Positions 1-40,475 of a stretch of 40,475 nt of DNA are shown one piece after another. The stretch lies in IMG/VR virus record IMGVR_UViG_2660237933_000004. One strand, given 5' to 3'. Under the pieces are notes generated by a model. That model was not told where the DNA came from. It did not search any database and was given only the letters and a program-made list of their open reading frames with translations. This DNA comes from a virus (Duplodnaviria > Heunggongvirae > Uroviricota > Caudoviricetes). A program made the translations under genes and the position numbers. Numbering within the stretch: the stretch's first letter is position 1; every line of letters begins with the position of its first letter.

Positions 1-3
1 GGA

Positions 4-501
4 ATGATGCCATTTGCTCGTTATTTCTGCATTTTCATAAACGTTGGTTTGGGAGAAGGTGCTCCAACTATTGGCGTTCCGTTCTTCTGGCCCTCCGCGG
101 CAATGCCAAATACTGTAATCGACAGCTGGTCCGGTATGGTGTTTTTGAAGTTCAACGGGGCGAAATTTTCTGCCTCTGATTACCCTGTGCTGGCGAAAGT
201 GTTTCCTTCGCTGGTATTACCTGAAGCCCGCGGTGATTTCATTCGTATCTGGGATGACGGGCGAGGTGCAGATGGTGGTCGCGAATTATTAAGCTGGCAG
301 GAAGCTACAAACTTTTCTCAGTTTGCCGGGAATATAGGCGGAGGTGCGGGACACGCAATTAGCTTTCATGATGGCATCGCCGGAAATCAGCCAGGATTTT
401 CACGATTTAATTTCACCAGTAACTCTGTGGGTGATGGTGTGAATTTTGTTGCTGTCAGACCGCGAAATATTGCATTTAACTTTCTGGTGAGGGCTAAATA
501 A
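4..501 (+). CDS. Alternative tail-fibre C-terminal variable domain (Sv'-like), silent orientation; 5' part is the crossover site
   Basis: ORF running out of the left crossover site; encodes GLGEGA at the site exactly as the expressed fibre does at the right site; followed by its own tail-fibre assembly gene. Confidence 0.5.
   Translation: MMPFARYFCIFINVGLGEGAPTIGVPFFWPSAAMPNTVIDSWSGMVFLKFNGAKFSASDYPVLAKVFPSLVLPEARGDFIRIWDDGRGADGGRELLSWQEATNFSQFAGNIGGGAGHAISFHDGIAGNQPGFSRFNFTSNSVGDGVNFVAVRPRNIAFNFLVRAK
32..57. repeat. DNA-invertase crossover site, left (hix/gix-like)
   Basis: TTTTCATAAACGTTGGTTTGGGAGAA has the AAAC-nn-GGTTT core of Hin/Gin/Cin/Pin sites; an inverted copy lies at 1778-1803 (21 of 26 identical, distal 12 bp identical). 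Confidence 0.55.
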
Positions 502-1094
502 TGAAACCTGTTTTTGATGAAAATGGGCTGGCTACAGTGCCGGGCGATATGCGTTGTTTTTATTATGATGCTGAAACATCTGAGTATACGGGCTGGTCTG
601 ATGAATATATTAATACTGGCGTAAGTATGCCCGCCTGTTCAACTGGTATTGACCCGGGCGAAAACATTCTGGGAAGAGTGGCAGTATTTACAGGTAAGGG
701 ATGGAGCCATGAGGAAGACCATCGCAATGAGACTGTTTACTCAATCGAAAATGGTGCAGCTGTTACAGTGGATTATATCGGTGCCATCAAAGACGGTTAT
801 GTCACGCTTTCACCGTTAACGCCATACGATAAATGGGATGGTGAGAAATGGGTGACAGACACTGAGGCACAACACAGTGCCGCAGTAGACGCGGCAGAAG
901 CACAGCGCCAGTCACTGATTGATGCAGCAATGGCTTCCATTAGTCTGATTCAGCTGAAATTACAGGCCGGACGGAAACTGACTCAGGCAGAAACAACCCG
1001 ACTTAACGCCGTGCTGGATTACATTGACGCGGTGACGGCAACAGATACCAGCACCGCGCCGGATGTCATCTGGCCTGAACTGCCGGAGGCGTAG
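501..1094 (+). CDS. Tail fibre assembly protein (Tfa', alternative orientation)
   Basis: C-terminal motif DTSTAPDVIWPELPE typical of Tfa chaperones; convergent with the second tfa gene as in Mu G / P1 C segments. Confidence 0.7.
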   Translation: MKPVFDENGLATVPGDMRCFYYDAETSEYTGWSDEYINTGVSMPACSTGIDPGENILGRVAVFTGKGWSHEEDHRNETVYSIENGAAVTVDYIGAIKDGYVTLSPLTPYDKWDGEKWVTDTEAQHSAAVDAAEAQRQSLIDAAMASISLIQLKLQAGRKLTQAETTRLNAVLDYIDAVTATDTSTAPDVIWPELPEA

Positions 1095-1494
1095 GCCATT
1101 CAATATCGGGTGCTGTTGACGTATCAACACGCATCAGCAGCACACGGTATTTCTTCCATTGGGTGAGAGTTGTAGCTTCTTCATCAGTTGCGATATCAGC
1201 ATCAACAGCATCCTGACGCCAGGATATTTCACTGTCAGCTTTTTCCCGTAATTGGGATTTTTTAACTTCAGCAATAGCTATTAATTCCTTTTTGGTCGGC
1301 TGAGGAATATCTATCATTGCTGGTTTTCCATTCAGTGTTCCAATCTGTTTTCCTGGTGGAATATCCATAAATAACTTTTTATGTTCTTCCTCACTGACTA
1401 TTACACCATCATCAGGCCACAGACCTGATGCCTCAAATTTTTCTTTCTCCGATATGGGGAAAAAGCCATTTGCTTTAGCGCTCCATACGTACAT
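1066..1494 (-). CDS. Tail fibre assembly protein (Tfa)
   Basis: 142 aa; C-terminal KKYRVLLMRVDTSTAPDIEWPTPP motif; directly downstream of the tail fibre gene. Confidence 0.75.
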   Translation of the reverse strand: MYVWSAKANGFFPISEKEKFEASGLWPDDGVIVSEEEHKKLFMDIPPGKQIGTLNGKPAMIDIPQPTKKELIAIAEVKKSQLREKADSEISWRQDAVDADIATDEEATTLTQWKKYRVLLMRVDTSTAPDIEWPTPPAVQAR

Positions 1495-1495
1495 A

Positions 1496-2080
1496 TCAAT
1501 ACCCCACCGCTATAATGTCCACATTAAATCCCCCGGGACCTGCCTGCCAGATGCTGGCCCCTGTTAATGATTTTGTTTGATGAACAACCGCCACATTTGC
1601 TGGCGATTGTGTTTCAGTTGTTACAGTACCGATATCATTCCAGTTAATTGAGATGGAATAGTTCGTTGTTGTAAACGACCGGGGGAAAGTTATGTGTCTT
1701 ACATTGGTGCCAACAGGAAATCCAAGATAAACACGCTGAATTATCATTCCTCCAGGTAACATAACCCAGTTAGCACCTTCTCCCAAACCAAGGTTTTCGA
1801 GAGCCGTTTTCACCGTGCCATCCGATTTGATATCACCAAACGGATTCTTGCGGCTTAACAGCAGCGCACGAAGCGCGGTAAGCAACTGGTCGTGCCGCTC
1901 CTTCTCCAGGCTGGCACCGGAGGCCTCCACCACGCTGCAGAGTTCTTCCTGCAACATGTCAAAGTAGTCATCATCCAGATCGGTGGCAGGCGTGCCTGTC
2001 TGGGGGTTACCACGGGTAAAACCGTTCTTACCCGCGCCGAACTTATCCTTCTGCGCGGTTTTCGTGTCTATACGATGCAT
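1496..2080 (-). CDS. Tail fibre protein (constant N-terminus plus currently expressed variable C-terminus)
   Basis: 194 aa; its N-terminal sequence looked like a conserved tail-fibre N-terminus from memory; right crossover site lies inside the gene at the GLGEGA codons. Confidence 0.7.
1778..1803. repeat. DNA-invertase crossover site, right (hix/gix-like)
   Basis: TTCTCCCAAACCAAGGTTTTCGAGAG; reverse complement CTCTCGAAAACCTTGGTTTGGGAGAA closely resembles hix (CAAAAACC TT GGTTTT) and matches the left site. Confidence 0.55.
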
Positions 2081-2083
2081 GGA

Positions 2084-2668
2084 TTACTCCGGATATTTAA
2101 AAATTACGTAGGTATGCGACGGGCAGAGTTTGTTAAGCACACATTCGACGACGGTGTCGCCCCAGACACGCAGCGCGGAATCACAGGGATCGCCACATGT
2201 CATCCAGGTGGTGTTGGTGGCGGCTGGCATGTTGACCTGCCAGTAATACCGCCATTCCGGCGCATTCACCGCGTCAGTACAGGCAGATGAGCAGGTGAAA
2301 GTGCTTTTATCGTATCGCGTGATGGTGGCATCTGGTCTGCCCAGGGCAGCAAGCTGTGCAAGGTAAAAATCCTCATTGATGCCGCCCGCCAGATTAACCT
2401 TCGCATCCAGCCGTTGCTGACGCTGGCGAAGGGTCTGCGTTCCCGCCGGAATACATTCATCCGGCAGGCCGCACAGACGCTCCCAGCGGTTTATCAGTTC
2501 AGTGGTGGTGCGCGGATCCAGCTCCCGCATCAGGGCATCCGCACGCTGATGAACGCGGGTTAATGACGGTGCCGCACCGGCAATCGCCGGATCGCTGGCT
2601 GACCACGCCGGACCGGGGGGCAACAGTGCCGACAACAGACGGATGTAATCATCGTTTGTCACGTCCAT
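2084..2668 (-). CDS. Tail/baseplate protein (Mu gp48-like)
   Basis: 194 aa ORF between baseplate J-like gene and tail fibre; position and size as in Mu-like tail modules. Confidence 0.45.
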
Positions 2669-3717
2669 GAAATCGTCCCCAGTACCGCCAGTTCATTTTT
2701 TGCAATGGAGATATTGTCTGCCGGTGCAAGCAACTGATGGCTGTATTCCCCGTTCGCACCGGAAATCGCTTCACTGATACGCGACACCTTCAGTTCTCCC
2801 TGCGGATAACCATCACGCAGCAGGAACGAACGCAACTCGGCGGTGATGGCAGCCCGTATTTCTGGTGTATCCGGCGTCACACGGATATGAAAATCCACCG
2901 TATGCGCCACCGGCCTGAACACATACAAATCAGAGCCTGCCACCGGGGCCAGTGGCTCGATATGCAGCCTTGCCGCCGTTTCCGTTGATTCTTCCGGAAT
3001 GGGATTAATCAGGTCGCTGCTGGCAATCATCACACCGACAGTCCCCGTTCCCATCCAGTGTCGGTATGTCCATGCGCGGGTAATGCCGGGAACTTCTTTA
3101 GCCCAGACGACATAGTCCCCGTCAGCCCCGCCCTGAGGCGTCCAGTAATACCGCTCAATGACGCGGGCGCGCCACGTTTCCAGCTCTTCAGTATCAAATC
3201 CACCTGTCAGTGTATCTGCCACGCCGGAAGACGGCAGACCATTCACCGGCGTGACCAGGATTAATGACGTACCGTCGTCAGCGTTACCGACCGCGCCTGC
3301 ACTTGAGCAGGCGATCGGCACGCGCAGGACACCACCGGAGCTGGTTGCATCGGCAGTTGCCGTGTACTGCACCAGGTCATCGCGCTGAATAACACTCCCG
3401 GCGGTCACCTTCAGGCCATCGCTGACACCTTCCCAGCGCATATACCCGCTGGCAGCCGTGGCCCCCTTGCGCGGACATCGTTTCATCGCAGCATGTCGCG
3501 CCAGCCAGGACTCATCGCACAAGTCAGGCAGCATGTTCATTGCCAGATAATCGATGTACCCGTAAACCGTATGCAGCGCCGCCGCATACACCTTTGCCCG
3601 CACGTCTTCATCCATGCGCCGGAGCGTGTCGCTGACGTCCAGCCAGGCGAATAAATCGTTACGGAGCATACTGATATTTTCTGCCAGCGTCGGGCGCTGA
3701 AATTCACTGTCCGCCAT
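2659..3717 (-). CDS. Baseplate J-like protein (Mu gp47-like)
   Basis: 352 aa; position in contractile-tail baseplate cluster; size typical of the baseplate J family. Confidence 0.6.
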
Positions 3718-4132
3718 GCGTTATCGCACTCCACAGATCATCAAAAGAAATCATTACCGGTCCGTCACGACGCCAGAGAGTGATACTGTTACCCAGTTCA
3801 TTAATCCCGGTGCGGCGGATATCCAGATCAATACGGGACACCACGCCATCATCAATCATCCATTGCAGGCATTCGCGGATATACCCCCTTACCGTCTGCA
3901 CCAGCTGATTGGTCAGTTTGCTGCGCTGAAGCAGCCACAGTCGGGAGCCGTAACGGTCATTCTGTACCGCAGGCCAGGTATCCCCCCACCATCCCATCGG
4001 GACGCCGGCGTTGTCATCAGGCTCCGCCCGCCGCCAGGTAAACAGGGAAATCACCACGGCGCGGGTCAGCGGATCCAGCGGTGCGCTGGCGCAGGTGCGT
4101 TTACCGTTCACCGTCAGCCACAGTTCCATCAT
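3704..4132 (-). CDS. Baseplate protein (GpW/gp25/Mu gp46-like)
   Basis: 142 aa ORF in baseplate cluster, overlapping its neighbours. Confidence 0.5.
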   Translation of the reverse strand: MMELWLTVNGKRTCASAPLDPLTRAVVISLFTWRRAEPDDNAGVPMGWWGDTWPAVQNDRYGSRLWLLQRSKLTNQLVQTVRGYIRECLQWMIDDGVVSRIDLDIRRTGINELGNSITLWRRDGPVMISFDDLWSAITHGGQ

Positions 4133-4677
4133 GCCTCCATCGCTTTATCAGGTTTGTCGGTGTTACTGCCCTGACCGTTCTCTCTGTGACGATGCCCGTT
4201 ATAGGCAAGCCGCATCGCTGACATGGTGGTGCCGCTGGAGTCGCACAGGTCTTTCACCTGTCCTGTCACTTCCAGGTCCATTTCAAAACGTGCCTTAGGC
4301 GCATTGCGAAACGTGATCGTTTTACCTGCACCGTCCACCACGATCCCCTCCCGGGTCAGCGTCACGGACTGCCCCTGATCGTCATAGACAGCCACCTCCC
4401 CAGTCTGCAGCCCTTTCAGGCGGTAGCGACGGTCCGACACCGTAACAACCACCGCATGAGAACGGTCTCCATCCGGAAACAACACCACCGCTTCCGCACC
4501 GCTGTTTGCCCTTGCGGTAAAACCGTAGGGTTCAAGATGTTCAACCCCGGCTTTGGGTTCACCGGCAATCAGGGACACATCCACGGTCTGACATTTCGTG
4601 GCGGCACTGATGCTTTTCACCACGGCACGCCCAATCAGGCCGAGGAGTTGTCGCTGCATGGCTTCAATCGTCCTCAT
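4129..4677 (-). CDS. Baseplate assembly/spike protein (gpV/Mu gp45-like)
   Basis: 182 aa; position between gpP-like and gpW-like genes. Confidence 0.5.
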   Translation of the reverse strand: MRTIEAMQRQLLGLIGRAVVKSISAATKCQTVDVSLIAGEPKAGVEHLEPYGFTARANSGAEAVVLFPDGDRSHAVVVTVSDRRYRLKGLQTGEVAVYDDQGQSVTLTREGIVVDGAGKTITFRNAPKARFEMDLEVTGQVKDLCDSSGTTMSAMRLAYNGHRHRENGQGSNTDKPDKAMEA

Positions 4678-5756
4678 CAGAACGGGTCCTCCTGTACTCT
4701 GGCTTTTTTCTTTTTCCGCGCGCCGGGGGCTTCGGGTTCAGGCAGATAAGCATCAGGCGGGCCGACACGGATTTCCGTCAGGGTGCCGTTCTGGTCCTGA
4801 GTAAACGTGACTTCCGAAACAAGCAGTTCGGTATTGTCGAAACCACAGACCGGATCAAAGACAATCACCCGCTGGTTGGGCTGCCACAGCGTACCGTTAC
4901 CCTGTCGCCAGCCCTGCACCACATAGGTGGTTTCATCCGTCCGCGCCGCCCGTTGTCGGGCTTCAAAGTCCGCACGGGCAATACAGCCTGCCCCCGTAGC
5001 CTGCCCTGTCTGCCTGATATACATCGGACGGTAACGGGCAATAAATGCGTCCTCTGTGCGGGCCCGCAGCGCGGTGGTGGTGGCCTCACCGAAATCATCG
5101 TCGTTTCCGGCACGCTGCCCCGCCACCTGGTAAACTGAAAACCGCTCCCGGATACTCTTCTCCGTATCACAGGAAAGGATGTTTTCCCCAAGTACCAGCG
5201 CGGTATGTGCCCGCGTTGAGCCAATACCACCAATCACCAGCCTGCCGTGCGGGTCGTCATAAGCCAGCGCCTGCTGCTGACCGAGTATTTTGTTGATCAC
5301 CTCGATCACCGTTTCACCGTGATCAGGCTGGACATCCGGAATAACACCCGACGGCGCATCGCTGTTCACCACCTCAATGCCGAAAGGCGCAGCAAGCGCC
5401 TGCGCAATCTGTACCAGCGATCGTCCGTTAAACTGTGTCGGTTCGGCTGCACAGTCAATCAGGTCAGCAGTCAGACTACGTCCGGCAATACCGGTGCTGA
5501 CCGAACGGGCATCGTAACGAACGGGGGTCGCCTCCACCCAGCCGGTGATCACCAGCTCATCACCAATCAGCACTTCCACTTTTGAACCATTTTTAATGCG
5601 CGGCTGAAGCGTGGTGATACCCTCATCTCCCGGCCACTGGCGGGTGATCTCCACGCTGAAATCCCGCGCCAGCCGTTCAATACCGGCACCGATGCGCACC
5701 GATGTCCAGCCATTCCACTCCCGGCCATTTACCCGTAGCGTGACGTTATCGTTCAT
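4677..5756 (-). CDS. Tail protein (Mu gpP / late control D-like)
   Basis: 359 aa; position downstream of the DNA circularization-like gene in a Mu-type tail module. Confidence 0.5.
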   Translation of the reverse strand: MNDNVTLRVNGREWNGWTSVRIGAGIERLARDFSVEITRQWPGDEGITTLQPRIKNGSKVEVLIGDELVITGWVEATPVRYDARSVSTGIAGRSLTADLIDCAAEPTQFNGRSLVQIAQALAAPFGIEVVNSDAPSGVIPDVQPDHGETVIEVINKILGQQQALAYDDPHGRLVIGGIGSTRAHTALVLGENILSCDTEKSIRERFSVYQVAGQRAGNDDDFGEATTTALRARTEDAFIARYRPMYIRQTGQATGAGCIARADFEARQRAARTDETTYVVQGWRQGNGTLWQPNQRVIVFDPVCGFDNTELLVSEVTFTQDQNGTLTEIRVGPPDAYLPEPEAPGARKKKKARVQEDPF

Positions 5757-7087
5757 TGCACTGGCACCTTCAGAGGGATCACCGGCACAAAGCCGGGATG
5801 CGTAATGGCATTACGCCGGATAATGTCCGCGTCACGCGCCGCGTTATCAAACCAGGTCGCCGCCAGCACCAGCGCGGGTAAGACCTCATCCGGCGTGCGC
5901 CGAATGATCCGTGCAGACTGTTCAAGGCGCGTGTTGATATCCGCATTCAGATCTGCTTTCACCCGGCGCAGTGCCAGAAACAGCGCATCACTGGTTGTAC
6001 GGGACAACTCCTTATCAATTGCCGTATTCAGTGTGTCGCGAATGTCAGTCAGCTCTTCCCACGTTGGCAGGTCAACCGTGTTTTTCACCGCCGGTGCATT
6101 GTTCAGTGCCGGATGCGTGACAGAAGGCCAGCCAGTGCTCTGCGCGGGTGTTGTTGCCTGCCCCACTGCGGAATTCTGCATCACCTCGGAAGTTGTTGGC
6201 GCAGGCAATCGGGTGACGGCATACGCCGCTTCGCTGATTGCGGTCGTACGAAGGGTGCTGGCAACCACGTTACGCTGCTGCGTCGCCGTGGCGGTGGTTT
6301 TACTGTCCGTTTTCCAGACGCCGCGCGGTTGCAGATCGCTGCCGAGGCTGACACCGGAAAGCGTTTTGATCATGGTGACCAGGTCGCTGGCGTTACCATA
6401 AAGGCGTTTCCCGGTACGCCACATTTTCTGCACCTGCTCAACGAAATTTTTGCCTGACGATGGCGGCGGCAGAAGTACCGAGATATCCCCCTGCAACAGC
6501 CTGGCGGCATCCGATACGGCAGAATCCACCACTTTCATCGCATCAGAAACATACCCCAGCATTATGCTGGCATTATCGATAACGTCGTTCTGCACGAAAT
6601 CCGCCACACCATCGATACTGAAACCGCTGAAGCTGTCACTGATGCAGTCATCCAGTGCAGAACAGGATGACATCAGCGTCTGCGCCGTCGCCGCACCTGA
6701 TGTGGGGTAAGAGAGTTCTCCTGCTTCGACAAACTTCAGGTCAAAGCGGACAATACGCCCTTCACTTTTCGATGTGCTGACCCGAACTTCCCCGTCAACA
6801 CAGACTTTCAGCTCACCATATGTCGGGTGGACAAGCGTGCCGGGACCGGGTTTATTCAGCGCTTCAATCAGGCGATCGCGCTGGTCAAAGCAGTCATCTC
6901 CCACCACATAAGCTGTGATGGACGGGCGGAAAGTGACTTTTCCCAGATCTTCGGTATAGGGCTTGTCGCGGTTCGGGTATTCATGTGTTTCCACACGGCG
7001 ACCGGTTCCCGCACTTTCTTCTTCAACCTTAAACGGCACACCTCGAAATGACGCATCCTGAAGCCTGTCTTTCCACGTCATATACAC
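5753..7087 (-). CDS. Tail protein (Mu gpN DNA circularization protein-like)
   Basis: 444 aa; N-terminal region looked Mu N-like from memory; downstream of tape measure. Confidence 0.5.
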   Translation of the reverse strand: MYMTWKDRLQDASFRGVPFKVEEESAGTGRRVETHEYPNRDKPYTEDLGKVTFRPSITAYVVGDDCFDQRDRLIEALNKPGPGTLVHPTYGELKVCVDGEVRVSTSKSEGRIVRFDLKFVEAGELSYPTSGAATAQTLMSSCSALDDCISDSFSGFSIDGVADFVQNDVIDNASIMLGYVSDAMKVVDSAVSDAARLLQGDISVLLPPPSSGKNFVEQVQKMWRTGKRLYGNASDLVTMIKTLSGVSLGSDLQPRGVWKTDSKTTATATQQRNVVASTLRTTAISEAAYAVTRLPAPTTSEVMQNSAVGQATTPAQSTGWPSVTHPALNNAPAVKNTVDLPTWEELTDIRDTLNTAIDKELSRTTSDALFLALRRVKADLNADINTRLEQSARIIRRTPDEVLPALVLAATWFDNAARDADIIRRNAITHPGFVPVIPLKVPVQ

Positions 7088-7090
7088 TCC

Positions 7091-7125
7091 GAAAATAAAA
7101 AAGCCACCTATTAGAAGGTGGCCTT
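7091..7125 (-). terminator. Intrinsic terminator after the moron gene
   Basis: Minus-strand hairpin (GCCACC / GGTGGC stem, 8-nt loop) followed by TTTTTTATTTT, 20 bp after the stop of the 7143-7673 gene. Confidence 0.5.
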
Positions 7126-7142
7126 GTAATGAATTTTATTAA

Positions 7143-7673
7143 TTAGCGAGTCAGAAACAACGAATCTTTATACTTTTGCTGTTGTTCATTTAAATACTTA
7201 GCTGTTTCATCGCTGGCAAATGGAAATATTACCGTATTTTTAGGCATGGTAATTTCTTTTTTGTCCAGCGTCAGAGTAAACATAGGAACATACTGAGCAG
7301 AGTAACGCACCGCAGAAACGAGCTCTAGTTTAGACTCTTCAATAACACTTAAATTATCCAGGCTAACTTTCTCTTCATCTTTTTTCTTTGACGCATTTAA
7401 AGTTTTTATTACTTTATTTAATTTCTCCTGAAAATCCTCCTTAAAGTTTTCAGGATTGCCGTCGACAACAAGAATCTGTTCACCCTGATTATCTGGAAAA
7501 ATAATCTTTGCACTTATCAATTTATTTTCTTTATAAACATCACCAAGTTTTATGGCTCCTCCAGATAACTGAATAATATGTTCATCTTTAAAGGAGATGT
7601 TGCCAGAGATTATGAGAGATGAAAAAATAGCCGCTGCTCCAAGAATTACACTTGCTGTGATATAGCCTTTCAT
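7143..7673 (-). CDS. Hypothetical membrane-anchored moron protein
   Basis: 176 aa; N-terminal hydrophobic helix (VILGAAAIFSSLIIS) then Lys/Glu-rich soluble domain; markedly AT-rich versus flanking tail genes; own promoter-like sequence and terminator. Confidence 0.6.
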   Translation of the reverse strand: MKGYITASVILGAAAIFSSLIISGNISFKDEHIIQLSGGAIKLGDVYKENKLISAKIIFPDNQGEQILVVDGNPENFKEDFQEKLNKVIKTLNASKKKDEEKVSLDNLSVIEESKLELVSAVRYSAQYVPMFTLTLDKKEITMPKNTVIFPFASDETAKYLNEQQQKYKDSLFLTR

Positions 7674-7764
7674 TTTTCGCCTATTAACATTTTTCTAAAT
7701 GTGCATTAATTCTATCACTCTATTTATGACTTACAACCAGCAATACATGTGAGGGGAATCCTGG

Positions 7765-9597
7765 CTACCAAAATCGGGTATAGCCAACATCGTGATTTAT
7801 ATCAATGCCACTGGAGCGTGTTTCCGTAACCCGCATACCTGGTGGCATATTTATAAATGATACCTTGATCTCACCATCAACTTTTGGCGCGGTAGCTTTA
7901 TTAATCATGAAGGGATTCGGGCCTGTGGCATCGGAGGCGTTGTTTGCCTGAGCCGGATCCACCGCCGGATAAGGAGTGTATCCCCGTGCCGGTATTCCCG
8001 TCCCATAAGCATCATAAGCACCCGCGCCCCACTGCGCAGAGTTAATGGCATCGACCGTGTCACCGGAACTGTCGGTAAACCACTCAATAATTGGCTTCAG
8101 CTTGTCCCACATATCCTGAAACCACTTAACAACCGGCCCCCAGTTATTGATCACCATCCCCAGCGGCGACCAGGCAAAAACTTTCTTAAGGAGTTCCCGG
8201 CCAGCCTCAAAATAAGGACCAATGGTTTCCCAGAGCTTCTTGAAATAAGGTCCGACAACATCCCAGTTAGTGATAATTAATCCCGCAGCCAGGGCTATCG
8301 CCGTCGCAATCATGCCAATCGGCGTCATCGACATGATCCTGCTGACAATGCTGATGGCACTGCCCACGCCCATCAATCCCAGTTTCAGAATCGCAAGACC
8401 GGCAGCAAGCCCGACGACGCCGCGAATAACCCGGGGATTTTCATCCGCAAACTTCGTGAATTTTTCCCCTAACTCCCCCAGCCATTGCGTGATATTTTTG
8501 GCGTCACCAGAAAATGCGCCGCCAATAGCCGCAAGGCCGTTAGTTGCGGTCCCCGTCATTGCCTCCCACAGGTTGGACAGCGTACCAAGCTGGGCCTGAA
8601 CACGTTTATTCAGGCTGGCCTGTTTATTCATCTTCTGCTGGATCTGATCGTAGCCATCCTTTCCTTTATCGATTAGTGCATTGACCACCTGAAGGGTTTC
8701 GGCATCATCACCAAATATTGCCTTAAGTACACCTGTTCGCTTAACGTCGGTCAGTTTTCGCAGCTTTGCCAGTTGCCTGAACATGTTATCAAGACCGCCA
8801 AAACTCCCTTTGCCGTCAGTAAAATCGAGCTTTACTCCGAGTTTCTGGCGGGCCATGATTTTATTGACGTCCCTGATTTTCTTAACGCTTAATCCGGACT
8901 GGATAACTTTTCGCAGGGCATTACCTGCCGACTCCCCGTTCATCCCCATCTGATCCATCATGACGCTGATGGGGGCAAGGCTCTGTGCAGCCTGAAGACC
9001 GTCCTTGTTCACCATCTTCAGAACAGAACTGGTTTTAGTGAAAAAGGACAACATGTTGGTATCGTCAACGCCCAGATAAAACGCCTTCTGGATAGTGTCG
9101 AACAGCCCCATCATGTCTTCTGACGCCGTTCCGGTAGCATCCTGCATCTTTGCGGCAAACTCGGCAGCCGCTTCCGGTGTTTTTTTCAGTTGTACCGCAA
9201 GATAAGCTGTCGCTTTACCCACACCGCCCAGAATGTTTTCTGCCGGGATCCCCTGACGCACCAGCATCTGCATCATGTTCTGGAAATCAGCCGTTGTACC
9301 GGGTAGCTGGTTACCCAGACCAATAGCCAGTTTATTGATGTCCTGAAAGCGCTTTCCGACCTCACCGTTCGCATCCATCATGGCAACTTTCAGCCCGGTG
9401 GCGGCATTTTCCTGATCGGCATAAGATTTCAGGGAAAGCGTCAGACCCGCAGCCAGTCCGCCACCAAGCGCCAGCCCACCCTGTGACGCTTCTTCAGCCT
9501 GGCGTTTAAATCCCCGGATTTTCTTTTGCATTTTCGACAGCGCGGGAGAAAGCCTGTCGACACCGGTGATCAACGCCTTAAGCTCAAATTCAGCCAT
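7765..9597 (-). CDS. Tail tape measure protein
   Basis: 610 aa with Gly/Ala-rich and hydrophobic segments; follows the frameshifted chaperone pair. Confidence 0.8.
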   Translation of the reverse strand: MAEFELKALITGVDRLSPALSKMQKKIRGFKRQAEEASQGGLALGGGLAAGLTLSLKSYADQENAATGLKVAMMDANGEVGKRFQDINKLAIGLGNQLPGTTADFQNMMQMLVRQGIPAENILGGVGKATAYLAVQLKKTPEAAAEFAAKMQDATGTASEDMMGLFDTIQKAFYLGVDDTNMLSFFTKTSSVLKMVNKDGLQAAQSLAPISVMMDQMGMNGESAGNALRKVIQSGLSVKKIRDVNKIMARQKLGVKLDFTDGKGSFGGLDNMFRQLAKLRKLTDVKRTGVLKAIFGDDAETLQVVNALIDKGKDGYDQIQQKMNKQASLNKRVQAQLGTLSNLWEAMTGTATNGLAAIGGAFSGDAKNITQWLGELGEKFTKFADENPRVIRGVVGLAAGLAILKLGLMGVGSAISIVSRIMSMTPIGMIATAIALAAGLIITNWDVVGPYFKKLWETIGPYFEAGRELLKKVFAWSPLGMVINNWGPVVKWFQDMWDKLKPIIEWFTDSSGDTVDAINSAQWGAGAYDAYGTGIPARGYTPYPAVDPAQANNASDATGPNPFMINKATAPKVDGEIKVSFINMPPGMRVTETRSSGIDINHDVGYTRFW

Positions 9598-9772
9598 GTG
9601 TGCGTTTCTCCTGCTCTATCCTGTTTGCCTGACTGACCAGCAAGGGAATTTCACTGATCGGCATATTCAGCAATTCGAAGGGATTAATGCGCCAGTAGCT
9701 GGCGCAGTCAAAGAAGCGATCAGTGAGGTATTCAGCCGTCAGGCCTGGAGGAAAAAACCAGCCACAAGCCAC
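9590..9772 (-). CDS. Tail assembly chaperone, -1 frameshift extension (GT-like)
   Basis: ORF in the -1 frame overlapping the 3' end of the chaperone ORF; continuation PPGLTAEYL follows the slippery site. Confidence 0.5.
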   Translation of the reverse strand: MACGWFFPPGLTAEYLTDRFFDCASYWRINPFELLNMPISEIPLLVSQANRIEQEKRTHG

Positions 9773-10008
9773 GCCGCTGCATTCAGGTCTGCCGGAGACA
9801 TCTGGTCGACAGAGCTTTGCGGCACTTTCGCCAGCCGCACAATGTATTTCGACACCACATGCGCCAGAAGTCTGACGGACTCATCCTGATTCATCTGGTA
9901 GGGATACCCCAGCTCGCGGACATCCTTCCCGGTGGGTTCATCAAACTCCAGTACGGAGAGTGTCTCACCATGAGCGATAATCGGTTTCTTTAACTCAAGC
10001 TCTTTCAT
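9739..10008 (-). CDS. Tail assembly chaperone (G-like)
   Basis: 89 aa ORF between tail tube and tape measure, overlapped by a -1 frame ORF. Confidence 0.6.
   Translation of the reverse strand: MKELELKKPIIAHGETLSVLEFDEPTGKDVRELGYPYQMNQDESVRLLAHVVSKYIVRLAKVPQSSVDQMSPADLNAAAWLVAGFFLQA
9752..9758 (-). promoter_or_regulatory. Programmed -1 ribosomal frameshift slippery heptamer (T TTT TTC)
   Basis: Minus-strand GGT TTT TTC in the zero frame of the chaperone, just before its stop; classic X_XXY_YYZ arrangement. Confidence 0.5.
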
Positions 10009-10364
10009 TACTGGTAATCCCCTTCTTCACCGTGGAACTCAAGATCAACCGTGCCTTCTTCGGCATTATGGTTCGCTTCGCCGTGCAGCCAGGCGGACGA
10101 CAATACATAGACCTGACCGTTCGCCAGCTCGGCAGTGATGGTCATCTCATCAGACGAGGTGATTTTGCTCACCGGAAAATTCTTCGGCACCTTGAAGGTC
10201 CCTTTGACATAAGGCGCACGGTGAGTTTCCTTGCGGTCCACTGAACCGTCCAGGCCGATGATGTCATCATTGACCGTCCTGTTCATGGGCACCTCAATGC
10301 CGCCGGTCAGCGATAGCTGCTGACCGTCAATTTTGAAATAACAGGTTCCCCCGATACGGGCCAT
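10008..10364 (-). CDS. Tail tube protein
   Basis: 118 aa, directly downstream of the sheath gene with overlapping stop/start. Confidence 0.6.
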   Translation of the reverse strand: MARIGGTCYFKIDGQQLSLTGGIEVPMNRTVNDDIIGLDGSVDRKETHRAPYVKGTFKVPKNFPVSKITSSDEMTITAELANGQVYVLSSAWLHGEANHNAEEGTVDLEFHGEEGDYQ

Positions 10365-11860
10365 TATGCGGACTCCTCTGAATACTGAAGACGGAACTGG
10401 TTAACCACGGCAAAGACACGCAACTGGTTAACATAGTCAGGCGGGAACAGCGTGTTCAGGCGGTTCGGATCGCTGGCATCACGCTCCACAACCAGGTACT
10501 GCTTAAAAAGTTCGTAGTTTTCCACGATCCCCGCACGCTCAAGCTGACGGTAGGTTGCCAGCAGTTCCCCTTTGATCACCGCCGGGGTGACAATCGCCTG
10601 ACCGGGACCAAAGCGGGTACCGTCGCTGGCAAGCTTGTGACGCCCGTACTTACTGGTAATGACGGATTTCAGTTTGCGCAGTACATACGCACTGGTATGC
10701 AGCGTCTCGCTGTCGAGGTAGCTGTTATCCGCAACCCCGTAAGCGTTTTTCCTGTACGTGGTGACATCACGCTGAATGCGCAGTACCCCGCTTTCGACAT
10801 ACGCCGTTGCCACGCCATGAGACAGCAAGGTCTGTTGTTCGGTCATCGTGAACCGTTTCCCCTTCGGCGCAGGCTGCATACCCACCAGCTCACCGGTCTG
10901 CGTGGGACGTGCCGGATCGTTGCGGATAAACACCGCTGCGCGGGCGGTACGGCTTGCCGCCAGCTCGTCGGCAGGCGTCTGGGTGTCTTTTTCGTACCCC
11001 GCCAGGGTAATGTGCTGCTGGTTAAACTGGTCACCTGCGGTCACCAGTTCTGACAGCGTGCCGATCTTTGCCGTATACACATGACCATACAGCTGACGCG
11101 CATAGCTCCAGCGACCGCTGGTATCGTTCATCTCGGTCACCAGCGTGTTAACGGAGGCCGTGTCGTTGAACGGCAGGCCGATATAATCAAACGGCTCATC
11201 CGCCATTGCAGCCACCGCGCCGGTGAGAACCGGAGCACCCGTTCCGGCGGTACCCGTCGCCACGGCAATCTGTACGCCCGCTGGCAGCACTTCGCCCCCA
11301 CCAAAGCCGTAGTAATTGAGGCTGACAGGAATTTCATTCCCGCAAAGCCCCTTATGACGCGCGGTCAGTGTGACCACGCCTGCCGAAGATGAAGCCGTAA
11401 ACGGCAGGGTCGGAACGGCATTGATGGCATCCTGGATACTGCTGGCAATCATCGTGACGTTATCGCCGTTAGTCACCGGTGCCTGCACGCGGGTACGTCC
11501 CACATACACATTCACCGTGCCGGTTTCGGATGCCGCCCCGGTCACCGTCAGCGTAACCGTTGCCGCCGCGCCTGTGGATTCAGGAACGGCAATCACATAC
11601 AGCTCGCCAAACGGGTCAGTCTGGCGATAAGCCTCGACCATACGCGCCAGCTGACTTCCCGCACCACAAATCTGGCGTGCATAGTCTGCCGACGGCATCA
11701 GTACCAGACTGTTGGCAACAATCTCTGCACCGTTATTGGCATGACCAATCAGCAGCGATGCTCCGCTGTCCTGTGCAGTATTCGCCGCCTGGTTATCCAT
11801 TTCCGCATAAAACAACGGAACCAGCGTATTCGACGGAATGGTGTTAAAGCTTATCGTCAT
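10364..11860 (-). CDS. Contractile tail sheath protein
   Basis: 498 aa; size and position as in Mu gpL / P2 FI sheath family. Confidence 0.75.
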   Translation of the reverse strand: MTISFNTIPSNTLVPLFYAEMDNQAANTAQDSGASLLIGHANNGAEIVANSLVLMPSADYARQICGAGSQLARMVEAYRQTDPFGELYVIAVPESTGAAATVTLTVTGAASETGTVNVYVGRTRVQAPVTNGDNVTMIASSIQDAINAVPTLPFTASSSAGVVTLTARHKGLCGNEIPVSLNYYGFGGGEVLPAGVQIAVATGTAGTGAPVLTGAVAAMADEPFDYIGLPFNDTASVNTLVTEMNDTSGRWSYARQLYGHVYTAKIGTLSELVTAGDQFNQQHITLAGYEKDTQTPADELAASRTARAAVFIRNDPARPTQTGELVGMQPAPKGKRFTMTEQQTLLSHGVATAYVESGVLRIQRDVTTYRKNAYGVADNSYLDSETLHTSAYVLRKLKSVITSKYGRHKLASDGTRFGPGQAIVTPAVIKGELLATYRQLERAGIVENYELFKQYLVVERDASDPNRLNTLFPPDYVNQLRVFAVVNQFRLQYSEESA

Positions 11861-12014
11861 CGGTATTCACCTTTTTATTCACGCGCCGGATATCACCCGC
11901 TGCTTCACGGCGCAGCCAGTAGTTGTTCTCGTCAACATTTCGCCCTTCGGCGGGCAAAAGGTCGCCGCGGGCAGGGTCAGGAACTGACCGCCCTTTAACA
12001 GGTTTGACAAACAT
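11844..12014 (-). CDS. Hypothetical small protein (56 aa), translationally coupled to sheath gene
   Basis: ATG at 12014; stop overlaps the sheath start codon; found by manual translation, below the ORF-track size cutoff. Confidence 0.25.
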   Translation of the reverse strand: MFVKPVKGRSVPDPARGDLLPAEGRNVDENNYWLRREAAGDIRRVNKKVNTDDDKL

Positions 12015-12022
12015 GAGGATCC

Positions 12023-12583
12023 TCAGGAAGGAAGGGTTATTTCGGTGTGATGTTCGATGTCGCCGTCAGGCCCGTTACCGGGCTCGAGATAATCAACATC
12101 AATCGCCAGCGTTTGCAGTTCATCCAGACTGTTCAGATCATCCTGCTGGCGGGTATCGTCTTCAGTCAGCTCGCTGATGACCGAAAAATCGAACTGATAA
12201 ATCAGCTCATGACGATTCAGATCCAGCAGCGTGCCGCCGTCATAGGTAATCGGGTTACCGCACGCCTCCGGGTTCCAGCCCAGCAGAGCCTTAAAGAGCA
12301 TCTGCCGGACATCGTCCACCACATCATACGAGGCAAACTGACCGCGCTCATCACGCCCGTTACTCAGTATGACAACCACGGAGAAACCCTCTTTCAGCTC
12401 CTGCCAGTAGTCGGTCTGGCTTTTGTTTTCTCCCGGAGAATCATCACCCGGTACAACATATGCCGCCGGGAGTCTCAGCTTTCCGACCTCCGGCAGATTT
12501 TTGAACTGGGCCGCGCCTGCAACCCGGTTTTCAAAATACGGACAGCGGGCACGCAGTGCAGCAATAACAGGCGTCAGTTTCAT
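12023..12583 (-). CDS. Virion structural protein (tail completion/Gp37-like)
   Basis: 186 aa ORF between head-tail joining genes and sheath. Confidence 0.4.
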   Translation of the reverse strand: MKLTPVIAALRARCPYFENRVAGAAQFKNLPEVGKLRLPAAYVVPGDDSPGENKSQTDYWQELKEGFSVVVILSNGRDERGQFASYDVVDDVRQMLFKALLGWNPEACGNPITYDGGTLLDLNRHELIYQFDFSVISELTEDDTRQQDDLNSLDELQTLAIDVDYLEPGNGPDGDIEHHTEITLPS

Positions 12584-13086
12584 CTGTGTCGTCGCTCCGG
12601 CTTCAGTGATTTACGCAATTCCCGCGCCAGAAAATAGCGTGTCCAGCTGCGGTTCTTTTCAAGCGTTTCCACCATGAAGTTATTACGTGGAGCCAGTCGC
12701 CAGCCGCTGCCACCGGATGCACCACGATGATGGCTGCGACGACGCTTTGCCCCTCGCCTCACGCCATAGAACAAAAAAGCCGGATAAAAATCACCGGTGA
12801 TACGGCGGTTTCCCTCTCCATTACGCTGGTTAGGGGCTATACGTGCCATAAAACCAGGGCGATGTTTACTGGCTCTGGGTACCATGTAACCAATCGAACG
12901 AGCCAGGCGTCCGGTCTGATAACCGGGGTTTTCACCCGGTGCCGACCGCGCACGGCGCATCACCAGCCGACGGGCATCACGCATATGACGCTGACCAATC
13001 GTGACAAACGCCCGCCGGACACGGGCGCGGTTAAAGCGCATCTCCGCGGGCTGCTGAAAATCAACGTGCAAAAAGGAAGTCGTCAT
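12580..13086 (-). CDS. HK97 gp10-like virion morphogenesis protein
   Basis: 168 aa, Arg-rich; position after head-tail adaptor. Confidence 0.4.
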   Translation of the reverse strand: MTTSFLHVDFQQPAEMRFNRARVRRAFVTIGQRHMRDARRLVMRRARSAPGENPGYQTGRLARSIGYMVPRASKHRPGFMARIAPNQRNGEGNRRITGDFYPAFLFYGVRRGAKRRRSHHRGASGGSGWRLAPRNNFMVETLEKNRSWTRYFLARELRKSLKPERRHR

Positions 13087-13471
13087 TGTTGCCTCCGTGA
13101 CTCTGCCTACATTCGCCCAGCTCCGTACACTCCAGCAGCAGAAAGCGCCGCGCCCCGTTCAGATCGCGCTGACGTTTCACCCGGTACACACTGTCACCGC
13201 AGACCACCTCATAATCAGCGGTGATCCCCCGGCGGTAACGAATGGTGATGTAATGGGTGATGGCGTCCCCGGTCTGCGCGGTTTCCTGCCAGGTGGTGGC
13301 ACTGGTCTGGATAACCTTCGCCCATGTCCGGAACGTAACCGGGTATTGAGGCTCCACGCCAAAGTTATCCGCGGGCATATCCACCCGCAGGCGGATCAGG
13401 ACGCGTTTATTCAGTTCACCGGGGTCCGGCAGAATGTAGGTTGCGCTGGTCTGCGCCTGACGAATTTTCAT
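13061..13471 (-). CDS. Head-tail adaptor / head closure protein
   Basis: 136 aa; position after connector gene. Confidence 0.45.
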   Translation of the reverse strand: MKIRQAQTSATYILPDPGELNKRVLIRLRVDMPADNFGVEPQYPVTFRTWAKVIQTSATTWQETAQTGDAITHYITIRYRRGITADYEVVCGDSVYRVKRQRDLNGARRFLLLECTELGECRQSHGGNNDDFLFAR

Positions 13472-13791
13472 TGCGGAAAGTACCTGTACGGGCCGACAAG
13501 CCAGCCAAAACTCTGCGGCATGTCGAGTTTCTCCACTTCCGTAACCGACGAGCGGTTTTCGTAAAAATGGCTGATAAGCATCAGCATCCCCAGACGAATA
13601 TCATCCGGCAGGTGCAGCCCGTCCGGATCGCTGTCCGGAATGGTTTCATCCGGTGCATAGAGCTTCCGGTTCAGATACGTTTCCGTCCGCTTTTGCGCCG
13701 CACAGGCCAGCAGTTGCAGATGGCGGTCATCAGCATCAAAATCCTCATCCAGCCGGAGTTGGGCTTTAATCTCTTCCATTGTCAGAAGCAT
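13468..13791 (-). CDS. Head-tail connector protein (gp6-like)
   Basis: 107 aa acidic protein immediately after capsid region. Confidence 0.5.
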   Translation of the reverse strand: MLLTMEEIKAQLRLDEDFDADDRHLQLLACAAQKRTETYLNRKLYAPDETIPDSDPDGLHLPDDIRLGMLMLISHFYENRSSVTEVEKLDMPQSFGWLVGPYRYFPQ

Positions 13792-13793
13792 AC

Positions 13794-13994
13794 TCAGCCC
13801 TCTTTACTGGTCGTGGCTTTTTTCTCTTTTGTCGCTTTACTGCTTTTTGCACTGGTTCCGCGCTCTGCTAACCCGGCCTGAAGTGCAATCTCCTGCACCC
13901 GGGCAGGAAGCGCCCCGTCGTCATACTCACCGGCCCGAATGACCTCAACACGCATACCGTCCGGTGACCATTTCAGATCTTGTTTCAGGATCAT
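13794..13994 (-). CDS. Hypothetical protein (66 aa)
   Basis: Small ORF between major capsid and connector genes, Lys/Ser-rich C-terminus. Confidence 0.3.
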   Translation of the reverse strand: MILKQDLKWSPDGMRVEVIRAGEYDDGALPARVQEIALQAGLAERGTSAKSSKATKEKKATTSKEG

Positions 13995-14043
13995 GATTCT
14001 TCACCCGTCAGAACAGGGGGCGCGGTTCCGCGCCCCTGAGTGA

Positions 14044-15249
14044 TTACGCCGCTGCAATCTTCAGCAGTTTGATGGCCTGCGAATCGACCAGCATCCCGCC
14101 GGTGCGCTTGGTGGTATAAAAACCGACAAACGGTTTATTGGTGTACGGGTCACGCAGAATGCGGGTGCCGATACGGTCAACGATGGTGTAACCCCGTTTG
14201 AAGTTACCAAATGCAATGGCTTTCGCATCAGCGGCGATATCCGGCATCTGTTCGTTTTCAGCGATACCGTAACCCGCCAGAGAGGACGGCTGCCCCAGTT
14301 CCAGCCCCGGACGCCACAGATAGTTACCCTCGCTGTCTTTCAGCAGACGGATGGCAAACAGGCTGTTGTTGTTCATCATGAATTTCGCGCCAGTGCGGTG
14401 TGCCTTACGCAGCGTGTAAATCAGTTTGATAATGGCGTCTGCGGTCACCGCCGTCGCTTCGCCGGATACAATATGCTGAAGTTTGCCGAACGCCCGGACC
14501 TTATCGGTTTCATCGGTGGATTCATACGCCAGGAACCCTTTTGGCTTCTTGGTGCCATCGCCGGAGGTAAAGGCAATTTCTTCCTGTTCGGCAAATTCGG
14601 TTGCCAGCTCGCTGTTGATCCAGGCCTCCACGTTGAAAAAGGCATCGTCCAGCATTTTCTGGGTGGCCTGCGGGTTACCGTAGATTTCCCCCATGAGAGG
14701 TTCAATCAGCTCCAGTCTGGAGGTGGCAGTCTGGGATCGCGTATCCGTTTCCCCCACCCATCCGGAAGCCGTACCGCCCAGATTCACCAGTTTTTTGTAG
14801 TCGGAACCGCCAACGGTGATCACCGTGGCTTCCTGACGCATCACCACTTCATCTTTCAGCAGGTTGAGAATGTTGCGATCCAGTTCTTCCGGCACGGCGT
14901 AGCCACCGTCTTCATCGGTGCCCACCTGCAATGCCTTACGCTCCAGATCGCGCAGACCGTCTTCACGGCCTTTACGCAGAAAACCCACAAACGCCTCTTT
15001 ATGCTCGGTGGCCAGTTTATTTTGCGCACCACCTGCCGGACGTTTCAGCTCAAGCAGCTCTTTTTCAAGGTCGCTTTTGAGATTTTCCAGCTCGCTGAGT
15101 TTTCCGTTCAGGGTTTCCACCTGCCCGGCAAGTTTGCCTTTTTCCTGCTCAATCGCCTCCACGCGCTTATCGTTCTTTGCTTTGAAGTCGTCAAACTTCT
15201 GCTGCAGCTCCTGCGCGACCTGTTCGACATCTTTAATATCTACCGCCAT
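14044..15249 (-). CDS. Major capsid protein, HK97-fold with N-terminal delta (scaffold) domain
   Basis: 401 aa; N-terminal approx 100 aa coiled-coil-like (KLSELENLKSDLEKELLELK); follows the prohead protease gene. Confidence 0.85.
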   Translation of the reverse strand: MAVDIKDVEQVAQELQQKFDDFKAKNDKRVEAIEQEKGKLAGQVETLNGKLSELENLKSDLEKELLELKRPAGGAQNKLATEHKEAFVGFLRKGREDGLRDLERKALQVGTDEDGGYAVPEELDRNILNLLKDEVVMRQEATVITVGGSDYKKLVNLGGTASGWVGETDTRSQTATSRLELIEPLMGEIYGNPQATQKMLDDAFFNVEAWINSELATEFAEQEEIAFTSGDGTKKPKGFLAYESTDETDKVRAFGKLQHIVSGEATAVTADAIIKLIYTLRKAHRTGAKFMMNNNSLFAIRLLKDSEGNYLWRPGLELGQPSSLAGYGIAENEQMPDIAADAKAIAFGNFKRGYTIVDRIGTRILRDPYTNKPFVGFYTTKRTGGMLVDSQAIKLLKIAAA

Positions 15250-15263
15250 CGTATTTCTCCTGA

Positions 15264-15950
15264 TTAGAAGTTCAGATTTTTCAGTGCATTCAGTGCAGAG
15301 CTCACATCCTCAGCGTCGCGCAGGGACAGTGCGCTATAGCCCCCGGCCATGAATGCTTTGGCCTGGGTACGGGAGAGTCCGACATCACGCAGGACTCTTT
15401 CGATTTTTTTCTGTTCGGGGATTTCCCCGCGGGCCAGCGCGTTCTTGACGTCGCTGATCCGTGCCTCGTCGTTAGACGGGAACGTCACCAGACTGACTTC
15501 CCAGAGGTCGATTTCTTTTAGCAGAAAGGCTTCTTTCGTCCGGTCGTATTCCCAGTCTTTCAGGACGTACCCAATAGAAAGGCCGGTTAACGAACCGGCC
15601 TTCATGTGTGCATGTGCGCGTTTTGCCAGGGGATCATCATCAATGAGCAACCGCCCCCTGACGTAAAGCCCGACATCGTCTTCCTTCATTTCGGTGTAAA
15701 CACCGATGGGCTCATCCATGCGGTGCTGCCAGAGCAGCGCAGGTAACGCTTTTCTGTCACTCCACGCCCGCAGGGAGGCGGCAAATGCCCCGGACATCAC
15801 CACATCATCGTGGCTGTCCTTTACACCAAAGACGGAGCCATACCCTTCAAACTCACCGGAGTCACTGACAGACTTCAGACTCAGCGGTACATCAAGACGT
15901 TGTTTCGTCTGCATTGGCGTTATCCTTCTGCTTACCGGCTTTACTGCCAT
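15264..15950 (-). CDS. Prohead protease (HK97 family); true start may be the internal Met at 15914
   Basis: 228 aa between portal and major capsid genes. Confidence 0.7.
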   Translation of the reverse strand: MAVKPVSRRITPMQTKQRLDVPLSLKSVSDSGEFEGYGSVFGVKDSHDDVVMSGAFAASLRAWSDRKALPALLWQHRMDEPIGVYTEMKEDDVGLYVRGRLLIDDDPLAKRAHAHMKAGSLTGLSIGYVLKDWEYDRTKEAFLLKEIDLWEVSLVTFPSNDEARISDVKNALARGEIPEQKKIERVLRDVGLSRTQAKAFMAGGYSALSLRDAEDVSSALNALKNLNF

Positions 15951-17133
15951 CGGAGGGTTTCGTGGTCATGTTCATCGGTGTGAGATAGACATCACCACCG
16001 GGACGCGGATTCATATCTTCCAGATCGCGGCAGTCATTGGGAGAGTAAATTCCCCAGTTGATCCCGGTGGCGTAGGCTTCAAAACGGGACTTCATATCCC
16101 CGCGCAGTAACGCCCCGGCGTTAAATTTGGCGTAATAAACGCCCTGCTTACTTTTTCGTACCAGTCCGGTGTTGATCCGCTGTTCGATGCGGGTCAGATA
16201 CGGCACCAGTGAATAGTTGATAAATCCCAGCCCCAGCTCTTCGATATTGTTGAAGGTGGCGCGATCGGTGTTCTGCACCATGTGCAACGGCACCCGGAAC
16301 AGACGACAGATTTCTTCAAGCTGAAACTTGCGGGTTTCCAGGAACTGGCTGTCCTCGGCGTTCAGCGCCATCGACTTCCAGTCCAGCCCCATCTCAAGGA
16401 TCATCGGGCGGTGAGCATTACCAAGCCCGGTGTGACGCTCCTCAAAATCTTTCTTCAGGCGCTCGTAAGCCTGATCCGACAGCGTCTGTTCTGTACGCAA
16501 CACACCCGACGTCACCGCGCCATTGCTGAACAGTCTGGCCCCGTGCTCTTCGGTCGCAGCTGCCAGCGATATTGCCTCACGGGCATAGGCGATGGGATTC
16601 AGTCCCACCAGACCGTCCAGCGTCAGCGTGCGCACATGCCAGATATCCTCCTGGCTCAGTACATCCGTGGAGCCATCCGGGAATGTGACCTGATAGACCG
16701 GCTCCCAGCTACTGTTAAGCTTCGGTACCACACAGCCGGGATCGACGGGCAGCAGTTCAGCCACTTCGCCAAATGCTTTCACTTTGTAGGCGTAAAAGTT
16801 TCCCCGCAGGCACAGACAGGTGACCACCAGCTCCCAGAACTCCTGCGGCGTCATATAGCCATTGGGATGCGTGGAGATCAGCTTATGCAGACGTTCGCCA
16901 GTGGCTCTCTGCTTCAGGCTGCCGTTCAGGTGATACAGGTTGCAGGGCAACATCCCGACCGACTCCGCCAGCACCCTGACACAGGAAAAAACCGCCGTCA
17001 GTCGCATGGCCCGCTGGCTGCTGATCTGCTTTCCGGTATAGGTGTCGTAGGACAACCCGATGGCATCCGCCAGCTCTGCTGGCGTGGTCACCGGTGCGTC
17101 ACTTTTTCGTTGAAATAATCCCGAAAAGAACAC
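15892..17133 (-). CDS. Portal protein (HK97 family)
   Basis: 413 aa; downstream of large terminase. Confidence 0.85.
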   Translation of the reverse strand: MFFSGLFQRKSDAPVTTPAELADAIGLSYDTYTGKQISSQRAMRLTAVFSCVRVLAESVGMLPCNLYHLNGSLKQRATGERLHKLISTHPNGYMTPQEFWELVVTCLCLRGNFYAYKVKAFGEVAELLPVDPGCVVPKLNSSWEPVYQVTFPDGSTDVLSQEDIWHVRTLTLDGLVGLNPIAYAREAISLAAATEEHGARLFSNGAVTSGVLRTEQTLSDQAYERLKKDFEERHTGLGNAHRPMILEMGLDWKSMALNAEDSQFLETRKFQLEEICRLFRVPLHMVQNTDRATFNNIEELGLGFINYSLVPYLTRIEQRINTGLVRKSKQGVYYAKFNAGALLRGDMKSRFEAYATGINWGIYSPNDCRDLEDMNPRPGGDVYLTPMNMTTKPSDGSKAGKQKDNANADETTS

Positions 17134-17315
17134 TATTTACCTCCGCCGACAGACAGCTGTGTACGATCGAGATATCGCGCCACCAGCCACGACCAGAACA
17201 GGCACAGCGCCCCGGCAACAACAAAACCCGCCGGGGGATAAATCAGCCAGGCACCATATGCCAGCAAAAGCGCACCCAGCACGCCCACCAGAGGCGCGAG
17301 AATCAGCATGATCAT
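17133..17315 (-). CDS. Hypothetical small membrane protein (60 aa)
   Basis: Two hydrophobic helices; sits between terminase and portal with stop overlapping the portal start. Confidence 0.3.
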
Positions 17316-17326
17316 AATTACCTCAG

Positions 17327-19060
17327 TTAAAGCGAGCGGATCCCGTAGGACTCAATGTGGTCAGACAGCGTGTCTTCTTTCTCGTACAGCATGGCTCTGC
17401 CAACCGCCATAATCAGCGCAACTGCACCATCGATTTTGTTTTCCGCCTGCTCTTTGACGGGTTTCACCACATCATCGTTACCCGGAATGGTTTTGCCGAC
17501 CACGTTGCCGATACACCAGGTCATGATGGGATTGCCGTCATGATGAAAGCGCCCCGATTCAATTGCCGCTTCCAGCTCTTTCATCGGGTCGGACATGTTG
17601 GTGTAGTTCTGAATGATAGTGATGGGGTTCAGGTCTTCATCAGCAAGGTCATGTGACAACCCGGTCGCCCCGAAGGGGTCGATGGGTGACTCACTGACCG
17701 GGCTGATTTTGTTCGCCGCTTTGGCCTCCTCGAGGATGTAGCGATAATCCACCTCCGCACCATCGGTAACGGTCAGAACGCCCATTTCCACCCATTTCTG
17801 AAAGCGTTCGGCTGTCCGTCGATCTTCATTTTTCTCGACGCTGTACACCGTGTCATACGGTACCCAGAAACGCGGGGCCACACTGTAGTAATGCGTTTTA
17901 CCGTCAATCTCGCGGGTATAAAGTCGCGCCATGCTGTTCATATCCAGCTTACGCGCCAGGTCAAAGGCCAGAATGCACGGCTGCCCCTCGAACTGCTCAA
18001 GAGTCAGTGATTTATCCTCGCATCTCTGCCAGCTCACCAGGTTGAAATACGCCGAACGCGCCGACACCCAGATATTGAGGTGTTTTGTTTTAAAGACGTT
18101 TGCCAGACGGGCGTTATTTTTCGCACGTTGCTGCTGGCTTAACAAAAACTCGCGATAAACCGACACACCGATATTCGGGTTAGCTTTTTCAAGTACCTGC
18201 GGGTCGGTCCAGTCGTCGCCTTCGTCAACGGTATAGATGATCCCGAACAGTTCATCGTTGGGCACCGAGCCGTTGAGCATCTCGATGACTTCCCGCCGTT
18301 TGTCGTAGCACGGCCCCTCAATGTTGTACCCGGCGGTGGTAATGGCCCACATCAGTGGCTGGCGTCGCGCCCCCATCCCGGTAAGCATCGTGGTGTAAAG
18401 CGCATCTGTGGCGTGCTCGTGATATTCATCCACCACCGCACAGTGGGGTGATGAACCATCACCGGGGTTACCGATCAGCGGTTCAAACCGCGCACCATCC
18501 TCCGGACGGTTCATGTTTGAGGCGTTAACCTCAATCCCGAACGCTTCCGTCAGCATGGGTGTGCGTTTACACATCAGTCGTGCCGGACGAAAGACTTCCC
18601 ATGCCTGTTTCTCCGTCGTGGCACCGGAATACACTTCCGCGCCGAACTCGTTATCACAGGCAAAACAATACAGGGCGACACCGGCAGAGATTGCCGATTT
18701 GCCGTTCTTACGGGGGATTTCGGTATACACCTCACGGAAGCGGCGCAGCCGGGAGCCTTTATTGACCCAGCCAAACGCGCAGCAGATCACAAAGAGCTGC
18801 CACGGCTCCAGCGTGATGGGCATCCTCTTAAATGCCCACTCACCCTTGGTGTGCGGCAACAGCTGAATAAATTTCGCGGCCCGTTCAGCCAGGTCCTTGT
18901 CGAAGCGGTAACGAAACGACTTACTTTTTTCCTCCATCAGGTCATCAAGATGGCGCTGGCAGGCCTGAATCACAAACTGGCAGGCCACAATCTTTCCGTG
19001 CACGACATCACGGGCATACTGATTGGCAGCATTTACGTTGGGGTAAGATTTCCGGCTCAT
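17327..19060 (-). CDS. Terminase large subunit
   Basis: 577 aa; overlaps the small subunit gene by 4 nt; size and position typical of HK97-type terminase. Confidence 0.9.
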
Positions 19061-19560
19061 GATTCGATGATTTTCAGAAACGGGTTAGTGGCTTTCTTCT
19101 GCCCCGCCAGGCCAATCAGACGCTGGCGGCTGCTGGGGTCGAGTCCGAGCATTGCCCCCGTACTGCTCATCTCGGACTCCTGTTCTTTTTTGGCGGTCAG
19201 CTCCGGATTTTTGACCATACCGCCCATTGCACCGGTGATGGTGTTGCCCTGTCTGGCAATATTTTTCACGGCACGTCGCCAGAACTCGTAGGCCACGCAC
19301 CACCGCTCAAGCACCGCGAGGTCAGTCACGCACAGCAGGCCCTGACCGCAGAGTTCTTTAGTTGTCAGTTGCCACATGATCGTGGCGAGAGGGAGATCTT
19401 CTTCAGCGAACCACTCCGGTGGCTCAACACCTTTGATGGGCGTAAAAACAGGTTCATCTTTATTCAGGGCTCGCTTGCCGGGGTTTCCGGCCAGCGCCTT
19501 GCGCGCCGTTGGCTTGGGGCGACGCCCGGAACGCCCCGCCGTTCCAGCCATATGCGGCAC
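19057..19560 (-). CDS. Terminase small subunit
   Basis: 167 aa, basic N-terminus; immediately upstream of large terminase and downstream of HNH gene. Confidence 0.65.
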
Positions 19561-19594
19561 TCCTGGTTAAATTTCATTTTTCGCGGGTATAAAA

Positions 19595-19660
19595 AAACGA
19601 TGGGGCGGGCAGTCCGGAAGACGTCAGGCCGCAGGGATTTGACCCGCCCCTCCCCTCAGG
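19595..19660. other. Candidate cos site region
   Basis: GC-rich inverted repeat GGGGCGGG ... CCCGCCCC between the HNH endonuclease and small terminase genes; resembles the GGGCGG start of lambda cosN. Confidence 0.3.
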
Positions 19661-19676
19661 CAGTTGAGAATCATTA

Positions 19677-20027
19677 TCACTTCAACCGTTCACGGGCCGT
19701 CTTCGCCTTATGACACGGCCAGCACAGACTCTGCAGATTACAGTCGGCATCAGTGCCGCCATGCGCTTTAGGGATGATGTGGTCAACAGTTTTCGCCTCA
19801 CGCACCACACCAGCACGCAGACATAGCTGACACAGGACTTTGTCACGCTTCAGGACACGCACGCGGATAACATCCCACTTCGAACCATAACCGCGCTGAT
19901 GACGAGATTGTCCTGGCTTGTATTGCTTCCAGCCTTCGCTTTTATGGCTTTCACAATAGCCTGACGGGTCAGTAGTGGTATTGCGGCAACCGCGAACGCG
20001 GCAGGCTTTTGGTGTTCGTGGCGGCAT
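19677..20027 (-). CDS. HNH endonuclease (terminase-associated)
   Basis: 116 aa; Cys-rich N-terminus and HNH-type motif TVDHIIPKAHGG...N; located just upstream of terminase as in HK97-like phages. Confidence 0.8.
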   Translation of the reverse strand: MPPRTPKACRVRGCRNTTTDPSGYCESHKSEGWKQYKPGQSRHQRGYGSKWDVIRVRVLKRDKVLCQLCLRAGVVREAKTVDHIIPKAHGGTDADCNLQSLCWPCHKAKTARERLK

Positions 20028-20079
20028 ATCTACTCCAATGAAAAAGCCACCGGTTGATAACCGATGGCTTTGATTGTTC

Positions 20080-20451
20080 TTACCTGTTTTGAAGAATCTC
20101 CCGCTTTCTTACAATACATTCCGTCGTTTCTCTATAGCTGCACACGTGCTCCCGTGAACATTGGTATGTGTGCAATTCGCCGATGGCATCACCGATACCA
20201 GTCAGCACATCTTTTTCATGCAGAATGGTCACCTGCAGACGGTTGGTTGGGCAGATAATGTTTGAATAGTTCATTTTGGTGTCTCCTTTGCTTTCGAGAC
20301 ACCAAAATCCCATCACGACACGTTTACCGCCACAAACATTATTGCAGGCACCCATTGAATACCTGCGGGACTGATAAACACAGCCTCCTCCATACGTAGT
20401 GAAACCATTTTCATATCTCCAGTAATGAATTCTTTGAAGAGTCGCAATCAA
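20080..20451 (-). CDS. Hypothetical protein
   Basis: 123 aa ORF; start uncertain (internal Met candidates); no recognisable motif. Confidence 0.3.
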   Translation of the reverse strand: MIATLQRIHYWRYENGFTTYGGGCVYQSRRYSMGACNNVCGGKRVVMGFWCLESKGDTKMNYSNIICPTNRLQVTILHEKDVLTGIGDAIGELHTYQCSREHVCSYRETTECIVRKREILQNR

Positions 20452-20470
20452 TACGACTCACTAATGGGGA
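20448..20470 (+). promoter_or_regulatory. T7 promoter-like sequence
   Basis: ATACGACTCACTA identical to T7 consensus -15..-3, then AT GGGG (consensus TA GGGA). Confidence 0.3.
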
Positions 20471-20505
20471 GGCATGTCCAACGCGTTGGACGAGTTGCCT
20501 ACTTG

Positions 20506-20528
20506 ATTTAGGTGACACTTTAGAAGGA
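20506..20528 (+). promoter_or_regulatory. SP6 promoter-like sequence
   Basis: ATTTAGGTGACACTTTAGAAGGA versus SP6 consensus ATTTAGGTGACACTATAGAAGAG (20 of 23). Confidence 0.3.
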
Positions 20529-20574
20529 CAGAATGCCTTCCTCACTCAAATAACATCAATTAAGGAGGTTCAAC

Positions 20575-20697
20575 ATGCTTCGTTCCAAAAGTCAGTTGAC
20601 TGTAATTATTACTACGTCACCTTATGCCGAAGACCTTTTCCGCTTCACTTTGAGCCTGATTCACTTCTACCTGACCGGCTCGCCTCTATCTTTTTAA
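20575..20697 (+). CDS. Hypothetical 40-aa ORF with consensus Shine-Dalgarno
   Basis: TAAGGAGGT 5 nt upstream of ATG; ORF MLRSKSQLTVIITTSPYAEDLFRFTLSLIHFYLTGSPLSF; below ORF-track cutoff. Confidence 0.2.
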   Translation: MLRSKSQLTVIITTSPYAEDLFRFTLSLIHFYLTGSPLSF

Positions 20698-20877
20698 TCC
20701 CCGCTTTATCCAAATTGCATTGCCAGAATGCCGACAACAGACTGACATTCAAATCCTGACTACCTCCAATAGTCTGACCGTACACCTATATAGTTTTAAA
20801 TTTCATCAATCCATTTAACTATCGTTTAATTGTTGTCACATAGGATTCTGCCGTTTTTAACAATGCAGGATAATAAG

Positions 20878-21171
20878 ATGAAAAAAATGTTGTTTTCTGC
20901 CGCTCTGGCAATGCTTATTACAGGATGTGCTCAACAGACGTTTACTGTTGGAAACAAACCGACAGCAGTAACACCAAAGGAAACCATCACCCATCATTTC
21001 TTCGTTTCGGGAATTGGACAGGAGAAAACTGTTGATGCAGCCAAAATTTGTGGCGGCGCAGAAAATGTTGTTAAAACAGAAACCCAGCAAACATTCGTAA
21101 ATGGATTGCTCGGTTTTATTACTTTAGGCATTTATACTCCGCTGGAAGCGCGTGTGTATTGCTCACAATAA
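20878..21171 (+). CDS. bor: Bor lipoprotein (serum resistance, lysogenic conversion)
   Basis: Near-identical to lambda Bor from memory, including lipobox LITGC; opposite strand to the lysis genes as in lambda. Confidence 0.85.
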   Translation: MKKMLFSAALAMLITGCAQQTFTVGNKPTAVTPKETITHHFFVSGIGQEKTVDAAKICGGAENVVKTETQQTFVNGLLGFITLGIYTPLEARVYCSQ

Positions 21172-21202
21172 TTGCATGAGTTGCCCATCGATATGGGCAG
21201 CT

Positions 21203-21664
21203 CTATCTGCACTGCTCATTAATATACTTCTGGGTTCCTTCCAGTTGTTTTTGCATAGTGATCAGCCTCTCTCTGAGGGTGAAATAATCCCGTTCAGCGG
21301 TGTCTGCCAGTCGGGGGGAGGCTGCATTATCCACGCCGGAGGCGGTGGTGGCTTCACGCACTGACTGACAGACTGCTTTGATGTGCAACCGACGACGACC
21401 AGCGGCAACATCATCACGCAGAGCATCATTTTCAGCTTTCGCATCAGCTAACTCCTTCGTGTATTTTGCATCGAGCGCAGCAACATCACGCTGGCGCACC
21501 TGCATGTCAGTAATTGTCGAGTTCGCCAGCTTCAGTTCTCTGGCATTTTTGTCGCGCTGGGCTTTGTAGGTAATGGCGTTATCGCGGTAATGATTAACAG
21601 CCCATGACAGGCAGACGATGATGCAGATAACCAGAGCGGAGATAATCGCGGTTACTCTGCTCAT
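21203..21664 (-). CDS. Rz: Rz i-spanin
   Basis: 153 aa with N-terminal TM helix; follows endolysin; contains embedded Rz1 ORF. Confidence 0.8.
21262..21444 (-). CDS. Rz1: Rz1 o-spanin lipoprotein
   Basis: 60 aa embedded in Rz in the +1 frame; lipobox VVGC and proline-rich [13 protein letters not shown] as in lambda Rz1. Confidence 0.8.
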
Positions 21665-22137
21665 ACCTCAATCTCTCTGACCGTTCCGCCTGCTTCTTTG
21701 AATTTTGCAATCAGGCTGTCAGCCTTATGCTCGAACTGACCATAACCAGCACCCGGCAGTGAAGCCCAGATATTGCTGCAACGGTCAATTGCCTGACGAA
21801 TATCACCGCGATCAATCATCGGTAAAGCGCCACGCTCCTTAATCTGCTGCAATGCCACAGCGTCCTGGCTTTTCGGAGAGAAGTCTTTCAGAGCAAGCTG
21901 CTTACGGTAAGCATCCCACCAGCGTGAAAGAAGCTGATAACGTCCGGCGGCTGTTGATTTAAGTTTCGGGTTTAGCGTGACAAGTTTGCGAGGATGATCG
22001 GAGTAATCAGTAAACAGTTCACCACCAACAATAACATCATAACCGTGGTTACGTGTCGGTTGTCGCCCGTTATCCGTTCCTTCTGACCACGCCAACATAT
22101 CGAGGAAAGCTTTACGCTGAGGATTAAGATTTTGCAT
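21661..22137 (-). CDS. R: Endolysin (lambda R-type lytic transglycosylase)
   Basis: 158 aa, near-identical to lambda R from residue 6 onward. Confidence 0.9.
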
Positions 22138-22441
22138 TTTTCACCCCTGTCAGTCGTTCCCAGAAGTACGTCAGTGCAACCGAACCCATCGCACCACTAA
22201 TCCCCGCTGTCGCGAGAATCATGTAAATACTGAATCCACTTTCGATACTGATCAGGCCACCAATAACACCGGTGAATCCCGATACCACTATCTGAGCCAG
22301 AGCATTTATCCAACTCCACGTTGCTTTACTCTGCTTCACATCTATCAGGTAGCGGACCAGACCGCCCCAACCTGCGATGATCAGCAAAACGAGCCAGAAC
22401 GCTCCGGCAAGGCTCTCTTTTTCGTGCATATGAATAGCCAA
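22124..22441 (-). CDS. Holin
   Basis: 105 aa with about three hydrophobic helices and charged C-terminus; overlaps the endolysin start. Confidence 0.55.
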   Translation of the reverse strand: MAIHMHEKESLAGAFWLVLLIIAGWGGLVRYLIDVKQSKATWSWINALAQIVVSGFTGVIGGLISIESGFSIYMILATAGISGAMGSVALTYFWERLTGVKNAKS

Positions 22442-22657
22442 TGTTTCGCCGCCGACGAAAGGCCGGGACGCTAATGATTAAAAACTTACATGGGAAATAT
22501 TGTTATAAACAGTCAATTCAAAATAACTAAAAAATCTTATAACCAAGCGAATGGCCTTCAAAAACCAATATATGCAACTTGTATAAAACGATCTTTATCA
22601 ATGAGTTACATGTATGGTTAAATACTATGCTTTAAGGACTAAGAGTATTACCAGCAG

Positions 22658-23461
22658 ATGACAGAAAAAGATAACATTGGTAAGTTAATTTGGCATATTG
22701 CTTGCGATGAATCTGGCATTGATGGACAACGTTTCTACGGCTTTGGCAGTCTGTGGATGAAGTACCAACGCCGTGGGGATTTCTGTCAACTAATCAGAGA
22801 ACTACGCGGAAAACATGGTTTTTTTGAAGAAATAAAATGGCAAAAAGCCCATTCAAAAAGATACTCTGAATTTTATCTTGAGCTGATCGACTTATTCTTT
22901 AGAGTTCCTTGGCTAGCTTTTCATTGTATCGTGGTTGAAAAATCAATAGTAAATAAGGCATTTCATAATGGAGATTATGACCTGGCAAGGAGAAAGCACT
23001 TCACAAATCTCATTACCACAAAAATTAGCTCTGTAATTTCTGCACACCCTGAAAGAGACAGTTACTTCAGGATTGAAGTTGATCCTATCGCATCTCGTTA
23101 TAAAAAGGCTGATGAAGAACTAAATGTTATTGCCAATAACATATTGAATAGAAAATTTGGTCGTAAAGGGATAATCAGCAGTGTAGTGACAAAAGACTCT
23201 AAAGCATCTGAAAACATTCAGCTAGCCGATTTTTTCTTAGGTGCGGTTATGTGCGCATATCAAGGAAAAGCTTCATCTGAAGCCAAAATAAGAGTATCAA
23301 ACTATGTTGCTTCATATTTAGGCTGGGATCACTTGCAATATGATACATGGCACACTGAGAGAAAATTTAATATCTGGTATTTTTATGATAAAACTCGAGG
23401 GCCACGAGATATAGAAACTCAAAATGTTAGCTTGAAGTATCCACTTCCCAAAAAGAAATAG
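22658..23461 (+). CDS. DUF3800-like protein (function unknown), opposite-strand moron between Q and holin
   Basis: 267 aa; N-terminal DESG and C-terminal QLAD motifs as I recall for DUF3800; AT-rich; AT-rich upstream region. Confidence 0.6.
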   Translation: MTEKDNIGKLIWHIACDESGIDGQRFYGFGSLWMKYQRRGDFCQLIRELRGKHGFFEEIKWQKAHSKRYSEFYLELIDLFFRVPWLAFHCIVVEKSIVNKAFHNGDYDLARRKHFTNLITTKISSVISAHPERDSYFRIEVDPIASRYKKADEELNVIANNILNRKFGRKGIISSVVTKDSKASENIQLADFFLGAVMCAYQGKASSEAKIRVSNYVASYLGWDHLQYDTWHTERKFNIWYFYDKTRGPRDIETQNVSLKYPLPKKK

Positions 23462-23682
23462 ACGTCGACCTCTCAGCCGACACGGTTGGAGTCCCAGACC
23501 AATTATCGAGTCGAAGTTACCAACTTGGCGGTTATCTTTTGGGAGCCGCCCCTTCATTCCCAAAACCTTTATTGCAGAAAAATCTATATCCTAGAAATTG
23601 GATAGTCAACCCTTACTACATCTACGAACAGTTGCACATACAACATTGGCAGAATATCAGATTTACATAAAATATATGCTTT

Positions 23683-24372
23683 TTAATCCAGTTTTGCAAT
23701 ACTTTGCTGTGAAAATGTGGTCTTTTGTTTTGAACGTGTTCTCGTTACAAGCAATAAAGCTTCGCTATCAAGCTGTAGAAAAATGTGCTTCATTGCAACC
23801 CAGCGTTCAGTGAATGTCTCAGACCAGTTTTTTGATGTCACTCCCACCAGTGATGCCAGTTCCCGGTATTCATAAGTCTCACGCCCAGCCAGCTCGCTCT
23901 TCACATCCTGTGCTGCCAGCCAGATCAACTTCTTTAAGCGTTCCAGTGTCTTACTGGCAATTTTTCTTGTACCTAACAGAGCCTTAAACTCGTTCCATGC
24001 CCACTGCGTTATGGCAACCTGATGCTCCCAGCGAACACTTTCGCTGTAACTCCACAGCAACCACGCTTTCTGATGTTCATCGAGAGACAGAACCGCGCGG
24101 CGCCATGACGAGGTTGAGAACTCAACCTGGCTGACCAGTGCAATGGATGAACCTTTTGCGTACGACTGCTTACCGGAAATCGGCGGATTATCCAGCGTAA
24201 TCATCCTGCCAGTTACCTCATCCAGAATGCGCGGCTTCTTTCGTTTGTATGTACCAGTATCAAATTGTGCATGCTCCAGACAGGCTTCAAGCTGGCCTTT
24301 CGTTGCTCCGCTCAAATCAGCGGTAGCCACAATGAGTTGCTCGCGGACATACTGTAAATATTGGGTATTCAT
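23683..24372 (-). CDS. Putative late-gene antiterminator (Q-like), by position
   Basis: 229 aa ORF immediately after rusA/ylcG and before the lysis cassette; not lambda Q-like in sequence. Confidence 0.4.
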   Translation of the reverse strand: MNTQYLQYVREQLIVATADLSGATKGQLEACLEHAQFDTGTYKRKKPRILDEVTGRMITLDNPPISGKQSYAKGSSIALVSQVEFSTSSWRRAVLSLDEHQKAWLLWSYSESVRWEHQVAITQWAWNEFKALLGTRKIASKTLERLKKLIWLAAQDVKSELAGRETYEYRELASLVGVTSKNWSETFTERWVAMKHIFLQLDSEALLLVTRTRSKQKTTFSQQSIAKLD

Positions 24373-24509
24373 GCGGCAGCTCCTTTCAGTGTTTTGGCGT
24401 AATTCTTCAGTATTCGGTAATCGGTCAAAACAGAACCGGGGAAACGATATAAGCGCAGACGCCCCCAGCGGTGGCGAAGAAGTTCTGCCATATTAAACTC
24501 AAACATCAT
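24369..24509 (-). CDS. ylcG: YlcG-like small protein
   Basis: 46 aa ([46 protein letters not shown]) by manual translation; matches DLP12 YlcG from memory. Confidence 0.6.
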
Positions 24510-24868
24510 TCATTCCCCATTTCGGTGATGGTCAGTTCCAGCCTCCCACCTTTGGTAACAGGCATCTTCACAACGCGGTAATCAACGACCTGAGCATCAT
24601 CCAGCCAGAAACCTGCTTTAGTGAGTGCGTCAAAAGCGGCTTTTTGCAGATTATCCAGGTCACGGCGACGGCGATCCGGCATGTGGCACTCAATGCGGAT
24701 TTTCACAGGCATAGCCAGGCCGATATCCAGCATTGCGTTTTTAATGATTCGGGCGACGTTATCGCGGTATGCCTGCCCCTCTGCGCTGATGTGCGTGCGC
24801 CCGCGATTATGGCGGTAATAGCGATTATTGCTCGGAGGCCAGGGTAATGTGATGCTGTAGGTATTCAC
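24506..24868 (-). CDS. rusA: Holliday junction resolvase RusA
   Basis: 120 aa, matches RusA from memory; overlapping start/stop with neighbours. Confidence 0.85.
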
Positions 24869-25155
24869 GCCTTAATAACCCCCTCTTTCAGCCAGATAAC
24901 CTGTGTTCTCGCCATACCTTCCAGCGCGCATTCTTTTGCATATCCAGCGTCAACAAAATGCGTGCGACGGTCGATCTCATCGTGACAGGCAGAACATGCA
25001 ATGGTGGCAATCAGGTCTGGCGGTTTGGTACCGGTGCCACACAATCCAGCCAGCCGGATATGTGCCAGTACAGACGTTTCAGAATTGCCATTACATACGC
25101 CAGGGATTCTTACCTGGCATTCCCGACCACGCGCTGCTTTTCTCAAATCAGCCAT
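24865..25155 (-). CDS. ybcO: YbcO-like protein (DUF1364, putative nuclease)
   Basis: 96 aa from [14 protein letters not shown]; Cys-rich (C..C...C..C); ORF-track start is further upstream. Confidence 0.6.
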
Positions 25156-25318
25156 GATTCCTCCTTGCTGCCAGTCGCAACCATTTTTTATCAACCAGGC
25201 TGGCGGTATATCCGAGCAGAGTTGGTATTTCGGATGGCTTCAGCTCAGGTTTACGCTTACGACGATTTGGTACTTTGTAGATGTGTCCGTTCATGACACG
25301 AATAAGCGGTGTAGCCAT
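25148..25318 (-). CDS. ninE: NinE
   Basis: 56 aa ([56 protein letters not shown]) by manual translation. Confidence 0.7.
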   Translation of the reverse strand: MATPLIRVMNGHIYKVPNRRKRKPELKPSEIPTLLGYTASLVDKKWLRLAARRNHG

Positions 25319-25773
25319 TACGCCTCCTGCTTGTCGCGCAGCAGCTGGAACTCGCAGCTCTGCGGAATAGTCAGGTGGCAGCCAATATTCATCGCCCAGG
25401 CTTCAACCTTACACAGGAAGACATACATCTCTCCGGTATCGAGATCGGAGGTATGACGTAATGACTGAATGGTGGTGATTTCACCGGTTACGACATCAAC
25501 CAGTTCTTTGGTTTCATAACCGAGATAAGTGTGTTTGAGAGCATCTTTTACCCAATCTGGAGTGGCGAACGTTTTACCCCTGCTGATGAGGTATTCACTG
25601 ATTTCGCTGTACCACATGTGGCTGAGTGCATTCTGGGAAAGACTGCGTCTCTCGCGCCACGGTTTAAGCACCATGCGAAAGCATTTGCCGTCTTCCAGAT
25701 AAGTCTGGATCTGCTGACCGACAGCGGTGAAGTTACCGCGATGTAATTTGATGCCATCTTGTGGGAGGTTCAC
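25318..25773 (-). CDS. ybcN: YbcN-like protein
   Basis: 151 aa; matches DLP12 YbcN from memory. Confidence 0.65.
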
Positions 25774-26274
25774 GCTTCACCTCCGCAGAGATCAAACGCT
25801 GGATGCAAGACATCGCAGGTGCATTTCTGCATCTGTGACAAGGTAAGGAGTTCAGATTGTGGTCGCATTTAAGTCCCCTTAAATGCGCAGAAGTCACCGG
25901 AGTTGTTCAAGCTCCGGTGACATTATTATGGAAGGTTGATACTAAAAAATCAAAAATTGAATATCATTGGCGATAGTCTAGCTTGTGATATCCACAAGCT
26001 ACTTCAATGAAGCGACGAGTAACATTTTGTGTCATCCATGTTTTTTCAGTTAAGTGCCACACCCAGTTCAAAATTTGCTGATGGGTTGAACATGTACTAA
26101 GCGGGATGTTGTATTCATAAGCAACATTGATTCCGCAAAATCGGTGTCGTGTCATGACCGATTCACGTTGACCTGCGCCCTGTTGAGTGCCTGGGGATAT
26201 TCTTGCTCGATAGTTAATATCATAGTAGTTACTTTACTTTCATACCATAGCACGGTTGAAAAAGTGATTATTAC

Positions 26275-27801
26275 TCAAAAATAAACCTCACCATCAACCA
26301 TATATTTGAGAGTACTTATCGCCTGCTGGGCGGATATTGTTTTCATTAAAGGATAGTGTTTAAAAACAATGCCATTCATAAAATAGATATCACAGGTTTT
26401 ATTATCTGTATTGATTATGATTTTTTCGAATGTTTTATAGGCAAGTGTACGACATAGCTCTCGCCCATTTTTACTGGTTAAGTCAATAGCATGAAAATCA
26501 CCAAGTGAACTCACCGCTTTACTCTTCAAAGTTTTTAATGATACAGAAGCCCTTCGTAATTCCTTATCTAATACTCTGATTTTTTCTGCTATAGCGGTAA
26601 CTTCAGGCGCAACAGATAATGCAGCAATTAAATTATTAATTTTCATCTGGAGCTCAATAATTTTCAACTCTAAAGTTTCATTAGCATCTTTCTTGTTTTC
26701 AACTGGTTGGATTTTACTACAATTAAAAAGCAACTCATTAATGATATTATAATCAACCAAATCTCTCTTTATTGATGGCCTGTCACATCGATGCAGTCTT
26801 CTCATCGGACAAACATAATAGCCATGCAAACTTCCAGATACCGCATGAACAATCATGGTATTACCACAAGCCTCGCACTTCATAACTGTTCGAAGTAGAT
26901 TTATCAACATAGGATTTTTGCTACTATTGCTAATACCAAAAGGTGCCAACCGAATTTCCTGCACAGCGTAAAACAAATCATCTGATATGACTCTGGGATA
27001 ATAGCCAGCGATTTCACTTATTCCTTTACCTCTTGCACGATATGAAGGTACGCATATACCTATCAGAGCTTTATTCGCTAATAATTTTTCAATTACAGAA
27101 GGCCCCCATGCACTTTCTTTGCCTGAGAAATTTTTTACAGCATGATCATTTAAATACTTGGCTATTGCATTCAATGATCGCCTTTCCATCCTGAGTTTAA
27201 AAATTAGCTCAATCGTTTTCACCCTGTCGGGGTCTGGAATAAAAGCTGTTCTTTTGTCATCCAATGAGAGCCATCTCGGACAAGACGCCGTCATAATCGT
27301 GCCTGACTCCAGTGCATCCTGCCGTTTTTTCTTCCATGATAATTTAACCCGACTTGACTTTATCTCGCTTTCTTCATTTGCCCTTTGTGCTATAAGTATG
27401 GCTTTTATTAATGAATATGGATCATTCAAAGAGTCAATATTATAGACTGTATTATCGCAAAGAGTTATAACATCAATACCGTGATTCAAAATCAATTTCA
27501 GACGCTCAATCGCTTCACCGACTTTTTCTCTTGAAAGTCTGTCCAAACTTTCAACTAACAATGTAGTTCCTGGCAATATATAACCATGCTCTATAGCATC
27601 TAAAAATTCCGAAAAAGCTCCTGATTGTGCATGCTTTCCTTTGAATGCACTTAATCCTAAATCTTCATATGTTATGGTATCAAGATAATAATCACTATTT
27701 ACCTTTAACCATTCAGCAATAAGTCTTCTCTGTCGGTTTAATGAGTCGCCAGACATCTGACCTGGTGATGAAAATCGCATATATGCTATGGCTTTTTTCA
27801 T
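26275..27801 (-). CDS. ybcK: Large serine recombinase (YbcK-like)
   Basis: 508 aa; N-terminal resolvase motif YMRFSSPGQ...SLNRQ, Cys-rich zinc-ribbon region (CEACG...CPMRRLHRC); AT-rich. Confidence 0.8.
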   Translation of the reverse strand: MKKAIAYMRFSSPGQMSGDSLNRQRRLIAEWLKVNSDYYLDTITYEDLGLSAFKGKHAQSGAFSEFLDAIEHGYILPGTTLLVESLDRLSREKVGEAIERLKLILNHGIDVITLCDNTVYNIDSLNDPYSLIKAILIAQRANEESEIKSSRVKLSWKKKRQDALESGTIMTASCPRWLSLDDKRTAFIPDPDRVKTIELIFKLRMERRSLNAIAKYLNDHAVKNFSGKESAWGPSVIEKLLANKALIGICVPSYRARGKGISEIAGYYPRVISDDLFYAVQEIRLAPFGISNSSKNPMLINLLRTVMKCEACGNTMIVHAVSGSLHGYYVCPMRRLHRCDRPSIKRDLVDYNIINELLFNCSKIQPVENKKDANETLELKIIELQMKINNLIAALSVAPEVTAIAEKIRVLDKELRRASVSLKTLKSKAVSSLGDFHAIDLTSKNGRELCRTLAYKTFEKIIINTDNKTCDIYFMNGIVFKHYPLMKTISAQQAISTLKYMVDGEVYF

Positions 27802-28057
27802 GGTGACACCTGCTAACGTATGCTTTTATAAACCTTAGTGGTGAGATATAATTTTTGTTTAATTTTTATTTAAAAAGACAATTAAGGTCACATTATCTTG
27901 AATATACAACAATAATCGTATTGCAATTTTCTTACGCCATAATCTTGAAAGCACAAAAGAATACATAAAAAAATAAAGACATTAACAAAAAGCATAAAAC
28001 GAGGCTCATATAAATATAAGAGCCTCCATATTTTAGTCGTTTAGAAACAAATTATTT

Positions 28058-28390
28058 TTAATGTGGTGTGCTTCGTGACAATAAATTAATAACCAACACT
28101 CCGGCACAAATCAACATCATGCCTATAATGGCTGGCATGTCCAGCCGTTGGCCGAAAAATCCCCATGACAGTAAGCTAATCAGGACAATACCGACTCCTG
28201 ACCAGATAGCATAAGCAATCCCTGTAGGAATATAAGCCAGCGTCTGCGCTAATAACCAGAATGATGCACAATAACAAATAATTGTACCAACAGATGGCCA
28301 TAACCGTGTAAAACCTTCTGAAAACTTCATTAAGGTTGTACCAATGACCTCTGCAAGTATTGCACCACCAAGATAAATATAAGGGTTCAT
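28058..28390 (-). CDS. emrE: Small multidrug resistance efflux protein EmrE
   Basis: 110 aa from MNPYIYLGGAILAEVIGTTLMKFSEGF; four TM helices; matches E. coli EmrE from memory. Confidence 0.85.
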   Translation of the reverse strand: MNPYIYLGGAILAEVIGTTLMKFSEGFTRLWPSVGTIICYCASFWLLAQTLAYIPTGIAYAIWSGVGIVLISLLSWGFFGQRLDMPAIIGMMLICAGVLVINLLSRSTPH

Positions 28391-28457
28391 AGCATATTCT
28401 TTCCTGTTCAAACTGGAGAGAATTGTACTACAGTTTGAACTCAACTCACCTGTTTCA

Positions 28458-28760
28458 TCATTGTGTACCCATTGATGTTCTTTTATATACCCTCAATACC
28501 CGTTTCATCGCGGCACTCTGGCGACACTCCTTAAAAATCAGATTCGTGCTCACCTTTCCTTCCCGTTCTTCTCTGGTAGCGAACCGGTAATACACCGTTC
28601 GCCAGACCTTACCATCAACGACCAGGATTCCTGCCCGCGCCATTTTAGCCGCAGCCTGATTTATGCTGGTTACGGTTGCGCCTGTTACCGCGGCAACGTC
28701 CTGCGCACAGAAGTTCTTATGAGTCCCCAGGTAATGAATAATTGCCTCTTTGCCTGTCAT
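28458..28760 (-). CDS. ren: Ren
   Basis: 100 aa, near-identical to lambda Ren through the first ~90 residues. Confidence 0.75.
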   Translation of the reverse strand: MTGKEAIIHYLGTHKNFCAQDVAAVTGATVTSINQAAAKMARAGILVVDGKVWRTVYYRFATREEREGKVSTNLIFKECRQSAAMKRVLRVYKRTSMGTQ

Positions 28761-29458
28761 ACACTTGCTCCTTTCAGTCCGAACTTAGCTTTAATTTCTG
28801 CGATCTTCGCCAGAGCCTGTGCACGATTTAGAGGTCTACCGCCCATAACAGGAAGTTGTTTTACTGGTTCAGGTATCGTCTCACCACGGTTAATTCGCGC
28901 TGTCATACAGGTCAGTTCATCGGCAGCCTTGCGCCGTAATTCCGCGTCAGTCAGCGCATTGGCCCGCATGTTCTGGTACAAGTTGGTAACCAACCAGTAA
29001 TGCGCGTTCGATTTCCACGGATAAGACTCTGCATCCGGATACAGGCCACGCTTCCGGCAATACTCGTAAACCATATCAACCAGCTCGCTGGCGTTTGGCA
29101 GTCCGGCAATAACGGATGCTTCTTCACGGCACCATGCAACAAACTGCCCGGGTGATGGCAGAAATGGTCGATTCTGCCGACGGGCTACGCGCATTCCTGC
29201 GTTAACCTGTTCCATTGTGGTGATCCCGTTTTCCCGGAAAGCCAGCACCCACTGGCGGCGGATTTCGTTCAGTTCGTTCTGGTCCCGGTTAGCCAGGCTC
29301 GCCGGGAAAGTTGCCAGTAACTGGCTGAACACACCATTGATGATCTGCGCTACCTGTTGTACCTGCGGCTTTTCGTCGTACTGTTCCGGCATGTTGTTGG
29401 CGATCCGACGCATCTGCTCACGGTCAAAGTTAACCATCTGTGCGGCGATGTTTTTCAT
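28757..29458 (-). CDS. P: Replication protein P (DnaB helicase loader)
   Basis: 233 aa, near-identical to lambda P. Confidence 0.9.
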   Translation of the reverse strand: MKNIAAQMVNFDREQMRRIANNMPEQYDEKPQVQQVAQIINGVFSQLLATFPASLANRDQNELNEIRRQWVLAFRENGITTMEQVNAGMRVARRQNRPFLPSPGQFVAWCREEASVIAGLPNASELVDMVYEYCRKRGLYPDAESYPWKSNAHYWLVTNLYQNMRANALTDAELRRKAADELTCMTARINRGETIPEPVKQLPVMGGRPLNRAQALAKIAEIKAKFGLKGASV

Positions 29459-30384
29459 AAATCCACCCCGTAAATCCAGTCAGTGTTTGTCAGGTCGAGT
29501 TTTGGTTTGCTGGCTGTCACGCCTGCCTGTTGCTTGTTACGGTTGATTTCGAGCTGGGTCCACTTGTCGCGGAGTTTGGCCGGACTCAGCACGTTACCGG
29601 ACCAGAAGTTGTCCTGGCATGCCCAGCGGAACAGCACGCACATGTCGCGGTGGTTACGTCCGTCACGTTCACGCATCAGGCGGATATCGTTAGCCCACCC
29701 TGCAAAATTCGGTTTTCTGGCTGATGGCGCGATGGTCTTCACCATGTCAAACATCCACTCTGCGGCGGTCAGGTCTTCTGCTGTCCCCCACTTGCTGCCG
29801 CTCTGAATTGCAGCATCTGGTTTCACCACAGGAAGATCGTTTTCTGGTTGGTCAGAGGATTCGCCAGAATTCTCGGACGAAAAAGGTTTTATATTGTCTT
29901 TTGTTAGTTTGTCTTTTGTGTTTACCTGATTCGGGTAAACGCCTTTACCTGATTTGGGTAAACTTTTCTTACCTGATTCAGGTAAATTTACCTCTTTCAG
30001 GTAAACTTTATTTTTCTTACCTGATTCGGGTAATGTTGACCATTCACTGACCACATTATTAATACCGATATTCCGCCCGCTCTGAATCAAAATCCCACGC
30101 TTTACCAGAACACTTTTTGCAGCAGAACACTTGTGCGGCAATATCCCGGTCAACTCGGAAAGTTGCTCGTTGCTCACCCAATCCAGTTTTTTATTAAAGC
30201 CATATGTTTTGCGCATGACAGCCAGGAAGACCAGAAGCTGGTGCTGTGTTAATCCGGCCAGCATCACAGCTTCCAGCAACTCATTTGCAATGCGCGTATA
30301 ACCATCATCGAGATCTGCCACGCGCGGCTCCTTTTGTGCCGCATCCGGCACTGGAAAATTGAATATCTCAGCAGTGTTTGCCAT
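29455..30384 (-). CDS. O: Replication initiator O
   Basis: Lambda O-like N-terminus (VADLDDGY), iterons inside the gene, and O C-terminus; start chosen at MANTAEIF with GGGAGGA RBS, upstream of which the ORF track extends. Confidence 0.85.
   Translation of the reverse strand: MANTAEIFNFPVPDAAQKEPRVADLDDGYTRIANELLEAVMLAGLTQHQLLVFLAVMRKTYGFNKKLDWVSNEQLSELTGILPHKCSAAKSVLVKRGILIQSGRNIGINNVVSEWSTLPESGKKNKVYLKEVNLPESGKKSLPKSGKGVYPNQVNTKDKLTKDNIKPFSSENSGESSDQPENDLPVVKPDAAIQSGSKWGTAEDLTAAEWMFDMVKTIAPSARKPNFAGWANDIRLMRERDGRNHRDMCVLFRWACQDNFWSGNVLSPAKLRDKWTQLEINRNKQQAGVTASKPKLDLTNTDWIYGVDL
29923..30033. repeat. Replication origin iterons (O-binding sites), five 18-bp direct repeats
   Basis: TACCTGATTCGGGTAAAC-like units at 29923, 29946, 29969, 29987, 30016 within the O coding region. 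Confidence 0.7.
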
Positions 30385-30470
30385 AATTCCTCCCGCAATG
30401 AGTGTGTTACGATTTGCACCTGAAAGTCGGTTCTGTTCCCGCAGACCGACTTTCGCCATTTTTGAACCTG

Positions 30471-31010
30471 TCATATTGCCCCCAGCATGGTGGTGACCAT
30501 CGCCATCAATGGACCAGCCAGATCCGGGTCCACTCGAAACATCGACACAATGCCTTCACTCATCTCCTTCAGTTTCTGGTGGCGTGGTGCGTTGAGAATG
30601 ACAGCCTGTTTTGCCTCACTGAGTTCCTTTTCCATTTCAGCCAACCTAGCCATAAAGCTATCCTGCTCAACCAGGTAACCGCGATATTCCAGCGGTAGTA
30701 CCGCCAGAATTGCCGGGGTCAGTTCACGCACGTTATTTCGGTATTTTTCAGAATCGAATTTGTTATCGAGGAAGCGGAACAGCTTCTGGCGTGCACGGCT
30801 GACATCATCAGGGAAATCGATGGTGCCGCCGCCCTGCTCCCGATACTCATTCACAATGAGTGCGGCAACAACATCCTGATTATCTGCAGCCGACCAGGCG
30901 CGGACGGCATCACGGATTTTTTCGTGGCCTGGAGCTTGTTTTGTTTGAGAACGATTTATCACCGCAGTCGGGCTAAATCCGCTAGTCTGTTGGTATGTAA
31001 GTGGTTGCAT
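30471..31010 (-). CDS. YdaT-like protein in cII position
   Basis: 179 aa; EYREQGGG and TPAILAVLP segments resemble Rac YdaT from memory; follows a Cro/YdaS-type regulator. Confidence 0.45.
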   Translation of the reverse strand: MQPLTYQQTSGFSPTAVINRSQTKQAPGHEKIRDAVRAWSAADNQDVVAALIVNEYREQGGGTIDFPDDVSRARQKLFRFLDNKFDSEKYRNNVRELTPAILAVLPLEYRGYLVEQDSFMARLAEMEKELSEAKQAVILNAPRHQKLKEMSEGIVSMFRVDPDLAGPLMAMVTTMLGAI

Positions 31011-31079
31011 AATTGACTCCTTTAGTTTGAATTGACTGTTAAGTTGATTGCTTATTGTTAAAGAGCGTGAAATGGAAAT

Positions 31080-31310
31080 TTAAGCTGCGTTCTTTTCGGT
31101 GTGTGGAAACAACTTCGGAAGATCCGGGCGAATCTGGTATGCCTTCACTACTCCACCAGTAGCCGTAACAATGCTGCCGACATGTTCAGGGGATACCTTT
31201 GCTTTGTTGTGAAGCCACTTATAGACGGCCTGCTGTGAAACTTCGCAGGCAGCGCCCAGTTTCTTTTGTGAACCAACGATATTGATCGCTGTTTTGATAG
31301 CTGGGTTCAT
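31080..31310 (-). CDS. cro: Cro-like repressor (YdaS-type HTH)
   Basis: 76 aa; helix-turn-helix (QKKLGAACEVSQQAVYKW); divergent from cI across a 104-bp operator region. Confidence 0.65.
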   Translation of the reverse strand: MNPAIKTAINIVGSQKKLGAACEVSQQAVYKWLHNKAKVSPEHVGSIVTATGGVVKAYQIRPDLPKLFPHTEKNAA

Positions 31311-31350
31311 AACAACCTCCGTGGTTAATTTGAATCAAGATTAAAACTGT

Positions 31351-31371
31351 GGTTGTTTTTAGTCAACAACC
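31351..31371. promoter_or_regulatory. Candidate OR operator palindrome
   Basis: GGTTGTT-TTTAGTC-AACAACC perfect 7-bp inverted repeat between cro and cI; the same GTTGTT/AACAAC hexamers recur at the pL region. Confidence 0.35.
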
Positions 31372-31414
31372 ATTTTCGTTTGATGGAATAAAACCTTGGT
31401 TGTACATTTGGACT

Positions 31415-32104
31415 ATGAAAACAACACTCTCAGAAAGACTTAAAGAAGCCAGATTAGCGCGAGGCCTTACACAAAAGGCGCTTGGGGATTTGGTCGGGGT
31501 TAGCCAAGCTGCTATTCAGAAAATCGAAACAGGGAAAGCTAACCAAACAACTAAAATCGTGGAGATCGCGAACGCTTTGGGTGTGCGCGCAGAATGGTTA
31601 TCTTCTGGCGTTGGAAATATGTCAGACAGTACAGTGCAACCAATACCATCAACTGTCAGCCATTCCAAATACTTTAAGATTGACGTTCTTGATATAGAAG
31701 TGAGTGCCGGGCCGGGAGTCATCAACCGTGAGTTTGTAGAAGTTCTACGCTCGGTTGAGTACTCGTTTGACGATGCTCGTCACATGTTCGATGGTAGGAA
31801 GGCAGAAAATATCCGCATCATTAACGTACGCGGTGACAGCATGTCAGGAACGATCGAACCAGGTGATCTGCTGTTCGTTGATATCACGGTTAAATCTTTC
31901 GACGGTGATGGTATCTATGCGTTTCTGTATGACGACACCGCCCATGTAAAGCGCCTGCAAATGATGAAGGATAAGCTACTGGTTATCTCTGATAACAAGA
32001 GCTACTCGCCGTGGGACCCAATTGAGAAAGACGAGATGAACCGGGTATTCATCTTCGGTAAGGTTATTGGGAGCATGCCGCAGACATACAGGAAGCATGG
32101 GTAA
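31415..32104 (+). CDS. cI: CI-type prophage repressor (HTH plus S24 LexA-like autopeptidase domain)
   Basis: 229 aa from MKTTLSERLKEARLARGLTQKALGD; C-terminal GDSMSGTIEPGDLLFVD Ser nucleophile motif and a downstream Lys. Confidence 0.85.
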   Translation: MKTTLSERLKEARLARGLTQKALGDLVGVSQAAIQKIETGKANQTTKIVEIANALGVRAEWLSSGVGNMSDSTVQPIPSTVSHSKYFKIDVLDIEVSAGPGVINREFVEVLRSVEYSFDDARHMFDGRKAENIRIINVRGDSMSGTIEPGDLLFVDITVKSFDGDGIYAFLYDDTAHVKRLQMMKDKLLVISDNKSYSPWDPIEKDEMNRVFIFGKVIGSMPQTYRKHG

Positions 32105-32183
32105 CTACCGAATCGAATACTATAACTACGTAAAAAGACTATACATATCAACATTTTTTCTTTGATACATAGATGGAATAGCA

Positions 32184-33029
32184 ATGAAGCTTAACTTTTA
32201 TGCCGTATACATTCAAAATACTAGCTCTCTGAAAAAACAACCTATAGATTTATTGTCATTTCTGACAGAGCAGGTAATAAACGCTAAGAATCATGCTCAG
32301 CAGATTGAAGACTACTATGTTTTTGCACATCATATAATTAATGATAGTTTTATCCTGACAAAAACATTTGATTCAGAACTAGTTAAAAAAATCAATAGAA
32401 AAACACTTTCGGTTGATGAAATAAGAAATGCGCTTAGTTCAGATGAGTCATTAGGATTCCCATCATTTTTATTAATAAGAAAAAATATTATCGGATATGC
32501 AAATACATTATTCGGCCCAAAAACTCGTGATCTTGCAGCTTACCTAAAAGGAAAGGGAGCAATACCTGATGGATACTCACTATTCATAGAACCTTTGATG
32601 AGAGATATAACAAAGGATGATGCTTTAAGCATGCAGTTTATAGGAAGAACAACGGTAAGGGTTGAAAATGGGTCAAAACTTCTCAGCCCCCTACTTAGAG
32701 TGCTTGGTGCACAAGCAGTTGACGAAGAGCTCTTAGAAGGACTGGAAATAACCGTGAAGCCTAAACGTTTACGAAATATAAAATCTGTTGCCAAAGGGAT
32801 TATTAGCAATGTGGATGAACAACATGAGAGCATTCACCTGAAGGGTAAAGAACAAGCTGCAGATATTCTTACAGAATATTATCTTTCTGACAAAGGCCAC
32901 ATTGGAGCAAATATCTATAAATCATCGAATGAAGACATAGCATCCGAAATGTCAACTTGCTATCTCAGGATGAAATTGATTATAATGGAAAGTTATAATA
33001 GAACATTTGGAGATGAGTTACCACTATAA
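32184..33029 (+). CDS. rexA: RexA-like abortive-infection protein
   Basis: 281 aa directly downstream of cI; conserved segments ESLGFPSF, IEPLMR..TKDD, FIGRTTVRVE, ILTEYYLSDKGH match lambda RexA from memory; AT-rich. Confidence 0.7.
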   Translation: MKLNFYAVYIQNTSSLKKQPIDLLSFLTEQVINAKNHAQQIEDYYVFAHHIINDSFILTKTFDSELVKKINRKTLSVDEIRNALSSDESLGFPSFLLIRKNIIGYANTLFGPKTRDLAAYLKGKGAIPDGYSLFIEPLMRDITKDDALSMQFIGRTTVRVENGSKLLSPLLRVLGAQAVDEELLEGLEITVKPKRLRNIKSVAKGIISNVDEQHESIHLKGKEQAADILTEYYLSDKGHIGANIYKSSNEDIASEMSTCYLRMKLIIMESYNRTFGDELPL

Positions 33030-33031
33030 TA

Positions 33032-33487
33032 TTGGGGGGCTATATGAAGTCACGGCACAGGATAGCGCCAGCAATAATACTTTTTCTTTTGCCATTCCCA
33101 ATTATTATAAGTGCGTATTATCTAATCCGCCACATGTTTCCGGGTATGGCTTTTAGCGAGCACAGAGATGCGCTGGGTGGCGCTATTGCCGCTTATTCTG
33201 GTACTACAATTGCGATACTTATAGCCGCTTTAACATTTCTGATGGGGCTGGGAGGCAGGAATATTCGCAAATTGAAAACATATGGCTATATGACATCAAT
33301 CATAATCATGTATGGATTAACTTTTTGCGAGCTAGGAGTACTTTTCTTTAATGGCTTGTTTTTACTTGCAACAAGTAAAAATCCTATACTAATGCTACCA
33401 TCAATCGCTATTGGTTTATCAGGTACGTCACTAATCCATATTGGCATGCTCCTGATGCAATTACTTAATCTGTCAAAACATAAGTAA
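33032..33487 (+). CDS. rexB: RexB-like membrane protein
   Basis: 151 aa, four hydrophobic helices; FSEHRDALG...TIAILIAALTFL...YGYMTS closely matches lambda RexB from memory. Confidence 0.7.
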   Translation: MGGYMKSRHRIAPAIILFLLPFPIIISAYYLIRHMFPGMAFSEHRDALGGAIAAYSGTTIAILIAALTFLMGLGGRNIRKLKTYGYMTSIIIMYGLTFCELGVLFFNGLFLLATSKNPILMLPSIAIGLSGTSLIHIGMLLMQLLNLSKHK

Positions 33488-33512
33488 CCCGGCCTTGCCG
33501 GGTTTTCTTTTG
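33487..33512 (+). terminator. Intrinsic terminator after rexB
   Basis: ACCCGGC-CTTG-CCGGGT hairpin followed by TTTTCTTTT directly after the rexB stop codon. Confidence 0.6.
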
Positions 33513-33638
33513 CCTCCCCTCATCACACAAACCGTTCGAAAAACCACCATAACCCCCGCTTCAGTTATCGCTATGCGATGCAAGTCACAAAATAAATCCA
33601 TCCTAAATACAACCAGTTATATCTAAAACAACCAATAA

Positions 33639-33681
33639 AACAACTTTTGTTGTTGACGATAAAACAACTATAGTTTTAAAT
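33639..33681 (+). promoter_or_regulatory. Candidate pL promoter with overlapping operator
   Basis: 16-bp perfect palindrome AACAACTTTTGTTGTT (33639-33654) overlapping TTGACG (33653-33658), 17-bp spacer, TTAAAT (33676-33681). Confidence 0.4.
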
Positions 33682-33879
33682 GAATTCATCGCAACAACAC
33701 AACGATACGGCAATCACCTGATTCACCGTTGCGATGACCGCTTAGATCCGCAGCTTGAATTTCAGCAGGCTCCGGGGAGTGCGAGGGGTGAAGCGGACGC
33801 GTGAACGTCGGTGTGACCAGCTGAAATCAACCCAACTCAACACCTCATACCTCAGTCGCTTCAACGAGGCGGCTTAGTT

Positions 33880-34170
33880 ATGACAACCGGCGGCCATCCA
33901 CCGCCTGAATACGCGCAGAAGTCTCTATATGTTCAGCAGCCCAGCTTACGGGCAGGAGTTTTTATGGTTCATCAACATTACGGAACGCAGACCGTTAATC
34001 GAGGTGCGGTCATGCCAGGAATGCTGGTCAAACACAAAGATGGTACCTGGACTGCATCAGCTAATTTACGCGGACGGCTTTATCTGCATCGCGGCATCGA
34101 GCGCACTTATACCCGTGATTTGCTCGTAGAAGTTTTTCTCGACGGACGCGGTAACGGCCTGAATCACTAA
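33880..34170 (+). CDS. Hypothetical protein in the kil/cIII position (first ORF of the pL operon)
   Basis: 96 aa ORF upstream of gam; no arginine-rich N-type motif; start codon uncertain. Confidence 0.3.
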   Translation: MTTGGHPPPEYAQKSLYVQQPSLRAGVFMVHQHYGTQTVNRGAVMPGMLVKHKDGTWTASANLRGRLYLHRGIERTYTRDLLVEVFLDGRGNGLNH

Positions 34171-34246
34171 CCCCCCTTTCCTGTTTTCCTAATCAGCCTG
34201 GCATTTCGCGGGCGATATTTTCACAGCCATTTTCAGGAGTTCAGCC

Positions 34247-34543
34247 ATGAACGCTTATTACATTCAGGATCGTCTTGAGGCTCAGAGCTGGGCGCGTCAC
34301 TACCAGCAGATCGCCCGTGAAGAGAAAGAGGCAGAACTGGCAGACGACATGGAAAAAGGCCTGCCCCAGCACCTGTTTGAATCGCTATGCATCGATCATT
34401 TGCAACGCCACGGGGCCAGCAAAAAAGCCATTACCCGTGCGTTTGATGACGATGTTGAGTTTCAGGAGCGCATGGCAGAACACATCCGGTACATGGTTGA
34501 AACCATTGCTCACCACCAGGTTGATATTGATTCAGAGGTATAA
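34247..34543 (+). CDS. gam: Gam (RecBCD inhibitor), short form
   Basis: 98 aa, near-identical to the C-terminal 98 residues of lambda Gam; an in-frame stop at 34190 excludes the long form. Confidence 0.9.
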
Positions 34544-34548
34544 AACGG

Positions 34549-35334
34549 ATGAGTACAGCACTCGCAACGCTGGCAGGGAAGCTGGCTGAACGTGTCGGCA
34601 TGGATTCTGTCGACCCACAGGAACTGATCACCACTCTTCGCCAGACAGCATTTAAAGGCGATGCCAGCGATGCGCAGTTCATCGCATTGTTGATCGTCGC
34701 CAACCAGTACGGCCTTAATCCGTGGACGAAAGAAATTTACGCCTTCCCTGATAAGCAGAACGGCATTGTTCCGGTGGTGGGCGTTGATGGCTGGTCCCGC
34801 ATCATCAATGAAAACCAGCAGTTTGATGGCATGGACTTTGAGCAGGACAATGAATCCTGTACATGCCGGATTTACCGCAAGGACCGTAATCATCCGATCT
34901 GCGTTACCGAATGGATGGATGAATGCCGCCGCGAACCATTCAAAACCCGCGAAGGCAGAGAAATCACGGGGCCGTGGCAGTCGCATCCCAAACGGATGTT
35001 ACGGCATAAAGCCATGATTCAGTGTGCCCGTCTGGCCTTCGGATTTGCTGGTATCTATGACAAGGATGAAGCCGAGCGCATTGTCGAAAATACTGCATAC
35101 ACTGCAGAACGTCAGCCAGAACGCGACATCACTCCGGTTAACGATGAAACCATGCAGGAGATTAACACTCTGCTGATCGCCCTGGATAAAACATGGGATG
35201 AAGACTTATTGCCGCTCTGTTCCCAGATATTTCGCCGCGACATTCGCGCATCGTCAGAACTGACACAGGCCGAAGCAGTGAAAGCTCTTGGATTCCTGAA
35301 ACAGAAAGCCACTGAGCAGAAGGTGGCAGCATGA
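34549..35334 (+). CDS. bet: Bet (Red-beta single-strand annealing protein)
   Basis: 261 aa, near-identical to lambda Bet. Confidence 0.9.
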
Positions 35335-36011
35335 TACCGGACATTATCCTGCAGCGTACCGGGATCGACGTGAGAGCTGTCGAACAGGGGGATGATGCAT
35401 GGCACAAATTACGGCTCGGCGTCATCACCGCTTCAGAAGTTCACAACGTGATAGCAAAGCCCCGCTCAGGAAAGAAGTGGCCTGACATGAAAATGTCCTA
35501 CTTCCACACCCTGCTGGCTGAGGTTTGCACCGGTGTGGCTCCGGAAGTTAATGCTAAGGCGCTGGCCTGGGGAAAACAGTACGAGAACGACGCCAGAACC
35601 CTGTTTGAATTCACTTCCGGCGTGAATATTACTGAATCCCCGATCATCTATCGCGACGAAAGTATGCGCACCGCCTGCTCTCCCGATGGTTTATGCAGTG
35701 ACGGCAACGGCCTTGAACTGAAATGCCCGTTTACCTCCCGGGATTTCATGAAATTCCGGCTCGGTGGTTTCGAGGCAATAAAATCGGCTTACATGGCCCA
35801 GGTGCAGTACAGCATGTGGGTGACGCGAAAAGATGCCTGGTACTTTGCCAACTATGACCCGCGCATGAAGCGTGAAGGCCTGCATTATGTCGTGATTGAG
35901 CGGAATGAAAAGTACATGGCGAGTTTTGACGAGATGGTGCCGGAGTTCATCGAAAAAATGGACGAGGCACTGGCTGAAATTGGTTTTGTATTTGGGGAGC
36001 AATGGCGATGA
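35331..36011 (+). CDS. exo: Exo (Red-alpha 5'-3' exonuclease)
   Basis: 226 aa, near-identical to lambda exonuclease. Confidence 0.9.
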
Positions 36012-36166
36012 AGCATCCTCGCGATAATATCCGGGTAGGCGCGATCACTTACATCTACTCCGTTACAAAGCGAGGCTGGGTATTTCCCGGCCTTTCTGTT
36101 ATCAGAAATCCACTGAAAGCACAGCGGCTGGCTGAGGAGATAAATAATAAACGGGGGGCTGTATGA
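36008..36166 (+). CDS. Hypothetical small protein (52 aa), translationally coupled
   Basis: ATG overlaps exo stop (ATGA); stop overlaps the methyltransferase start; manual translation [19 protein letters not shown]... Confidence 0.3.
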
Positions 36167-36720
36167 CTGATTTCACCGGAAGCAATACTCCTGCCGAACA
36201 TCGCGACAGCTGGCGCACACCACCAGAGATTTTTGCTGCGCTTAATGCAGAGTTCGTTTTTCAACTTGATGCTGCAGCCAGCGAAAAAAACCGACTATGT
36301 CGGCTTTTTATCTCACAGGAGCAGAACACATTAACCACTTCATGGCCTGAAGCAATGGGATATGCCTCTGGTTATGTCTGGTTGAATCCACCATACAGCA
36401 ATATTTCCCCTTTTGTGAAAAAGGCAGCCACTGAAAACAAATTCAGTAGTGTGGGATGTGTAATGTTATTGCCTGCTGACACATCTGTCGGATGGTTTCA
36501 TGAAGCGATACAAACCGCCAGTGAGGTCAGATTCATCACGGCAGGACGACTGGCATTTATTAACCCACTCACCGGGAAACCCGTCAGTGGAAATAATAAA
36601 GGCTCGATGCTCATTATCTGGCACCCATACCCCCGTACACACTGCCACTTTACGACCGTTGATCGTGGAGAGTTGATGGCGTTCGGCTCAAGGATTCTTG
36701 CCCGTCGGGAGGCTGCATGA
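36163..36720 (+). CDS. Phage N6-adenine DNA methyltransferase (Dam-like, orphan)
   Basis: 185 aa; NPPY catalytic motif (WLNPPYSNISPF) and WRTPPEIFAALNAEF N-terminal region typical of the phage Dam family. Confidence 0.8.
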   Translation: MTDFTGSNTPAEHRDSWRTPPEIFAALNAEFVFQLDAAASEKNRLCRLFISQEQNTLTTSWPEAMGYASGYVWLNPPYSNISPFVKKAATENKFSSVGCVMLLPADTSVGWFHEAIQTASEVRFITAGRLAFINPLTGKPVSGNNKGSMLIIWHPYPRTHCHFTTVDRGELMAFGSRILARREAA

Positions 36721-36796
36721 CAACCACGGAATGCATTTTTCTGGCAGCGGGCTTCATATTCTGTGTGCTTATGCTTGCCGACATGGGACTTGTTCA

Positions 36797-37012
36797 ATGA
36801 CACCTCAGCAGGAAAACGCCCTTCGCAGCATAGCCCGTCAGGCTAATTCTGAAATCAAAAAAGCCAGACAGCAGTTTCCGGATAAAAACGTCGATGACAT
36901 TTGCCGTAGCGTACTAAAGAAGCACCGCGAAACGGTAACGCTGATGGGATTCACACCGACTCATTTAAGCCTGGCGATCGGCATGTTAAACGGCGTCTTT
37001 AAGGAACGGTGA
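36797..37012 (+). CDS. Hypothetical protein (71 aa)
   Basis: ORF from MTPQQENALRSIARQ; start chosen at internal ATG of a longer track ORF that overlaps the methyltransferase. Confidence 0.3.
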   Translation: MTPQQENALRSIARQANSEIKKARQQFPDKNVDDICRSVLKKHRETVTLMGFTPTHLSLAIGMLNGVFKER

Positions 37013-37110
37013 ACATGAAAAGCAAAATCATCAGGGAGCTACAGGCTCCTTTTTTATTGTTCGCATTCATCCTCAAGCGTATTAACCAACAATTCAGGGA
37101 TTAATGGAAG

Positions 37111-37329
37111 ATGGCAGACATCATTGATTCAGCATCAGAAATCGAAGAATTACAGCGCAATACAGCAATAAAAATGCGTCGTCTGAACCACCTGGCTATA
37201 TCTGCCACTCATTGTTGTAAGTGTGGCGATCCCATAGATGAACGAAGACGCCTGGCTGTTCAGGGTTGTCGGACTTGTGCAAGTTGCCAGGAGGAGATCG
37301 AACTTAAGAACAAACAATGGGGATTGTGA
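37111..37329 (+). CDS. TraR/DksA-family C4 zinc-finger protein
   Basis: 72 aa with CCKCG...CRTCASC four-Cys motif; common in the pL operon of lambdoid phages. Confidence 0.65.
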   Translation: MADIIDSASEIEELQRNTAIKMRRLNHLAISATHCCKCGDPIDERRRLAVQGCRTCASCQEEIELKNKQWGL

Positions 37330-37376
37330 TGGCCTCAAAGCAGCAAATTTCAACATCGTCCAACTGAGGTGTAAAA

Positions 37377-37655
37377 ATGTTCAGAATCATTTTTCCTAAC
37401 ACCTGGTACGTCGACCACCACGGCACTCCCTGCAAAATCCTGCGTTCTACCCACAACAAAGTTCACTACATCCGAAAAGGCAGAACATGTATCGCCAGCA
37501 TGTTCCGCTTTAATCATGACTTTGAACCTGTGAATAAAGCTGATGCAGATCGGATAGCAGAAGAGATCGAAACGGCAGAACACATTAAGAAGTTACGTGA
37601 CATGCGTTCAAAAAGCAGAGGTAACCATGGAATCATACAGCCTCACACTCGATGA
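37377..37655 (+). CDS. Hypothetical protein
   Basis: 92 aa ORF upstream of xis; 3' end overlaps xis start. Confidence 0.3.
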   Translation: MFRIIFPNTWYVDHHGTPCKILRSTHNKVHYIRKGRTCIASMFRFNHDFEPVNKADADRIAEEIETAEHIKKLRDMRSKSRGNHGIIQPHTR

Positions 37656-37977
37656 GGCCTGTCAGTTTCTCAAGATATCCAGACCTACCGCTACCAACTG
37701 GATACGAACAGGCCGCCTACAGGCAACACGCAAAGACCCCACTAAACTAAAATCTCCTTACCTCACAACACGACAAGCCTGCATTGCGGCGCTTCAGTCT
37801 CCGCTGCATACTGTCCAGGTGAGCGCGGGTGATGGCATAACAGAGGAAAGAAAATGTCACTCTTCCGCAGAGGTGAAATATGGTACGCCAGTTTCACATT
37901 GCCGAACGGTAAAAGATTTAAACAGTCTCTTGGAACAAAGGACAAAAGGCAGGCGACAGAGCTCCATGACAAGCTAA
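37627..37977 (+). CDS. xis: Excisionase (P22-type)
   Basis: 116 aa from [31 protein letters not shown] (AlpA/Xis-type HTH); immediately upstream of and overlapping int. Confidence 0.7.
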
Positions 37978-39017
37978 AGGCTGAAGCATGGCGGGTCAGC
38001 AAACTTGGTGAAATACCTGATATGACGTTCGAGGAGGCGTGTATCAGGTGGCTCGAAGAGAAAGCACATAAAAAATCACTGGACGATGACAAAAGCCGGA
38101 TCGGATTCTGGCTTCAACATTTCGCAGGGATGCAACTAAGAGACATCACTGAATCAAAAATTTATTCAGCAATGCAGAAAATGACGAACCGGCGTCATGA
38201 GGAAAACTGGAAACTCAGGGCAGAAGCATGCAGAAAAAAAGGGAAACCTGTTCCAGAATACACGCCAAAACCAGCGTCCGTTGCAACGAAGGCTACGCAT
38301 CTTTCATTTATAAAGGCCCTGCTAAGAGCCGCAGAGCGTGAATGGAAAATGCTGGATAAGGCACCAATTATTAAAGTGCCTCAACCAAAGAATAAACGGA
38401 TCCGCTGGCTGGAGCCCCATGAAGCACAAAGGCTGATTGATGAATGTCCGGAGCCATTAAAGTCTGTTGTTGAATTTGCACTGGCAACAGGCTTAAGACG
38501 CTCGAACATCATCAACCTTGAATGGCAACAAATAGATATGCAGCGCCGGGTGGCATGGATAAACCCGGAAGAGAGTAAATCAAACCGCGCAATTGGCGTT
38601 GCGCTGAATGATACTGCATGTCGCGTATTGAAAAAACAAATCGGGAATCATCACCGTTGGGTATTTGTGTACAAGGAAAGCTGTACCAAACCAGACGGAA
38701 CGAAAGCGCCAACAGTAAGGAAGATGCGGTATGACGCAAACACAGCCTGGAAAGCGGCGCTGAGACGGGCTGGTATTGATGATTTCAGATTTCACGACTT
38801 GAGACACACCTGGGCAAGTTGGCTGGTTCAAGCCGGAGTCCCGTTGTCAGTGTTACAGGAAATGGGAGGCTGGGAGTCTATCGAAATGGTTCGTCGATAT
38901 GCTCACCTTGCACCTAATCACCTTACCGAACACGCACGGCAAATAGACTCGATCCTGAACCCATCGGTCCCAAATTTGTCCCAGTCAAAAAATAAGGAAG
39001 GTACTAATGATGTGTAA
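37854..39017 (+). CDS. int: Tyrosine integrase (P22/SfV-type, thrW-specific)
   Basis: 387 aa; N-terminus [31 protein letters not shown] and catalytic region [10 protein letters not shown]...VRRYAHL; ends 14 bp from the tRNA-Thr 3' end. Confidence 0.9.
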
Positions 39018-39031
39018 CTTATTGATTTAAA

Positions 39032-39107
39032 TGGTGCCGATAATAGGAGTCGAACCTACGACCTTCGCATTACGAATGCGCTGCTCTACCAACTGAGCTA
39101 TATCGGC
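39032..39107 (-). tRNA. thrW: tRNA-Thr (anticodon CGU), thrW-type
   Basis: Minus-strand 76 nt GCCGATATAGCTCAGTTGGTAGAGCAGCGCATTCGTAATGCGAAGGTCGTAGGTTCGACTCCTATTATCGGCACCA; cloverleaf with CGT anticodon; 3' CCA. Confidence 0.9.
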
Positions 39108-39221
39108 CCTGAAAGGACATGTTCACGAACGTGAATCACGGTGGACAAGGTTAAAACTAACCGGGCGATGCGTCAATGGCCTTGTGAATCAAATGGCTAC
39201 TTTTGCATCACCCGGTTTTAT

Positions 39222-40475
39222 TTACGCACGAATGGTGTAATCACCAATGCCGATCCACTTGTAAGTGGTCAGTGCTTCCAGCCCCATTGGGCCACGCGCG
39301 TGGAGTTTTTGTGTGCTTACCGCCACTTCCGCACCCAGTCCAAACTGGCCGCCGTCGGTAAAACGCGTAGAGGCGTTAACGTAAACAGCGGACGAATCCA
39401 CTTCGTTAACAAAACGCTGGGCGTTGCGCATATCGCGGGTCAGGATCGCATCGGAGTGTTGTGTGCCGTGTTCACGAATATGGGCGATGGCATCGTCAAG
39501 ATCGCTGACGATTTTGACGTTCAAATCTAATGACAGAAACTCATCGTCATACTCTTCGGCTTTAACCGCCACCACCTTCGCGGGGCCTGCCTGCAACTGT
39601 GTCAGCGCAGCTGCATCTGCGTGTAATGTCACGCCGCTTTCCGCCATTTGTTTGCTTAATACGGGCAGGAAGCTATCGGCGATGTTTTTATTCACCAGCA
39701 ACGTTTCTACCGTATTACATGTGCTCGGACGCTGGGTTTTCGCGTTGACGATCACTTTTAATGCTTCAGCAATCTCTGCACTTTCATCAACGTAAATATG
39801 GCATACGCCTATACCACCAGTGATCACCGGGATCGTCGACTGTTCGCGGCACAGTTTATGCAAACCAGCCCCACCGCGCGGGATCAGCATGTCGATGTAT
39901 TTATCCATACGCAGCATTTCACTGACCAGCGCACGGTCAGGATTATCAATCGCCTGCACGGCACCCGCCGGTAAGCCACAGGATTTCAGGGCGTCCTGAA
40001 TCACCGCCACCGTTGCAGCGTTAGTGCGACAGGTTTCTTTGCCACCACGCAGGATCACCGCATTACCGGTTTTCAGGCACAGCGAAGCGACATCAACCGT
40101 CACGTTCGGGCGCGCTTCATAAATCACGCCAATCACCCCCAGCGGCACGCGACGACGCTCAAGACGCAGGCCGCTGTCCAGCACGCCGCCATCAATCACC
40201 TGCCCCACCGGATCGGCGAGGTTACACACCTGGCGCACATCATCGGCAATGCCTTTCAACCGTGCGGGCGTCAGTGCCAGACGGTCAAGCATCGCTTCGC
40301 TAAGGCCATTGGCACGCGCGTCAGCAACATCCTGGGCGTTAGCGTTGAGGATGATTTCGCTTTGTGCTTCCAGTTCATCGGCGATTTTTTCCAGCACGCG
40401 ATTTTTTTCGCGGCTGGAGAGTTGCGCTAATTTATACGAGGCTTGCTTCGCGGCAATGCCCATTTGTTCCAGCAT
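39222..40475 (-). CDS. proA: Gamma-glutamyl phosphate reductase ProA
   Basis: 417 aa, full-length match to E. coli ProA; start codon at the last base of the window. Confidence 0.95.

Follow-up and report, generated by a model that had tools for sequence, protein, structure and literature searches.

Gene content of the ren to ybcN interval

Within the window (the whole 40,475-nucleotide stretch of DNA that was analyzed), an AT-rich island extends from ~25955 to ~28485, with borders placed by comparison with relatives. The island and its flanking genes are read from the minus strand. It is preceded by ren (28458-28760, 100 aa), the conserved gene that closes the replication module, and carries emrE (28058-28390), ybcK (26275-27801), and a decayed cargo-cassette site (25955-26274). 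Beyond it lie the promoter and leader of the nin operon and the first conserved nin-module genes, a ylcH/orf33-like ORF of 32 aa (25770-25868) and a ybcN/ninB-like gene (25318-25773). The original prediction of an AT-rich cargo block between ren and ybcN is borne out, with its start moved from 25774 to about 25955, where relatives place it. GC content is 0.30-0.40 from about 25950 to 28450, and the island (25955-28457, GC 0.363) is the minimum among all 2.5-kb segments scanned over the whole stretch (mean 0.50, standard deviation 0.056). By part, emrE has a GC content of 0.41 and ybcK one of 0.36, as compared to 0.50 overall; other low-GC blocks in the stretch, DUF3800/PDC-M04A and RexAB, are also cargo.

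This block is not new: it is the already known DLP12-type emrE-ybcK accessory block of E. coli lambdoid prophages. Of 5426 complete E. coli genomes, 1357 (~25-26%) contain it at 95-99.5% identity over at least 80% of its length. The block is also present in 12 lambdoid phage records, including Perceval, 4A7, Lambda_4C10, Turner, and the PhiR series. RefSeq names the genes of near-identical loci emrE, ylcJ, and ybcK.

As predicted, emrE encodes an SMR multidrug efflux transporter. The 110-aa protein matches PF00893 over residues 3-94 (E=2.7e-35), its sequence (MNPYIYLGGAILAEV...) contains the glutamate E14 (Glu14), and near-identical loci are annotated emrE. A 128-aa form beginning at a TTG, taken from the ORF list, was rejected as an over-extension of the 110 aa read from the ATG. 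The region upstream (28391-28457), a putative promoter or leader, contains a 13-nt inverted repeat (28406-28440) and accompanies emrE in strains that carry emrE alone (match 28050-28467). Such strains are widespread; in Nissle 1917, for example, emrE is found beside ybcL-ybcM without ybcK. An intrinsic-terminator-like hairpin follows emrE (28001-28027), consisting of GGAGGCTC-N11-GAGCCTCC and then GTTTTATGCTTTTT; it was read directly from the sequence, since its long loop kept it out of the hairpin scan. With its own upstream region and terminator, emrE could be expressed from the prophage and would provide the host with an SMR efflux pump, a form of lysogenic conversion. That EmrE, a multidrug pump, is carried by phages is accounted for by its place in this accessory block.

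The ybcK leader (27802-28000) has a GC content of 0.27 and contains a ylcJ-like ORF. In relatives, ylcJ lies between emrE and ybcK; here it is frameshifted at a T-run, with T7 instead of T6. The homologous leader in K-12 is the Rho/NusG-dependent terminator tybcK, and ybcK mRNA is elevated in rho and nusG mutants of K-12 (PMC4150792). Because this AT-rich leader is a Rho-dependent terminator in K-12, we infer that the lysogen does not express ybcK. The gene is co-oriented with O, P, ren, and the nin genes and would be transcribed mainly by N-antiterminated readthrough from pR, with the timing of a delayed-early gene. A weak promoter of its own may also be present.

The 501 bp between ybcN and ybcK had been described as roughly 500 bp of AT-rich, non-coding island DNA holding two adjacent hairpins. 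Both hairpins are present (25866-25890 and 25893-25921, together spanning 25866-25921), but they belong to the conserved leader of the nin operon and not to the island. The rest of the description does not stand: the 501 bp contain the nin promoter, the 32-aa ORF, and a cassette remnant with a 63-aa ORF, and their GC content is only mildly low (0.45 in the leader, 0.40 in the remnant). The promoter of the ylcH-ybcN-ninE-ybcO-rusA-Q operon (25925-25953) reads TTGATT, 17 nt, CATAAT; it is kept beside every cassette type and forms the left border of the cargo slot. Promoter, hairpins, and 32-aa ORF (25774-25954) also occur in phage 82 and in island-free phages. In the 25893-25921 hairpin, C-to-U changes retain G.U pairs, and the 25866-25890 hairpin, which covers the ATG of the 32-aa ORF, is found as three different stems with the same GGGA loop. 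No known RNA families were detected in 25300-28800.

The decayed cassette site is a deletion remnant. As compared to one group of related loci (type H; L168/L177), 228 bp comprising the P22_AR_C gene region and a further 661 bp are deleted here. The 63-aa ORF (25964-26155, phrog_2559) is a fusion in which eight residues created by the deletion precede the last 55 residues encoded by a 105-aa gene.

YbcK is an intact large serine recombinase

The ORF at 26275-27801 encodes the predicted 508-aa large serine recombinase (LSR), with Resolvase, Recombinase, and Zn_ribbon_recom domains: a catalytic domain at residues 4-161 (PF00239, E=5.3e-19), a recombinase domain (PF07508, E=2.3e-14), and a zinc ribbon (PF13408, E=8.2e-8). 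Residues R9, S11, D87, R88, and R91 are invariant in 17 YbcK homologues from 8 genera, and the zinc-ribbon cysteines C309, C312, C331, and C339 are likewise invariant among homologues. An AlphaFold2 model (pLDDT 79) places helices forming a coiled coil at 346-430, followed by a C-terminal beta domain, and matches serine integrase-att complexes (PhiC31, Bxb1) over the full length of the protein. Foldseek aligned the model with full-length chains 9dxd, 9dxh, 9tep, and 9iu2 over 527-613 columns, with E values from 1e-18 to 1e-14. Searches of the PDB by sequence, with a single sequence and with a profile, returned no serine recombinase match for YbcK, and the fold search alone succeeded. PADLOC matched YbcK to no defence system.

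The original prediction had allowed for a disrupted recombinase ORF. It is intact in this prophage and in 86 of 87 loci, which carry 40 alleles, and a pN/pS of 0.073 indicates that ybcK is under strong purifying selection and is not decaying. No other divergent ybcK-like genes between 60 and 90% identity were found in E. coli. YbcK, complete and under selection, is presumably an active enzyme. By its predicted chemistry, a dimer would bind each of two 40-50-bp sites and the dimers would synapse to a tetramer; Ser11 would then cut all four strands, the subunits would rotate, and the strands would be religated.

A recurrent cargo slot with independently varying modules

Homology with island-free phages stops at ~28486, within the last codons of ren. 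The interval from ren to the nin promoter is a recurrent cargo slot that always holds some filler; alternatives in related phages are a 93-aa gene or an acyltransferase with a lipoprotein. A synthetic ren|P-nin junction had no single-piece match in any of the 5426 E. coli genomes, so that an empty site was not found, and the smallest filler in that search was ~770 bp. Like other morons, the block lies between conserved phage genes, deviates in GC content, has a terminator hairpin after emrE, and is replaced by alternative fillers elsewhere. The original prediction had set ordinary lambdoid gene order without a compositional break against an island: the borders do coincide with standard joints, those of a recurrent moron slot, but the compositional break exists.

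In all 80 IMG/VR loci, ren, emrE, and ybcK are collinear, and at least eight different cassettes follow ybcK. One of them carries the abortive-infection gene bstA (PADLOC E=3.6e-121). The site after ybcK holds different morons in different phages and has decayed in this prophage. Cassette breakpoints fall at +9, ~+212, and ~+415-428 on the ybcK side and at 25930, 25940, and 25954 on the promoter side. Taken together, the block is probably a stack of separately inherited modules instead of one nested element, with emrE, ybcK, and the downstream cassette each inherited on its own within the recurrent slot. With BstA among its cassettes, the slot is a practical place to seek new prophage-borne defence genes.

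Searches for sites and partners of YbcK

The original prediction noted no cognate site for the recombinase, and none is visible in the stretch as flanking repeats or as a dyad. Direct and inverted repeats flanking ybcK or the block, which had been proposed as a mark of the island, gave chance-level matches only, both in 25300-28800 and in the whole stretch; examples are a 28-nt pair at 71% (I1) and the 12-mer CTTTTATA[T/A]ACC at 27823 and 28480. No dyad matching at 15 or more of 22 positions, a threshold reached by shuffles in 15 of 200 trials, was found in 25774-26275, 27802-28058, or 28391-28460, although natural att sites may be too weakly symmetric to reach this threshold. Among the loci inspected, ybcK was never in an inverted or split arrangement.

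No conserved small partner that could act as a directionality factor lies next to the LSR gene across genera, and the candidates (the P22_AR_C gene, an Ewingella 67-aa ORF, and ylcJ) are each limited to one lineage. No conserved motif was found upstream of the LSR gene across genera; palindromes there are lineage-specific, such as TGTTCAC-N4-TGAACA in Ewingella.

YbcK is not the tail-fibre invertase, as had been predicted from its size and position. Invertases of the Pin/Gin/Cin/Hin type have ~190 aa and are encoded beside a segment bounded by ~26-bp inverted crossover sites, whereas YbcK has 508 aa with LSR domains. The tail-fibre inverted repeats at 39-63 and 1772-1796 (25 nt, 96%) are pinE-type crossover sites, and the pin gene, as placed in the closest relative, falls outside the window.

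YbcK is also not the prophage integrase in E. coli, where its gene is internal and a tyrosine integrase is found at each junction. Prophages with ybcK sit at thrW (here), icd (Xuzhou21), and argU (DLP12-type); in this prophage, the integrase gene (37854-39017) is followed by tRNA-Thr (39032-39107) at thrW. The assignment of icd as the flanking host gene was rejected, as this gene is proA-like and lies beside thrW. Phage Perceval likewise has a tyrosine Int with Xis.

YbcK homologues are solitary genes in other contexts

At 40-60% identity, YbcK has homologues encoded by solitary genes, some in cargo hot spots of phages and others on plasmids. They occur in the nin region, as the last gene after tail-fibre genes at the prophage-host junction, and among metabolic genes on Pantoea/Duffyella plasmids. 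Within flanks of 10 kb, no further phage gene separates the homologue from host genes in Atlantibacter (DHIB01000016.1), Ewingella (JALCNN010000002.1), and Erwinia (JAGGMP010000001.1); in Yersinia, it is flanked by a lambda-like tail-fibre region on one side and a P2-like remnant on the other. Neighbours in other genera include NACHT with RelA/SpoT, DUF3800 with a methylase/HNH, and a thymidylate-kinase-like triplet.

In all contexts seen, genes of the YbcK clade stand alone; they are under strong selection and are frequently found next to defence-type cargo. Such solitary homologues fit a self-propagating or cargo-organizing gene equally well as an auxiliary integrase. It is conceivable, at long odds, that the clade is a distinct solitary LSR that spreads as a gene-sized unit between temperate-phage hot spots and Enterobacterales plasmids and acts outside its own locus. 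These hot spots would be the nin region and the area following the tail-fibre genes; the enzyme might, for example, dock the phage, or foreign cassettes, at secondary sites. If this were true, the YbcK clade would comprise recombinases that are mobile as single genes or seed hot spots, or else weapons that phages encode against other replicons.

Possible roles of YbcK

The literature searched assigns neither target nor role to YbcK, both of which the original prediction had left open. Our best guess is an auxiliary integrase-type function, with ybcK picked up from the pool of phage genes as a module the size of one gene. YbcK would then work on a site located elsewhere, either a secondary attachment site or another replicon, while the phage infects or is induced. 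This role is a guess from family membership, since no substrate, repeats, dyad, or rearranged locus was found. The question matters beyond this prophage, as viable phages and ~26% of complete E. coli genomes carry ybcK, an orphan LSR gene under strong selection. Its sites, if found, would yield a Gram-negative, lambda-compatible serine integrase for genome engineering and would reveal the use that a temperate phage makes of a second recombinase with no part in integration.

It is unlikely that YbcK instead acts in trans, on sites at other places in the chromosome or in another prophage, to bring about rearrangements that benefit the host or the prophage. In its favor, ybcK is kept intact in the cryptic DLP12 of K-12, BL21, and others, and prophage serine recombinases are known to act on another prophage: PinQ and PinR, from the prophages Qin and rac, invert DNA of e14 and thereby block phage adsorption (PMC12529663; bioRxiv 10.1101/2025.03.28.646004). 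These precedents are small invertases with known crossover sites, however, and for YbcK, neither candidate sites nor rearranged alleles turned up. Rho keeps ybcK silent in K-12 (PMC4150792), and a ybcK knockout was without effect in one recombination assay that included ybcK (PMC5426353).

The original prediction proposed that the recombinase may be a remnant of a nested element. Such an element would comprise emrE-ybcK-cassette, or ybcK with its cassette, inserted by YbcK and bounded by attL and attR. The foreign composition of the block (GC 0.36), the position of the LSR gene near one side of variable cargo, and the solitary homologues in unrelated contexts, including plasmids, are consistent with this idea, as are Nissle-type remnants that keep emrE-ybcL-ybcM without the 2.1-kb ybcK segment. 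We nevertheless regard it as distinctly unlikely. The parts of the block change independently, its borders are those of a generic slot with other fillers in related phages, and ybcK is under purifying selection; the reading is left unsupported because no flanking or terminal repeats, dyad site, empty site, or rearranged copy was found. Among the matches listed, a genome carries at most three ybcK copies, always in lambdoid context. The emrE-ybcL arrangement of Nissle 1917, tried as evidence for single-gene insertion of ybcK, does not provide a clean empty site; it was read as a deletion, because the junction contains 7 unexplained bp and the remnant shows further deletions, for instance from quuD to ybcN. 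Unit ends were also sought in close copies located in different contexts (L020/L021 vs L030, at 94%; L017/L018 vs L093; L012 vs L025; L008 vs L015), and these end at the joints of gene-sized modules without inverted termini.

It is very unlikely that YbcK organizes the hot spot by capturing and exchanging the cassettes directly downstream in the manner of an integron. At least eight alternative cassettes, including one with the defence gene BstA, do lie right after ybcK and the P22_AR_C gene, and homologues in other genera also adjoin defence-like cargo. The exchanges, however, occurred at several breakpoints on each side and not at one point, and they fall at the gene end and at the conserved nin promoter, as homologous exchange would give. 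No repeated attC-like motif bounds the cassettes, and no cassette was seen in inverted orientation.

That ybcK is an inactive, decaying leftover of an old integration module is hardly credible: no function or site is known for it and the neighboring cassette and ylcJ have decayed in this stretch, but the gene is intact in nearly every allele and strongly selected, its catalytic residues are invariant across genera, and it is present in viable, sequenced phages.

Comparison with known systems

The closest counterpart is DLP12 of K-12, in which renD-emrE-ylcJ-ybcK-ybcL-ybcM-ylcH-ybcN have the same gene order and orientation as here. The nin module is shared as well, and the sequence is 96-97% identical from ren through ybcK. 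After ybcK, DLP12 has ybcL-ybcM, whereas this prophage has the deletion remnant of another cassette type. The present prophage is inserted at thrW, and its late region differs from that of DLP12, with a phage-82-type Q, a DUF3800 gene, and a Mu-like tail. Unlike the cryptic DLP12, it looks largely complete. The phages Perceval, 4A7, Lambda_4C10, Turner, and the PhiR series share ren-emrE-ybcK-cassette-ybcN at 95-96% identity and differ in carrying an alpha/beta hydrolase or other cassettes and other structural modules. In these functional phages, YbcK is annotated as a large serine recombinase alongside tyrosine Int/Xis.

YbcK resembles the serine integrases of PhiC31, Bxb1, A118/LI, and TP901-1 in domain order, catalytic serine motif, zinc ribbon, coiled coil, and fold, although sequence identity is merely 14-19%. 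In contrast to genes for phage serine integrases, ybcK in E. coli has no recognizable adjoining attP and is not located at a prophage end, and the prophages that carry it are integrated by a tyrosine integrase. The LSR transposases TnpX and TndX of Tn4451 and Tn5397 move small cargo with little or no terminal repeat, and such an element would resemble the present arrangement. As compared to these elements, the present block gives no sign of element ends, circular forms, or a rise in copy number, and its cargo and LSR vary independently.

The arrangement as a whole is most like known moron slots. Hot spots of P2/P4 prophages hold moron and defence genes between conserved genes, and lambda rexAB and BTP1-like BstA loci are likewise fixed slots with AT-rich, self-contained genes that differ among relatives. 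BstA occupies the ren-nin slot itself in some relatives. What sets this slot apart from other moron slots is that a recombinase gene is its constant member in ~1400 E. coli genomes.

Borders and leader of the accessory block

Every gene from O to Q lies on the minus strand, in the order O (29455-30474), P (28757-29458), ren (28458-28760), emrE (28058-28390; 110 aa), ybcK (26275-27801; 508 aa), a 63-aa ORF (25964-26155), a ylcH/orf33-like 32-aa ORF (25770-25868) and a ybcN/ninB-like gene (25318-25773), followed by ninE, ybcO, rusA and a phage-82-type Q. GC content drops to 0.30-0.40 between ~25950 and ~28450, and 25955-28457, at 0.363, has the lowest value of any 2.5-kb window (mean 0.50, sd 0.056). 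Because these ORFs, this minimum and both hairpins are present, the AT-rich block carrying a large serine recombinase (LSR) and EmrE that was described in the original prediction is real, and its reading as a cargo island is right once the borders are corrected. Island-free relatives (O55:H7 DEC5D and phage 82) match the window up to 25930-25954 and again from 28486. The proposed extent of 25774-28457 thus captured the block but also took in, before 25954, a conserved promoter, two hairpins and the 32-aa ORF that do not belong to it.

These conserved elements are present in phage 82 and next to all cassette types found downstream of ybcK. The promoter (25953-25925, minus strand) is of the sigma-70 type, with TTGATT and CATAAT separated by 17 nt, and the phage 82 record carries at the same place an annotated putative -35/-10 plus a "possible regulator-binding site". 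Both minus-strand hairpins exist as originally reported at about 25866-25922, outside the island. In the first (25893-25921) all variation consists of C to U changes in the 5' arm that keep G.U pairs. The second (25866-25890), which overlies the start codon (ATG) of the 32-aa ORF, occurs with three co-varying stems around an unchanging GGGA loop. Together the hairpins resemble a regulatory RNA leader for the nin operon, and 25866-25953 had no match in Rfam.

A modular cargo slot

Within the block, emrE forms a standalone unit in thousands of genomes (28050-28467, including ~80 bp of upstream and 8 bp of downstream sequence), and Nissle 1917 carries emrE without ybcK in a remnant, emrE-ybcL-ybcM-nmpC, adjoining fliE; emrE is a self-contained lysogenic-conversion gene. 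Downstream of it come a hairpin ending in a T-rich tail (28001-28027, minus strand) and a 200-bp leader (GC 0.27) containing the ylcJ ORF, which is frameshifted here by one additional T in the run at 27970-27976 (T7 versus T6). Relatives have ylcJ annotated as a 49-aa protein and RefSeq marks the frameshift in other strains too; its start overlaps the emrE terminator hairpin, and ylcJ may not be a real gene. Across the 80 E. coli-type IMG/VR loci, ren-emrE-ylcJ-ybcK stays collinear throughout, with IS elements as the only interruptions.

Directly downstream of ybcK, most loci have a 105-109-aa P22_AR_C-domain gene (Pfam E=1.1e-15) and then a cassette that varies among phages: a 118-aa, 260-aa, 168-aa or 83-aa gene, the 314-aa BstA (PADLOC E=3.6e-121), an alpha/beta hydrolase, ybcL-ybcM, a pair of 90-aa and 105-aa genes, or IS-bearing derivatives of these. 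The presence of the abortive-infection gene bstA after ybcK and P22_AR_C in one cassette type (for example, ~12146-13090 of IMG/VR locus L103, type C) makes the slot a defense-gene hot spot. Cassette breakpoints fall at +9, ~+212 and ~+415-428 past the ybcK stop and, on the promoter side, at 25930, 25940 and 25954, around the -35 of the nin promoter. The window's own cassette derives from the type in loci L168 and L177 by loss of 228 bp and 661 bp, including the P22_AR_C gene, and its 63-aa ORF joins eight new residues to the last 55 residues encoded by the 105-aa gene, still within PHROGs family 2559. What had been taken for 500 bp of non-coding DNA is therefore in part a conserved leader of the operon and in part a decayed cassette.

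A synthetic ren/promoter junction, standing for an empty slot, was not matched in one piece by any of 5426 genomes; fillers had a minimum size of ~770 bp, and alternative ones include a 93-aa gene and an acyltransferase with a lipoprotein. The slot conforms to the usual picture of a moron hot spot, kept up by homologous exchange in conserved flanks.

Further low-GC blocks in the window are also cargo. A 267-aa DUF3800 gene lies on the opposite strand between Q and the lysis genes, in the Q-holin interval (22658-23461, plus; PADLOC candidate defense family PDC-M04A, E=1.4e-34), and homologues of RexA (281 aa, PADLOC E=3.5e-115) and RexB (151 aa, E=2.2e-55) are encoded downstream of the cI-like repressor (32184-33487, plus). 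An orphan DNA methyltransferase-like gene of 185 aa is found in the early-left region (36163-36720, plus; PADLOC oMTase E=9e-33), and a low-GC block in the tail module (6901-8000, minimum 0.33) with a 176-aa ORF (7143-7673, minus) may be another moron.

YbcK and its homologues

YbcK contains Resolvase, Recombinase and Zn_ribbon_recom domains. Homologues of ~509 aa (40-61% identity) occur in Atlantibacter, Yersinia, Pantoea, Erwinia, Kluyvera, Citrobacter, Ewingella and others, and R9, S11, D87, R88, R91 and four zinc-ribbon cysteines are invariant across the family. Searches of the PDB by sequence returned no serine recombinase. In structure comparison, the whole length of the AlphaFold2 model (pLDDT 79) could be aligned to serine integrase-att complexes (9dxd, 9dxh), PhiC31 and Bxb1 (E 1e-18 to 1e-14).

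Within the 10-kb flanks read for each homologue, the recombinase was solitary in all contexts. Lambdoid prophages carry it in their nin region (Atlantibacter RC6, Pantoea dispersa, Ca. Pantoea alvi and several IMG/VR contigs). The Ca. Pantoea alvi copy (L030, 9055-12859) is inverted and is flanked by a full P-like gene and by a second copy of P that is partial and frameshifted (residues 77-223), and a neighboring HTH/thymidylate-kinase-like/306-aa triplet looks like a defense system. Elsewhere it is the last gene past the tail-fibre and assembly genes at the prophage-host junction, converging on ssrA in Atlantibacter and preceding an aldehyde dehydrogenase gene in Ewingella and lepA in Erwinia. 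The two locations in phages are each a hot spot for cargo, and the tail-fibre end of the window's relative NZ_CP172337.1 holds avs2 and adjoining pinE. The Yersinia homologue adjoins a P2-like remnant, and those on Pantoea and Duffyella plasmids lie among metabolic or defense-like genes with no phage genes nearby. Outside E. coli, the INPHARED set contained no phage with a close homologue. The Ewingella copies (L017, L093) have a palindrome, TGTTCAC-N4-TGAACA, ~70-80 nt upstream of the LSR start and a small S24-like gene directly upstream, which suggests that a repressor controls the recombinase in that lineage; no small neighbor gene or upstream motif was common to the LSR across genera.

The untranslated leader of ybcK acts in K-12 as a Rho/NusG-dependent terminator, and mutants in rho and in nusG have increased ybcK mRNA (PMC4150792). 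Because of this terminator and the orientation of ybcK with the pR operon, ybcK would be silent in the lysogen and read once N-modified polymerase passes the leader, which would make it a delayed-early phage function in contrast to emrE.

Possible roles of YbcK

YbcK does not determine prophage location, since ybcK-bearing prophages sit at thrW (here), icd (Xuzhou21) and argU (DLP12 type), each with a tyrosine integrase at the junction. The integrase of the window (37854-39017) converges on tRNA-Thr(CGT) (39032-39107), beside a proA-like gene of the aldehyde-dehydrogenase family (417 aa; junction 39032-40475), and Perceval encodes a tyrosine Int and Xis. A role as tail-fibre invertase, already discounted originally, was rejected: the crossover sites at 39-63 and 1772-1796 are Pin-type, and in the nearest relative pinE is located outside the window. 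These sites form a 25-nt inverted repeat (96% complementary) bounding 1.7 kb of tail-fibre and assembly genes, a Pin-type invertible segment whose invertase gene is beyond the window's left end.

On balance we favor a modular cargo slot in which YbcK is an active auxiliary recombinase working elsewhere. A trans-acting role in rearrangement is unlikely; no inverted or split ybcK arrangement was seen among the E. coli matches listed or 80 viral loci, and in one study ybcK was among 16 recombinase knockouts without effect on an unrelated excision. Slightly less likely is a nested element, and the suggestion that the block is a remnant of one is not supported: no repeats flank ybcK or the block, the intergenic regions yielded no dyad-symmetric site, comparison with Nissle gave no clean insertion junction, and close copies in differing contexts share no inverted termini. 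None of these searches yielded a candidate site, in keeping with the original failure to see a cognate one. Cassette capture by YbcK, with the variable cargo immediately downstream, is quite improbable. An inactive relic is scarcely tenable given the conserved domains and residues, the full-length fold match, intact ybcK in 86 of 87 E. coli-type loci and, across their 40 nucleotide alleles, a pN/pS of 0.073.

In the literature searched, no function is reported for YbcK, which appears only in lists, the Rho study, a sabinene-tolerance study and the knockout set. For an orphan LSR that is widespread and selected, the substrate is the question worth bench work over further sequence analysis.

Relation to known prophages

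The nearest whole-genome relative, NZ_CP172337.1 (44.8 kb, circular record), is collinear with the window except for IS2, the immunity-side cargo, where it has a Panacea-domain gene in place of rexA-rexB, and the attachment region. Deposited as a "plasmid", it is yet a complete phage genome (int, avs2, pinE, tail, head, lysis, nin, emrE-ybcK, immunity) and is probably an excised or circular form of the phage. E. coli 158274-3 has the 3.5-kb ybcN-to-ren stretch at 99.5% identity. The stretch is also carried by 1357 of the 5426 complete E. coli genomes (at least 95% identity over at least 80% of length) and by 12 phage records (Perceval, 4A7, Lambda_4C10, Turner, 1W, 3W, D2 and the PhiR series), with its genes annotated there as emrE, ylcJ, and ybcK or "large serine recombinase". 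The emrE-ybcK block is already known: it is the renD-emrE-ylcJ-ybcK region of DLP12, the cryptic prophage of K-12.

Follow-up and report, generated by a model that had tools for sequence, protein, structure and literature searches.

The 40,475-nucleotide stretch of viral DNA analysed here (the window) carries a control region in which cro, a ydaT-like gene, O and P follow one another on the minus strand and diverge from cI, rexA and rexB on the plus strand (Table 1). The initial annotation of this stretch had described a YdaS-type Cro followed by a 179-aa YdaT-like protein in place of the lambda regulators, together with putative operator half-sites of the form GTTGTT/AACAAC, and this observation as a whole was confirmed, both reading frames being present where it had placed them. 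Alignment with hetero-immune phages sets the boundaries of the module at the ATG of ydaT and at the start of pL, as in classical imm regions. Because homology to the hetero-immune phage 4A7 ends at the ydaT ATG, the cro-ydaT spacer, which contains the direct repeat AATTGACT twice, is the left edge of the immunity segment; the immunity-specific DNA ends at about 33688. An Rfam scan of positions 28000-35000 gave no credible match.

Table 1. Genes, promoters and predicted regulatory sites of the module (positions are those of the window)
Feature	Position	Strand	Description or basis
P	28757-29458	-	
O	29455-30474	-	
ydaT-like	30471-31010	-	179-aa YdaT-family protein, CII positional and functional equivalent by homology; Pfam, PHROG, PDB, fold
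Candidate cis element	30945-31010	-	First 66 nt of ydaT; pRE-like antisense promoter and/or YdaT box
cro-ydaT spacer	31011-31079	-	Left end of immunity-specific segment
cro	31080-31310	-	76-aa Cro, YdaS family; Pfam, PDB, PHROG, Rac YdaS alignment
Operator-like 16-mer	31311-31326		AACAACCTCCGTGGTT, over the cro Shine-Dalgarno sequence; 1 mismatch; 11.5 bits (leave-out matrix)
pR	31338-31366	-	-35 TTGACT (31366 to 31361), 17-nt spacer, -10 TAATCT (31343 to 31338); read from sequence
OR1 (predicted)	31342-31357		TAAAACTGTGGTTGTT (AACAACCACAGTTTTA on the cro strand); 2 mismatches; 19.6 bits; conserved in five phages
Inverted repeat	31350-31372		TGGTTGTT-N7-AACAACCA, perfect; right half of OR1 and left half of OR2, around the pR -35
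OR2 (predicted)	31365-31380		AACAACCATTTTCGTT; 16.1 bits, matrix without window sites
pRM	31380-31408	+	-35 TTGATG (31380-85), 17-nt spacer, -10 TACATT (31403-08); sequence
OR3 (predicted)	31389-31404		TAAAACCTTGGTTGTA; 20.5 bits, matrix without window sites
cI	31415-32104	+	Repressor, 229 aa, 434-like HTH and S24 (LexA-type) autocleavage domain; Pfam HTH_3, Peptidase_S24
rexA	32184-33029	+	Pfam RexA, 3.8e-59
rexB	33032-33487	+	Pfam RexB, 8.3e-41
Hairpin terminator	33486-33504		Terminator scan
OL2 (predicted)	33639-33654		AACAACTTTTGTTGTT, perfect arms; 0 mismatches; 20.7 bits; homologous pairs in four relatives
pL	33652-33681	+	-35 TTGACG (33652-57), -10-like TTAAAT/TAAATG (33675-81); sequence
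OL1 (predicted)	33663-33678		AACAACTATAGTTTTA; 2 mismatches; 22.9 bits

The family assignments of the two early regulators were borne out by several comparisons. The Cro protein belongs to Pfam YdaS_toxin (PF15943; E 4.1e-17, 62.2 bits against a cut-off of 30), aligns with Rac YdaS at 30% identity over 63 aa (E 1e-8), matches the Xfaso1 Cro structure (PDB 3bd1, E 7e-4) and falls into PHROG 35, transcriptional repressor; it is a single-HTH protein encoded divergently from the repressor gene, across a spacer of 104 bp. The 179-aa protein, whose gene directly follows the cro-like gene and precedes the replication genes, belongs to Pfam YdaT_toxin (PF06254; E 1.4e-29, 102.8 bits against a cut-off of 21), is 35% identical to Rac YdaT over 96 aa (E 3e-12), falls into PHROG 163, 'CII-like transcriptional activator' (4e-67), and matches PDB entries 8bt1 and 3c4r by sequence. 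Its AF2 model (pLDDT 74.8) gave significant Foldseek hits only to these same two structures (probability 1.00, TM 0.71-0.73 per target, rmsd 2.7-3.2 over about 118 columns) and predicts an 8bt1-like fold, with an HTH (POU-like) domain followed by a long helix at residues 119-138. The predicted architecture consists of a disordered segment (residues 1-26), a YdaT core (about 28-140) and two additional C-terminal helices. Furthermore, R79, in ..QKLFRFLDN.., is invariant in 16 members of the subfamily and aligns with the Arg of the Rac 'HRW' motif; it corresponds to the Arg of recognition helix alpha3 (Arg60 in CP-933P, R57 in Rac), the neighbouring Rac Trp being Phe here.

That YdaS and YdaT are the equivalents of Cro and CII has been published for Rac and CP-933P (PMC8630535, PMC9986795, PMC11879457). 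Pfam nevertheless names both families 'Bacterial toxin YdaS/YdaT', and Rac ydaS and ydaT are toxic on ectopic expression (PMC5700377, PMC5700373), so that the two genes might be read as a toxin-antitoxin pair. We consider this highly improbable, as they occupy the exact places of cro and cII, between OR and O/P and facing an S24-domain cI, while YdaT is a tetrameric DNA-binding protein with a POU-like HTH (PMC9986795) and YdaS gives footprints on operators (PMC8630535). The obligate co-occurrence of such a pair also fails, since a YdaS-type gene lies upstream of this YdaT subfamily in only 35 of 62 loci, and in four phages with this type of Cro the cII position is taken by different, shorter genes, of which three are annotated as CII. 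The toxin-antitoxin reading has been explicitly challenged (PMC5917428) and is rejected in the literature (PMC5917428, PMC8630535). As to the organization of these genes, our comparisons show that in recombination YdaT-type CII genes form one unit with the replication module, which is exchanged independently of the module made up of cro, cI and the operators.

On the other side of the divergent promoters, cI contains HTH_3 (5.4e-13) and Peptidase_S24 (1.2e-18) domains. Its N-terminal domain aligns without gaps with residues 2-64 of the 434 repressor (E 7.6e-10), its C-terminal domain is matched by UmuD, and the S24 autocleavage domain leads us to expect that it is RecA-inducible. rexA and rexB are co-transcribed with cI, and the terminator scan places a hairpin at their end. 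The predicted start of pRM coincides with the A of the cI ATG, the start codon also chosen by PGAP (31415), and related phages have TAnnTT at the equivalent place without a Shine-Dalgarno sequence; from these sequences, the cI mRNA made from pRM is most likely leaderless. Several phage records start cI at a GTG inside the predicted OR1, in contrast to the ATG of PGAP, and their start-codon annotation is corrected here. The phages most similar in the whole of cI (4A7, SE1, RAH1 and SW-70, 63-81% identity) share only its C-terminal domain; they are unusable for footprinting because their N-terminal domains and operators (AATAGCAATGCGTATTA-type) are unrelated. Informative relatives were obtained by searches with the cI N-terminal domain and with Cro, and comprise four phages (of Klebsiella, Providencia, Salmonella and Erwinia) with 55-63% identity in the former and 66-87% in the latter. 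The cI recognition helix, SQAAIQK, is the same in relatives L007 and L008 and reads SQANIQK in L009.

The window contains 42 copies of the hexamer GTTGTT/AACAAC, where shuffled sequence gives 25.4 +/- 5.2; four of them lie in 31311-31425 (Poisson P ~1e-6) and five in 33627-33698 (~1.5e-9). Two of these nine are probably incidental: the copy at 31420-25 corresponds to codons 2-4 of cI and is not conserved in relatives, and the copy at 33693 lies in DNA common to hetero-immune phages. Clustering, conservation and matrix recovery support the earlier proposal that the hexamers are operator half-sites, and refine the likely unit to a 16-bp dyad, AACAAC-N4-GTTGTT, with a 434-type core ACAAC-N4-GTTGT and half-site centres 10 bp apart, which would be present three times at OR and twice at OL. 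Allowing up to two mismatches, this unit is found six times in the window, and five of the six lie in OR or OL, spaced by 23 and 24 bp in the former and by 24 bp in the latter. In the same four relatives, three OR sites are retained at distances of 24 and 23-24 bp, as are two OL sites 24 bp apart. When the sites of these phages were made into a position weight matrix, with no site of the window included, it recovered exactly OR1, OR2, OR3, OL2 and OL1, where 0.18 sites of at least 15 bits would be expected by chance per window. Mean pairwise identity is 0.89 in the half-site columns, as against 0.42 for the N4 centre and 0.46 for the DNA between operators. Both regions are AT-rich, and with the two incidental copies one could suspect an accident of composition in intergenic DNA; the Poisson values, the recovery by a matrix from other phages and the column identities lead us to reject this, and its probability is negligible.

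The claim that the cI-cro spacer and the pL region share perfect palindromes stands in part. Inverted repeats with perfect arms are present in both, but they are not one shared element: the one in OR is an N7 repeat (31350-31372), the one at pL is AACAAC-TTTT-GTTGTT (33639-33654), and neither spacer is self-complementary. As the N4 unit occurs three times at OR, the N7 palindrome is the junction of the adjacent OR1 and OR2 and not itself an operator. One could instead take the perfect GTTGTT-N7-AACAAC palindrome (20-23 bp) as the unit, bound by one dimer across the pR -35, on which it is centred; it is the only perfect match to this pattern in the window, and four of five phages preserve the N7 distance between these two half-sites. 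We regard this as improbable and reject it in favour of the N4 dyad on pattern, matrix and conservation. The N7 unit occurs once, its counterpart at pL is N8 (3 mismatches in the N7 register) and the OR of phiEt88 also has N8; under this reading the outer half-sites of OR1, OR2, OR3 and OL have no partner, whereas with N4 each conserved half-site finds one at an unvarying distance. In addition, the N7 half-site centres would be 13 bp apart, yet the DNA-binding domain of cI is 434-like and 434 sites are 14 bp long (PMC1636474).

The 31350-31372 repeat was flagged on both strands by the terminator scan (8-9-bp stem, 7-nt loop and T-rich tail) and folds as RNA at -11.1 kcal/mol (z -1.99), which would suit an intrinsic terminator or an attenuator working in both directions between cI and cro. 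The stem is, however, weak and AT-rich with 3 G-C pairs, and the hairpin lies upstream of both predicted transcription starts and would therefore not be transcribed from pR or pRM. In relatives, its arms vary as independent operator halves (for example GTGTTT in UPF_BP1 and an N8 loop in phiEt88) without a compensatory pattern. A role at the RNA level is accordingly very unlikely, and we return to the N4 dyads as the operators. The recurrence, spacing and conservation across phages of these sites are shown here, and their binding and order of occupancy are inferred. Pattern, matrix and conservation together predict multiple dyad operators at OR and OL overlapping pR, pRM and pL.

A consensus promoter scan called no promoter in OR; it missed pR because the -10 matches the consensus at only 3 of 6 positions. 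The layout of pR is the same in the four relatives, where the -10 reads TATTCT, TATTAT, TATATT and TATAAT. The predicted OR1 lies between the -35 and -10 of pR; OR2 covers part of the pR -35, borders on the pRM -35 and is centred at about -42.5 of pRM; and OR3 overlaps the spacer and -10 of pRM. A centre near -42.5 is the position from which lambda cI activates pRM. At pL, OL2 overlaps the -35 and OL1 lies between the -35 and the -10-like element, and the arrangement GTTGTTGAC..AACAAC-N4-GTTTTAAAT recurs in five phages. The fold of the pL leader RNA is not significant (z -1.05). Counting against the model are the -10 elements of pR (TAATCT) and pL, which are weak matches to the consensus, the number of strong sites at OL, two and not three, and the lack of the Rac/CP-933P YdaT box near the cro/ydaT junction.

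A further point that the three-site model of OR does not account for is the conserved 16-mer on the cro Shine-Dalgarno sequence, which is kept in four of five related phages at 30-31 bp from OR1. Its changes among relatives are not compensatory, which makes a DNA site likelier than the RNA hairpin that we also considered, and it is possibly a weak fourth operator. If so, cI or Cro could act at about +5 to +20 of pR.

Taken together, we propose that dimers of cI and the YdaS-family Cro would bind the 16-bp dyads, with OR1 in the spacer and -10 of pR, OR2 over the pR -35 at the lambda-like activating position, OR3 over the pRM -10, and pL covered by the two OL sites. Cro made from pR would act on the same sites as cI, shutting off pRM and later pR. 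That it prefers these operators in the reverse order is suggested by analogy with the CP-933P footprints (PMC8630535) and by the co-variation of Cro, cI and operators across five phages. The YdaT-family protein would be the next product of the pR transcript, in the place of CII. By homology with the YdaT of Rac and CP-933P, it may be a tetrameric HTH regulator acting near the cro/ydaT junction on a leftward promoter that supplies cI during the lysogeny decision; YdaT has been reported as a repressor in CP-933P and as an activator in Rac, and both its target and its regulatory sign here are inferred.

The 5' end of ydaT itself is a candidate for such a target. Its first 66 nt are conserved at the DNA level across 56 homologues, in which two unusual codons, CTT (Leu4, 88%) and ATA (Ile18, 84%), are the most conserved synonymous choices of the gene, and the segment includes the block GCGATGATAAATCGC, present in the window as GGTGATAAATCGT (30951-30963). 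It could be a pRE-like antisense promoter and/or a YdaT box. A search of the 56 ydaT loci for a position-conserved sigma-70 antisense promoter found none, the only trace being a -10-like TATCAT without a -35. The YdaT box of Rac and CP-933P, TTGATT-N6-AATCAA, differs at 3 or more positions from every sequence near the cro/ydaT junction and is not enriched in the window (32 against 24.5 expected), which argues for another YdaT target sequence and not against membership of the family. No enrichment of the block-B motif, GATGATAAATCGC, was seen in the rest of the window, and thus no second target of the pI or paQ type was found. One may speculate, with more doubt than conviction, that the 179/180-aa YdaT subfamily recognizes a site other than TTGATT-N6-AATCAA, possibly within its own first 66 coding nt, and that the 16-mer at the cro ribosome-binding site is a genuine fourth operator. 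The start of ydaT would then double as a pRE-like control element that moves with ydaT between immunity types.

Based on these results, the region controls lysis and lysogeny in an ordinary way and belongs to a lambda-like prophage that is very common in E. coli, and we hold with considerable confidence that it is the imm module of a functional-looking lambdoid prophage, inverted within the window, with a 434-type cI, a YdaS-family Cro and YdaT as a stand-in for CII. Systems of this kind are already understood, the substitution of YdaS/YdaT for Cro/CII having been published (PMC5917428, PMC8630535, PMC9986795, PMC11879457), and the understanding of the lambdoid switch is unchanged. The operator set was not found described elsewhere: our search for the operator strings returned no paper giving these sequences in the library covered, and the operator intervals carry no annotated feature in the phage record examined. 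The value of the present work is therefore practical and not conceptual, since over a quarter of the complete genomes of E. coli have this immunity type (80% or more of the module in at least 1,497 out of 5,426). The predicted ACAAC-N4-GTTGT sites, of which OR has three and OL two, can serve to predict homo- and hetero-immunity among E. coli prophages, and the module makes a 434-like repressor and its operator, with the fifth base changed by nature, available for studies of specificity.

The description of the early regulators as not lambda-like holds for the protein families only, Cro and CII here coming from different ones; operators and promoters are laid out almost exactly as in lambda OR/OL. 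As in lambda, pRM and pR are divergent, three operators stand 23-24 bp apart with the OR2 centre near -42 of pRM and OR3 over pRM, cI is probably leaderless and followed by rexA/rexB, pL has its own operators, and O and P with iterons lie downstream. Unlike lambda, the operators have a different sequence and measure 16 bp, not 17, OL has two sites, and no N gene was seen between pL and kil. In the reference sequence, the operator of phage 434 reads ACAAT-N4-ATTGT; it is 14 bases long, and the outer 4+4 are conserved (PMC1636474). Here the 5+4+5 bp geometry, the outer ACAA/TTGT, the variable centre and the first Gln of the recognition helix are kept, whereas the fifth base is C (ACAAC) where 434 has T or G, the recognition helix is SQAAIQK in place of TQQSIEQ, OL has two strong sites and not three, Cro is of the YdaS family and not 434-Cro-like, and the cII position is held by a YdaT-family gene.

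With PaaR2/YdaS/YdaT of CP-933P and RacR/YdaS/YdaT of Rac, the module shares the order of repressor, divergent ydaS and ydaT, the Pfam families, the YdaT fold of 8bt1 and the key Arg of the recognition helix. The proteins are nonetheless only 30-35% identical, the repressor is a classical S24-containing cI, unlike RacR with its 158 aa, no toxin-antitoxin cargo lies beside it, the operators are unrelated to the GTTTAGTAA-type palindromes of CP-933P, the TTGATT-N6-AATCAA box is absent, and members of this YdaT subfamily are longer, by 26 residues at the N-terminus and by about 40 at the C-terminus. Closer in Cro (67% identical) are PA28 and related Stx1a-converting phages, which have the N4 dyad geometry and the three-site layout (TATAAC-N4-GTTATC, AACAAC-N4-GTTATT and TATAAC-N4-GTTATT) and differ by one half-site base (TATAAC, as against TACAAC or AACAAC here), a lambda-type cII and a diverged repressor, the N-terminal domain of cI being about 52% identical in one Stx1 phage group. 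Finally, the Escherichia phages PhiR34_1, PhiR5_1, PhiR26_1, PhiR47_2, IdasGreatGrand and Turner, as well as E. coli prophages, carry the same module at 95-99% identity; it is annotated there as cI / Cro / cII (or CII-like activator) / O and shows no difference of substance.

Operators are predicted here on either side of cI. A lambdoid early region is present in the window, in inverted orientation, and the interval 30471-31414 highlighted by the initial annotation corresponds exactly to its two rightward regulators plus the cI-cro spacer (see the table). The five iteron copies inside O, palindromes of 17-20 nt (TTACCTGATTCGGGTAA) at spacings of 19-29 bp, presumably form a replication origin, as in lambda. 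On the other side, a leader of about 180 nt separates pL from kil, gam and bet; inspection of 33690-34170 revealed no N-like ORF between pL and kil, no Rfam match and no significant RNA fold (z -1.05). The nin-side region is similar to the DLP12 cryptic prophage; its genes include ren, a small multidrug resistance gene of the EmrE type and one for a serine recombinase like YbcK, names that follow the annotation of the homologous region in phage PhiR34_1.

Features of the early region and its control sites
Feature	Coordinates	Strand	Details
Nin-side region	26275-28760		
ybcK-like recombinase gene	26275-27801	-	
EmrE-like gene	28058-28444	-	
P	28757-29458	-	
O	29455-30474	-	
Iterons	29921-30035		inside O
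YdaT-like ORF	30471-31010	-	179 aa; CII position
Cro ORF	31080-31310	-	76 aa
cI-cro spacer			104 bp
Predicted OR1	31342-31357		
Predicted OR2	31365-31380		
Predicted OR3	31389-31404		
Predicted pR			GTTGTTGACT, with -35 at 31366->31361; -10 TAATCT 31343->31338; 17-nt spacer holding OR1
Predicted pRM			-35 TTGATG 31380-85, abuts OR2; -10 TACATT 31403-08, overlaps OR3; 17-nt spacer
cI	31415-32104	+	HTH_3 + Peptidase_S24 domains
rexA + rexB	32184-33487	+	
Terminator hairpin	33486-33504		
AT-rich promoter region	~33620-33690		then kil, gam, bet
Predicted OL2	33639-33654		
Predicted OL1	33663-33678		
kil	33880-34170		PHROG 294

The window contains 42 copies of the hexamer GTTGTT/AACAAC, more than the 25.4 +/- 5.2 expected, with strong clusters at OR (4 copies in 115 bp, P ~1e-6) and in the pL region (5 in 72 bp, P ~1.5e-9). 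Arranged as the dyad AACAAC-N4-GTTGTT with up to two mismatches, the hexamer occurs six times in 40 kb, five of these matches starting at 31311, 31342, 31365, 33639 (perfect) and 33663, and a copy with three mismatches lies at 31389. The sites at 31342, 31365 and 31389 are spaced by 23 and 24 bp and the two pL sites by 24 bp, which is the spacing of lambda operators. Perfect palindromes had initially been described as common to the spacer and pL. Each region does hold one, but they are of different design: the single perfect GTTGTT-N7-AACAAC of the window (31352-31370) lies in the spacer and the perfect N4 dyad at pL, where a pattern scan of the window found nothing comparable to the N7 form. 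We rejected the N7 palindrome (31350-31372) as an operator in itself, as it is composed of the right half of OR1 and the left half of OR2.

The comparison with other phages depended on the part of cI that was used. Relatives found with the whole protein had only its C-terminal domain in common and unrelated operators. In 4A7, SE1, RAH1 and SW-70, cI is 63-81% identical overall to that of the window, which the C-terminal S24 domain alone accounts for; their N-terminal DNA-binding domains are about 46-50% identical and their operators are of different specificity. Domain mosaicism within cI can thus mislead immunity typing by whole-protein identity. Searches with the cI N-terminal domain and Cro yielded four phages with moderate divergence in both proteins (Klebsiella ST101-KPC2phi6.1, Providencia PSTCR7lys, Salmonella UPF_BP1 and Erwinia phiEt88). 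Each of them carries three N4 dyads between cI and cro, spaced by 24 and 23-24 bp, and a pair 24 bp apart beyond cI. A symmetrised matrix built exclusively from their twelve OR sites scored OR1, OR2, OR3, OL2 and OL1 of the window at 19.6, 16.1, 20.5, 20.7 and 22.9 bits, respectively. Column identity over the five phages is 0.89 in the half-sites, 0.42 in the central four bases and 0.46 in inter-operator DNA. Because the half-sites are conserved and a matrix from foreign phages recovers them, there is good comparative evidence that OR1-3 and OL1-2 are operators, and the initial proposal that the hexamers are likely operator half-sites is strengthened.

The next matrix scores were 15.3 bits at 27903-27922, 11.9 bits at 33634-33653 (which overlaps OL2 out of register), 11.6 bits at 31544-31563, within the coding part of cI, and 11.5 bits for the site over the cro Shine-Dalgarno sequence. 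The first of these is an isolated operator-like site (TATACAACAATAATCGTATT) upstream of the ybcK-like gene; it may be accidental, with a chance expectation for 15 bits or more of 0.18 per window in first-order Markov simulations. At 31311-31326, the central four bases of an operator-like dyad (AACAACCTCCGTGGTT) complement the cro Shine-Dalgarno sequence. This dyad is kept in four of the five related phages, 30-31 bp from OR1, scores 16.5 bits in the Providencia phage and may act as a fourth, weak operator located around +5 to +20 relative to the pR start. An RNA hairpin at the same place is unsupported, the changes among relatives not being compensatory.

The promoters were read from the sequence and are backed by conservation; a consensus scan gave no support. 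Counterparts of the pR -10 in relatives read TATTCT, TATTAT, TATATT or TATAAT, and the pL design OL2-GAC(G)...OL1-AAAT is common to all five phages. As the pRM -10 ends 6 nt before the cI ATG and none of the five phages has a Shine-Dalgarno sequence upstream of cI, the cI mRNA is likely leaderless, like that of lambda. With such a start at the ATG, the centre of OR2 falls at -42.5 of pRM, the activating position in lambda. The paaR2 mRNA of CP-933P has also been reported as leaderless (PMC8630535). For the cI start itself, PGAP picks ATG 31415, and several GenBank phage records pick GTG 31349 (251 aa), inside OR1.

Sharp mosaic junctions at 31010/31012 and ~33688 separate the window from the hetero-immune 4A7, Perceval, D2 and others. 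Homology with 4A7, whose YdaT is 99% identical, spans O and ydaT and ends two bases beyond the ydaT ATG; in 4A7-type phages it restarts at ~33688, directly after the pL -10. These limits define an immunity-specific cassette of the classical imm type at ~31011-33688 (~2.7 kb), comprising cro, OR, cI, rexAB and OL, and assign ydaT to the replication-side module. Of 62 loci that encode this YdaT subfamily, just 35 have a YdaS-type gene upstream, and four phages with this Cro/cI type have other, shorter genes at the cII position, three of them annotated CII. The "YdaS/YdaT pair" is therefore a juxtaposition rather than a unit.

Both family assignments of the initial annotation held. The 76-aa protein matches Pfam PF15943 above its cut-off (E 4.1e-17), is 30% identical to Rac YdaS and matches P22_Cro and HTH_3 more weakly; its closest solved structures are Xfaso1 Cro and XPH1, and we identify it by sequence as a Cro of the YdaS family. 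The 179-aa protein is a member of the YdaT family (PF06254, E 1.4e-29; PHROG 163 "CII-like transcriptional activator", 4e-67; 35% identity over 96 residues to Rac YdaT). It has sequence matches to 8bt1 (CP-933P YdaT) and 3c4r, the only significant structural matches of its AlphaFold2 model (pLDDT 74.8; TM 0.71-0.73). A disordered N-terminal extension of 26 residues and about 40 additional residues at the C-terminus set it apart from the YdaT of Rac and CP-933P. It belongs to a subfamily of 179-180 aa (50-75% identity), widespread among Enterobacteriaceae prophages and named "toxin YdaT domain-containing protein" or "regulator" at NCBI. The C-terminal ~40 residues of this subfamily (30471-30600 in the window) form two predicted helices beyond the YdaT core, closed by a conserved hydrophobic tail, GPLMxMVTSMLG; a role in protease recognition, by analogy with the lambda CII C-terminus, would be speculation.

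CP-933P YdaT, a tetramer with POU-like HTH domains, recognises TTGATT-N6-AATCAA where ydaS meets ydaT, close to a leftward promoter (PMC9986795). Rac YdaT binds almost the same box, placed over its own start codon, and stimulates transcription of racR from a reverse promoter (PMC11879457). We infer a similar mode of action here from these homologues; the TTGATT-N6-AATCAA box is absent near the cro/ydaT junction here. Since 4A7 shares no DNA upstream of the ydaT ATG, a common target should be inside ydaT. The first 66 nt of the gene (30945-31010) are conserved at the DNA level in 56 homologues, with the rare codons CTT (Leu4, 88%) and ATA (Ile18, 84%) as the best-kept synonymous choices of the whole gene, and contain the conserved blocks ATGCAATCACTTACGTATCAACA and GCGATGATAAATCGC. 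The antisense of GCGATGATAAATCGC includes a -10-like TATCAT, with no conserved -35 among the homologues. The window copy reads TATCAC, both ATCA repeats of ATGCAATCACTTACGTATCAACA read ACCA, and GCGATGATAAATCGC has no other occurrence in the window. This segment is a candidate embedded control element.

The replacement of Cro/CII by YdaS/YdaT was proposed from gene context and has been tested experimentally (PMC5917428, PMC8630535, PMC9986795, PMC11879457). The labels Cro and CII-like are already given to the two genes in PHROGs and in recent phage records, and the module is present in at least 1,497 of 5,426 complete E. coli genomes. Our literature search found no description of operators for this immunity type. 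Its nearest comparison is phage 434, whose repressor (residues 2-64) aligns ungapped with the N-terminal domain of the window cI (E 7.6e-10). The 434 operators are 14-mers (reference ACAAT-N4-ATTGT); their outer 4+4 bases are conserved, and contacts involve the five outer bases of each half (PMC1636474). The window core, ACAAC-N4-GTTGT, shares this geometry and the four outer bases but differs at the fifth, and the recognition helix differs along with it (TQQSIEQ in 434, SQAAIQK in the window). In phage PA28, the sites read TATAAC-N4-GTTAT(C/T) and are laid out in the same way, and Cro is 67% identical to the window protein (as it is in a group of Stx1a-converting phages); these systems therefore form a family of related specificities. 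The switch is thus a further example of the 434/lambda kind, rather than a separate kind.

What the first reader, a model, noticed from the sequence alone, without database searches (positions are those of the whole stretch)
32184..33512. Divergent RexA/RexB-like exclusion pair co-transcribed with cI
Directly downstream of the cI repressor are a 281-aa and a 151-aa four-helix membrane protein that share several sequence blocks with lambda RexA and RexB as I recall them, followed by a strong intrinsic terminator. Rex is the classic abortive-infection system of the lambda lysogen. This copy is clearly diverged and AT-rich, and sits in a phage whose structural genes are unrelated to lambda.
Basis: partly seen in the sequence, partly recalled or inferred. 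Interest (0 to 1): 0.55.

Follow-up and report, generated by a model that had tools for sequence, protein, structure and literature searches.

The report
Divergent RexA/RexB pair after cI
This is a genuine but ordinary copy of the classic lambda RexA/RexB phage-exclusion gene pair, a roughly 48%-identical allele that is common in E. coli prophages and already recognised by standard databases, sitting in the usual slot just after the prophage repressor gene.

Summary
rexA (32184-33029, 281 aa) and rexB (33044-33487, 147 aa from the ATG; 151 aa only from an upstream TTG) lie 79 nt after a cI-type repressor and end at a strong intrinsic terminator (33486-33504 plus T-run). Both match the RexA and RexB models over full length (Pfam 3.8e-59 / 8.3e-41; PADLOC 3.5e-115 / 2.2e-55). 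They are 48% and 49% identical to lambda RexA and RexB. The RexA model's best structural match is the lambda RexA crystal structure 8TWQ. The operon layout copies lambda: operators, cI, rexA with a PLIT-like internal promoter, rexB, a TIMM hairpin nearly identical to lambda's, then a second operator cluster. The host phage is an SfI/SfII/SfV-type myovirus prophage at thrW. That is not unusual, because phage SfI already carries lambda-type rexAB. The exact RexA protein is named "protein rexA" at NCBI and is widespread in E. coli assemblies. The cI-to-N interval is a published mosaic and defence hotspot. Added here: the exact cassette boundaries, co-divergence of RexA with RexB, reassortment of Rex alleles independently of cI alleles, and a clade-specific D215-to-S change at a known conformational-lock residue. 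Function is inferred by homology and is untested. Verdict: already known, low interest.

The parts
31311..31414 (.). OR-like operator/promoter region between the divergent cro-like gene (31080-31310, minus strand) and cI. It contains the perfect inverted repeat TGGTTGTT-N7-AACAACCA (31350-31372) and further AACAAC/GTTGTT half-sites. A weak PRM-like TTGATG-17-TACATT (31380-31408) ends 6 nt before the cI ATG.
   Evidence: four half-sites in 120 bp against 0.125 expected. The PRM-like hexamers are my own reading of the sequence (8/12, below the scan threshold) and are inference only.
31415..32104 (+). cI-type repressor (HTH_3 plus S24 peptidase), 229 aa from the ATG at 31415. The 251-aa reading from the GTG at 31349 would begin inside the operator palindrome. 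This is not the lambda immunity type.
   Evidence: Pfam. It is 23% identical to lambda CI. RefSeq uses the 229-aa start. The same cI at 96-97% nt identity occurs in phages PhiR47_2, PhiR26_1 and others.
32105..33480 (+). The exchangeable cargo cassette. Homology with phages that share this cI stops at the cI stop codon and resumes inside the terminator.
   Evidence: blastn break points are 32103/32104 and 33481/33497. In the same slot PhiR47_2 carries GevT/GevA, PhiR26_1 a putative lipoprotein, and Lambda_4C10 a two-gene pair of GevT/GevA-like sizes.
32184..33029 (+). rexA, 281 aa: the predicted cytoplasmic sensor and DNA-binding dimer of the Rex system.
   Evidence: Pfam PF15969 3.8e-59, PADLOC RexA 3.5e-115, PHROG 12654 5.2e-121. 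PDB 8twq 2.2e-74. 48% identity to lambda RexA. Foldseek top hit 8twq, E 1.8e-23, TM 0.60.
32957..32986 (+). PLIT-like internal promoter TTGCTA-18-TATAAT in the 3' end of rexA. It would give a rexB-only transcript.
   Evidence: 10/12 match. Lambda has TTGCTA-18-TATACT in the same codon register. The literature places PLIT in the distal end of rexA. A synonymous-codon shuffle shows the match is largely explained by protein conservation.
33044..33487 (+). rexB, 147 aa: the predicted four-helix inner-membrane effector.
   Evidence: Pfam PF15968 8.3e-41, PADLOC RexB 2.2e-55, PHROG 14878 4.9e-63. 49% identity to lambda RexB. Four hydrophobic segments and an invariant TM3 Glu in the F-x-E-L-G motif.
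33486..33512 (+). TIMM-like intrinsic terminator. The hairpin AACCCGGC-ctt-GCCGGGTT overlaps the rexB stop codon and is followed by TTCTTTTG.
   Evidence: The stems and T-tract are nearly identical to lambda TIMM (AACCCGGCctcagcGCCGGGTT TTCTTT).
33627..33700 (.). OL-like operator cluster downstream of the terminator, with five AACAAC/GTTGTT half-sites including AACAAC-N4-GTTGTT. It is presumably the PL region that reads on into kil/gam/bet.
   Evidence: this is the densest half-site cluster in the window, and the second densest is the OR-like region. Gam, Bet and Exo follow at 34247-36011.

Best explanation
This is a functional, divergent allele of the lambda RexA/RexB abortive-infection (phage exclusion) system. 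It is carried as lysogen-expressed cargo in the repressor operon of an SfV-type prophage.

Shown here:
- Two intact adjacent genes belong to the RexA and RexB families.
- They sit between cI and a TIMM-type terminator.
- The unit is bracketed by matching operator clusters.
- A promoter-like element lies at the position of lambda PLIT.

Inferred by homology to lambda:
- In the lysogen the maintenance promoter transcribes cI-rexA-rexB as one message that ends at the terminator, and rexB may get extra expression from the internal promoter.
- RexA is a cytoplasmic dimer with a RdgC-like fold that binds DNA non-specifically.
- When a superinfecting phage produces its trigger, which is unknown even for lambda and is thought to be a protein-DNA or replication/recombination intermediate, RexA activates the four-helix membrane protein RexB.
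- RexB then compromises the membrane, by ion leakage with loss of membrane potential and ATP in lambda or by permeabilisation in the P. putida system. Growth of the infected cell stops and the infection aborts.
- An excess of RexB over RexA would damp the system during the prophage's own lytic growth.

Secondary roles known for lambda Rex may also apply: RexA biasing the CI/Cro switch toward lysis, and RexB stabilising the O replication protein.
For: Family membership:
- Full-length matches to the RexA and RexB models in Pfam, PADLOC and PHROG.
- 48% and 49% identity to lambda RexA and RexB.
- phmmer hit to crystal structure 8twq at 2.2e-74.
- The AF2 model's top fold hit is 8twq (E 1.8e-23), with the weaker CHL4/CENP-N and RdgC hits expected from the structure paper.

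Functional residues, from the family alignment and the mutant data:
- The DNA-binding residues R219/K221 are kept as K220/K222.
- R261 is kept as R262.
- The swivel loop has the same length.
- 51 RexA positions are invariant across 22 sequences.

RexB keeps four hydrophobic segments, the TM2 motif IAILIAALTF and the TM3 Glu.

The operon anatomy is homologous to lambda, including near-identical TIMM stems and PLIT-like hexamers in the same register.

Evidence for a maintained, interacting unit:
- RexA and RexB co-diverge across alleles: 68/67, 61/57, 51/50 and 43/42% identity.
- They are adjacent in every locus examined.
- The exact RexA protein is listed in 1431 blocks of the assembly collection and lies at several attachment sites.

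Distant RexAB-type pairs have been shown experimentally to defend (P. putida; actinobacteriophages, cited).
Against: No phenotype, transcript or protein data exist for this allele, so every mechanistic step is inferred.

Lambda D215 forms the interdomain lock with R261, and D215W abolishes T4rII exclusion. In this clade that residue is Ser (S216), with an acidic residue shifted one position (E215). The conformational control may therefore differ.

The glycine hinge G140 is Asp here, although lambda G140A and G140P were neutral.

The central domain of the AF2 monomer model is low-confidence, with pLDDT below 50 over residues 212-236.

Conservation of the PLIT-like element is not distinguishable from protein-level constraint.

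The lambda mechanism itself is unresolved. [quoted passage not shown]
Confidence: 0.85

Rival explanations
1. The pair's main selected role is regulation of the prophage's own life cycle rather than defence. RexA would bind the repressor or operator DNA and bias the bistable switch toward lytic growth. RexB would protect the lambda-type O replication initiator from ClpXP. Exclusion of other phages would then be a side effect.
For: Both activities are documented for lambda (Thomason et al. preprint; Adams et al.). This prophage has lambda-type O and P replication genes (29455-30474 and 28757-29458; Phage_rep_O and Phage_lambda_P in the equivalent genes). The DNA-binding residues of RexA are conserved.
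Against: Rex alleles reassort freely with unrelated repressors. The identical E. albertii RexA follows a 95% lambda-like CI in one genome and a repressor with no meaningful similarity to it in another. The window's cI is 23% identical to lambda CI. The closest named relative (Pantoea, 68%) sits inside a tail module, far from any repressor. Phages with the same cI replace the pair with the GevT/GevA toxin-antitoxin or with other cargo, so the slot behaves as an accessory or defence slot. The two roles are not mutually exclusive.
Confidence: 0.1
2. The genes are inert passengers. They are intact but no longer functional, or not expressed, and are simply carried along with the immunity region.
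For: There are no expression data. RefSeq annotates both genes as hypothetical proteins in most genomes. The D215 position is substituted.
Against: Both reading frames are intact. All family-invariant positions are retained. The proteins co-diverge rather than decay. The identical protein is spread over more than a thousand assembly blocks and several attachment sites. The terminator and promoter-like elements are preserved. The Ser at the D215 position is shared by the whole clade at or above 65% identity, so it is not a private lesion.
Confidence: 0.03

Closest known systems
Bacteriophage lambda RexA/RexB (Pfam PF15969 / PF15968; RexA structure PDB 8TWQ)
   Same: Same two families, same gene order and a near-identical intergenic gap (14 nt here, 15 nt in lambda). 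Same position between cI and the PL operators. Homologous TIMM hairpin, and a PLIT-like promoter in the same codon register. The basic DNA-binding residues, R261, the swivel-loop length, the four RexB hydrophobic segments and the TM3 Glu are all conserved.
   Different: Only 47-50% amino-acid identity, with no detectable DNA similarity in the coding regions. Lower GC (35-39% against 40-43%). D215 is replaced by S and G140 by D. The partner repressor is a different immunity type (23% identity to lambda CI). The host phage is an SfV-type myovirus at thrW rather than a lambda siphovirus.
rexA/rexB of Shigella phage SfI (NC_027339)
   Same: The same virion module as this window (about 97% nt identity over about 17 kb) and a cI-rexA-rexB arrangement.
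   Different: SfI carries the whole lambda immunity block, with lambda-type cI and lambda-type Rex. Its RexA is 47.7% identical to this one. The window carries a different cI allele and a different Rex allele.
RexAB-type system of Pseudomonas putida prophage P1 (PP_5643/PP_5644; Sci Rep 2026, PMC12894663) and the actinobacteriophage Rex-like pairs (Sbash gp30/31, CarolAnn, Toast)
   Same: Each is a two-gene prophage system with a DNA-binding RexA-like sensor and a membrane RexB-like effector that stops growth of infected cells.
   Different: Those systems are far more distant, related to lambda mainly at the structural level. P. putida RexB permeabilises the membrane without depolarising it. 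The window's pair is a close, sequence-level member of the enterobacterial RexAB family.
Other cargo in the lambdoid cI-to-N slot: BstA (Owen et al. 2021) and GevT/GevA in phage PhiR47_2
   Same: The same genomic slot, immediately downstream of the repressor and presumably sharing its promoter. This slot is a published mosaic and defence hotspot.
   Different: The proteins and mechanisms are unrelated. Only the slot and the expression logic are shared.

Membership tests
RexAB phage exclusion system (lambda type) | RexA-family protein: full-length match to PF15969 above the gathering score | tested here: met
   200.6 bits against a cutoff of 25, residues 1-228 on profile positions 1-234 of 235. 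PADLOC RexA 382 bits over the full profile. 48% identity to lambda RexA.
RexAB phage exclusion system (lambda type) | RexB-family membrane protein: full-length match to PF15968, with four transmembrane helices | tested here: met
   140.2 bits against a cutoff of 27. PADLOC RexB 184.8 bits. 49% identity to lambda RexB. Four hydrophobic segments at about residues 4-30, 43-74, 83-110 and 115-138, with an invariant TM3 Glu. Topology comes from hydropathy only.
RexAB phage exclusion system (lambda type) | rexA immediately followed by rexB on the same strand, as one unit | tested here: met
   The gap is 14 nt (33029 to 33044). The pair is adjacent in all 11 related loci examined and the two proteins co-diverge.
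RexAB phage exclusion system (lambda type) | RexA two-domain RdgC-like fold as in PDB 8TWQ | tested here: met
   phmmer to 8twq 2.2e-74 over residues 1-276. The AF2 model (mean pLDDT 68) has 8twq as its top Foldseek hit: E 1.8e-23, probability 1.0, TM 0.60. The globular domain is confident, but residues 141-240 are poorly modelled in the monomer prediction.
RexAB phage exclusion system (lambda type) | Residues shown by mutagenesis to matter in lambda RexA: R219/K221 for DNA binding, the D215-R261 interdomain contact, and the swivel loop 239-244 | tested here: inconclusive
   R219 and K221 are K220 and K222, R261 is R262, and the swivel loop has the same length, so these are conserved. D215 is S216, with E215 adjacent, a change shared by all relatives at or above 65% identity. 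The consequence is unknown.
RexAB phage exclusion system (lambda type) | Location in the repressor (PRM) operon: cI-rexA-rexB ending at TIMM, between OR and OL | tested here: met
   cI ends 79 nt before rexA with no + strand terminator-like site in between. The TIMM hairpin is homologous to lambda's. Operator half-site clusters lie on both sides. Actual co-transcription was not measured. This feature is typical but not universal: the Pantoea pair lies in a tail module.
RexAB phage exclusion system (lambda type) | Second promoter (PLIT) in the distal end of rexA that drives rexB alone | tested here: inconclusive
   TTGCTA-18-TATAAT (10/12) lies in the same codon register as lambda TTGCTA-18-TATACT and as four other alleles. 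Synonymous-codon shuffles reach the observed score with P between 0.04 and 0.72, so protein conservation could explain it. Promoter activity was not tested.
RexAB phage exclusion system (lambda type) | Exclusion of T4 rII mutants or other superinfecting phages by the lysogen | not testable with these tools
   This needs plaque assays on a lysogen or on the cloned pair.
RexAB phage exclusion system (lambda type) | RexA-dependent activation of RexB, causing membrane depolarisation or permeabilisation and growth arrest, modulated by the RexA:RexB ratio | not testable with these tools
   This needs overexpression and membrane-potential or dye-uptake assays like those done for lambda and P. putida.

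The most novel reading that the evidence does not exclude
This allele, one of a graded natural series at 77% down to 41% identity that reassorts independently of repressor type and virion type, may sense a different trigger or exclude a different set of phages from lambda Rex. Its clade-specific loss of the D215-R261 lock (D to S) may reflect a differently tuned closed-to-open switch in RexA. If so, chimeras between natural alleles would give a direct genetic handle on the 70-year-old open question of what RexA actually senses.
Probability: 0.3. Interest if true: 0.45.

Novelty: already known. Interest (0 to 1): 0.15.

Why it matters
Mostly as a correct annotation. RefSeq labels both genes "hypothetical protein" in 8 of the 9 complete E. 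coli genomes that carry this allele, and no NCBIfam model covers either protein. Yet they are clear RexA and RexB homologues that Pfam, PADLOC and PHROG detect.

The locus is also a clean example of cassette exchange in the lambdoid repressor operon. The recombination boundaries fall exactly at the cI stop codon and inside the shared TIMM terminator.

The natural allelic series could be used experimentally to map RexA trigger specificity, which is still unknown. That is an opportunity, not a discovery.

Tried and rejected
- **DNA-level selection on the PLIT-like promoter.** The promoter-like pair is in the homologous register in all six alleles. However, synonymous-codon shuffles give P = 0.04, 0.21, 0.26, 0.37, 0.14 and 0.72. 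Combining these by hand with Fisher's method gives roughly P = 0.09. I make no claim beyond presence at the homologous site.
- **blastn of the region against lambda.** There is no coding-region DNA similarity at E 1e-5. Only the terminator aligns by eye and by MAFFT.
- **NCBIfam.** No model hits either protein.
- **Literature search for GevA/GevT**, the cargo in the same slot of PhiR47_2. It returned only irrelevant hits.
- **A known RNA family, or a put-like antitermination RNA, downstream of OL**, where no N-like gene is obvious. Rfam gave only a chance miRNA hit (E 0.085, 24 bits against an 80-bit gathering score). The fold of 33685-33880 is unremarkable (z = -1.05). I dropped the idea.
- **The full 21-bp operator palindrome as a search pattern.** It found only the one OR copy. 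Counting half-sites was more informative.
- **Minus-strand ORFs inside the region** (32540-32833, 32769-32900, 33286-33447). They have no support and lie antisense to strongly supported genes, so I treat them as spurious.
- **The large protein search.** It returned only 22 clusters and did not list lambda RexA itself, so it under-samples the family. I used it only for the close-relative series.

Full report
**1. What is in the sequence**

The ORF list shows two + strand reading frames at the stated coordinates: 32184..33029 (281 aa) and 33032..33487 (151 aa from a TTG).

The second gene more probably starts at the ATG at 33044, giving 147 aa. That codon has a G-run four nt upstream. It is the start used in RefSeq and by gene callers in every related genome. 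It also aligns with the N-terminus of lambda RexB.

Immediately upstream is a cI-type repressor with HTH_3 and Peptidase_S24 domains. It most likely runs from 31415 to 32104, because the longer GTG start at 31349 falls inside an operator palindrome.

A hairpin, AACCCGGC-ctt-GCCGGGTT followed by TTCTTTTG (33486-33512), overlaps the rexB stop codon. It folds at -15.9 kcal/mol, better than all 200 shuffles.

The two genes are 34.6% and 39.2% GC in a 50% GC window.

**2. Identity**

| Test | RexA | RexB |
|---|---|---|
| Pfam | PF15969, 3.8e-59, full length | PF15968, 8.3e-41 |
| PADLOC | 3.5e-115 | 2.2e-55 |
| PHROG ("RexA-like"/"RexB-like exclusion protein") | 5.2e-121 | 4.9e-63 |
| BLASTP against lambda | 48% over 277 aa, E 8e-88 | 49% over 144 aa, E 2e-50 |

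The only solved structure matched by sequence is lambda RexA, 8TWQ (2.2e-74).

An AlphaFold2 model built from 21 family members has a mean pLDDT of 68. Its globular domain is confident. The central region (about residues 141-240) is poor; in lambda RexA the aligned residues 215-221 lie in the dimerisation domain. The model's best Foldseek hit is 8TWQ (E 1.8e-23, TM 0.60). The weak CHL4/CENP-N and RdgC hits behind it are the distant relatives reported in the structure paper.

**3. Functional detail**

I mapped the mutational data of Adams et al. 2024 (PMC11077077) onto a 22-sequence alignment.

- The DNA-binding pair R219/K221 is conserved as K220/K222.
- R261 is conserved as R262.
- The swivel loop has the same length.
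- 51 positions are invariant.
- D215, the residue that hydrogen-bonds R261 and whose D215W mutant loses exclusion, is Ser here and in every relative at or above 65% identity. An acidic residue lies one position earlier.
- The hinge glycine G140 is Asp in all non-lambda members, although G140A and G140P were neutral in lambda.

RexB keeps four hydrophobic segments, the invariant stretch IAILIAALTF in TM2, a YGY motif, and the TM3 glutamate that Thomason et al. flagged as a possible proton sink.

**4. Operon anatomy compared with lambda**

The lambda record gives the order OL, rexB, rexA, cI, OR, cro. The window has the mirror image.

- A cro-like gene lies at 31080-31310 on the minus strand.
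- An operator region follows, containing TGGTTGTT-N7-AACAACCA.
- Then come cI, rexA, rexB and the terminator.
- A second cluster of the same AACAAC/GTTGTT half-sites lies at 33627-33700, followed by kil, gam, bet and exo.

The two half-site clusters are the densest in the window: 5 and 4 sites per 120 bp, against 0.125 expected.

No + strand terminator-like site, and no strong promoter-like site, lies between cI and rexA. Co-transcription is therefore the natural reading, but it is inferred, not shown.

Inside the 3' end of rexA there is TTGCTA-18-TATAAT (32957-32986; 10/12). Lambda has TTGCTA-18-TATACT in the same codon register, with the -35 overlapping the invariant Cys codon. The literature places PLIT, the rexB-only promoter, there.

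The same register carries a promoter-like pair in the E. albertii, Photorhabdus and Xenorhabdus alleles, and a weaker one in Pantoea. A synonymous-codon shuffle shows that the conserved protein sequence alone gives 7-10 matches of 12 at this site (P between 0.04 and 0.72 per allele). I therefore cannot claim selection on the DNA element.

The TIMM hairpin and T-tract are almost identical to lambda's, although the coding DNA has diverged beyond blastn detection.

**5. The cassette and its slot**

Phages that share this cI at 96-97% nt identity lose homology exactly at the cI stop codon (32103/32104). They regain it at 33481-33497, inside the terminator.

In between, PhiR47_2 carries the GevT/GevA toxin-antitoxin and PhiR26_1 a putative lipoprotein. 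Lambda_4C10, whose cI is about 89% identical over its distal part, has a two-gene pair of GevT/GevA-like sizes.

The exchangeable unit is thus 32105-33480, with the terminator acting as a shared right-hand junction. That the cI-to-N interval is a mosaic and defence hotspot is already published (Owen et al. 2021, PMC8585504, citing Degnan et al. 2007).

**6. Host phage and distribution**

Window 1-22 kb is about 97% identical to the Mu-like-tail myoviruses SfI, SfII, SfIV and SfV. An integrase (37854-39017) abuts tRNA-Thr(CGT) at 39032-39107.

But phage SfI, with the same virion module, already carries lambda-type cI-rexA-rexB, so the combination is not new.

The exact RexA protein is in NCBI as "protein rexA [Escherichia coli]". 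It is listed in 1431 blocks of the assembly collection. It occurs in lambdoid prophages at icd, in one next to a pectinesterase gene (probably the attλ region, which I did not verify), and at a fimbrial locus. It is in 9 of 5426 complete E. coli genomes, against 99 for the lambda allele. RefSeq calls it "RexA family antiphage protein" once and "hypothetical protein" otherwise. No NCBIfam model exists.

**7. Family structure**

A graded series of relatives exists at 77, 75, 71, 68 (Pantoea), 61 (E. albertii), 51 (Photorhabdus) and 43% (Xenorhabdus) identity. RexB is adjacent to RexA in every locus examined.

RexA and RexB identities track each other: 68/67, 61/57, 51/50 and 43/42%. This is what would be expected of an interacting pair inherited as a unit.

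The position after a repressor is usual but not obligatory. The Pantoea pair is inserted, inverted, in a prophage tail module.

Rex alleles also reassort independently of repressor alleles. The identical E. albertii RexA follows a CI that is 95% identical to lambda CI in one genome. In another genome it follows a repressor with no meaningful similarity to that CI (28% identity over a 67-residue HTH segment, E 0.004). This argues against allele-specific co-evolution of RexA with its neighbouring repressor.

**8. Mechanism**

The best-supported explanation (confidence about 0.85) is that this is a working RexAB abortive-infection system, expressed from the repressor operon of the lysogen.

RexA would sense an unknown product of superinfection and activate RexB, which damages membrane integrity or potential and stops the infected cell. 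This follows the lambda model and its recent P. putida counterpart.

Every step beyond gene identity and layout is inferred. A switch-modulating or O-stabilising role, as documented for lambda, may coexist with defence. An inert remnant is unlikely, given the conservation and spread.

**9. Verdict**

The feature is a recognised family member, detectable with standard tools, common in E. coli and located in a known hotspot.

Novelty: already known. It is an uncharacterised natural allele of a known system. Interest is low (0.15).

The only mildly novel angle is that the natural allelic series, with its clade-specific D215S change and free reassortment, could be used to map the still-unknown trigger specificity of RexA.

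Noticed in passing
window 26275-28444 (minus strand): A 508-aa large serine recombinase (Resolvase, Recombinase and Zn_ribbon_recom domains) lies next to a small multidrug resistance (SMR) family transporter. Both sit in a 35-36% GC island between the replication gene P and the nin region. The same pair occupies the same slot in two other prophages that carry this Rex allele (L013, L014).
   Followed up: partly
window 22658-23461 (+): An AT-rich 267-aa DUF3800 protein matches the PADLOC candidate defence family PDC-M04A (1.4e-34). It may be a second defence gene of the prophage, located near the lysis genes.
   Followed up: partly
window 7143-7673 (minus strand): A 176-aa ORF lies in a 39% GC dip inside the otherwise 55-58% GC tail module, between the tape-measure gene and the next tail gene. 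It has no Pfam or PADLOC hit and looks like a moron of unknown function.
   Followed up: partly
window 4-2080: Two tail-fibre assembly (Caudo_TAP) genes face each other (501-1094 on the + strand, 1066-1494 on the minus strand), next to short ORFs with no family hit. The layout resembles an invertible host-range segment of the Mu G or P1 C type. No invertase was seen within the window.
   Followed up: no
window 33700-34250: No N-like antiterminator gene is evident between the OL-like operators and kil/gam. Related genomes annotate only a KilR-type gene there. Rfam and folding gave no support for a structured antitermination RNA.
   Followed up: partly
window 30471-31010 (minus strand) and 36163-36720 (+): The cII position is occupied by a YdaT-type protein (PF06254, 1.4e-29), which is known as a functional equivalent of CII in some lambdoid prophages. 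A Dam-type orphan adenine methyltransferase lies in the early-left operon.
   Followed up: no
L006 4001-5306 (Pantoea brenneri contig): The closest named relative of this Rex pair (68%/67% identity) is inserted in the opposite orientation inside a prophage tail gene cluster, not after a repressor. The RexAB cassette can therefore occupy other moron slots.
   Followed up: partly
L008 3155-5299 compared with L007 3166-5299 (E. albertii): An identical RexA allele follows a 95% lambda-like CI in one genome and an unrelated repressor in another. The lambda immunity type is therefore not tied to the lambda Rex allele.
   Followed up: yes

Follow-up and report, generated by a model that had tools for sequence, protein, structure and literature searches.

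Two routes to early gene expression in lambdoid phages belong to the textbooks, N/nut in lambda and the put RNA in HK022, the latter acting through the zinc-binding domain of the RNA polymerase beta' subunit. The left operon of lambda is ordered pL-nutL-N-tL1 ... ea10-cIII-kil-gam-bet-exo-tL3. The structure and distribution of put have been described (PMC9378689). The lambdoid phage LLS is reported to lack a lambda N homologue, and the use of put has been offered for it as speculation only (PMC12315714). Structured RNAs and terminators are also found between N and cIII of lambda, in the tL2 region, where the small RNA PreS ends at tL2a, between ral and ea10 (bioRxiv 10.1101/2024.10.31.621285).

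The window analysed here is the whole of a 40,475-nucleotide stretch of viral DNA (IMG/VR record IMGVR_UViG_2660237933_000004; Caudoviricetes), a lambda-like prophage. An earlier note, made from the letters alone, had claimed that its pL operon lacks a recognisable N antiterminator, carries a long structured leader instead, and might use HK022-type cis-acting RNA or a non-canonical factor.

The window is like lambda in having cI-rexA-rexB upstream of pL, gam-bet-exo-orf60a with an identical hairpin and a second shared one, an RNA hairpin (H1, below) that in lambda stands upstream of the cIII/kil block, and a Q antiterminator for the late genes. It differs from lambda in that N, nutL, sieB, ral, ea10 and cIII are missing, there is no terminator between pL and kil, and the pR side has a boxA without a boxB. 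With HK022 and HK639 it shares a lambdoid layout without N and an element immediately downstream of pL. The cro genes of the put phages UPF_BP1 and HK639 have 68-75% DNA identity to that of the window. However, the window has neither the sequence nor the structure of put, nor paired L and R copies. LLS is likewise an N-less lambdoid phage with unexplained early antitermination, but its left operon is different and a Rec module is missing, a comparison drawn from its publication only. PreS was rejected as a counterpart of the leader, as it lies at a different site and no PreS-like sequence was found in the window.

Immunity region and left promoter

31349-32104, plus strand: cI
32184-33487, plus strand: RexA and RexB homologues (Pfam, 3.8e-59 and 8.3e-41; also PHROG)
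33486-33504, plus strand: intrinsic terminator closing the cI-rexA-rexB immunity transcript (AACCCGGCCTTGCCGGGTT and TTCTTTTG)
33620-33681, plus strand: oL operators (AAAACAAC repeats) and pL, from sequence and the repeat match to pR/oR
31080-31310, minus strand: cro, YdaS-type
30471-31010, minus strand: 'cII', YdaT-type
minus strand: O, P and ren
23683-24372, minus strand: Q antiterminator (PF06323, 1.4e-94)
37854-39017: int, at the prophage end, adjoining a tRNA-Thr gene

The pL-type promoter that had been put forward as a candidate is borne out by its operator repeats, its -35 and -10 elements and its mirror image at pR. It is located 3′ of the cI-rexA-rexB terminator and consists of a -35 TTGACG (33653-58), a 17-nt spacer and a -10 TTAAAT (33676-81), surrounded by three AAAACAAC-type operator repeats. 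The repeats D3, I1 and I4 of this region match the pR/oR region at 31341-31384. Before cro, pR has the same repeats and promoter layout on the opposite strand.

Transcription from pL is predicted from these elements to start at about 33688. A comparison of 120 IMG/VR copies with phage and E. coli relatives found one leader combined, at about this position, with operators of two main types and of a few minor types. The relatives with the other operator family (CAATAGCAATAG) have approximately 97% identity downstream of ~33688 and none upstream. In a few copies, the junction between operator and leader lies about 35 nt further into the leader.

The kil gene and the three-hairpin RNA before it

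33964-34170, plus strand: kil, 68 aa (phrog_294); the frame is open from 33880, as 96 aa
34247-34543, plus strand: gam (ORF scans, annotations of relatives)
34549-35334, plus strand: bet (same sources)
35331-36011, plus strand: exo (same sources)

As had been noted, the first sizeable ORF of the operon has no arginine-rich motif and is directly followed by gam. The 96-aa ORF (33880-34170) matches phrog_294 with E = 1.2e-38, residues 20-96 aligning to profile positions 4-80 of 83. By this match, the first gene is assigned as a Kil cell-division (septation) inhibitor of the phi80/Rac type, in contrast to the Kil of lambda. The 68-aa Kil domain is shared with the Kil of phi80, HK225 and Rac (KilR). 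It is 85% identical to the Kil of HK225, and identity to homologues from other genera is 71-87%.

The length of 96 aa that had been given for this ORF is over-extended, with the Kil domain starting at Met29 (ATG 33964), preceded by the Shine–Dalgarno (SD) sequence AGGAG at 33954-58. Four observations identify ATG 33964 as the real start. The Kil homologues of Enterobacter, Klebsiella, Salmonella and HK225 start at MVHQHYG, with unrelated sequence before it; the PGAP gene call for kil is 68 aa; the frame from 33880 is broken upstream of the kil start in 11 of 121 population copies; and ATG 33880 is a base-paired UAUG at the foot of an RNA helix (H1), and in 18 of the 66 variants described below it reads UAUC and is matched by a compensating G on the opposite side of the helix. 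The 28-aa extension of the 96-aa ORF is unconserved in other genera. With kil starting at 33964, the leader is approximately 276 nt long.

Gene calls in the protein databases (80 clusters) are usually of 96 or 82 aa. The 136-aa ARM-Kil fusion annotated in phage Perceval was rejected as a real protein: few of the clusters reach beyond the 96-aa form, and, of 121 copies, 50 have a TAG in the frame and others have indels that break it. The 95-aa 'divergent' Kil homologues were found to be frameshifted assemblies.

The 3′ part of the leader is occupied by a three-hairpin RNA, referred to here as leadB.

33845-33963, plus strand: leadB, before kil (alignments A5 and A6, RNAalifold, pair counts)
33846-33882, plus strand: H1, with loop UUCAACGAG
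33889-33905, plus strand: H2, GGCGG-CCAUCCA-CCGCC
33939-33953, plus strand: H3, GCCC-AGCUUAC-GGGC, then the AGGAG at 33954-58

A scan of IMG/VR with the most conserved 15-mer of the element yielded 66 distinct variants. The 5′ part of their consensus reads (C/G)AUACC, H1, GUUAU(G/C). H1 is a long irregular hairpin in which a 5-bp stem is hypervariable and the loop, UUYAYNGAG, is conserved. H2 follows as GCGG-CYAUCCA-CCGC, and after it come a variable spacer, GAGGUCUUUAACGUUCAGCGGC and H3 (GCSC-GGCUUAA-GSGC). The element ends in GGAG and the start codon of the next gene, whichever that may be.

The fold is supported by covariation. In an alignment of 50 sequences, 95.6% of the cells are paired, as against 83% in shuffles and 32-48% in slid controls. 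Double-sided changes number 118 as against 40 in shuffles, and the observed values are reached by 0 of 500 shuffles. RNAalifold reports nine pairs with compensatory changes, and the outer pair is C..G in 47, G..C in 18 and another combination in one of the 66 variants. H2 served as the search key, is invariant in the variant set and carries no covariation evidence. The G-U pairs put the fold on the pL-sense (plus) strand. The leadB profile matches the window over all of its 136 positions (nhmmer, E = 3.5e-24), and the defining features are present there: H1 with its CAUA/UAUG base and UUYAYNGAG loop, H2, and H3 followed by the SD and the start codon. leadB is a widespread RNA motif before kil or cIII that is absent from Rfam, and no paper on it or on the leader was found in the literature searches made. 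At the gathering score, Rfam yields a tRNA alone in the whole window. A match to the ALIL family on the minus strand of the leader (E = 7e-4; 23.9 bits against a threshold of 50) was set aside, as it arises from the complements of H1 and H2.

leadB occurs in HK225, HK639, CobraSix and S9-5, and lambda has H1 alone (CATACC...GTTATG), between the hairpin and T-run after ea10 and cIII. As it coexists with N in lambda and with put in HK639, S9-5 and CobraSix, leadB is not a substitute for N or put. In 61 of the 66 variants, a T-run within 16 nt upstream marks an intrinsic terminator directly before the element. A hairpin and T-run are found in the same place in HK225, HK639, S9-5, CobraSix and lambda. 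In other lambdoid phages, this terminator is preceded further upstream by genes and an N or put module. No terminator stands directly before leadB in the window; the C-rich 5′ leader is found instead, and homology to the leadB loci starts exactly at CATACC (33846), after unrelated sequence. HK225 also has leadB directly upstream of kil, but there kil is the fourth or a later gene behind a terminator, whereas it is the first gene of the window operon. Similarly, the put phages carry leadB behind genes and a terminator, unlike the window, where it lies near pL.

The 5′ leader and the search for N, nut and put

33688-33844, plus strand: leadA, a 157-nt 5′ leader specific to an E. coli prophage group
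33756-33827, plus strand: the complementarity quoted earlier, TGAATTTCAGC (33756-66) with GCTGAAAT (33820-27)
33788-33877, plus strand: short leader ORF, 29 aa (MKRTRERRCDQLKSTQLNTSYLSRFNEAA), with GTG start and SD GGAG at 33775-78
33793-33812, plus strand: hairpin within the leader ORF, GACG-CGUGAA-CGUC core (RNAalifold, 66 population variants)

leadA has C-rich ends around a G-rich core. Of 5426 complete E. coli genomes, 2231 (41%) carry it at an identity of at least 90%, with no gene annotated there. This very common family keeps the lambda recombination genes and terminator hairpins without N/nut or put. It is also carried by 16 deposited phages, including Perceval, 4A7, Lambda_4C10 (genus Bievrevirus) and several PhiR phages. 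With leadA as query, nhmmer had no hit among 23 kil loci from other genera of enterobacteria and 150 further phage loci. A derivation of leadA from a former N gene or nutL was rejected, as no nucleotide or peptide likeness was seen in the 150 phage loci, a phage collection and the 23 kil loci.

The long structured leader of the earlier note holds for the 3′ part (33845-33963), but the leader as a whole does not stand out from shuffled sequences. Folding of 206 nt of it, the check that had been suggested, gives z = -1.38, with 18 of 200 shuffles as good, and 283 nt give z = -0.70 against dinucleotide shuffles. The self-complementary segments reported near 33753 and 33812 do exist, at 33756-66 and 33820-27, and an 8-bp complement within 200 nt is about what is expected by chance. 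Three rare polymorphisms fall in this pairing; two are wobble-compatible and one breaks a pair. Without a compensatory change, the pairing of TGAATTTCAGC with GCTGAAAT is unsupported. There is a weak indication for the hairpin at 33793-33812, where a G/A polymorphism at 33793 keeps its pair with U33812. Across leadA there is too little variation for covariation analysis; its three common polymorphisms are pair-compatible, and this is not significant.

The claim that the pL operon has no recognisable N survived the family searches. Neither the ORFs at 33755-37977 nor the leader peptides, with both versions of the latter included, matched an N family in Pfam and/or PHROG at E up to 10. The positive controls were recovered, lambda N by PF11438 (2.5e-26) and P22 gp24 by PF25694 (6e-45). 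No N-like protein of about 100 aa with an N-terminal arginine-rich motif was found, Kil being without such a motif. The short leader ORF carries KRTRERR, but it is 20-29 aa long, its tail is variable and its arginine density (4 Arg in 7 residues) is within the background. An arginine-rich motif was not accepted as evidence for N, as approximately 20 spurious ORFs of the window are richer in arginine. The N-like Gp17 encoded in the right operon of mEpimmI phages was set aside, as these form a different phage group. For the 'non-canonical factor' of the earlier note, the basic leader ORF is the sole candidate, with an arginine content not above background.

The search for nut elements agrees with this absence. 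The pL leader contains no boxA (33680-33965, up to 3 mismatches), CGCTCTTA and GCTCTTTA are absent from it, and no boxB was seen by eye. The suggestion of HK022-type cis-acting RNA did not hold. A put set of HK022 (L, R), phiEt88 (L, R), S9-5, CobraSix and HK639 was used. An nhmmer profile of HK022 putL and putR recovers the put elements of HK639, phiEt88, CobraSix and S9-5, and finds nothing in the window at E <= 10 with --max. The covariance model built from the seven put RNAs (R1), searched with filters off, has its best match in the window inside the tail genes (10 bits, E = 0.12), and neither it nor the profile matches the leader. The two-stem put core, CGAACGGC...GUCGG...GGCG.GG..AGG..GA..CAAU, does not occur in the window, and no leader segment has a second copy that would give put-like pairs after pL and pR. 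A 15-mer shared with the pR side, CGCAGCTTRAATTTC (33749-63 and 31075-89; E = 1.5), was treated as a chance match. The ops element GGCGGTAGNNTG does not occur on the plus strand of the leader at up to 2 mismatches, and its total in the window is that expected by chance. leadA thus has no boxA, boxB, put or ops.

The short ORF is probably translated, judging from its signals and its pattern of variation. GGAG (33775-78) is followed after 9 nt by GTG 33788, and the ORF opens with MKRTRERRCDQLKSTQ. Of 121 copies, 20 have ATG in place of the GTG start and 76 have the synonymous AAA for AAG at the second codon; amino-acid changes are infrequent over the first 13 codons, each being seen in 1-3 copies. 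The C-terminal part is variable. A 5-nt insertion, present in 5 of 121 copies including the window, gives the 29-aa form, whose TAG is separated from ATG 33880 by 2 nt. A TAG at 33853 ends the ORF at 20 aa in 50 of 121 copies, 24 nt short of that ATG, and in other copies it is in frame with the 33880 Kil ORF. The peptide belongs to no Pfam or PHROG family. The ORF overlies a C-rich, G-poor tract, and it could plausibly protect the leader from Rho and guide ribosomes to kil.

Expression of the left operon

36072-36094, plus strand: hairpin and T-run in the orf60a homologue, identical to lambda at ~31.26 kb (tL3)
37033-37051, plus strand: second intrinsic-terminator-like hairpin (AGGGAGCT-ACA-GGCTCCTT and TTTTATTGTT), also in lambda at ~30.67 kb
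31055-31067, minus strand: perfect consensus boxA CGCTCTTTAACAA, 13 nt after the cro stop, in the pR transcript

The locus is best explained as a shortened lambdoid pL operon whose proximal genes would need no N or put function. The usual lambdoid order is pL, nutL/N or putL, accessory genes, a terminator, leadB, and then cIII/kil with the recombination genes. Here, the place of the segment from pL to leadB, including the terminator, is taken by the 157-nt, lineage-specific leadA. The simplest account is that the lineage lost or replaced the segment in which N/nutL (or put), accessory genes and the first terminator would lie, and kil-gam-bet-exo would need no antitermination as a consequence. 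No terminator-like site was found on the plus strand from 33505 to kil. As no terminator intervenes, kil-gam-bet-exo may well be expressed without antitermination, a reading we hold to be about as probable as its contrary.

Once the repressor is gone, RNA polymerase would pass unimpeded from ~33688 along the leader and on into kil-gam-bet-exo, making these immediate-early genes. The leader would be translated from GTG 33788 on, covering the C-rich tract at 33815-33870 and bringing ribosomes towards kil, and Kil would start at its own strong site (AGGAG, ATG 33964) just after H3. Transcription past exo would meet the two lambda-identical hairpin/T-run sites, and xis and int would be expressed by leakage or from other promoters. 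If this simple reading is true, genes that were delayed-early, a toxic division inhibitor among them, have become immediate-early through the loss of a module. Otherwise, an antitermination device of a new sort is to be sought within 157 nt.

Some features of the locus count against this explanation. Of the relatives, 73 of 76 retain the hairpin at 36072-94 and 60 of 64 the one at 37033-51. Downstream of both are a traR-like gene, DUF4222, xis and int, for which some means of read-through would be of use; the case for such a device hidden in leadA rests mainly on this. In lambda, the corresponding terminators are overridden by N-modified polymerase. Also against it, by analogy with HK022 putL, leadA appears to start at +1 and is conserved across operator types. 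Moreover, the short ORF with its interchangeable GTG/ATG start is kept.

Two alternatives are to be reckoned with. In the first, which is compatible with the shortened-operon explanation and which we consider possible, if rather unlikely, the toxic kil and the red genes would be gated by attenuation in the leader, dependent on Rho and coupled to translation. Ribosomes on the ORF at 33788-33877 and on the 33880 frame would mask two C-rich, G-poor tracts, and weak translation would let Rho terminate before kil. The composition fits, with a GC skew of -0.23 to -0.44 at 33680-33750 and 33800-33870 and the G-rich core between, as do the SD and start polymorphism of the leader ORF and the position of its stop, 2 nt from ATG 33880, with relatives in frame or 24 nt short. 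The GAGG and AUG base-paired within H1 are also in keeping with such gating. However, coupling through ATG 33880 is not universal, since the 33880 frame is broken in 11 of 121 copies and its AUG is missing from 18 of 66 leadB variants. The C-terminus of the leader peptide is unconstrained, and a rut site or Rho dependence is beyond what sequence alone can establish.

The other alternative, improbable in our judgement, is that leadA is a new processive antitermination module independent of N and put. An RNA acting on RNA polymerase and/or a basic peptide of 20-29 aa bound to its own hairpin would then let transcription from pL pass the lambda-type terminators and reach xis and int. The narrower proposal, that the core of leadA (~33722-33830) is the early antitermination device against the terminators at 36072 and 37033, is if anything more doubtful; if true, it would add to N/nut and put a third such mechanism, carried by a prophage family of approximately 40% of sequenced E. 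coli. Like putL, leadA travels with the operon and not with the immunity region, and the terminator hairpins are retained without N. By eye, the N-terminus of the peptide, MKRTRERRCDQ, is similar to TRRRERRAEKQ, the motif of lambda N, and its codons contain a hairpin whose loop includes GUGA. The resemblance of KRTRERR to the arginine-rich motif of N is a lead at most, given its background-level arginine content, and a peptide of 20 aa is without the NusA- and RNA polymerase-binding parts of N. The module would also lack a second copy or analogous element on the pR side and any likeness to the put or N families, and the folding of leadA does not exceed that of shuffles and shows no compensatory changes.

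Host Nus factors alone could act through boxA, as at rrn, with the boxA after cro shielding the pR transcript from Rho and pL simply doing without; this is very unlikely. The 13-mer, the only exact boxA match in the window, stands in the place of lambda nutR in unstructured RNA, and by our estimate ~0.001 such matches are expected by chance. However, boxA is absent from the pL leader, and the copy after cro is particular to this immunity type. It is missing from Perceval and 4C10, and in relatives of the other operator type only 24-30 nt separate cro from the next gene. It has neither boxB nor boxC, and no boxB-like hairpin occurs in the 44 nt to the next gene. This boxA may be a working Nus site or a nutR relic, the latter from an N-bearing ancestor of the immunity module.

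Loss of the N region by decay in a defective prophage, leaving a functionless leader, is largely refuted: the window copy does have the uncommon 5-nt insertion and extra cargo in the nin region, but the same N-less layout recurs in the 2231 E. coli genomes and in the 16 deposited phages, for which propagation hosts or environmental sources are on record, which argues that the arrangement is not the decay of this one prophage.

The three-hairpin RNA element and the adjoining leader ORF

A three-hairpin RNA element with covariation support, lying directly 5′ of kil in the window, is widespread across lambdoid pL operons. It is usually placed with an intrinsic terminator directly 5′ and the start codon of one of a diverse set of genes directly 3′. 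In lambda only the first of the hairpins is found, 5′ of cIII. Rfam 15 holds no entry for the element.

Positions of the three-hairpin element in the window and in other phage sequences (L-numbers, own coordinates)
Window 33845-33963, + strand
L006 4001-4140
L007 4147-4280
L009 3871-4003
L010 2503-2639
L279 ~6465-6520, - strand

The Rfam comparison also gave a sub-threshold match to the ALIL frameshift pseudoknot on the - strand (33809-33915; E = 7e-4, with 23.9 bits where the gathering score is 50). The presence of an IS element was rejected as its explanation, since hairpins H1 and H2, through their complementary strand, produce the match.

The short leader ORF (GTG 33788) of the window carries a 5-nt insertion at 33827-33833 (+) relative to 116 of the 121 related copies. 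The resulting shift places the end of the ORF, at its stop codon, 2 nt 5′ of ATG 33880. The leader of Klebsiella phage ST101-KPC2phi6.1 (L015) likewise has a 16-aa basic ORF, opened by GGGG-GTG-AAG. This phage (3440-4100) shares the operator family AAAACAAC with the window and has a RexAB cassette, and small membrane-protein genes follow pL; no N was seen when the sequence was read by eye.

Terminator-like hairpins and boxA

Two terminator-like hairpins beyond exo match lambda sequences exactly or almost exactly, and both are kept in nearly all relatives although N is absent. On the pR side, the cro stop codon is followed at a distance of 13 nt by an exact consensus boxA, CGCTCTTTAACAA; no boxB-like hairpin accompanies it. 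Among relatives, this boxA is confined to those sharing the immunity type of the window.

Signals in the window
36072-36094, + strand, terminator-like hairpin (lambda ~31.26 kb)
37033-37051, + strand, terminator-like hairpin (lambda ~30.67 kb)
31055-31067, - strand, boxA

Accessory genes and the probable prophage boundary

The pR operon holds extra cargo between ren and ninB (26275-28444, - strand). The hairpin within it would form a barrier to pR transcription towards Q unless read through.

Cargo of the pR operon in the window
28058-28444, - strand, SMR/QacE-like gene
~28030-27990, - strand, hairpin and T-run after this gene
26275-27801, - strand, serine recombinase, 508 aa

Between cI and pL lies a hot spot for defence or accessory genes. 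The cargo of this slot differs among relatives (L014, L011, L013, L001): RexAB occupies it in the window, one relative has a HipA-family kinase together with DUF3037, and other unknown genes are found elsewhere. At the int end, a tRNA-Thr (CGU) gene (39032-39107, - strand), 15 nt past the end of int, is probably the attachment site and prophage boundary.

Follow-up and report, generated by a model that had tools for sequence, protein, structure and literature searches.

The junction studied here (positions 37627-39107 of a DNA stretch of 40,475 nt, referred to as the window) extends from the start codon of an excisionase gene through the 5' end of a tRNA gene. It raises the question of whether this tRNA gene is the site at which a phage entered the chromosome, and of whether the short distance between integrase and tRNA tells anything about the O-antigen modification (gtr) genes carried by related phages. 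A first-pass annotation of the same DNA had answered both in the affirmative, and had taken the prophage to be a gtr-less one, on the ground that no room was left for these genes between int and the tRNA.

The xis gene (37627-37977, + strand, 116 aa; Pfam HTH_17) and the int gene (37854-39017, + strand, 387 aa; PF00589, Phage_integrase, E=9.5e-48) overlap by 124 nt; the overlap and both protein lengths are the same in P22. Over its full length, Int is identical at 384 of 387 residues (99%) to the integrase of Shigella flexneri phage SfI, and at 348 of 387 (90%) to that of P22, while Xis shows 97% and 90% identity, respectively, with its SfI and P22 counterparts, in agreement with the P22 type originally assigned to the two genes. 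The catalytic motifs of the tyrosine integrase are intact (LRR with R215, H314-x-x-R317, W340 and Y349). The stop codon of int ends at 39017 and the CCA end of the tRNA lies at 39032, so that direct reading confirms an interval of exactly 14 bp (39018-39031), located on the phage P' side and different at one base from the SfI attP.

The tRNA gene (39032-39107, - strand) is 76 nt long, encodes its CCA and corresponds to thrW, tRNA-Thr(CGU), as indicated by ARAGORN, by Rfam (RF00005, 71.8 bits) and by the RefSeq annotation of relatives; ARAGORN reports it, as tRNA-Thr(CGT), as the sole tRNA in the window. The remaining sequence contains the host flank, an ORF on the - strand (39222-40475) annotated as proA in the closed genome NADC1036, where proB and phoE follow. 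The arrangement is common: the exact Int protein is found in 1015 blocks of the assembly collection, with proA as a neighbour in 9 of the 10 places listed, and 171 of 5426 closed E. coli genomes contain at least 80% of the junction.

The tRNA gene is divided into two parts of different origin. Its 3' 46 nt, CCA included (39032-39077, TGGTGCCGATAATAGGAGTCGAACCTACGACCTTCGCATTACGAAT), exactly match the annotated attP core of SfI (JX509734), and the same 46 nt are printed as the core of SfI, SfII, SfV, SfX and P22 in the study in which the attachment site of SfI was determined experimentally (PMC3636060). The other 30 nt, at the 5' end, are host-only. DNA matches to SfI (98.1%), to SfII, SfIV and SfV (about 98%) and to P22 (81%) all stop at position 39077, and the junction can be aligned as the SfI P' arm, followed by the core and by the host remainder of the tRNA; the far ends of the prophages in the draft genome L006 and in the closed genome AR_0061 show the reciprocal arrangement of host flank, core and SfI P arm. 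The 46-nt core occurs once in the window and in none of 100 shuffles. A second copy was not found in the window, either by allowing up to 3 mismatches or by searching for families of direct repeats. These data bear out thrW as the target, as an intact tRNA-Thr(CGU) gene carries the SfI attP core, with proA downstream, and the proposal that the attachment core overlaps the 3' part of a tRNA kept intact by the insertion.

The similarity between phage and host sites is not confined to the core. Just downstream of thrW, the host DNA (GGGGTAACTCTTTGATTTTAA, as seen in the far-end flanks of L006 and of two other relatives, L024 and L025) resembles the 21 nt proximal to the core on the phage P' side (TGTGTAACTTATTGATTTAAA, 39011-39031), so that the resemblance of attP and attB extends imperfectly beyond the 46 bp.

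Candidate binding sites for the integrase were found on both arms. On the P' arm, near the 3' end of int and inside its ORF, two GTCCCA motifs (38967-38972 and 38978-38983, + strand) occupy positions -65 and -54 from the core, as in the attP of P22. The other arm, in L006 as well as in P22, has three further GTCYCA motifs with the same orientation, at +55, +109 and +120. Given a background frequency of 0.47 per kb for GTCYCA, the five co-oriented motifs are good candidates for Int arm-type sites on sequence grounds; a literature search for a map of P22 arm-type, IHF or Xis sites found no paper carrying one. On the side opposite to int, the core is followed by the P arm (TATAAGAATCCG...GTCCCACC), a stretch of some 125 nt that P22 and all relatives have kept irrespective of the cargo; beyond this point sequences diverge according to the cargo carried.

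By the convention established for lambda, the junction adjoining int has the structure B-O-P' and is called attL, the 46-bp core representing its O region. The proA-proximal junction, next to thrW and int, carries the same name in the literature on Shigella phages (PMC3306764). The label attR, initially given to this junction, is right only in the orientation of the window itself and should be replaced by attL.

Taken together, the observations make it very probable that the region is the attL of an SfI/SfV-like lambdoid myovirus prophage, some 42 kb long and apparently complete, located in E. coli thrW by proA; its far end, with a second core and the cargo, would be as in its relatives. According to this reconstruction, Int, a heterobivalent tyrosine recombinase, and host IHF would have recombined attP with thrW at some point inside the 46-bp stretch. 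Since the phage carries an exact copy of the tRNA 3' end, thrW would be rebuilt on integration, and a second 46-bp copy would be left at the far end as attR (P-O-B'). On the basis of what is known for lambda and P22, Xis would direct the reverse reaction, leading to excision. The slot for cargo genes, occupied by gtrABX in SfI, SfV and P22, is on the other side of attP and would thus be found at the far end of the prophage; the nearest relatives have no gtr there, but a gene for a pin invertase and a nuclease-like one of the DUF6602 family.

The logic of the system is that of lambda Int, Xis and IHF: the tyrosine integrase is heterobivalent, its gene adjoins the P' arm and has xis upstream, and the int-proximal junction is attL. 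Lambda uses, however, a 15-bp core between gal and bio and an Int of other specificity, whereas here the identity covers 46 bp inside a tRNA gene. P22 shares the integration module (Int and Xis at 90% each, the 46-bp thrW identity and the offsets of the five GTCYCA motifs), but is a podovirus with tailspike and gtrABC; its module is 81% identical at the DNA level, and no close similarity is found outside int, xis and attP.

The closest among the described phages are SfI (JX509734), SfII, SfIV and SfV, which are like the present prophage in core, P' arm and thrW target beside proA. The likeness extends to the rest of the genome, where the head is of the HK97 type, the contractile tail of the Mu type and the early region lambdoid, and the DNA of the head and tail genes is about 97% identical. 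The differences concern the cargo, since SfI has gtrA-gtrB-gtrI between P arm and tail-fibre genes and no pin, while an invertible segment is found here at the fibre end, and the early and nin regions, which differ from those of SfI in the presence of RexAB, emrE and ybcK. E. coli prophages located in thrW (in the closed genomes NADC1036, EH10-18-47 and AR_0061, and in the drafts L005 and L006) share both junction and architecture. They differ in the cargo by the P arm, which is DUF6602, Avs2, GIY-YIG plus AraC, or gtrABX plus an acyltransferase.

Two other candidates were considered and set aside. The best phage match to the structural half, vB_EcoM-689R6, resembles the e14 element, is located at icd, has a different integrase and is uninformative about thrW. 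Phage phi458 has int, xis and core in common with the window, but a lambda-like siphovirus tail, and does not qualify as a whole-genome relative. Its record (OP434518.1, L013), described as complete and circular, contains two 46-bp cores (1-46 and 44268-44313), which suggests that it was cut out of a prophage sequence with both att junctions included, and is not a circular genome with a genuine attP.

Judging from Pfam matches and from identity with phage DNA, the prophage body occupies positions 1-39031 of the window, from the invertible fibre segment to int. Over the structural half (1770-19676), identity reaches 97.5% with SfII and lies between 97.0 and 97.5% across SfII, SfI (97.4%, over 1770-19600), SfIV and SfV. 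Pfam matches include an HK97-family capsid (Phage_capsid), portal and TerL, together with a Mu-type sheath and baseplate (Mu Gp45, Gp46 and Gp48). The early region is 96-97% identical to lambdoid (lambda-like) coliphages, and its products match Peptidase_S24 and HTH_3 (CI), Phage_rep_O, Phage_lambda_P, RecT (Bet), YqaJ (Exo) and Phage_antiter_Q. The mosaic outlined in the first-pass annotation is therefore largely correct, as regards the lambdoid Red bet/exo, O/P and CI, the HK97-type head and the Mu-type contractile tail; the lambda R lysozyme was not confirmed: the 158-aa ORF at 21661-22137 has no Pfam match, and RefSeq calls its counterpart GH24.

Several other genes of the body are worth recording. 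In the nin region, a 508-aa large serine recombinase (Resolvase, Recombinase and Zn_ribbon_recom matches) lies beside an SMR transporter (26275-28444); a homologue of the recombinase is named YbcK in phage records, and we take the two genes to be the emrE-ybcK pair of prophage DLP12. The role of such a recombinase is not obvious in a phage that already has Int and Xis. RexA and RexB, an abortive-infection pair, are encoded at 32184-33487, immediately downstream of the gene for the CI-type repressor (31349-32104), an order also found in lambda; the collection has RexA in 1431 blocks, and several integration sites are represented among the 10 places listed. A 267-aa DUF3800 protein (22658-23461, + strand) matches PDC-M04A, one of the candidate defence families in PADLOC (E=1.4e-34), and its gene, which is on the strand opposite to the flanking Q and lysis genes, looks like a moron. 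Between exo and the small int-proximal genes, an orphan N6-adenine methyltransferase of the phage Dam type (36163-36720) is found at a position where other lambdoid relatives have a DndB-like or a PAPS-reductase gene instead. Finally, a 176-aa ORF (7143-7673, - strand), located between the tape-measure and DNA-circulation genes and with neither Pfam nor PADLOC matches, is present in L005 and L006, replaced by a bPH_1 gene (125 aa) in L007 and unaligned in L003 and L004; the tail operon seems to contain a second variable slot, a small one.

The question of whether the closeness of int and tRNA bears on the gtr genes was approached by comparing gene orders. The record of SfI reads xis, int, attP core, gtrA, gtrB, gtrI and tail fibre, and that of P22 xis, int, attP core, gtrA, gtrB, gtrC and tailspike. 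The literature concurs, as attP has been described between gtrA and int, with its two halves at opposite prophage ends in the lysogen (PMC3636060), and int and the O-antigen genes are reported to finish at opposite ends of the prophage (PMC3306764). Both sources contradict the earlier statement that SfV-like phages carry gtr between attP and int. It is attP that separates int from gtr, and a tight 14-bp gap between int and tRNA is therefore to be expected also in phages that carry gtr genes; the gap is this short because the P' arm lies inside the 3' end of int. The spacing of int and tRNA carries no information on gtr cargo.

Information on the cargo must come from the other end of the prophage, which can be read in three closed genomes. 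In all of them the two cores are in direct orientation, 38.5 to 41.9 kb apart, and the junction is 99.1-99.3% identical to that of the window. In AR_0061 (junction 99.3% identical) the far end, 41.9 kb off, consists of core, P arm, gtrA, gtrB, gtrX and an acyltransferase gene disrupted by an IS. In EH10-18-47 (99.2%) the order, 38.5 kb off, is core, P arm, DUF6602 and pin, without gtr; in NADC1036, where the exact core is repeated 41.9 kb off, a GIY-YIG gene and one of the AraC family accompany pin, again with no gtr. The same int-thrW junction can thus be accompanied by gtr or not, and the deduction made from lack of room fails, as the gtr genes lie at the opposite end and AR_0061 combines them with the very same junction; its conclusion is probably right, the nearest relatives having pin and other cargo.

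As to the genome analyzed here, contig JRQA01000047.1 (GCA_000785795.1) begins with exactly the 11,094 nt that open the window. The start of the window is therefore the end of a contig, and the far end of the prophage is on another one. As placed by comparison with the relatives, position 1 of the window is 23 bp from the start of the pin invertase gene. Next comes a tail-fibre segment (44-1791, in the 1-1796 region) which is invertible and framed by inverted repeats of 20 nt without mismatches (TTGGTTTGGGAGAAGGTGCT, 44-63 and 1772-1791); it contains an alternative fibre C-terminus (4-501) and two opposed Caudo_TAP tail-fibre assembly genes. With respect to the tail genes, the segment points the other way in L006, L007 and L004, and the invertase gene is directly upstream of the segment in all relatives. 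The contig was probably interrupted here because pin is a repeated gene and the segment is invertible.

Two drafts allow the sequence to be followed beyond this point, L006 with an identity to the window of 99.99% over 9.6 kb (1772-11334) and L005 with one of 99.43% over 11,094 nt. In each of them pin comes next, then a 447-aa DUF6602 gene and the P arm, and finally the 46-bp core, unchanged and in direct orientation. What lies past the core is the host gene paoD in L006 and an island with a P4-type integrase in L005. Projected onto the window, the two cores would be about 41.96 kb apart, and the far one would fall about 2.9 kb past position 1.

The main competing explanation is that a serotype-conversion operon, gtrA-gtrB-gtr(type), is present at the far end, as in SfI and AR_0061. 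It draws support from AR_0061 itself, which pairs the junction with gtrA, gtrB, gtrX and the disrupted acyltransferase, from structural genes about 97% identical to those of gtr-carrying Shigella phages, and from the location of this genome's far end on another contig. The window has, however, the invertible segment, and the gtr-bearing versions seen, those of SfI and AR_0061, have neither pin nor the segment. In all six segment-bearing relatives in which the far side could be read (L003, L004, L005, L006, L007 and L025) pin adjoins the segment, and in five of these (L004, L005, L006, L007 and L025) tblastn found no homologues of gtrA, gtrB, gtrC or oac. The nearly identical L006, moreover, has DUF6602 in the slot. 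In the window itself no such homologues were detected by tblastn (best E=1.4), a result which has to be read considering that the gtr slot falls outside the window. The presence of gtr genes appears quite unlikely on this evidence, and the relatives indicate, with good confidence, that the prophage is gtr-less, its own far end being on another contig.

The variable slot, from the P arm to the end of the tail-fibre genes, was delimited in L006 (11358-14270), L005 (6574-9477), L007 (12435-17325), L004 (39849-43341) and L024 (6001-11596). Among similar thrW prophages its contents are pin with DUF6602, pin with Avs2, pin with GIY-YIG and AraC, or gtrA-gtrB-gtrX with an acyltransferase gene disrupted by IS903B and no pin. 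Avs2 (1484 aa) is found in L007, the GIY-YIG gene in NADC1036, and DUF6602 in L005, L006 and EH10-18-47. The DUF6602 protein matches PD-(D/E)xK and NucC-like models, and a protein of this family, named Damona, has been reported as an anti-phage system in a preprint. It seems an even chance, from the comparison of these slots, that thrW SfV-like prophages exchange, about 125 bp inside the far core and past the P arm, the gtr operon for a pin-invertible fibre module plus single-gene defences (Avs2, GIY-YIG or a Damona-related DUF6602 nuclease); the conversion cargo of this prophage would then be DUF6602.

In several genomes thrW is occupied by more than one element. Islands with P4-type integrases follow the far core in L004 (43296-44696) and L005 (5194-6619), and in L018 (11179-12711) the int-side core is followed by another integrase, not by the tRNA remainder. 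Tandem occupation of thrW is already known (PMC3306764).

Such islands, tandem or decayed, are frequent at thrW, as the P4-type integrases of L004 and L005 and the case of L018 illustrate, and together with the end of the contig within the prophage they would fit a rearranged or truncated element, which has lost its far att site and retains int, xis and attL as a fixed remnant no longer able to excise. This is even less probable than the presence of gtr genes, as the series of modules from fibre to int is complete and its ORFs are intact, the contig break can be put down to the repetition of pin and to the invertible segment, and near-identical prophages keep an intact far end. The far end of this genome may have a deletion, a rearrangement or a different cargo, which weighs against the reading of a complete-looking SfI/SfV-like prophage. 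Last, that the adjacency of int and tRNA is coincidental, and the tRNA not the attachment site, is hardly credible, as no supporting point was found and it is opposed by the exact 46-nt identity of the tRNA 3' end with the attP cores of SfI and P22, by the end of phage homology at 39077 and by the experimental determination of the SfI site (PMC3636060).

Both the integration module and the type of phage have already been published for Shigella, and the prophage is of a well-described kind. The region represents a boundary of a prophage type that is common in E. coli, and marks thrW as occupied, with little import beyond annotation. The variety of the far-end slot (gtr, Avs2, DUF6602 and GIY-YIG) offers a small example of the exchange of prophage cargo beside a conserved attP arm. 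In terms of method, the analysis provides a correction: for phages of the P22/SfV type, it is the far (attR) end of the prophage, and not the neighbourhood of int, that tells whether gtr genes are present.
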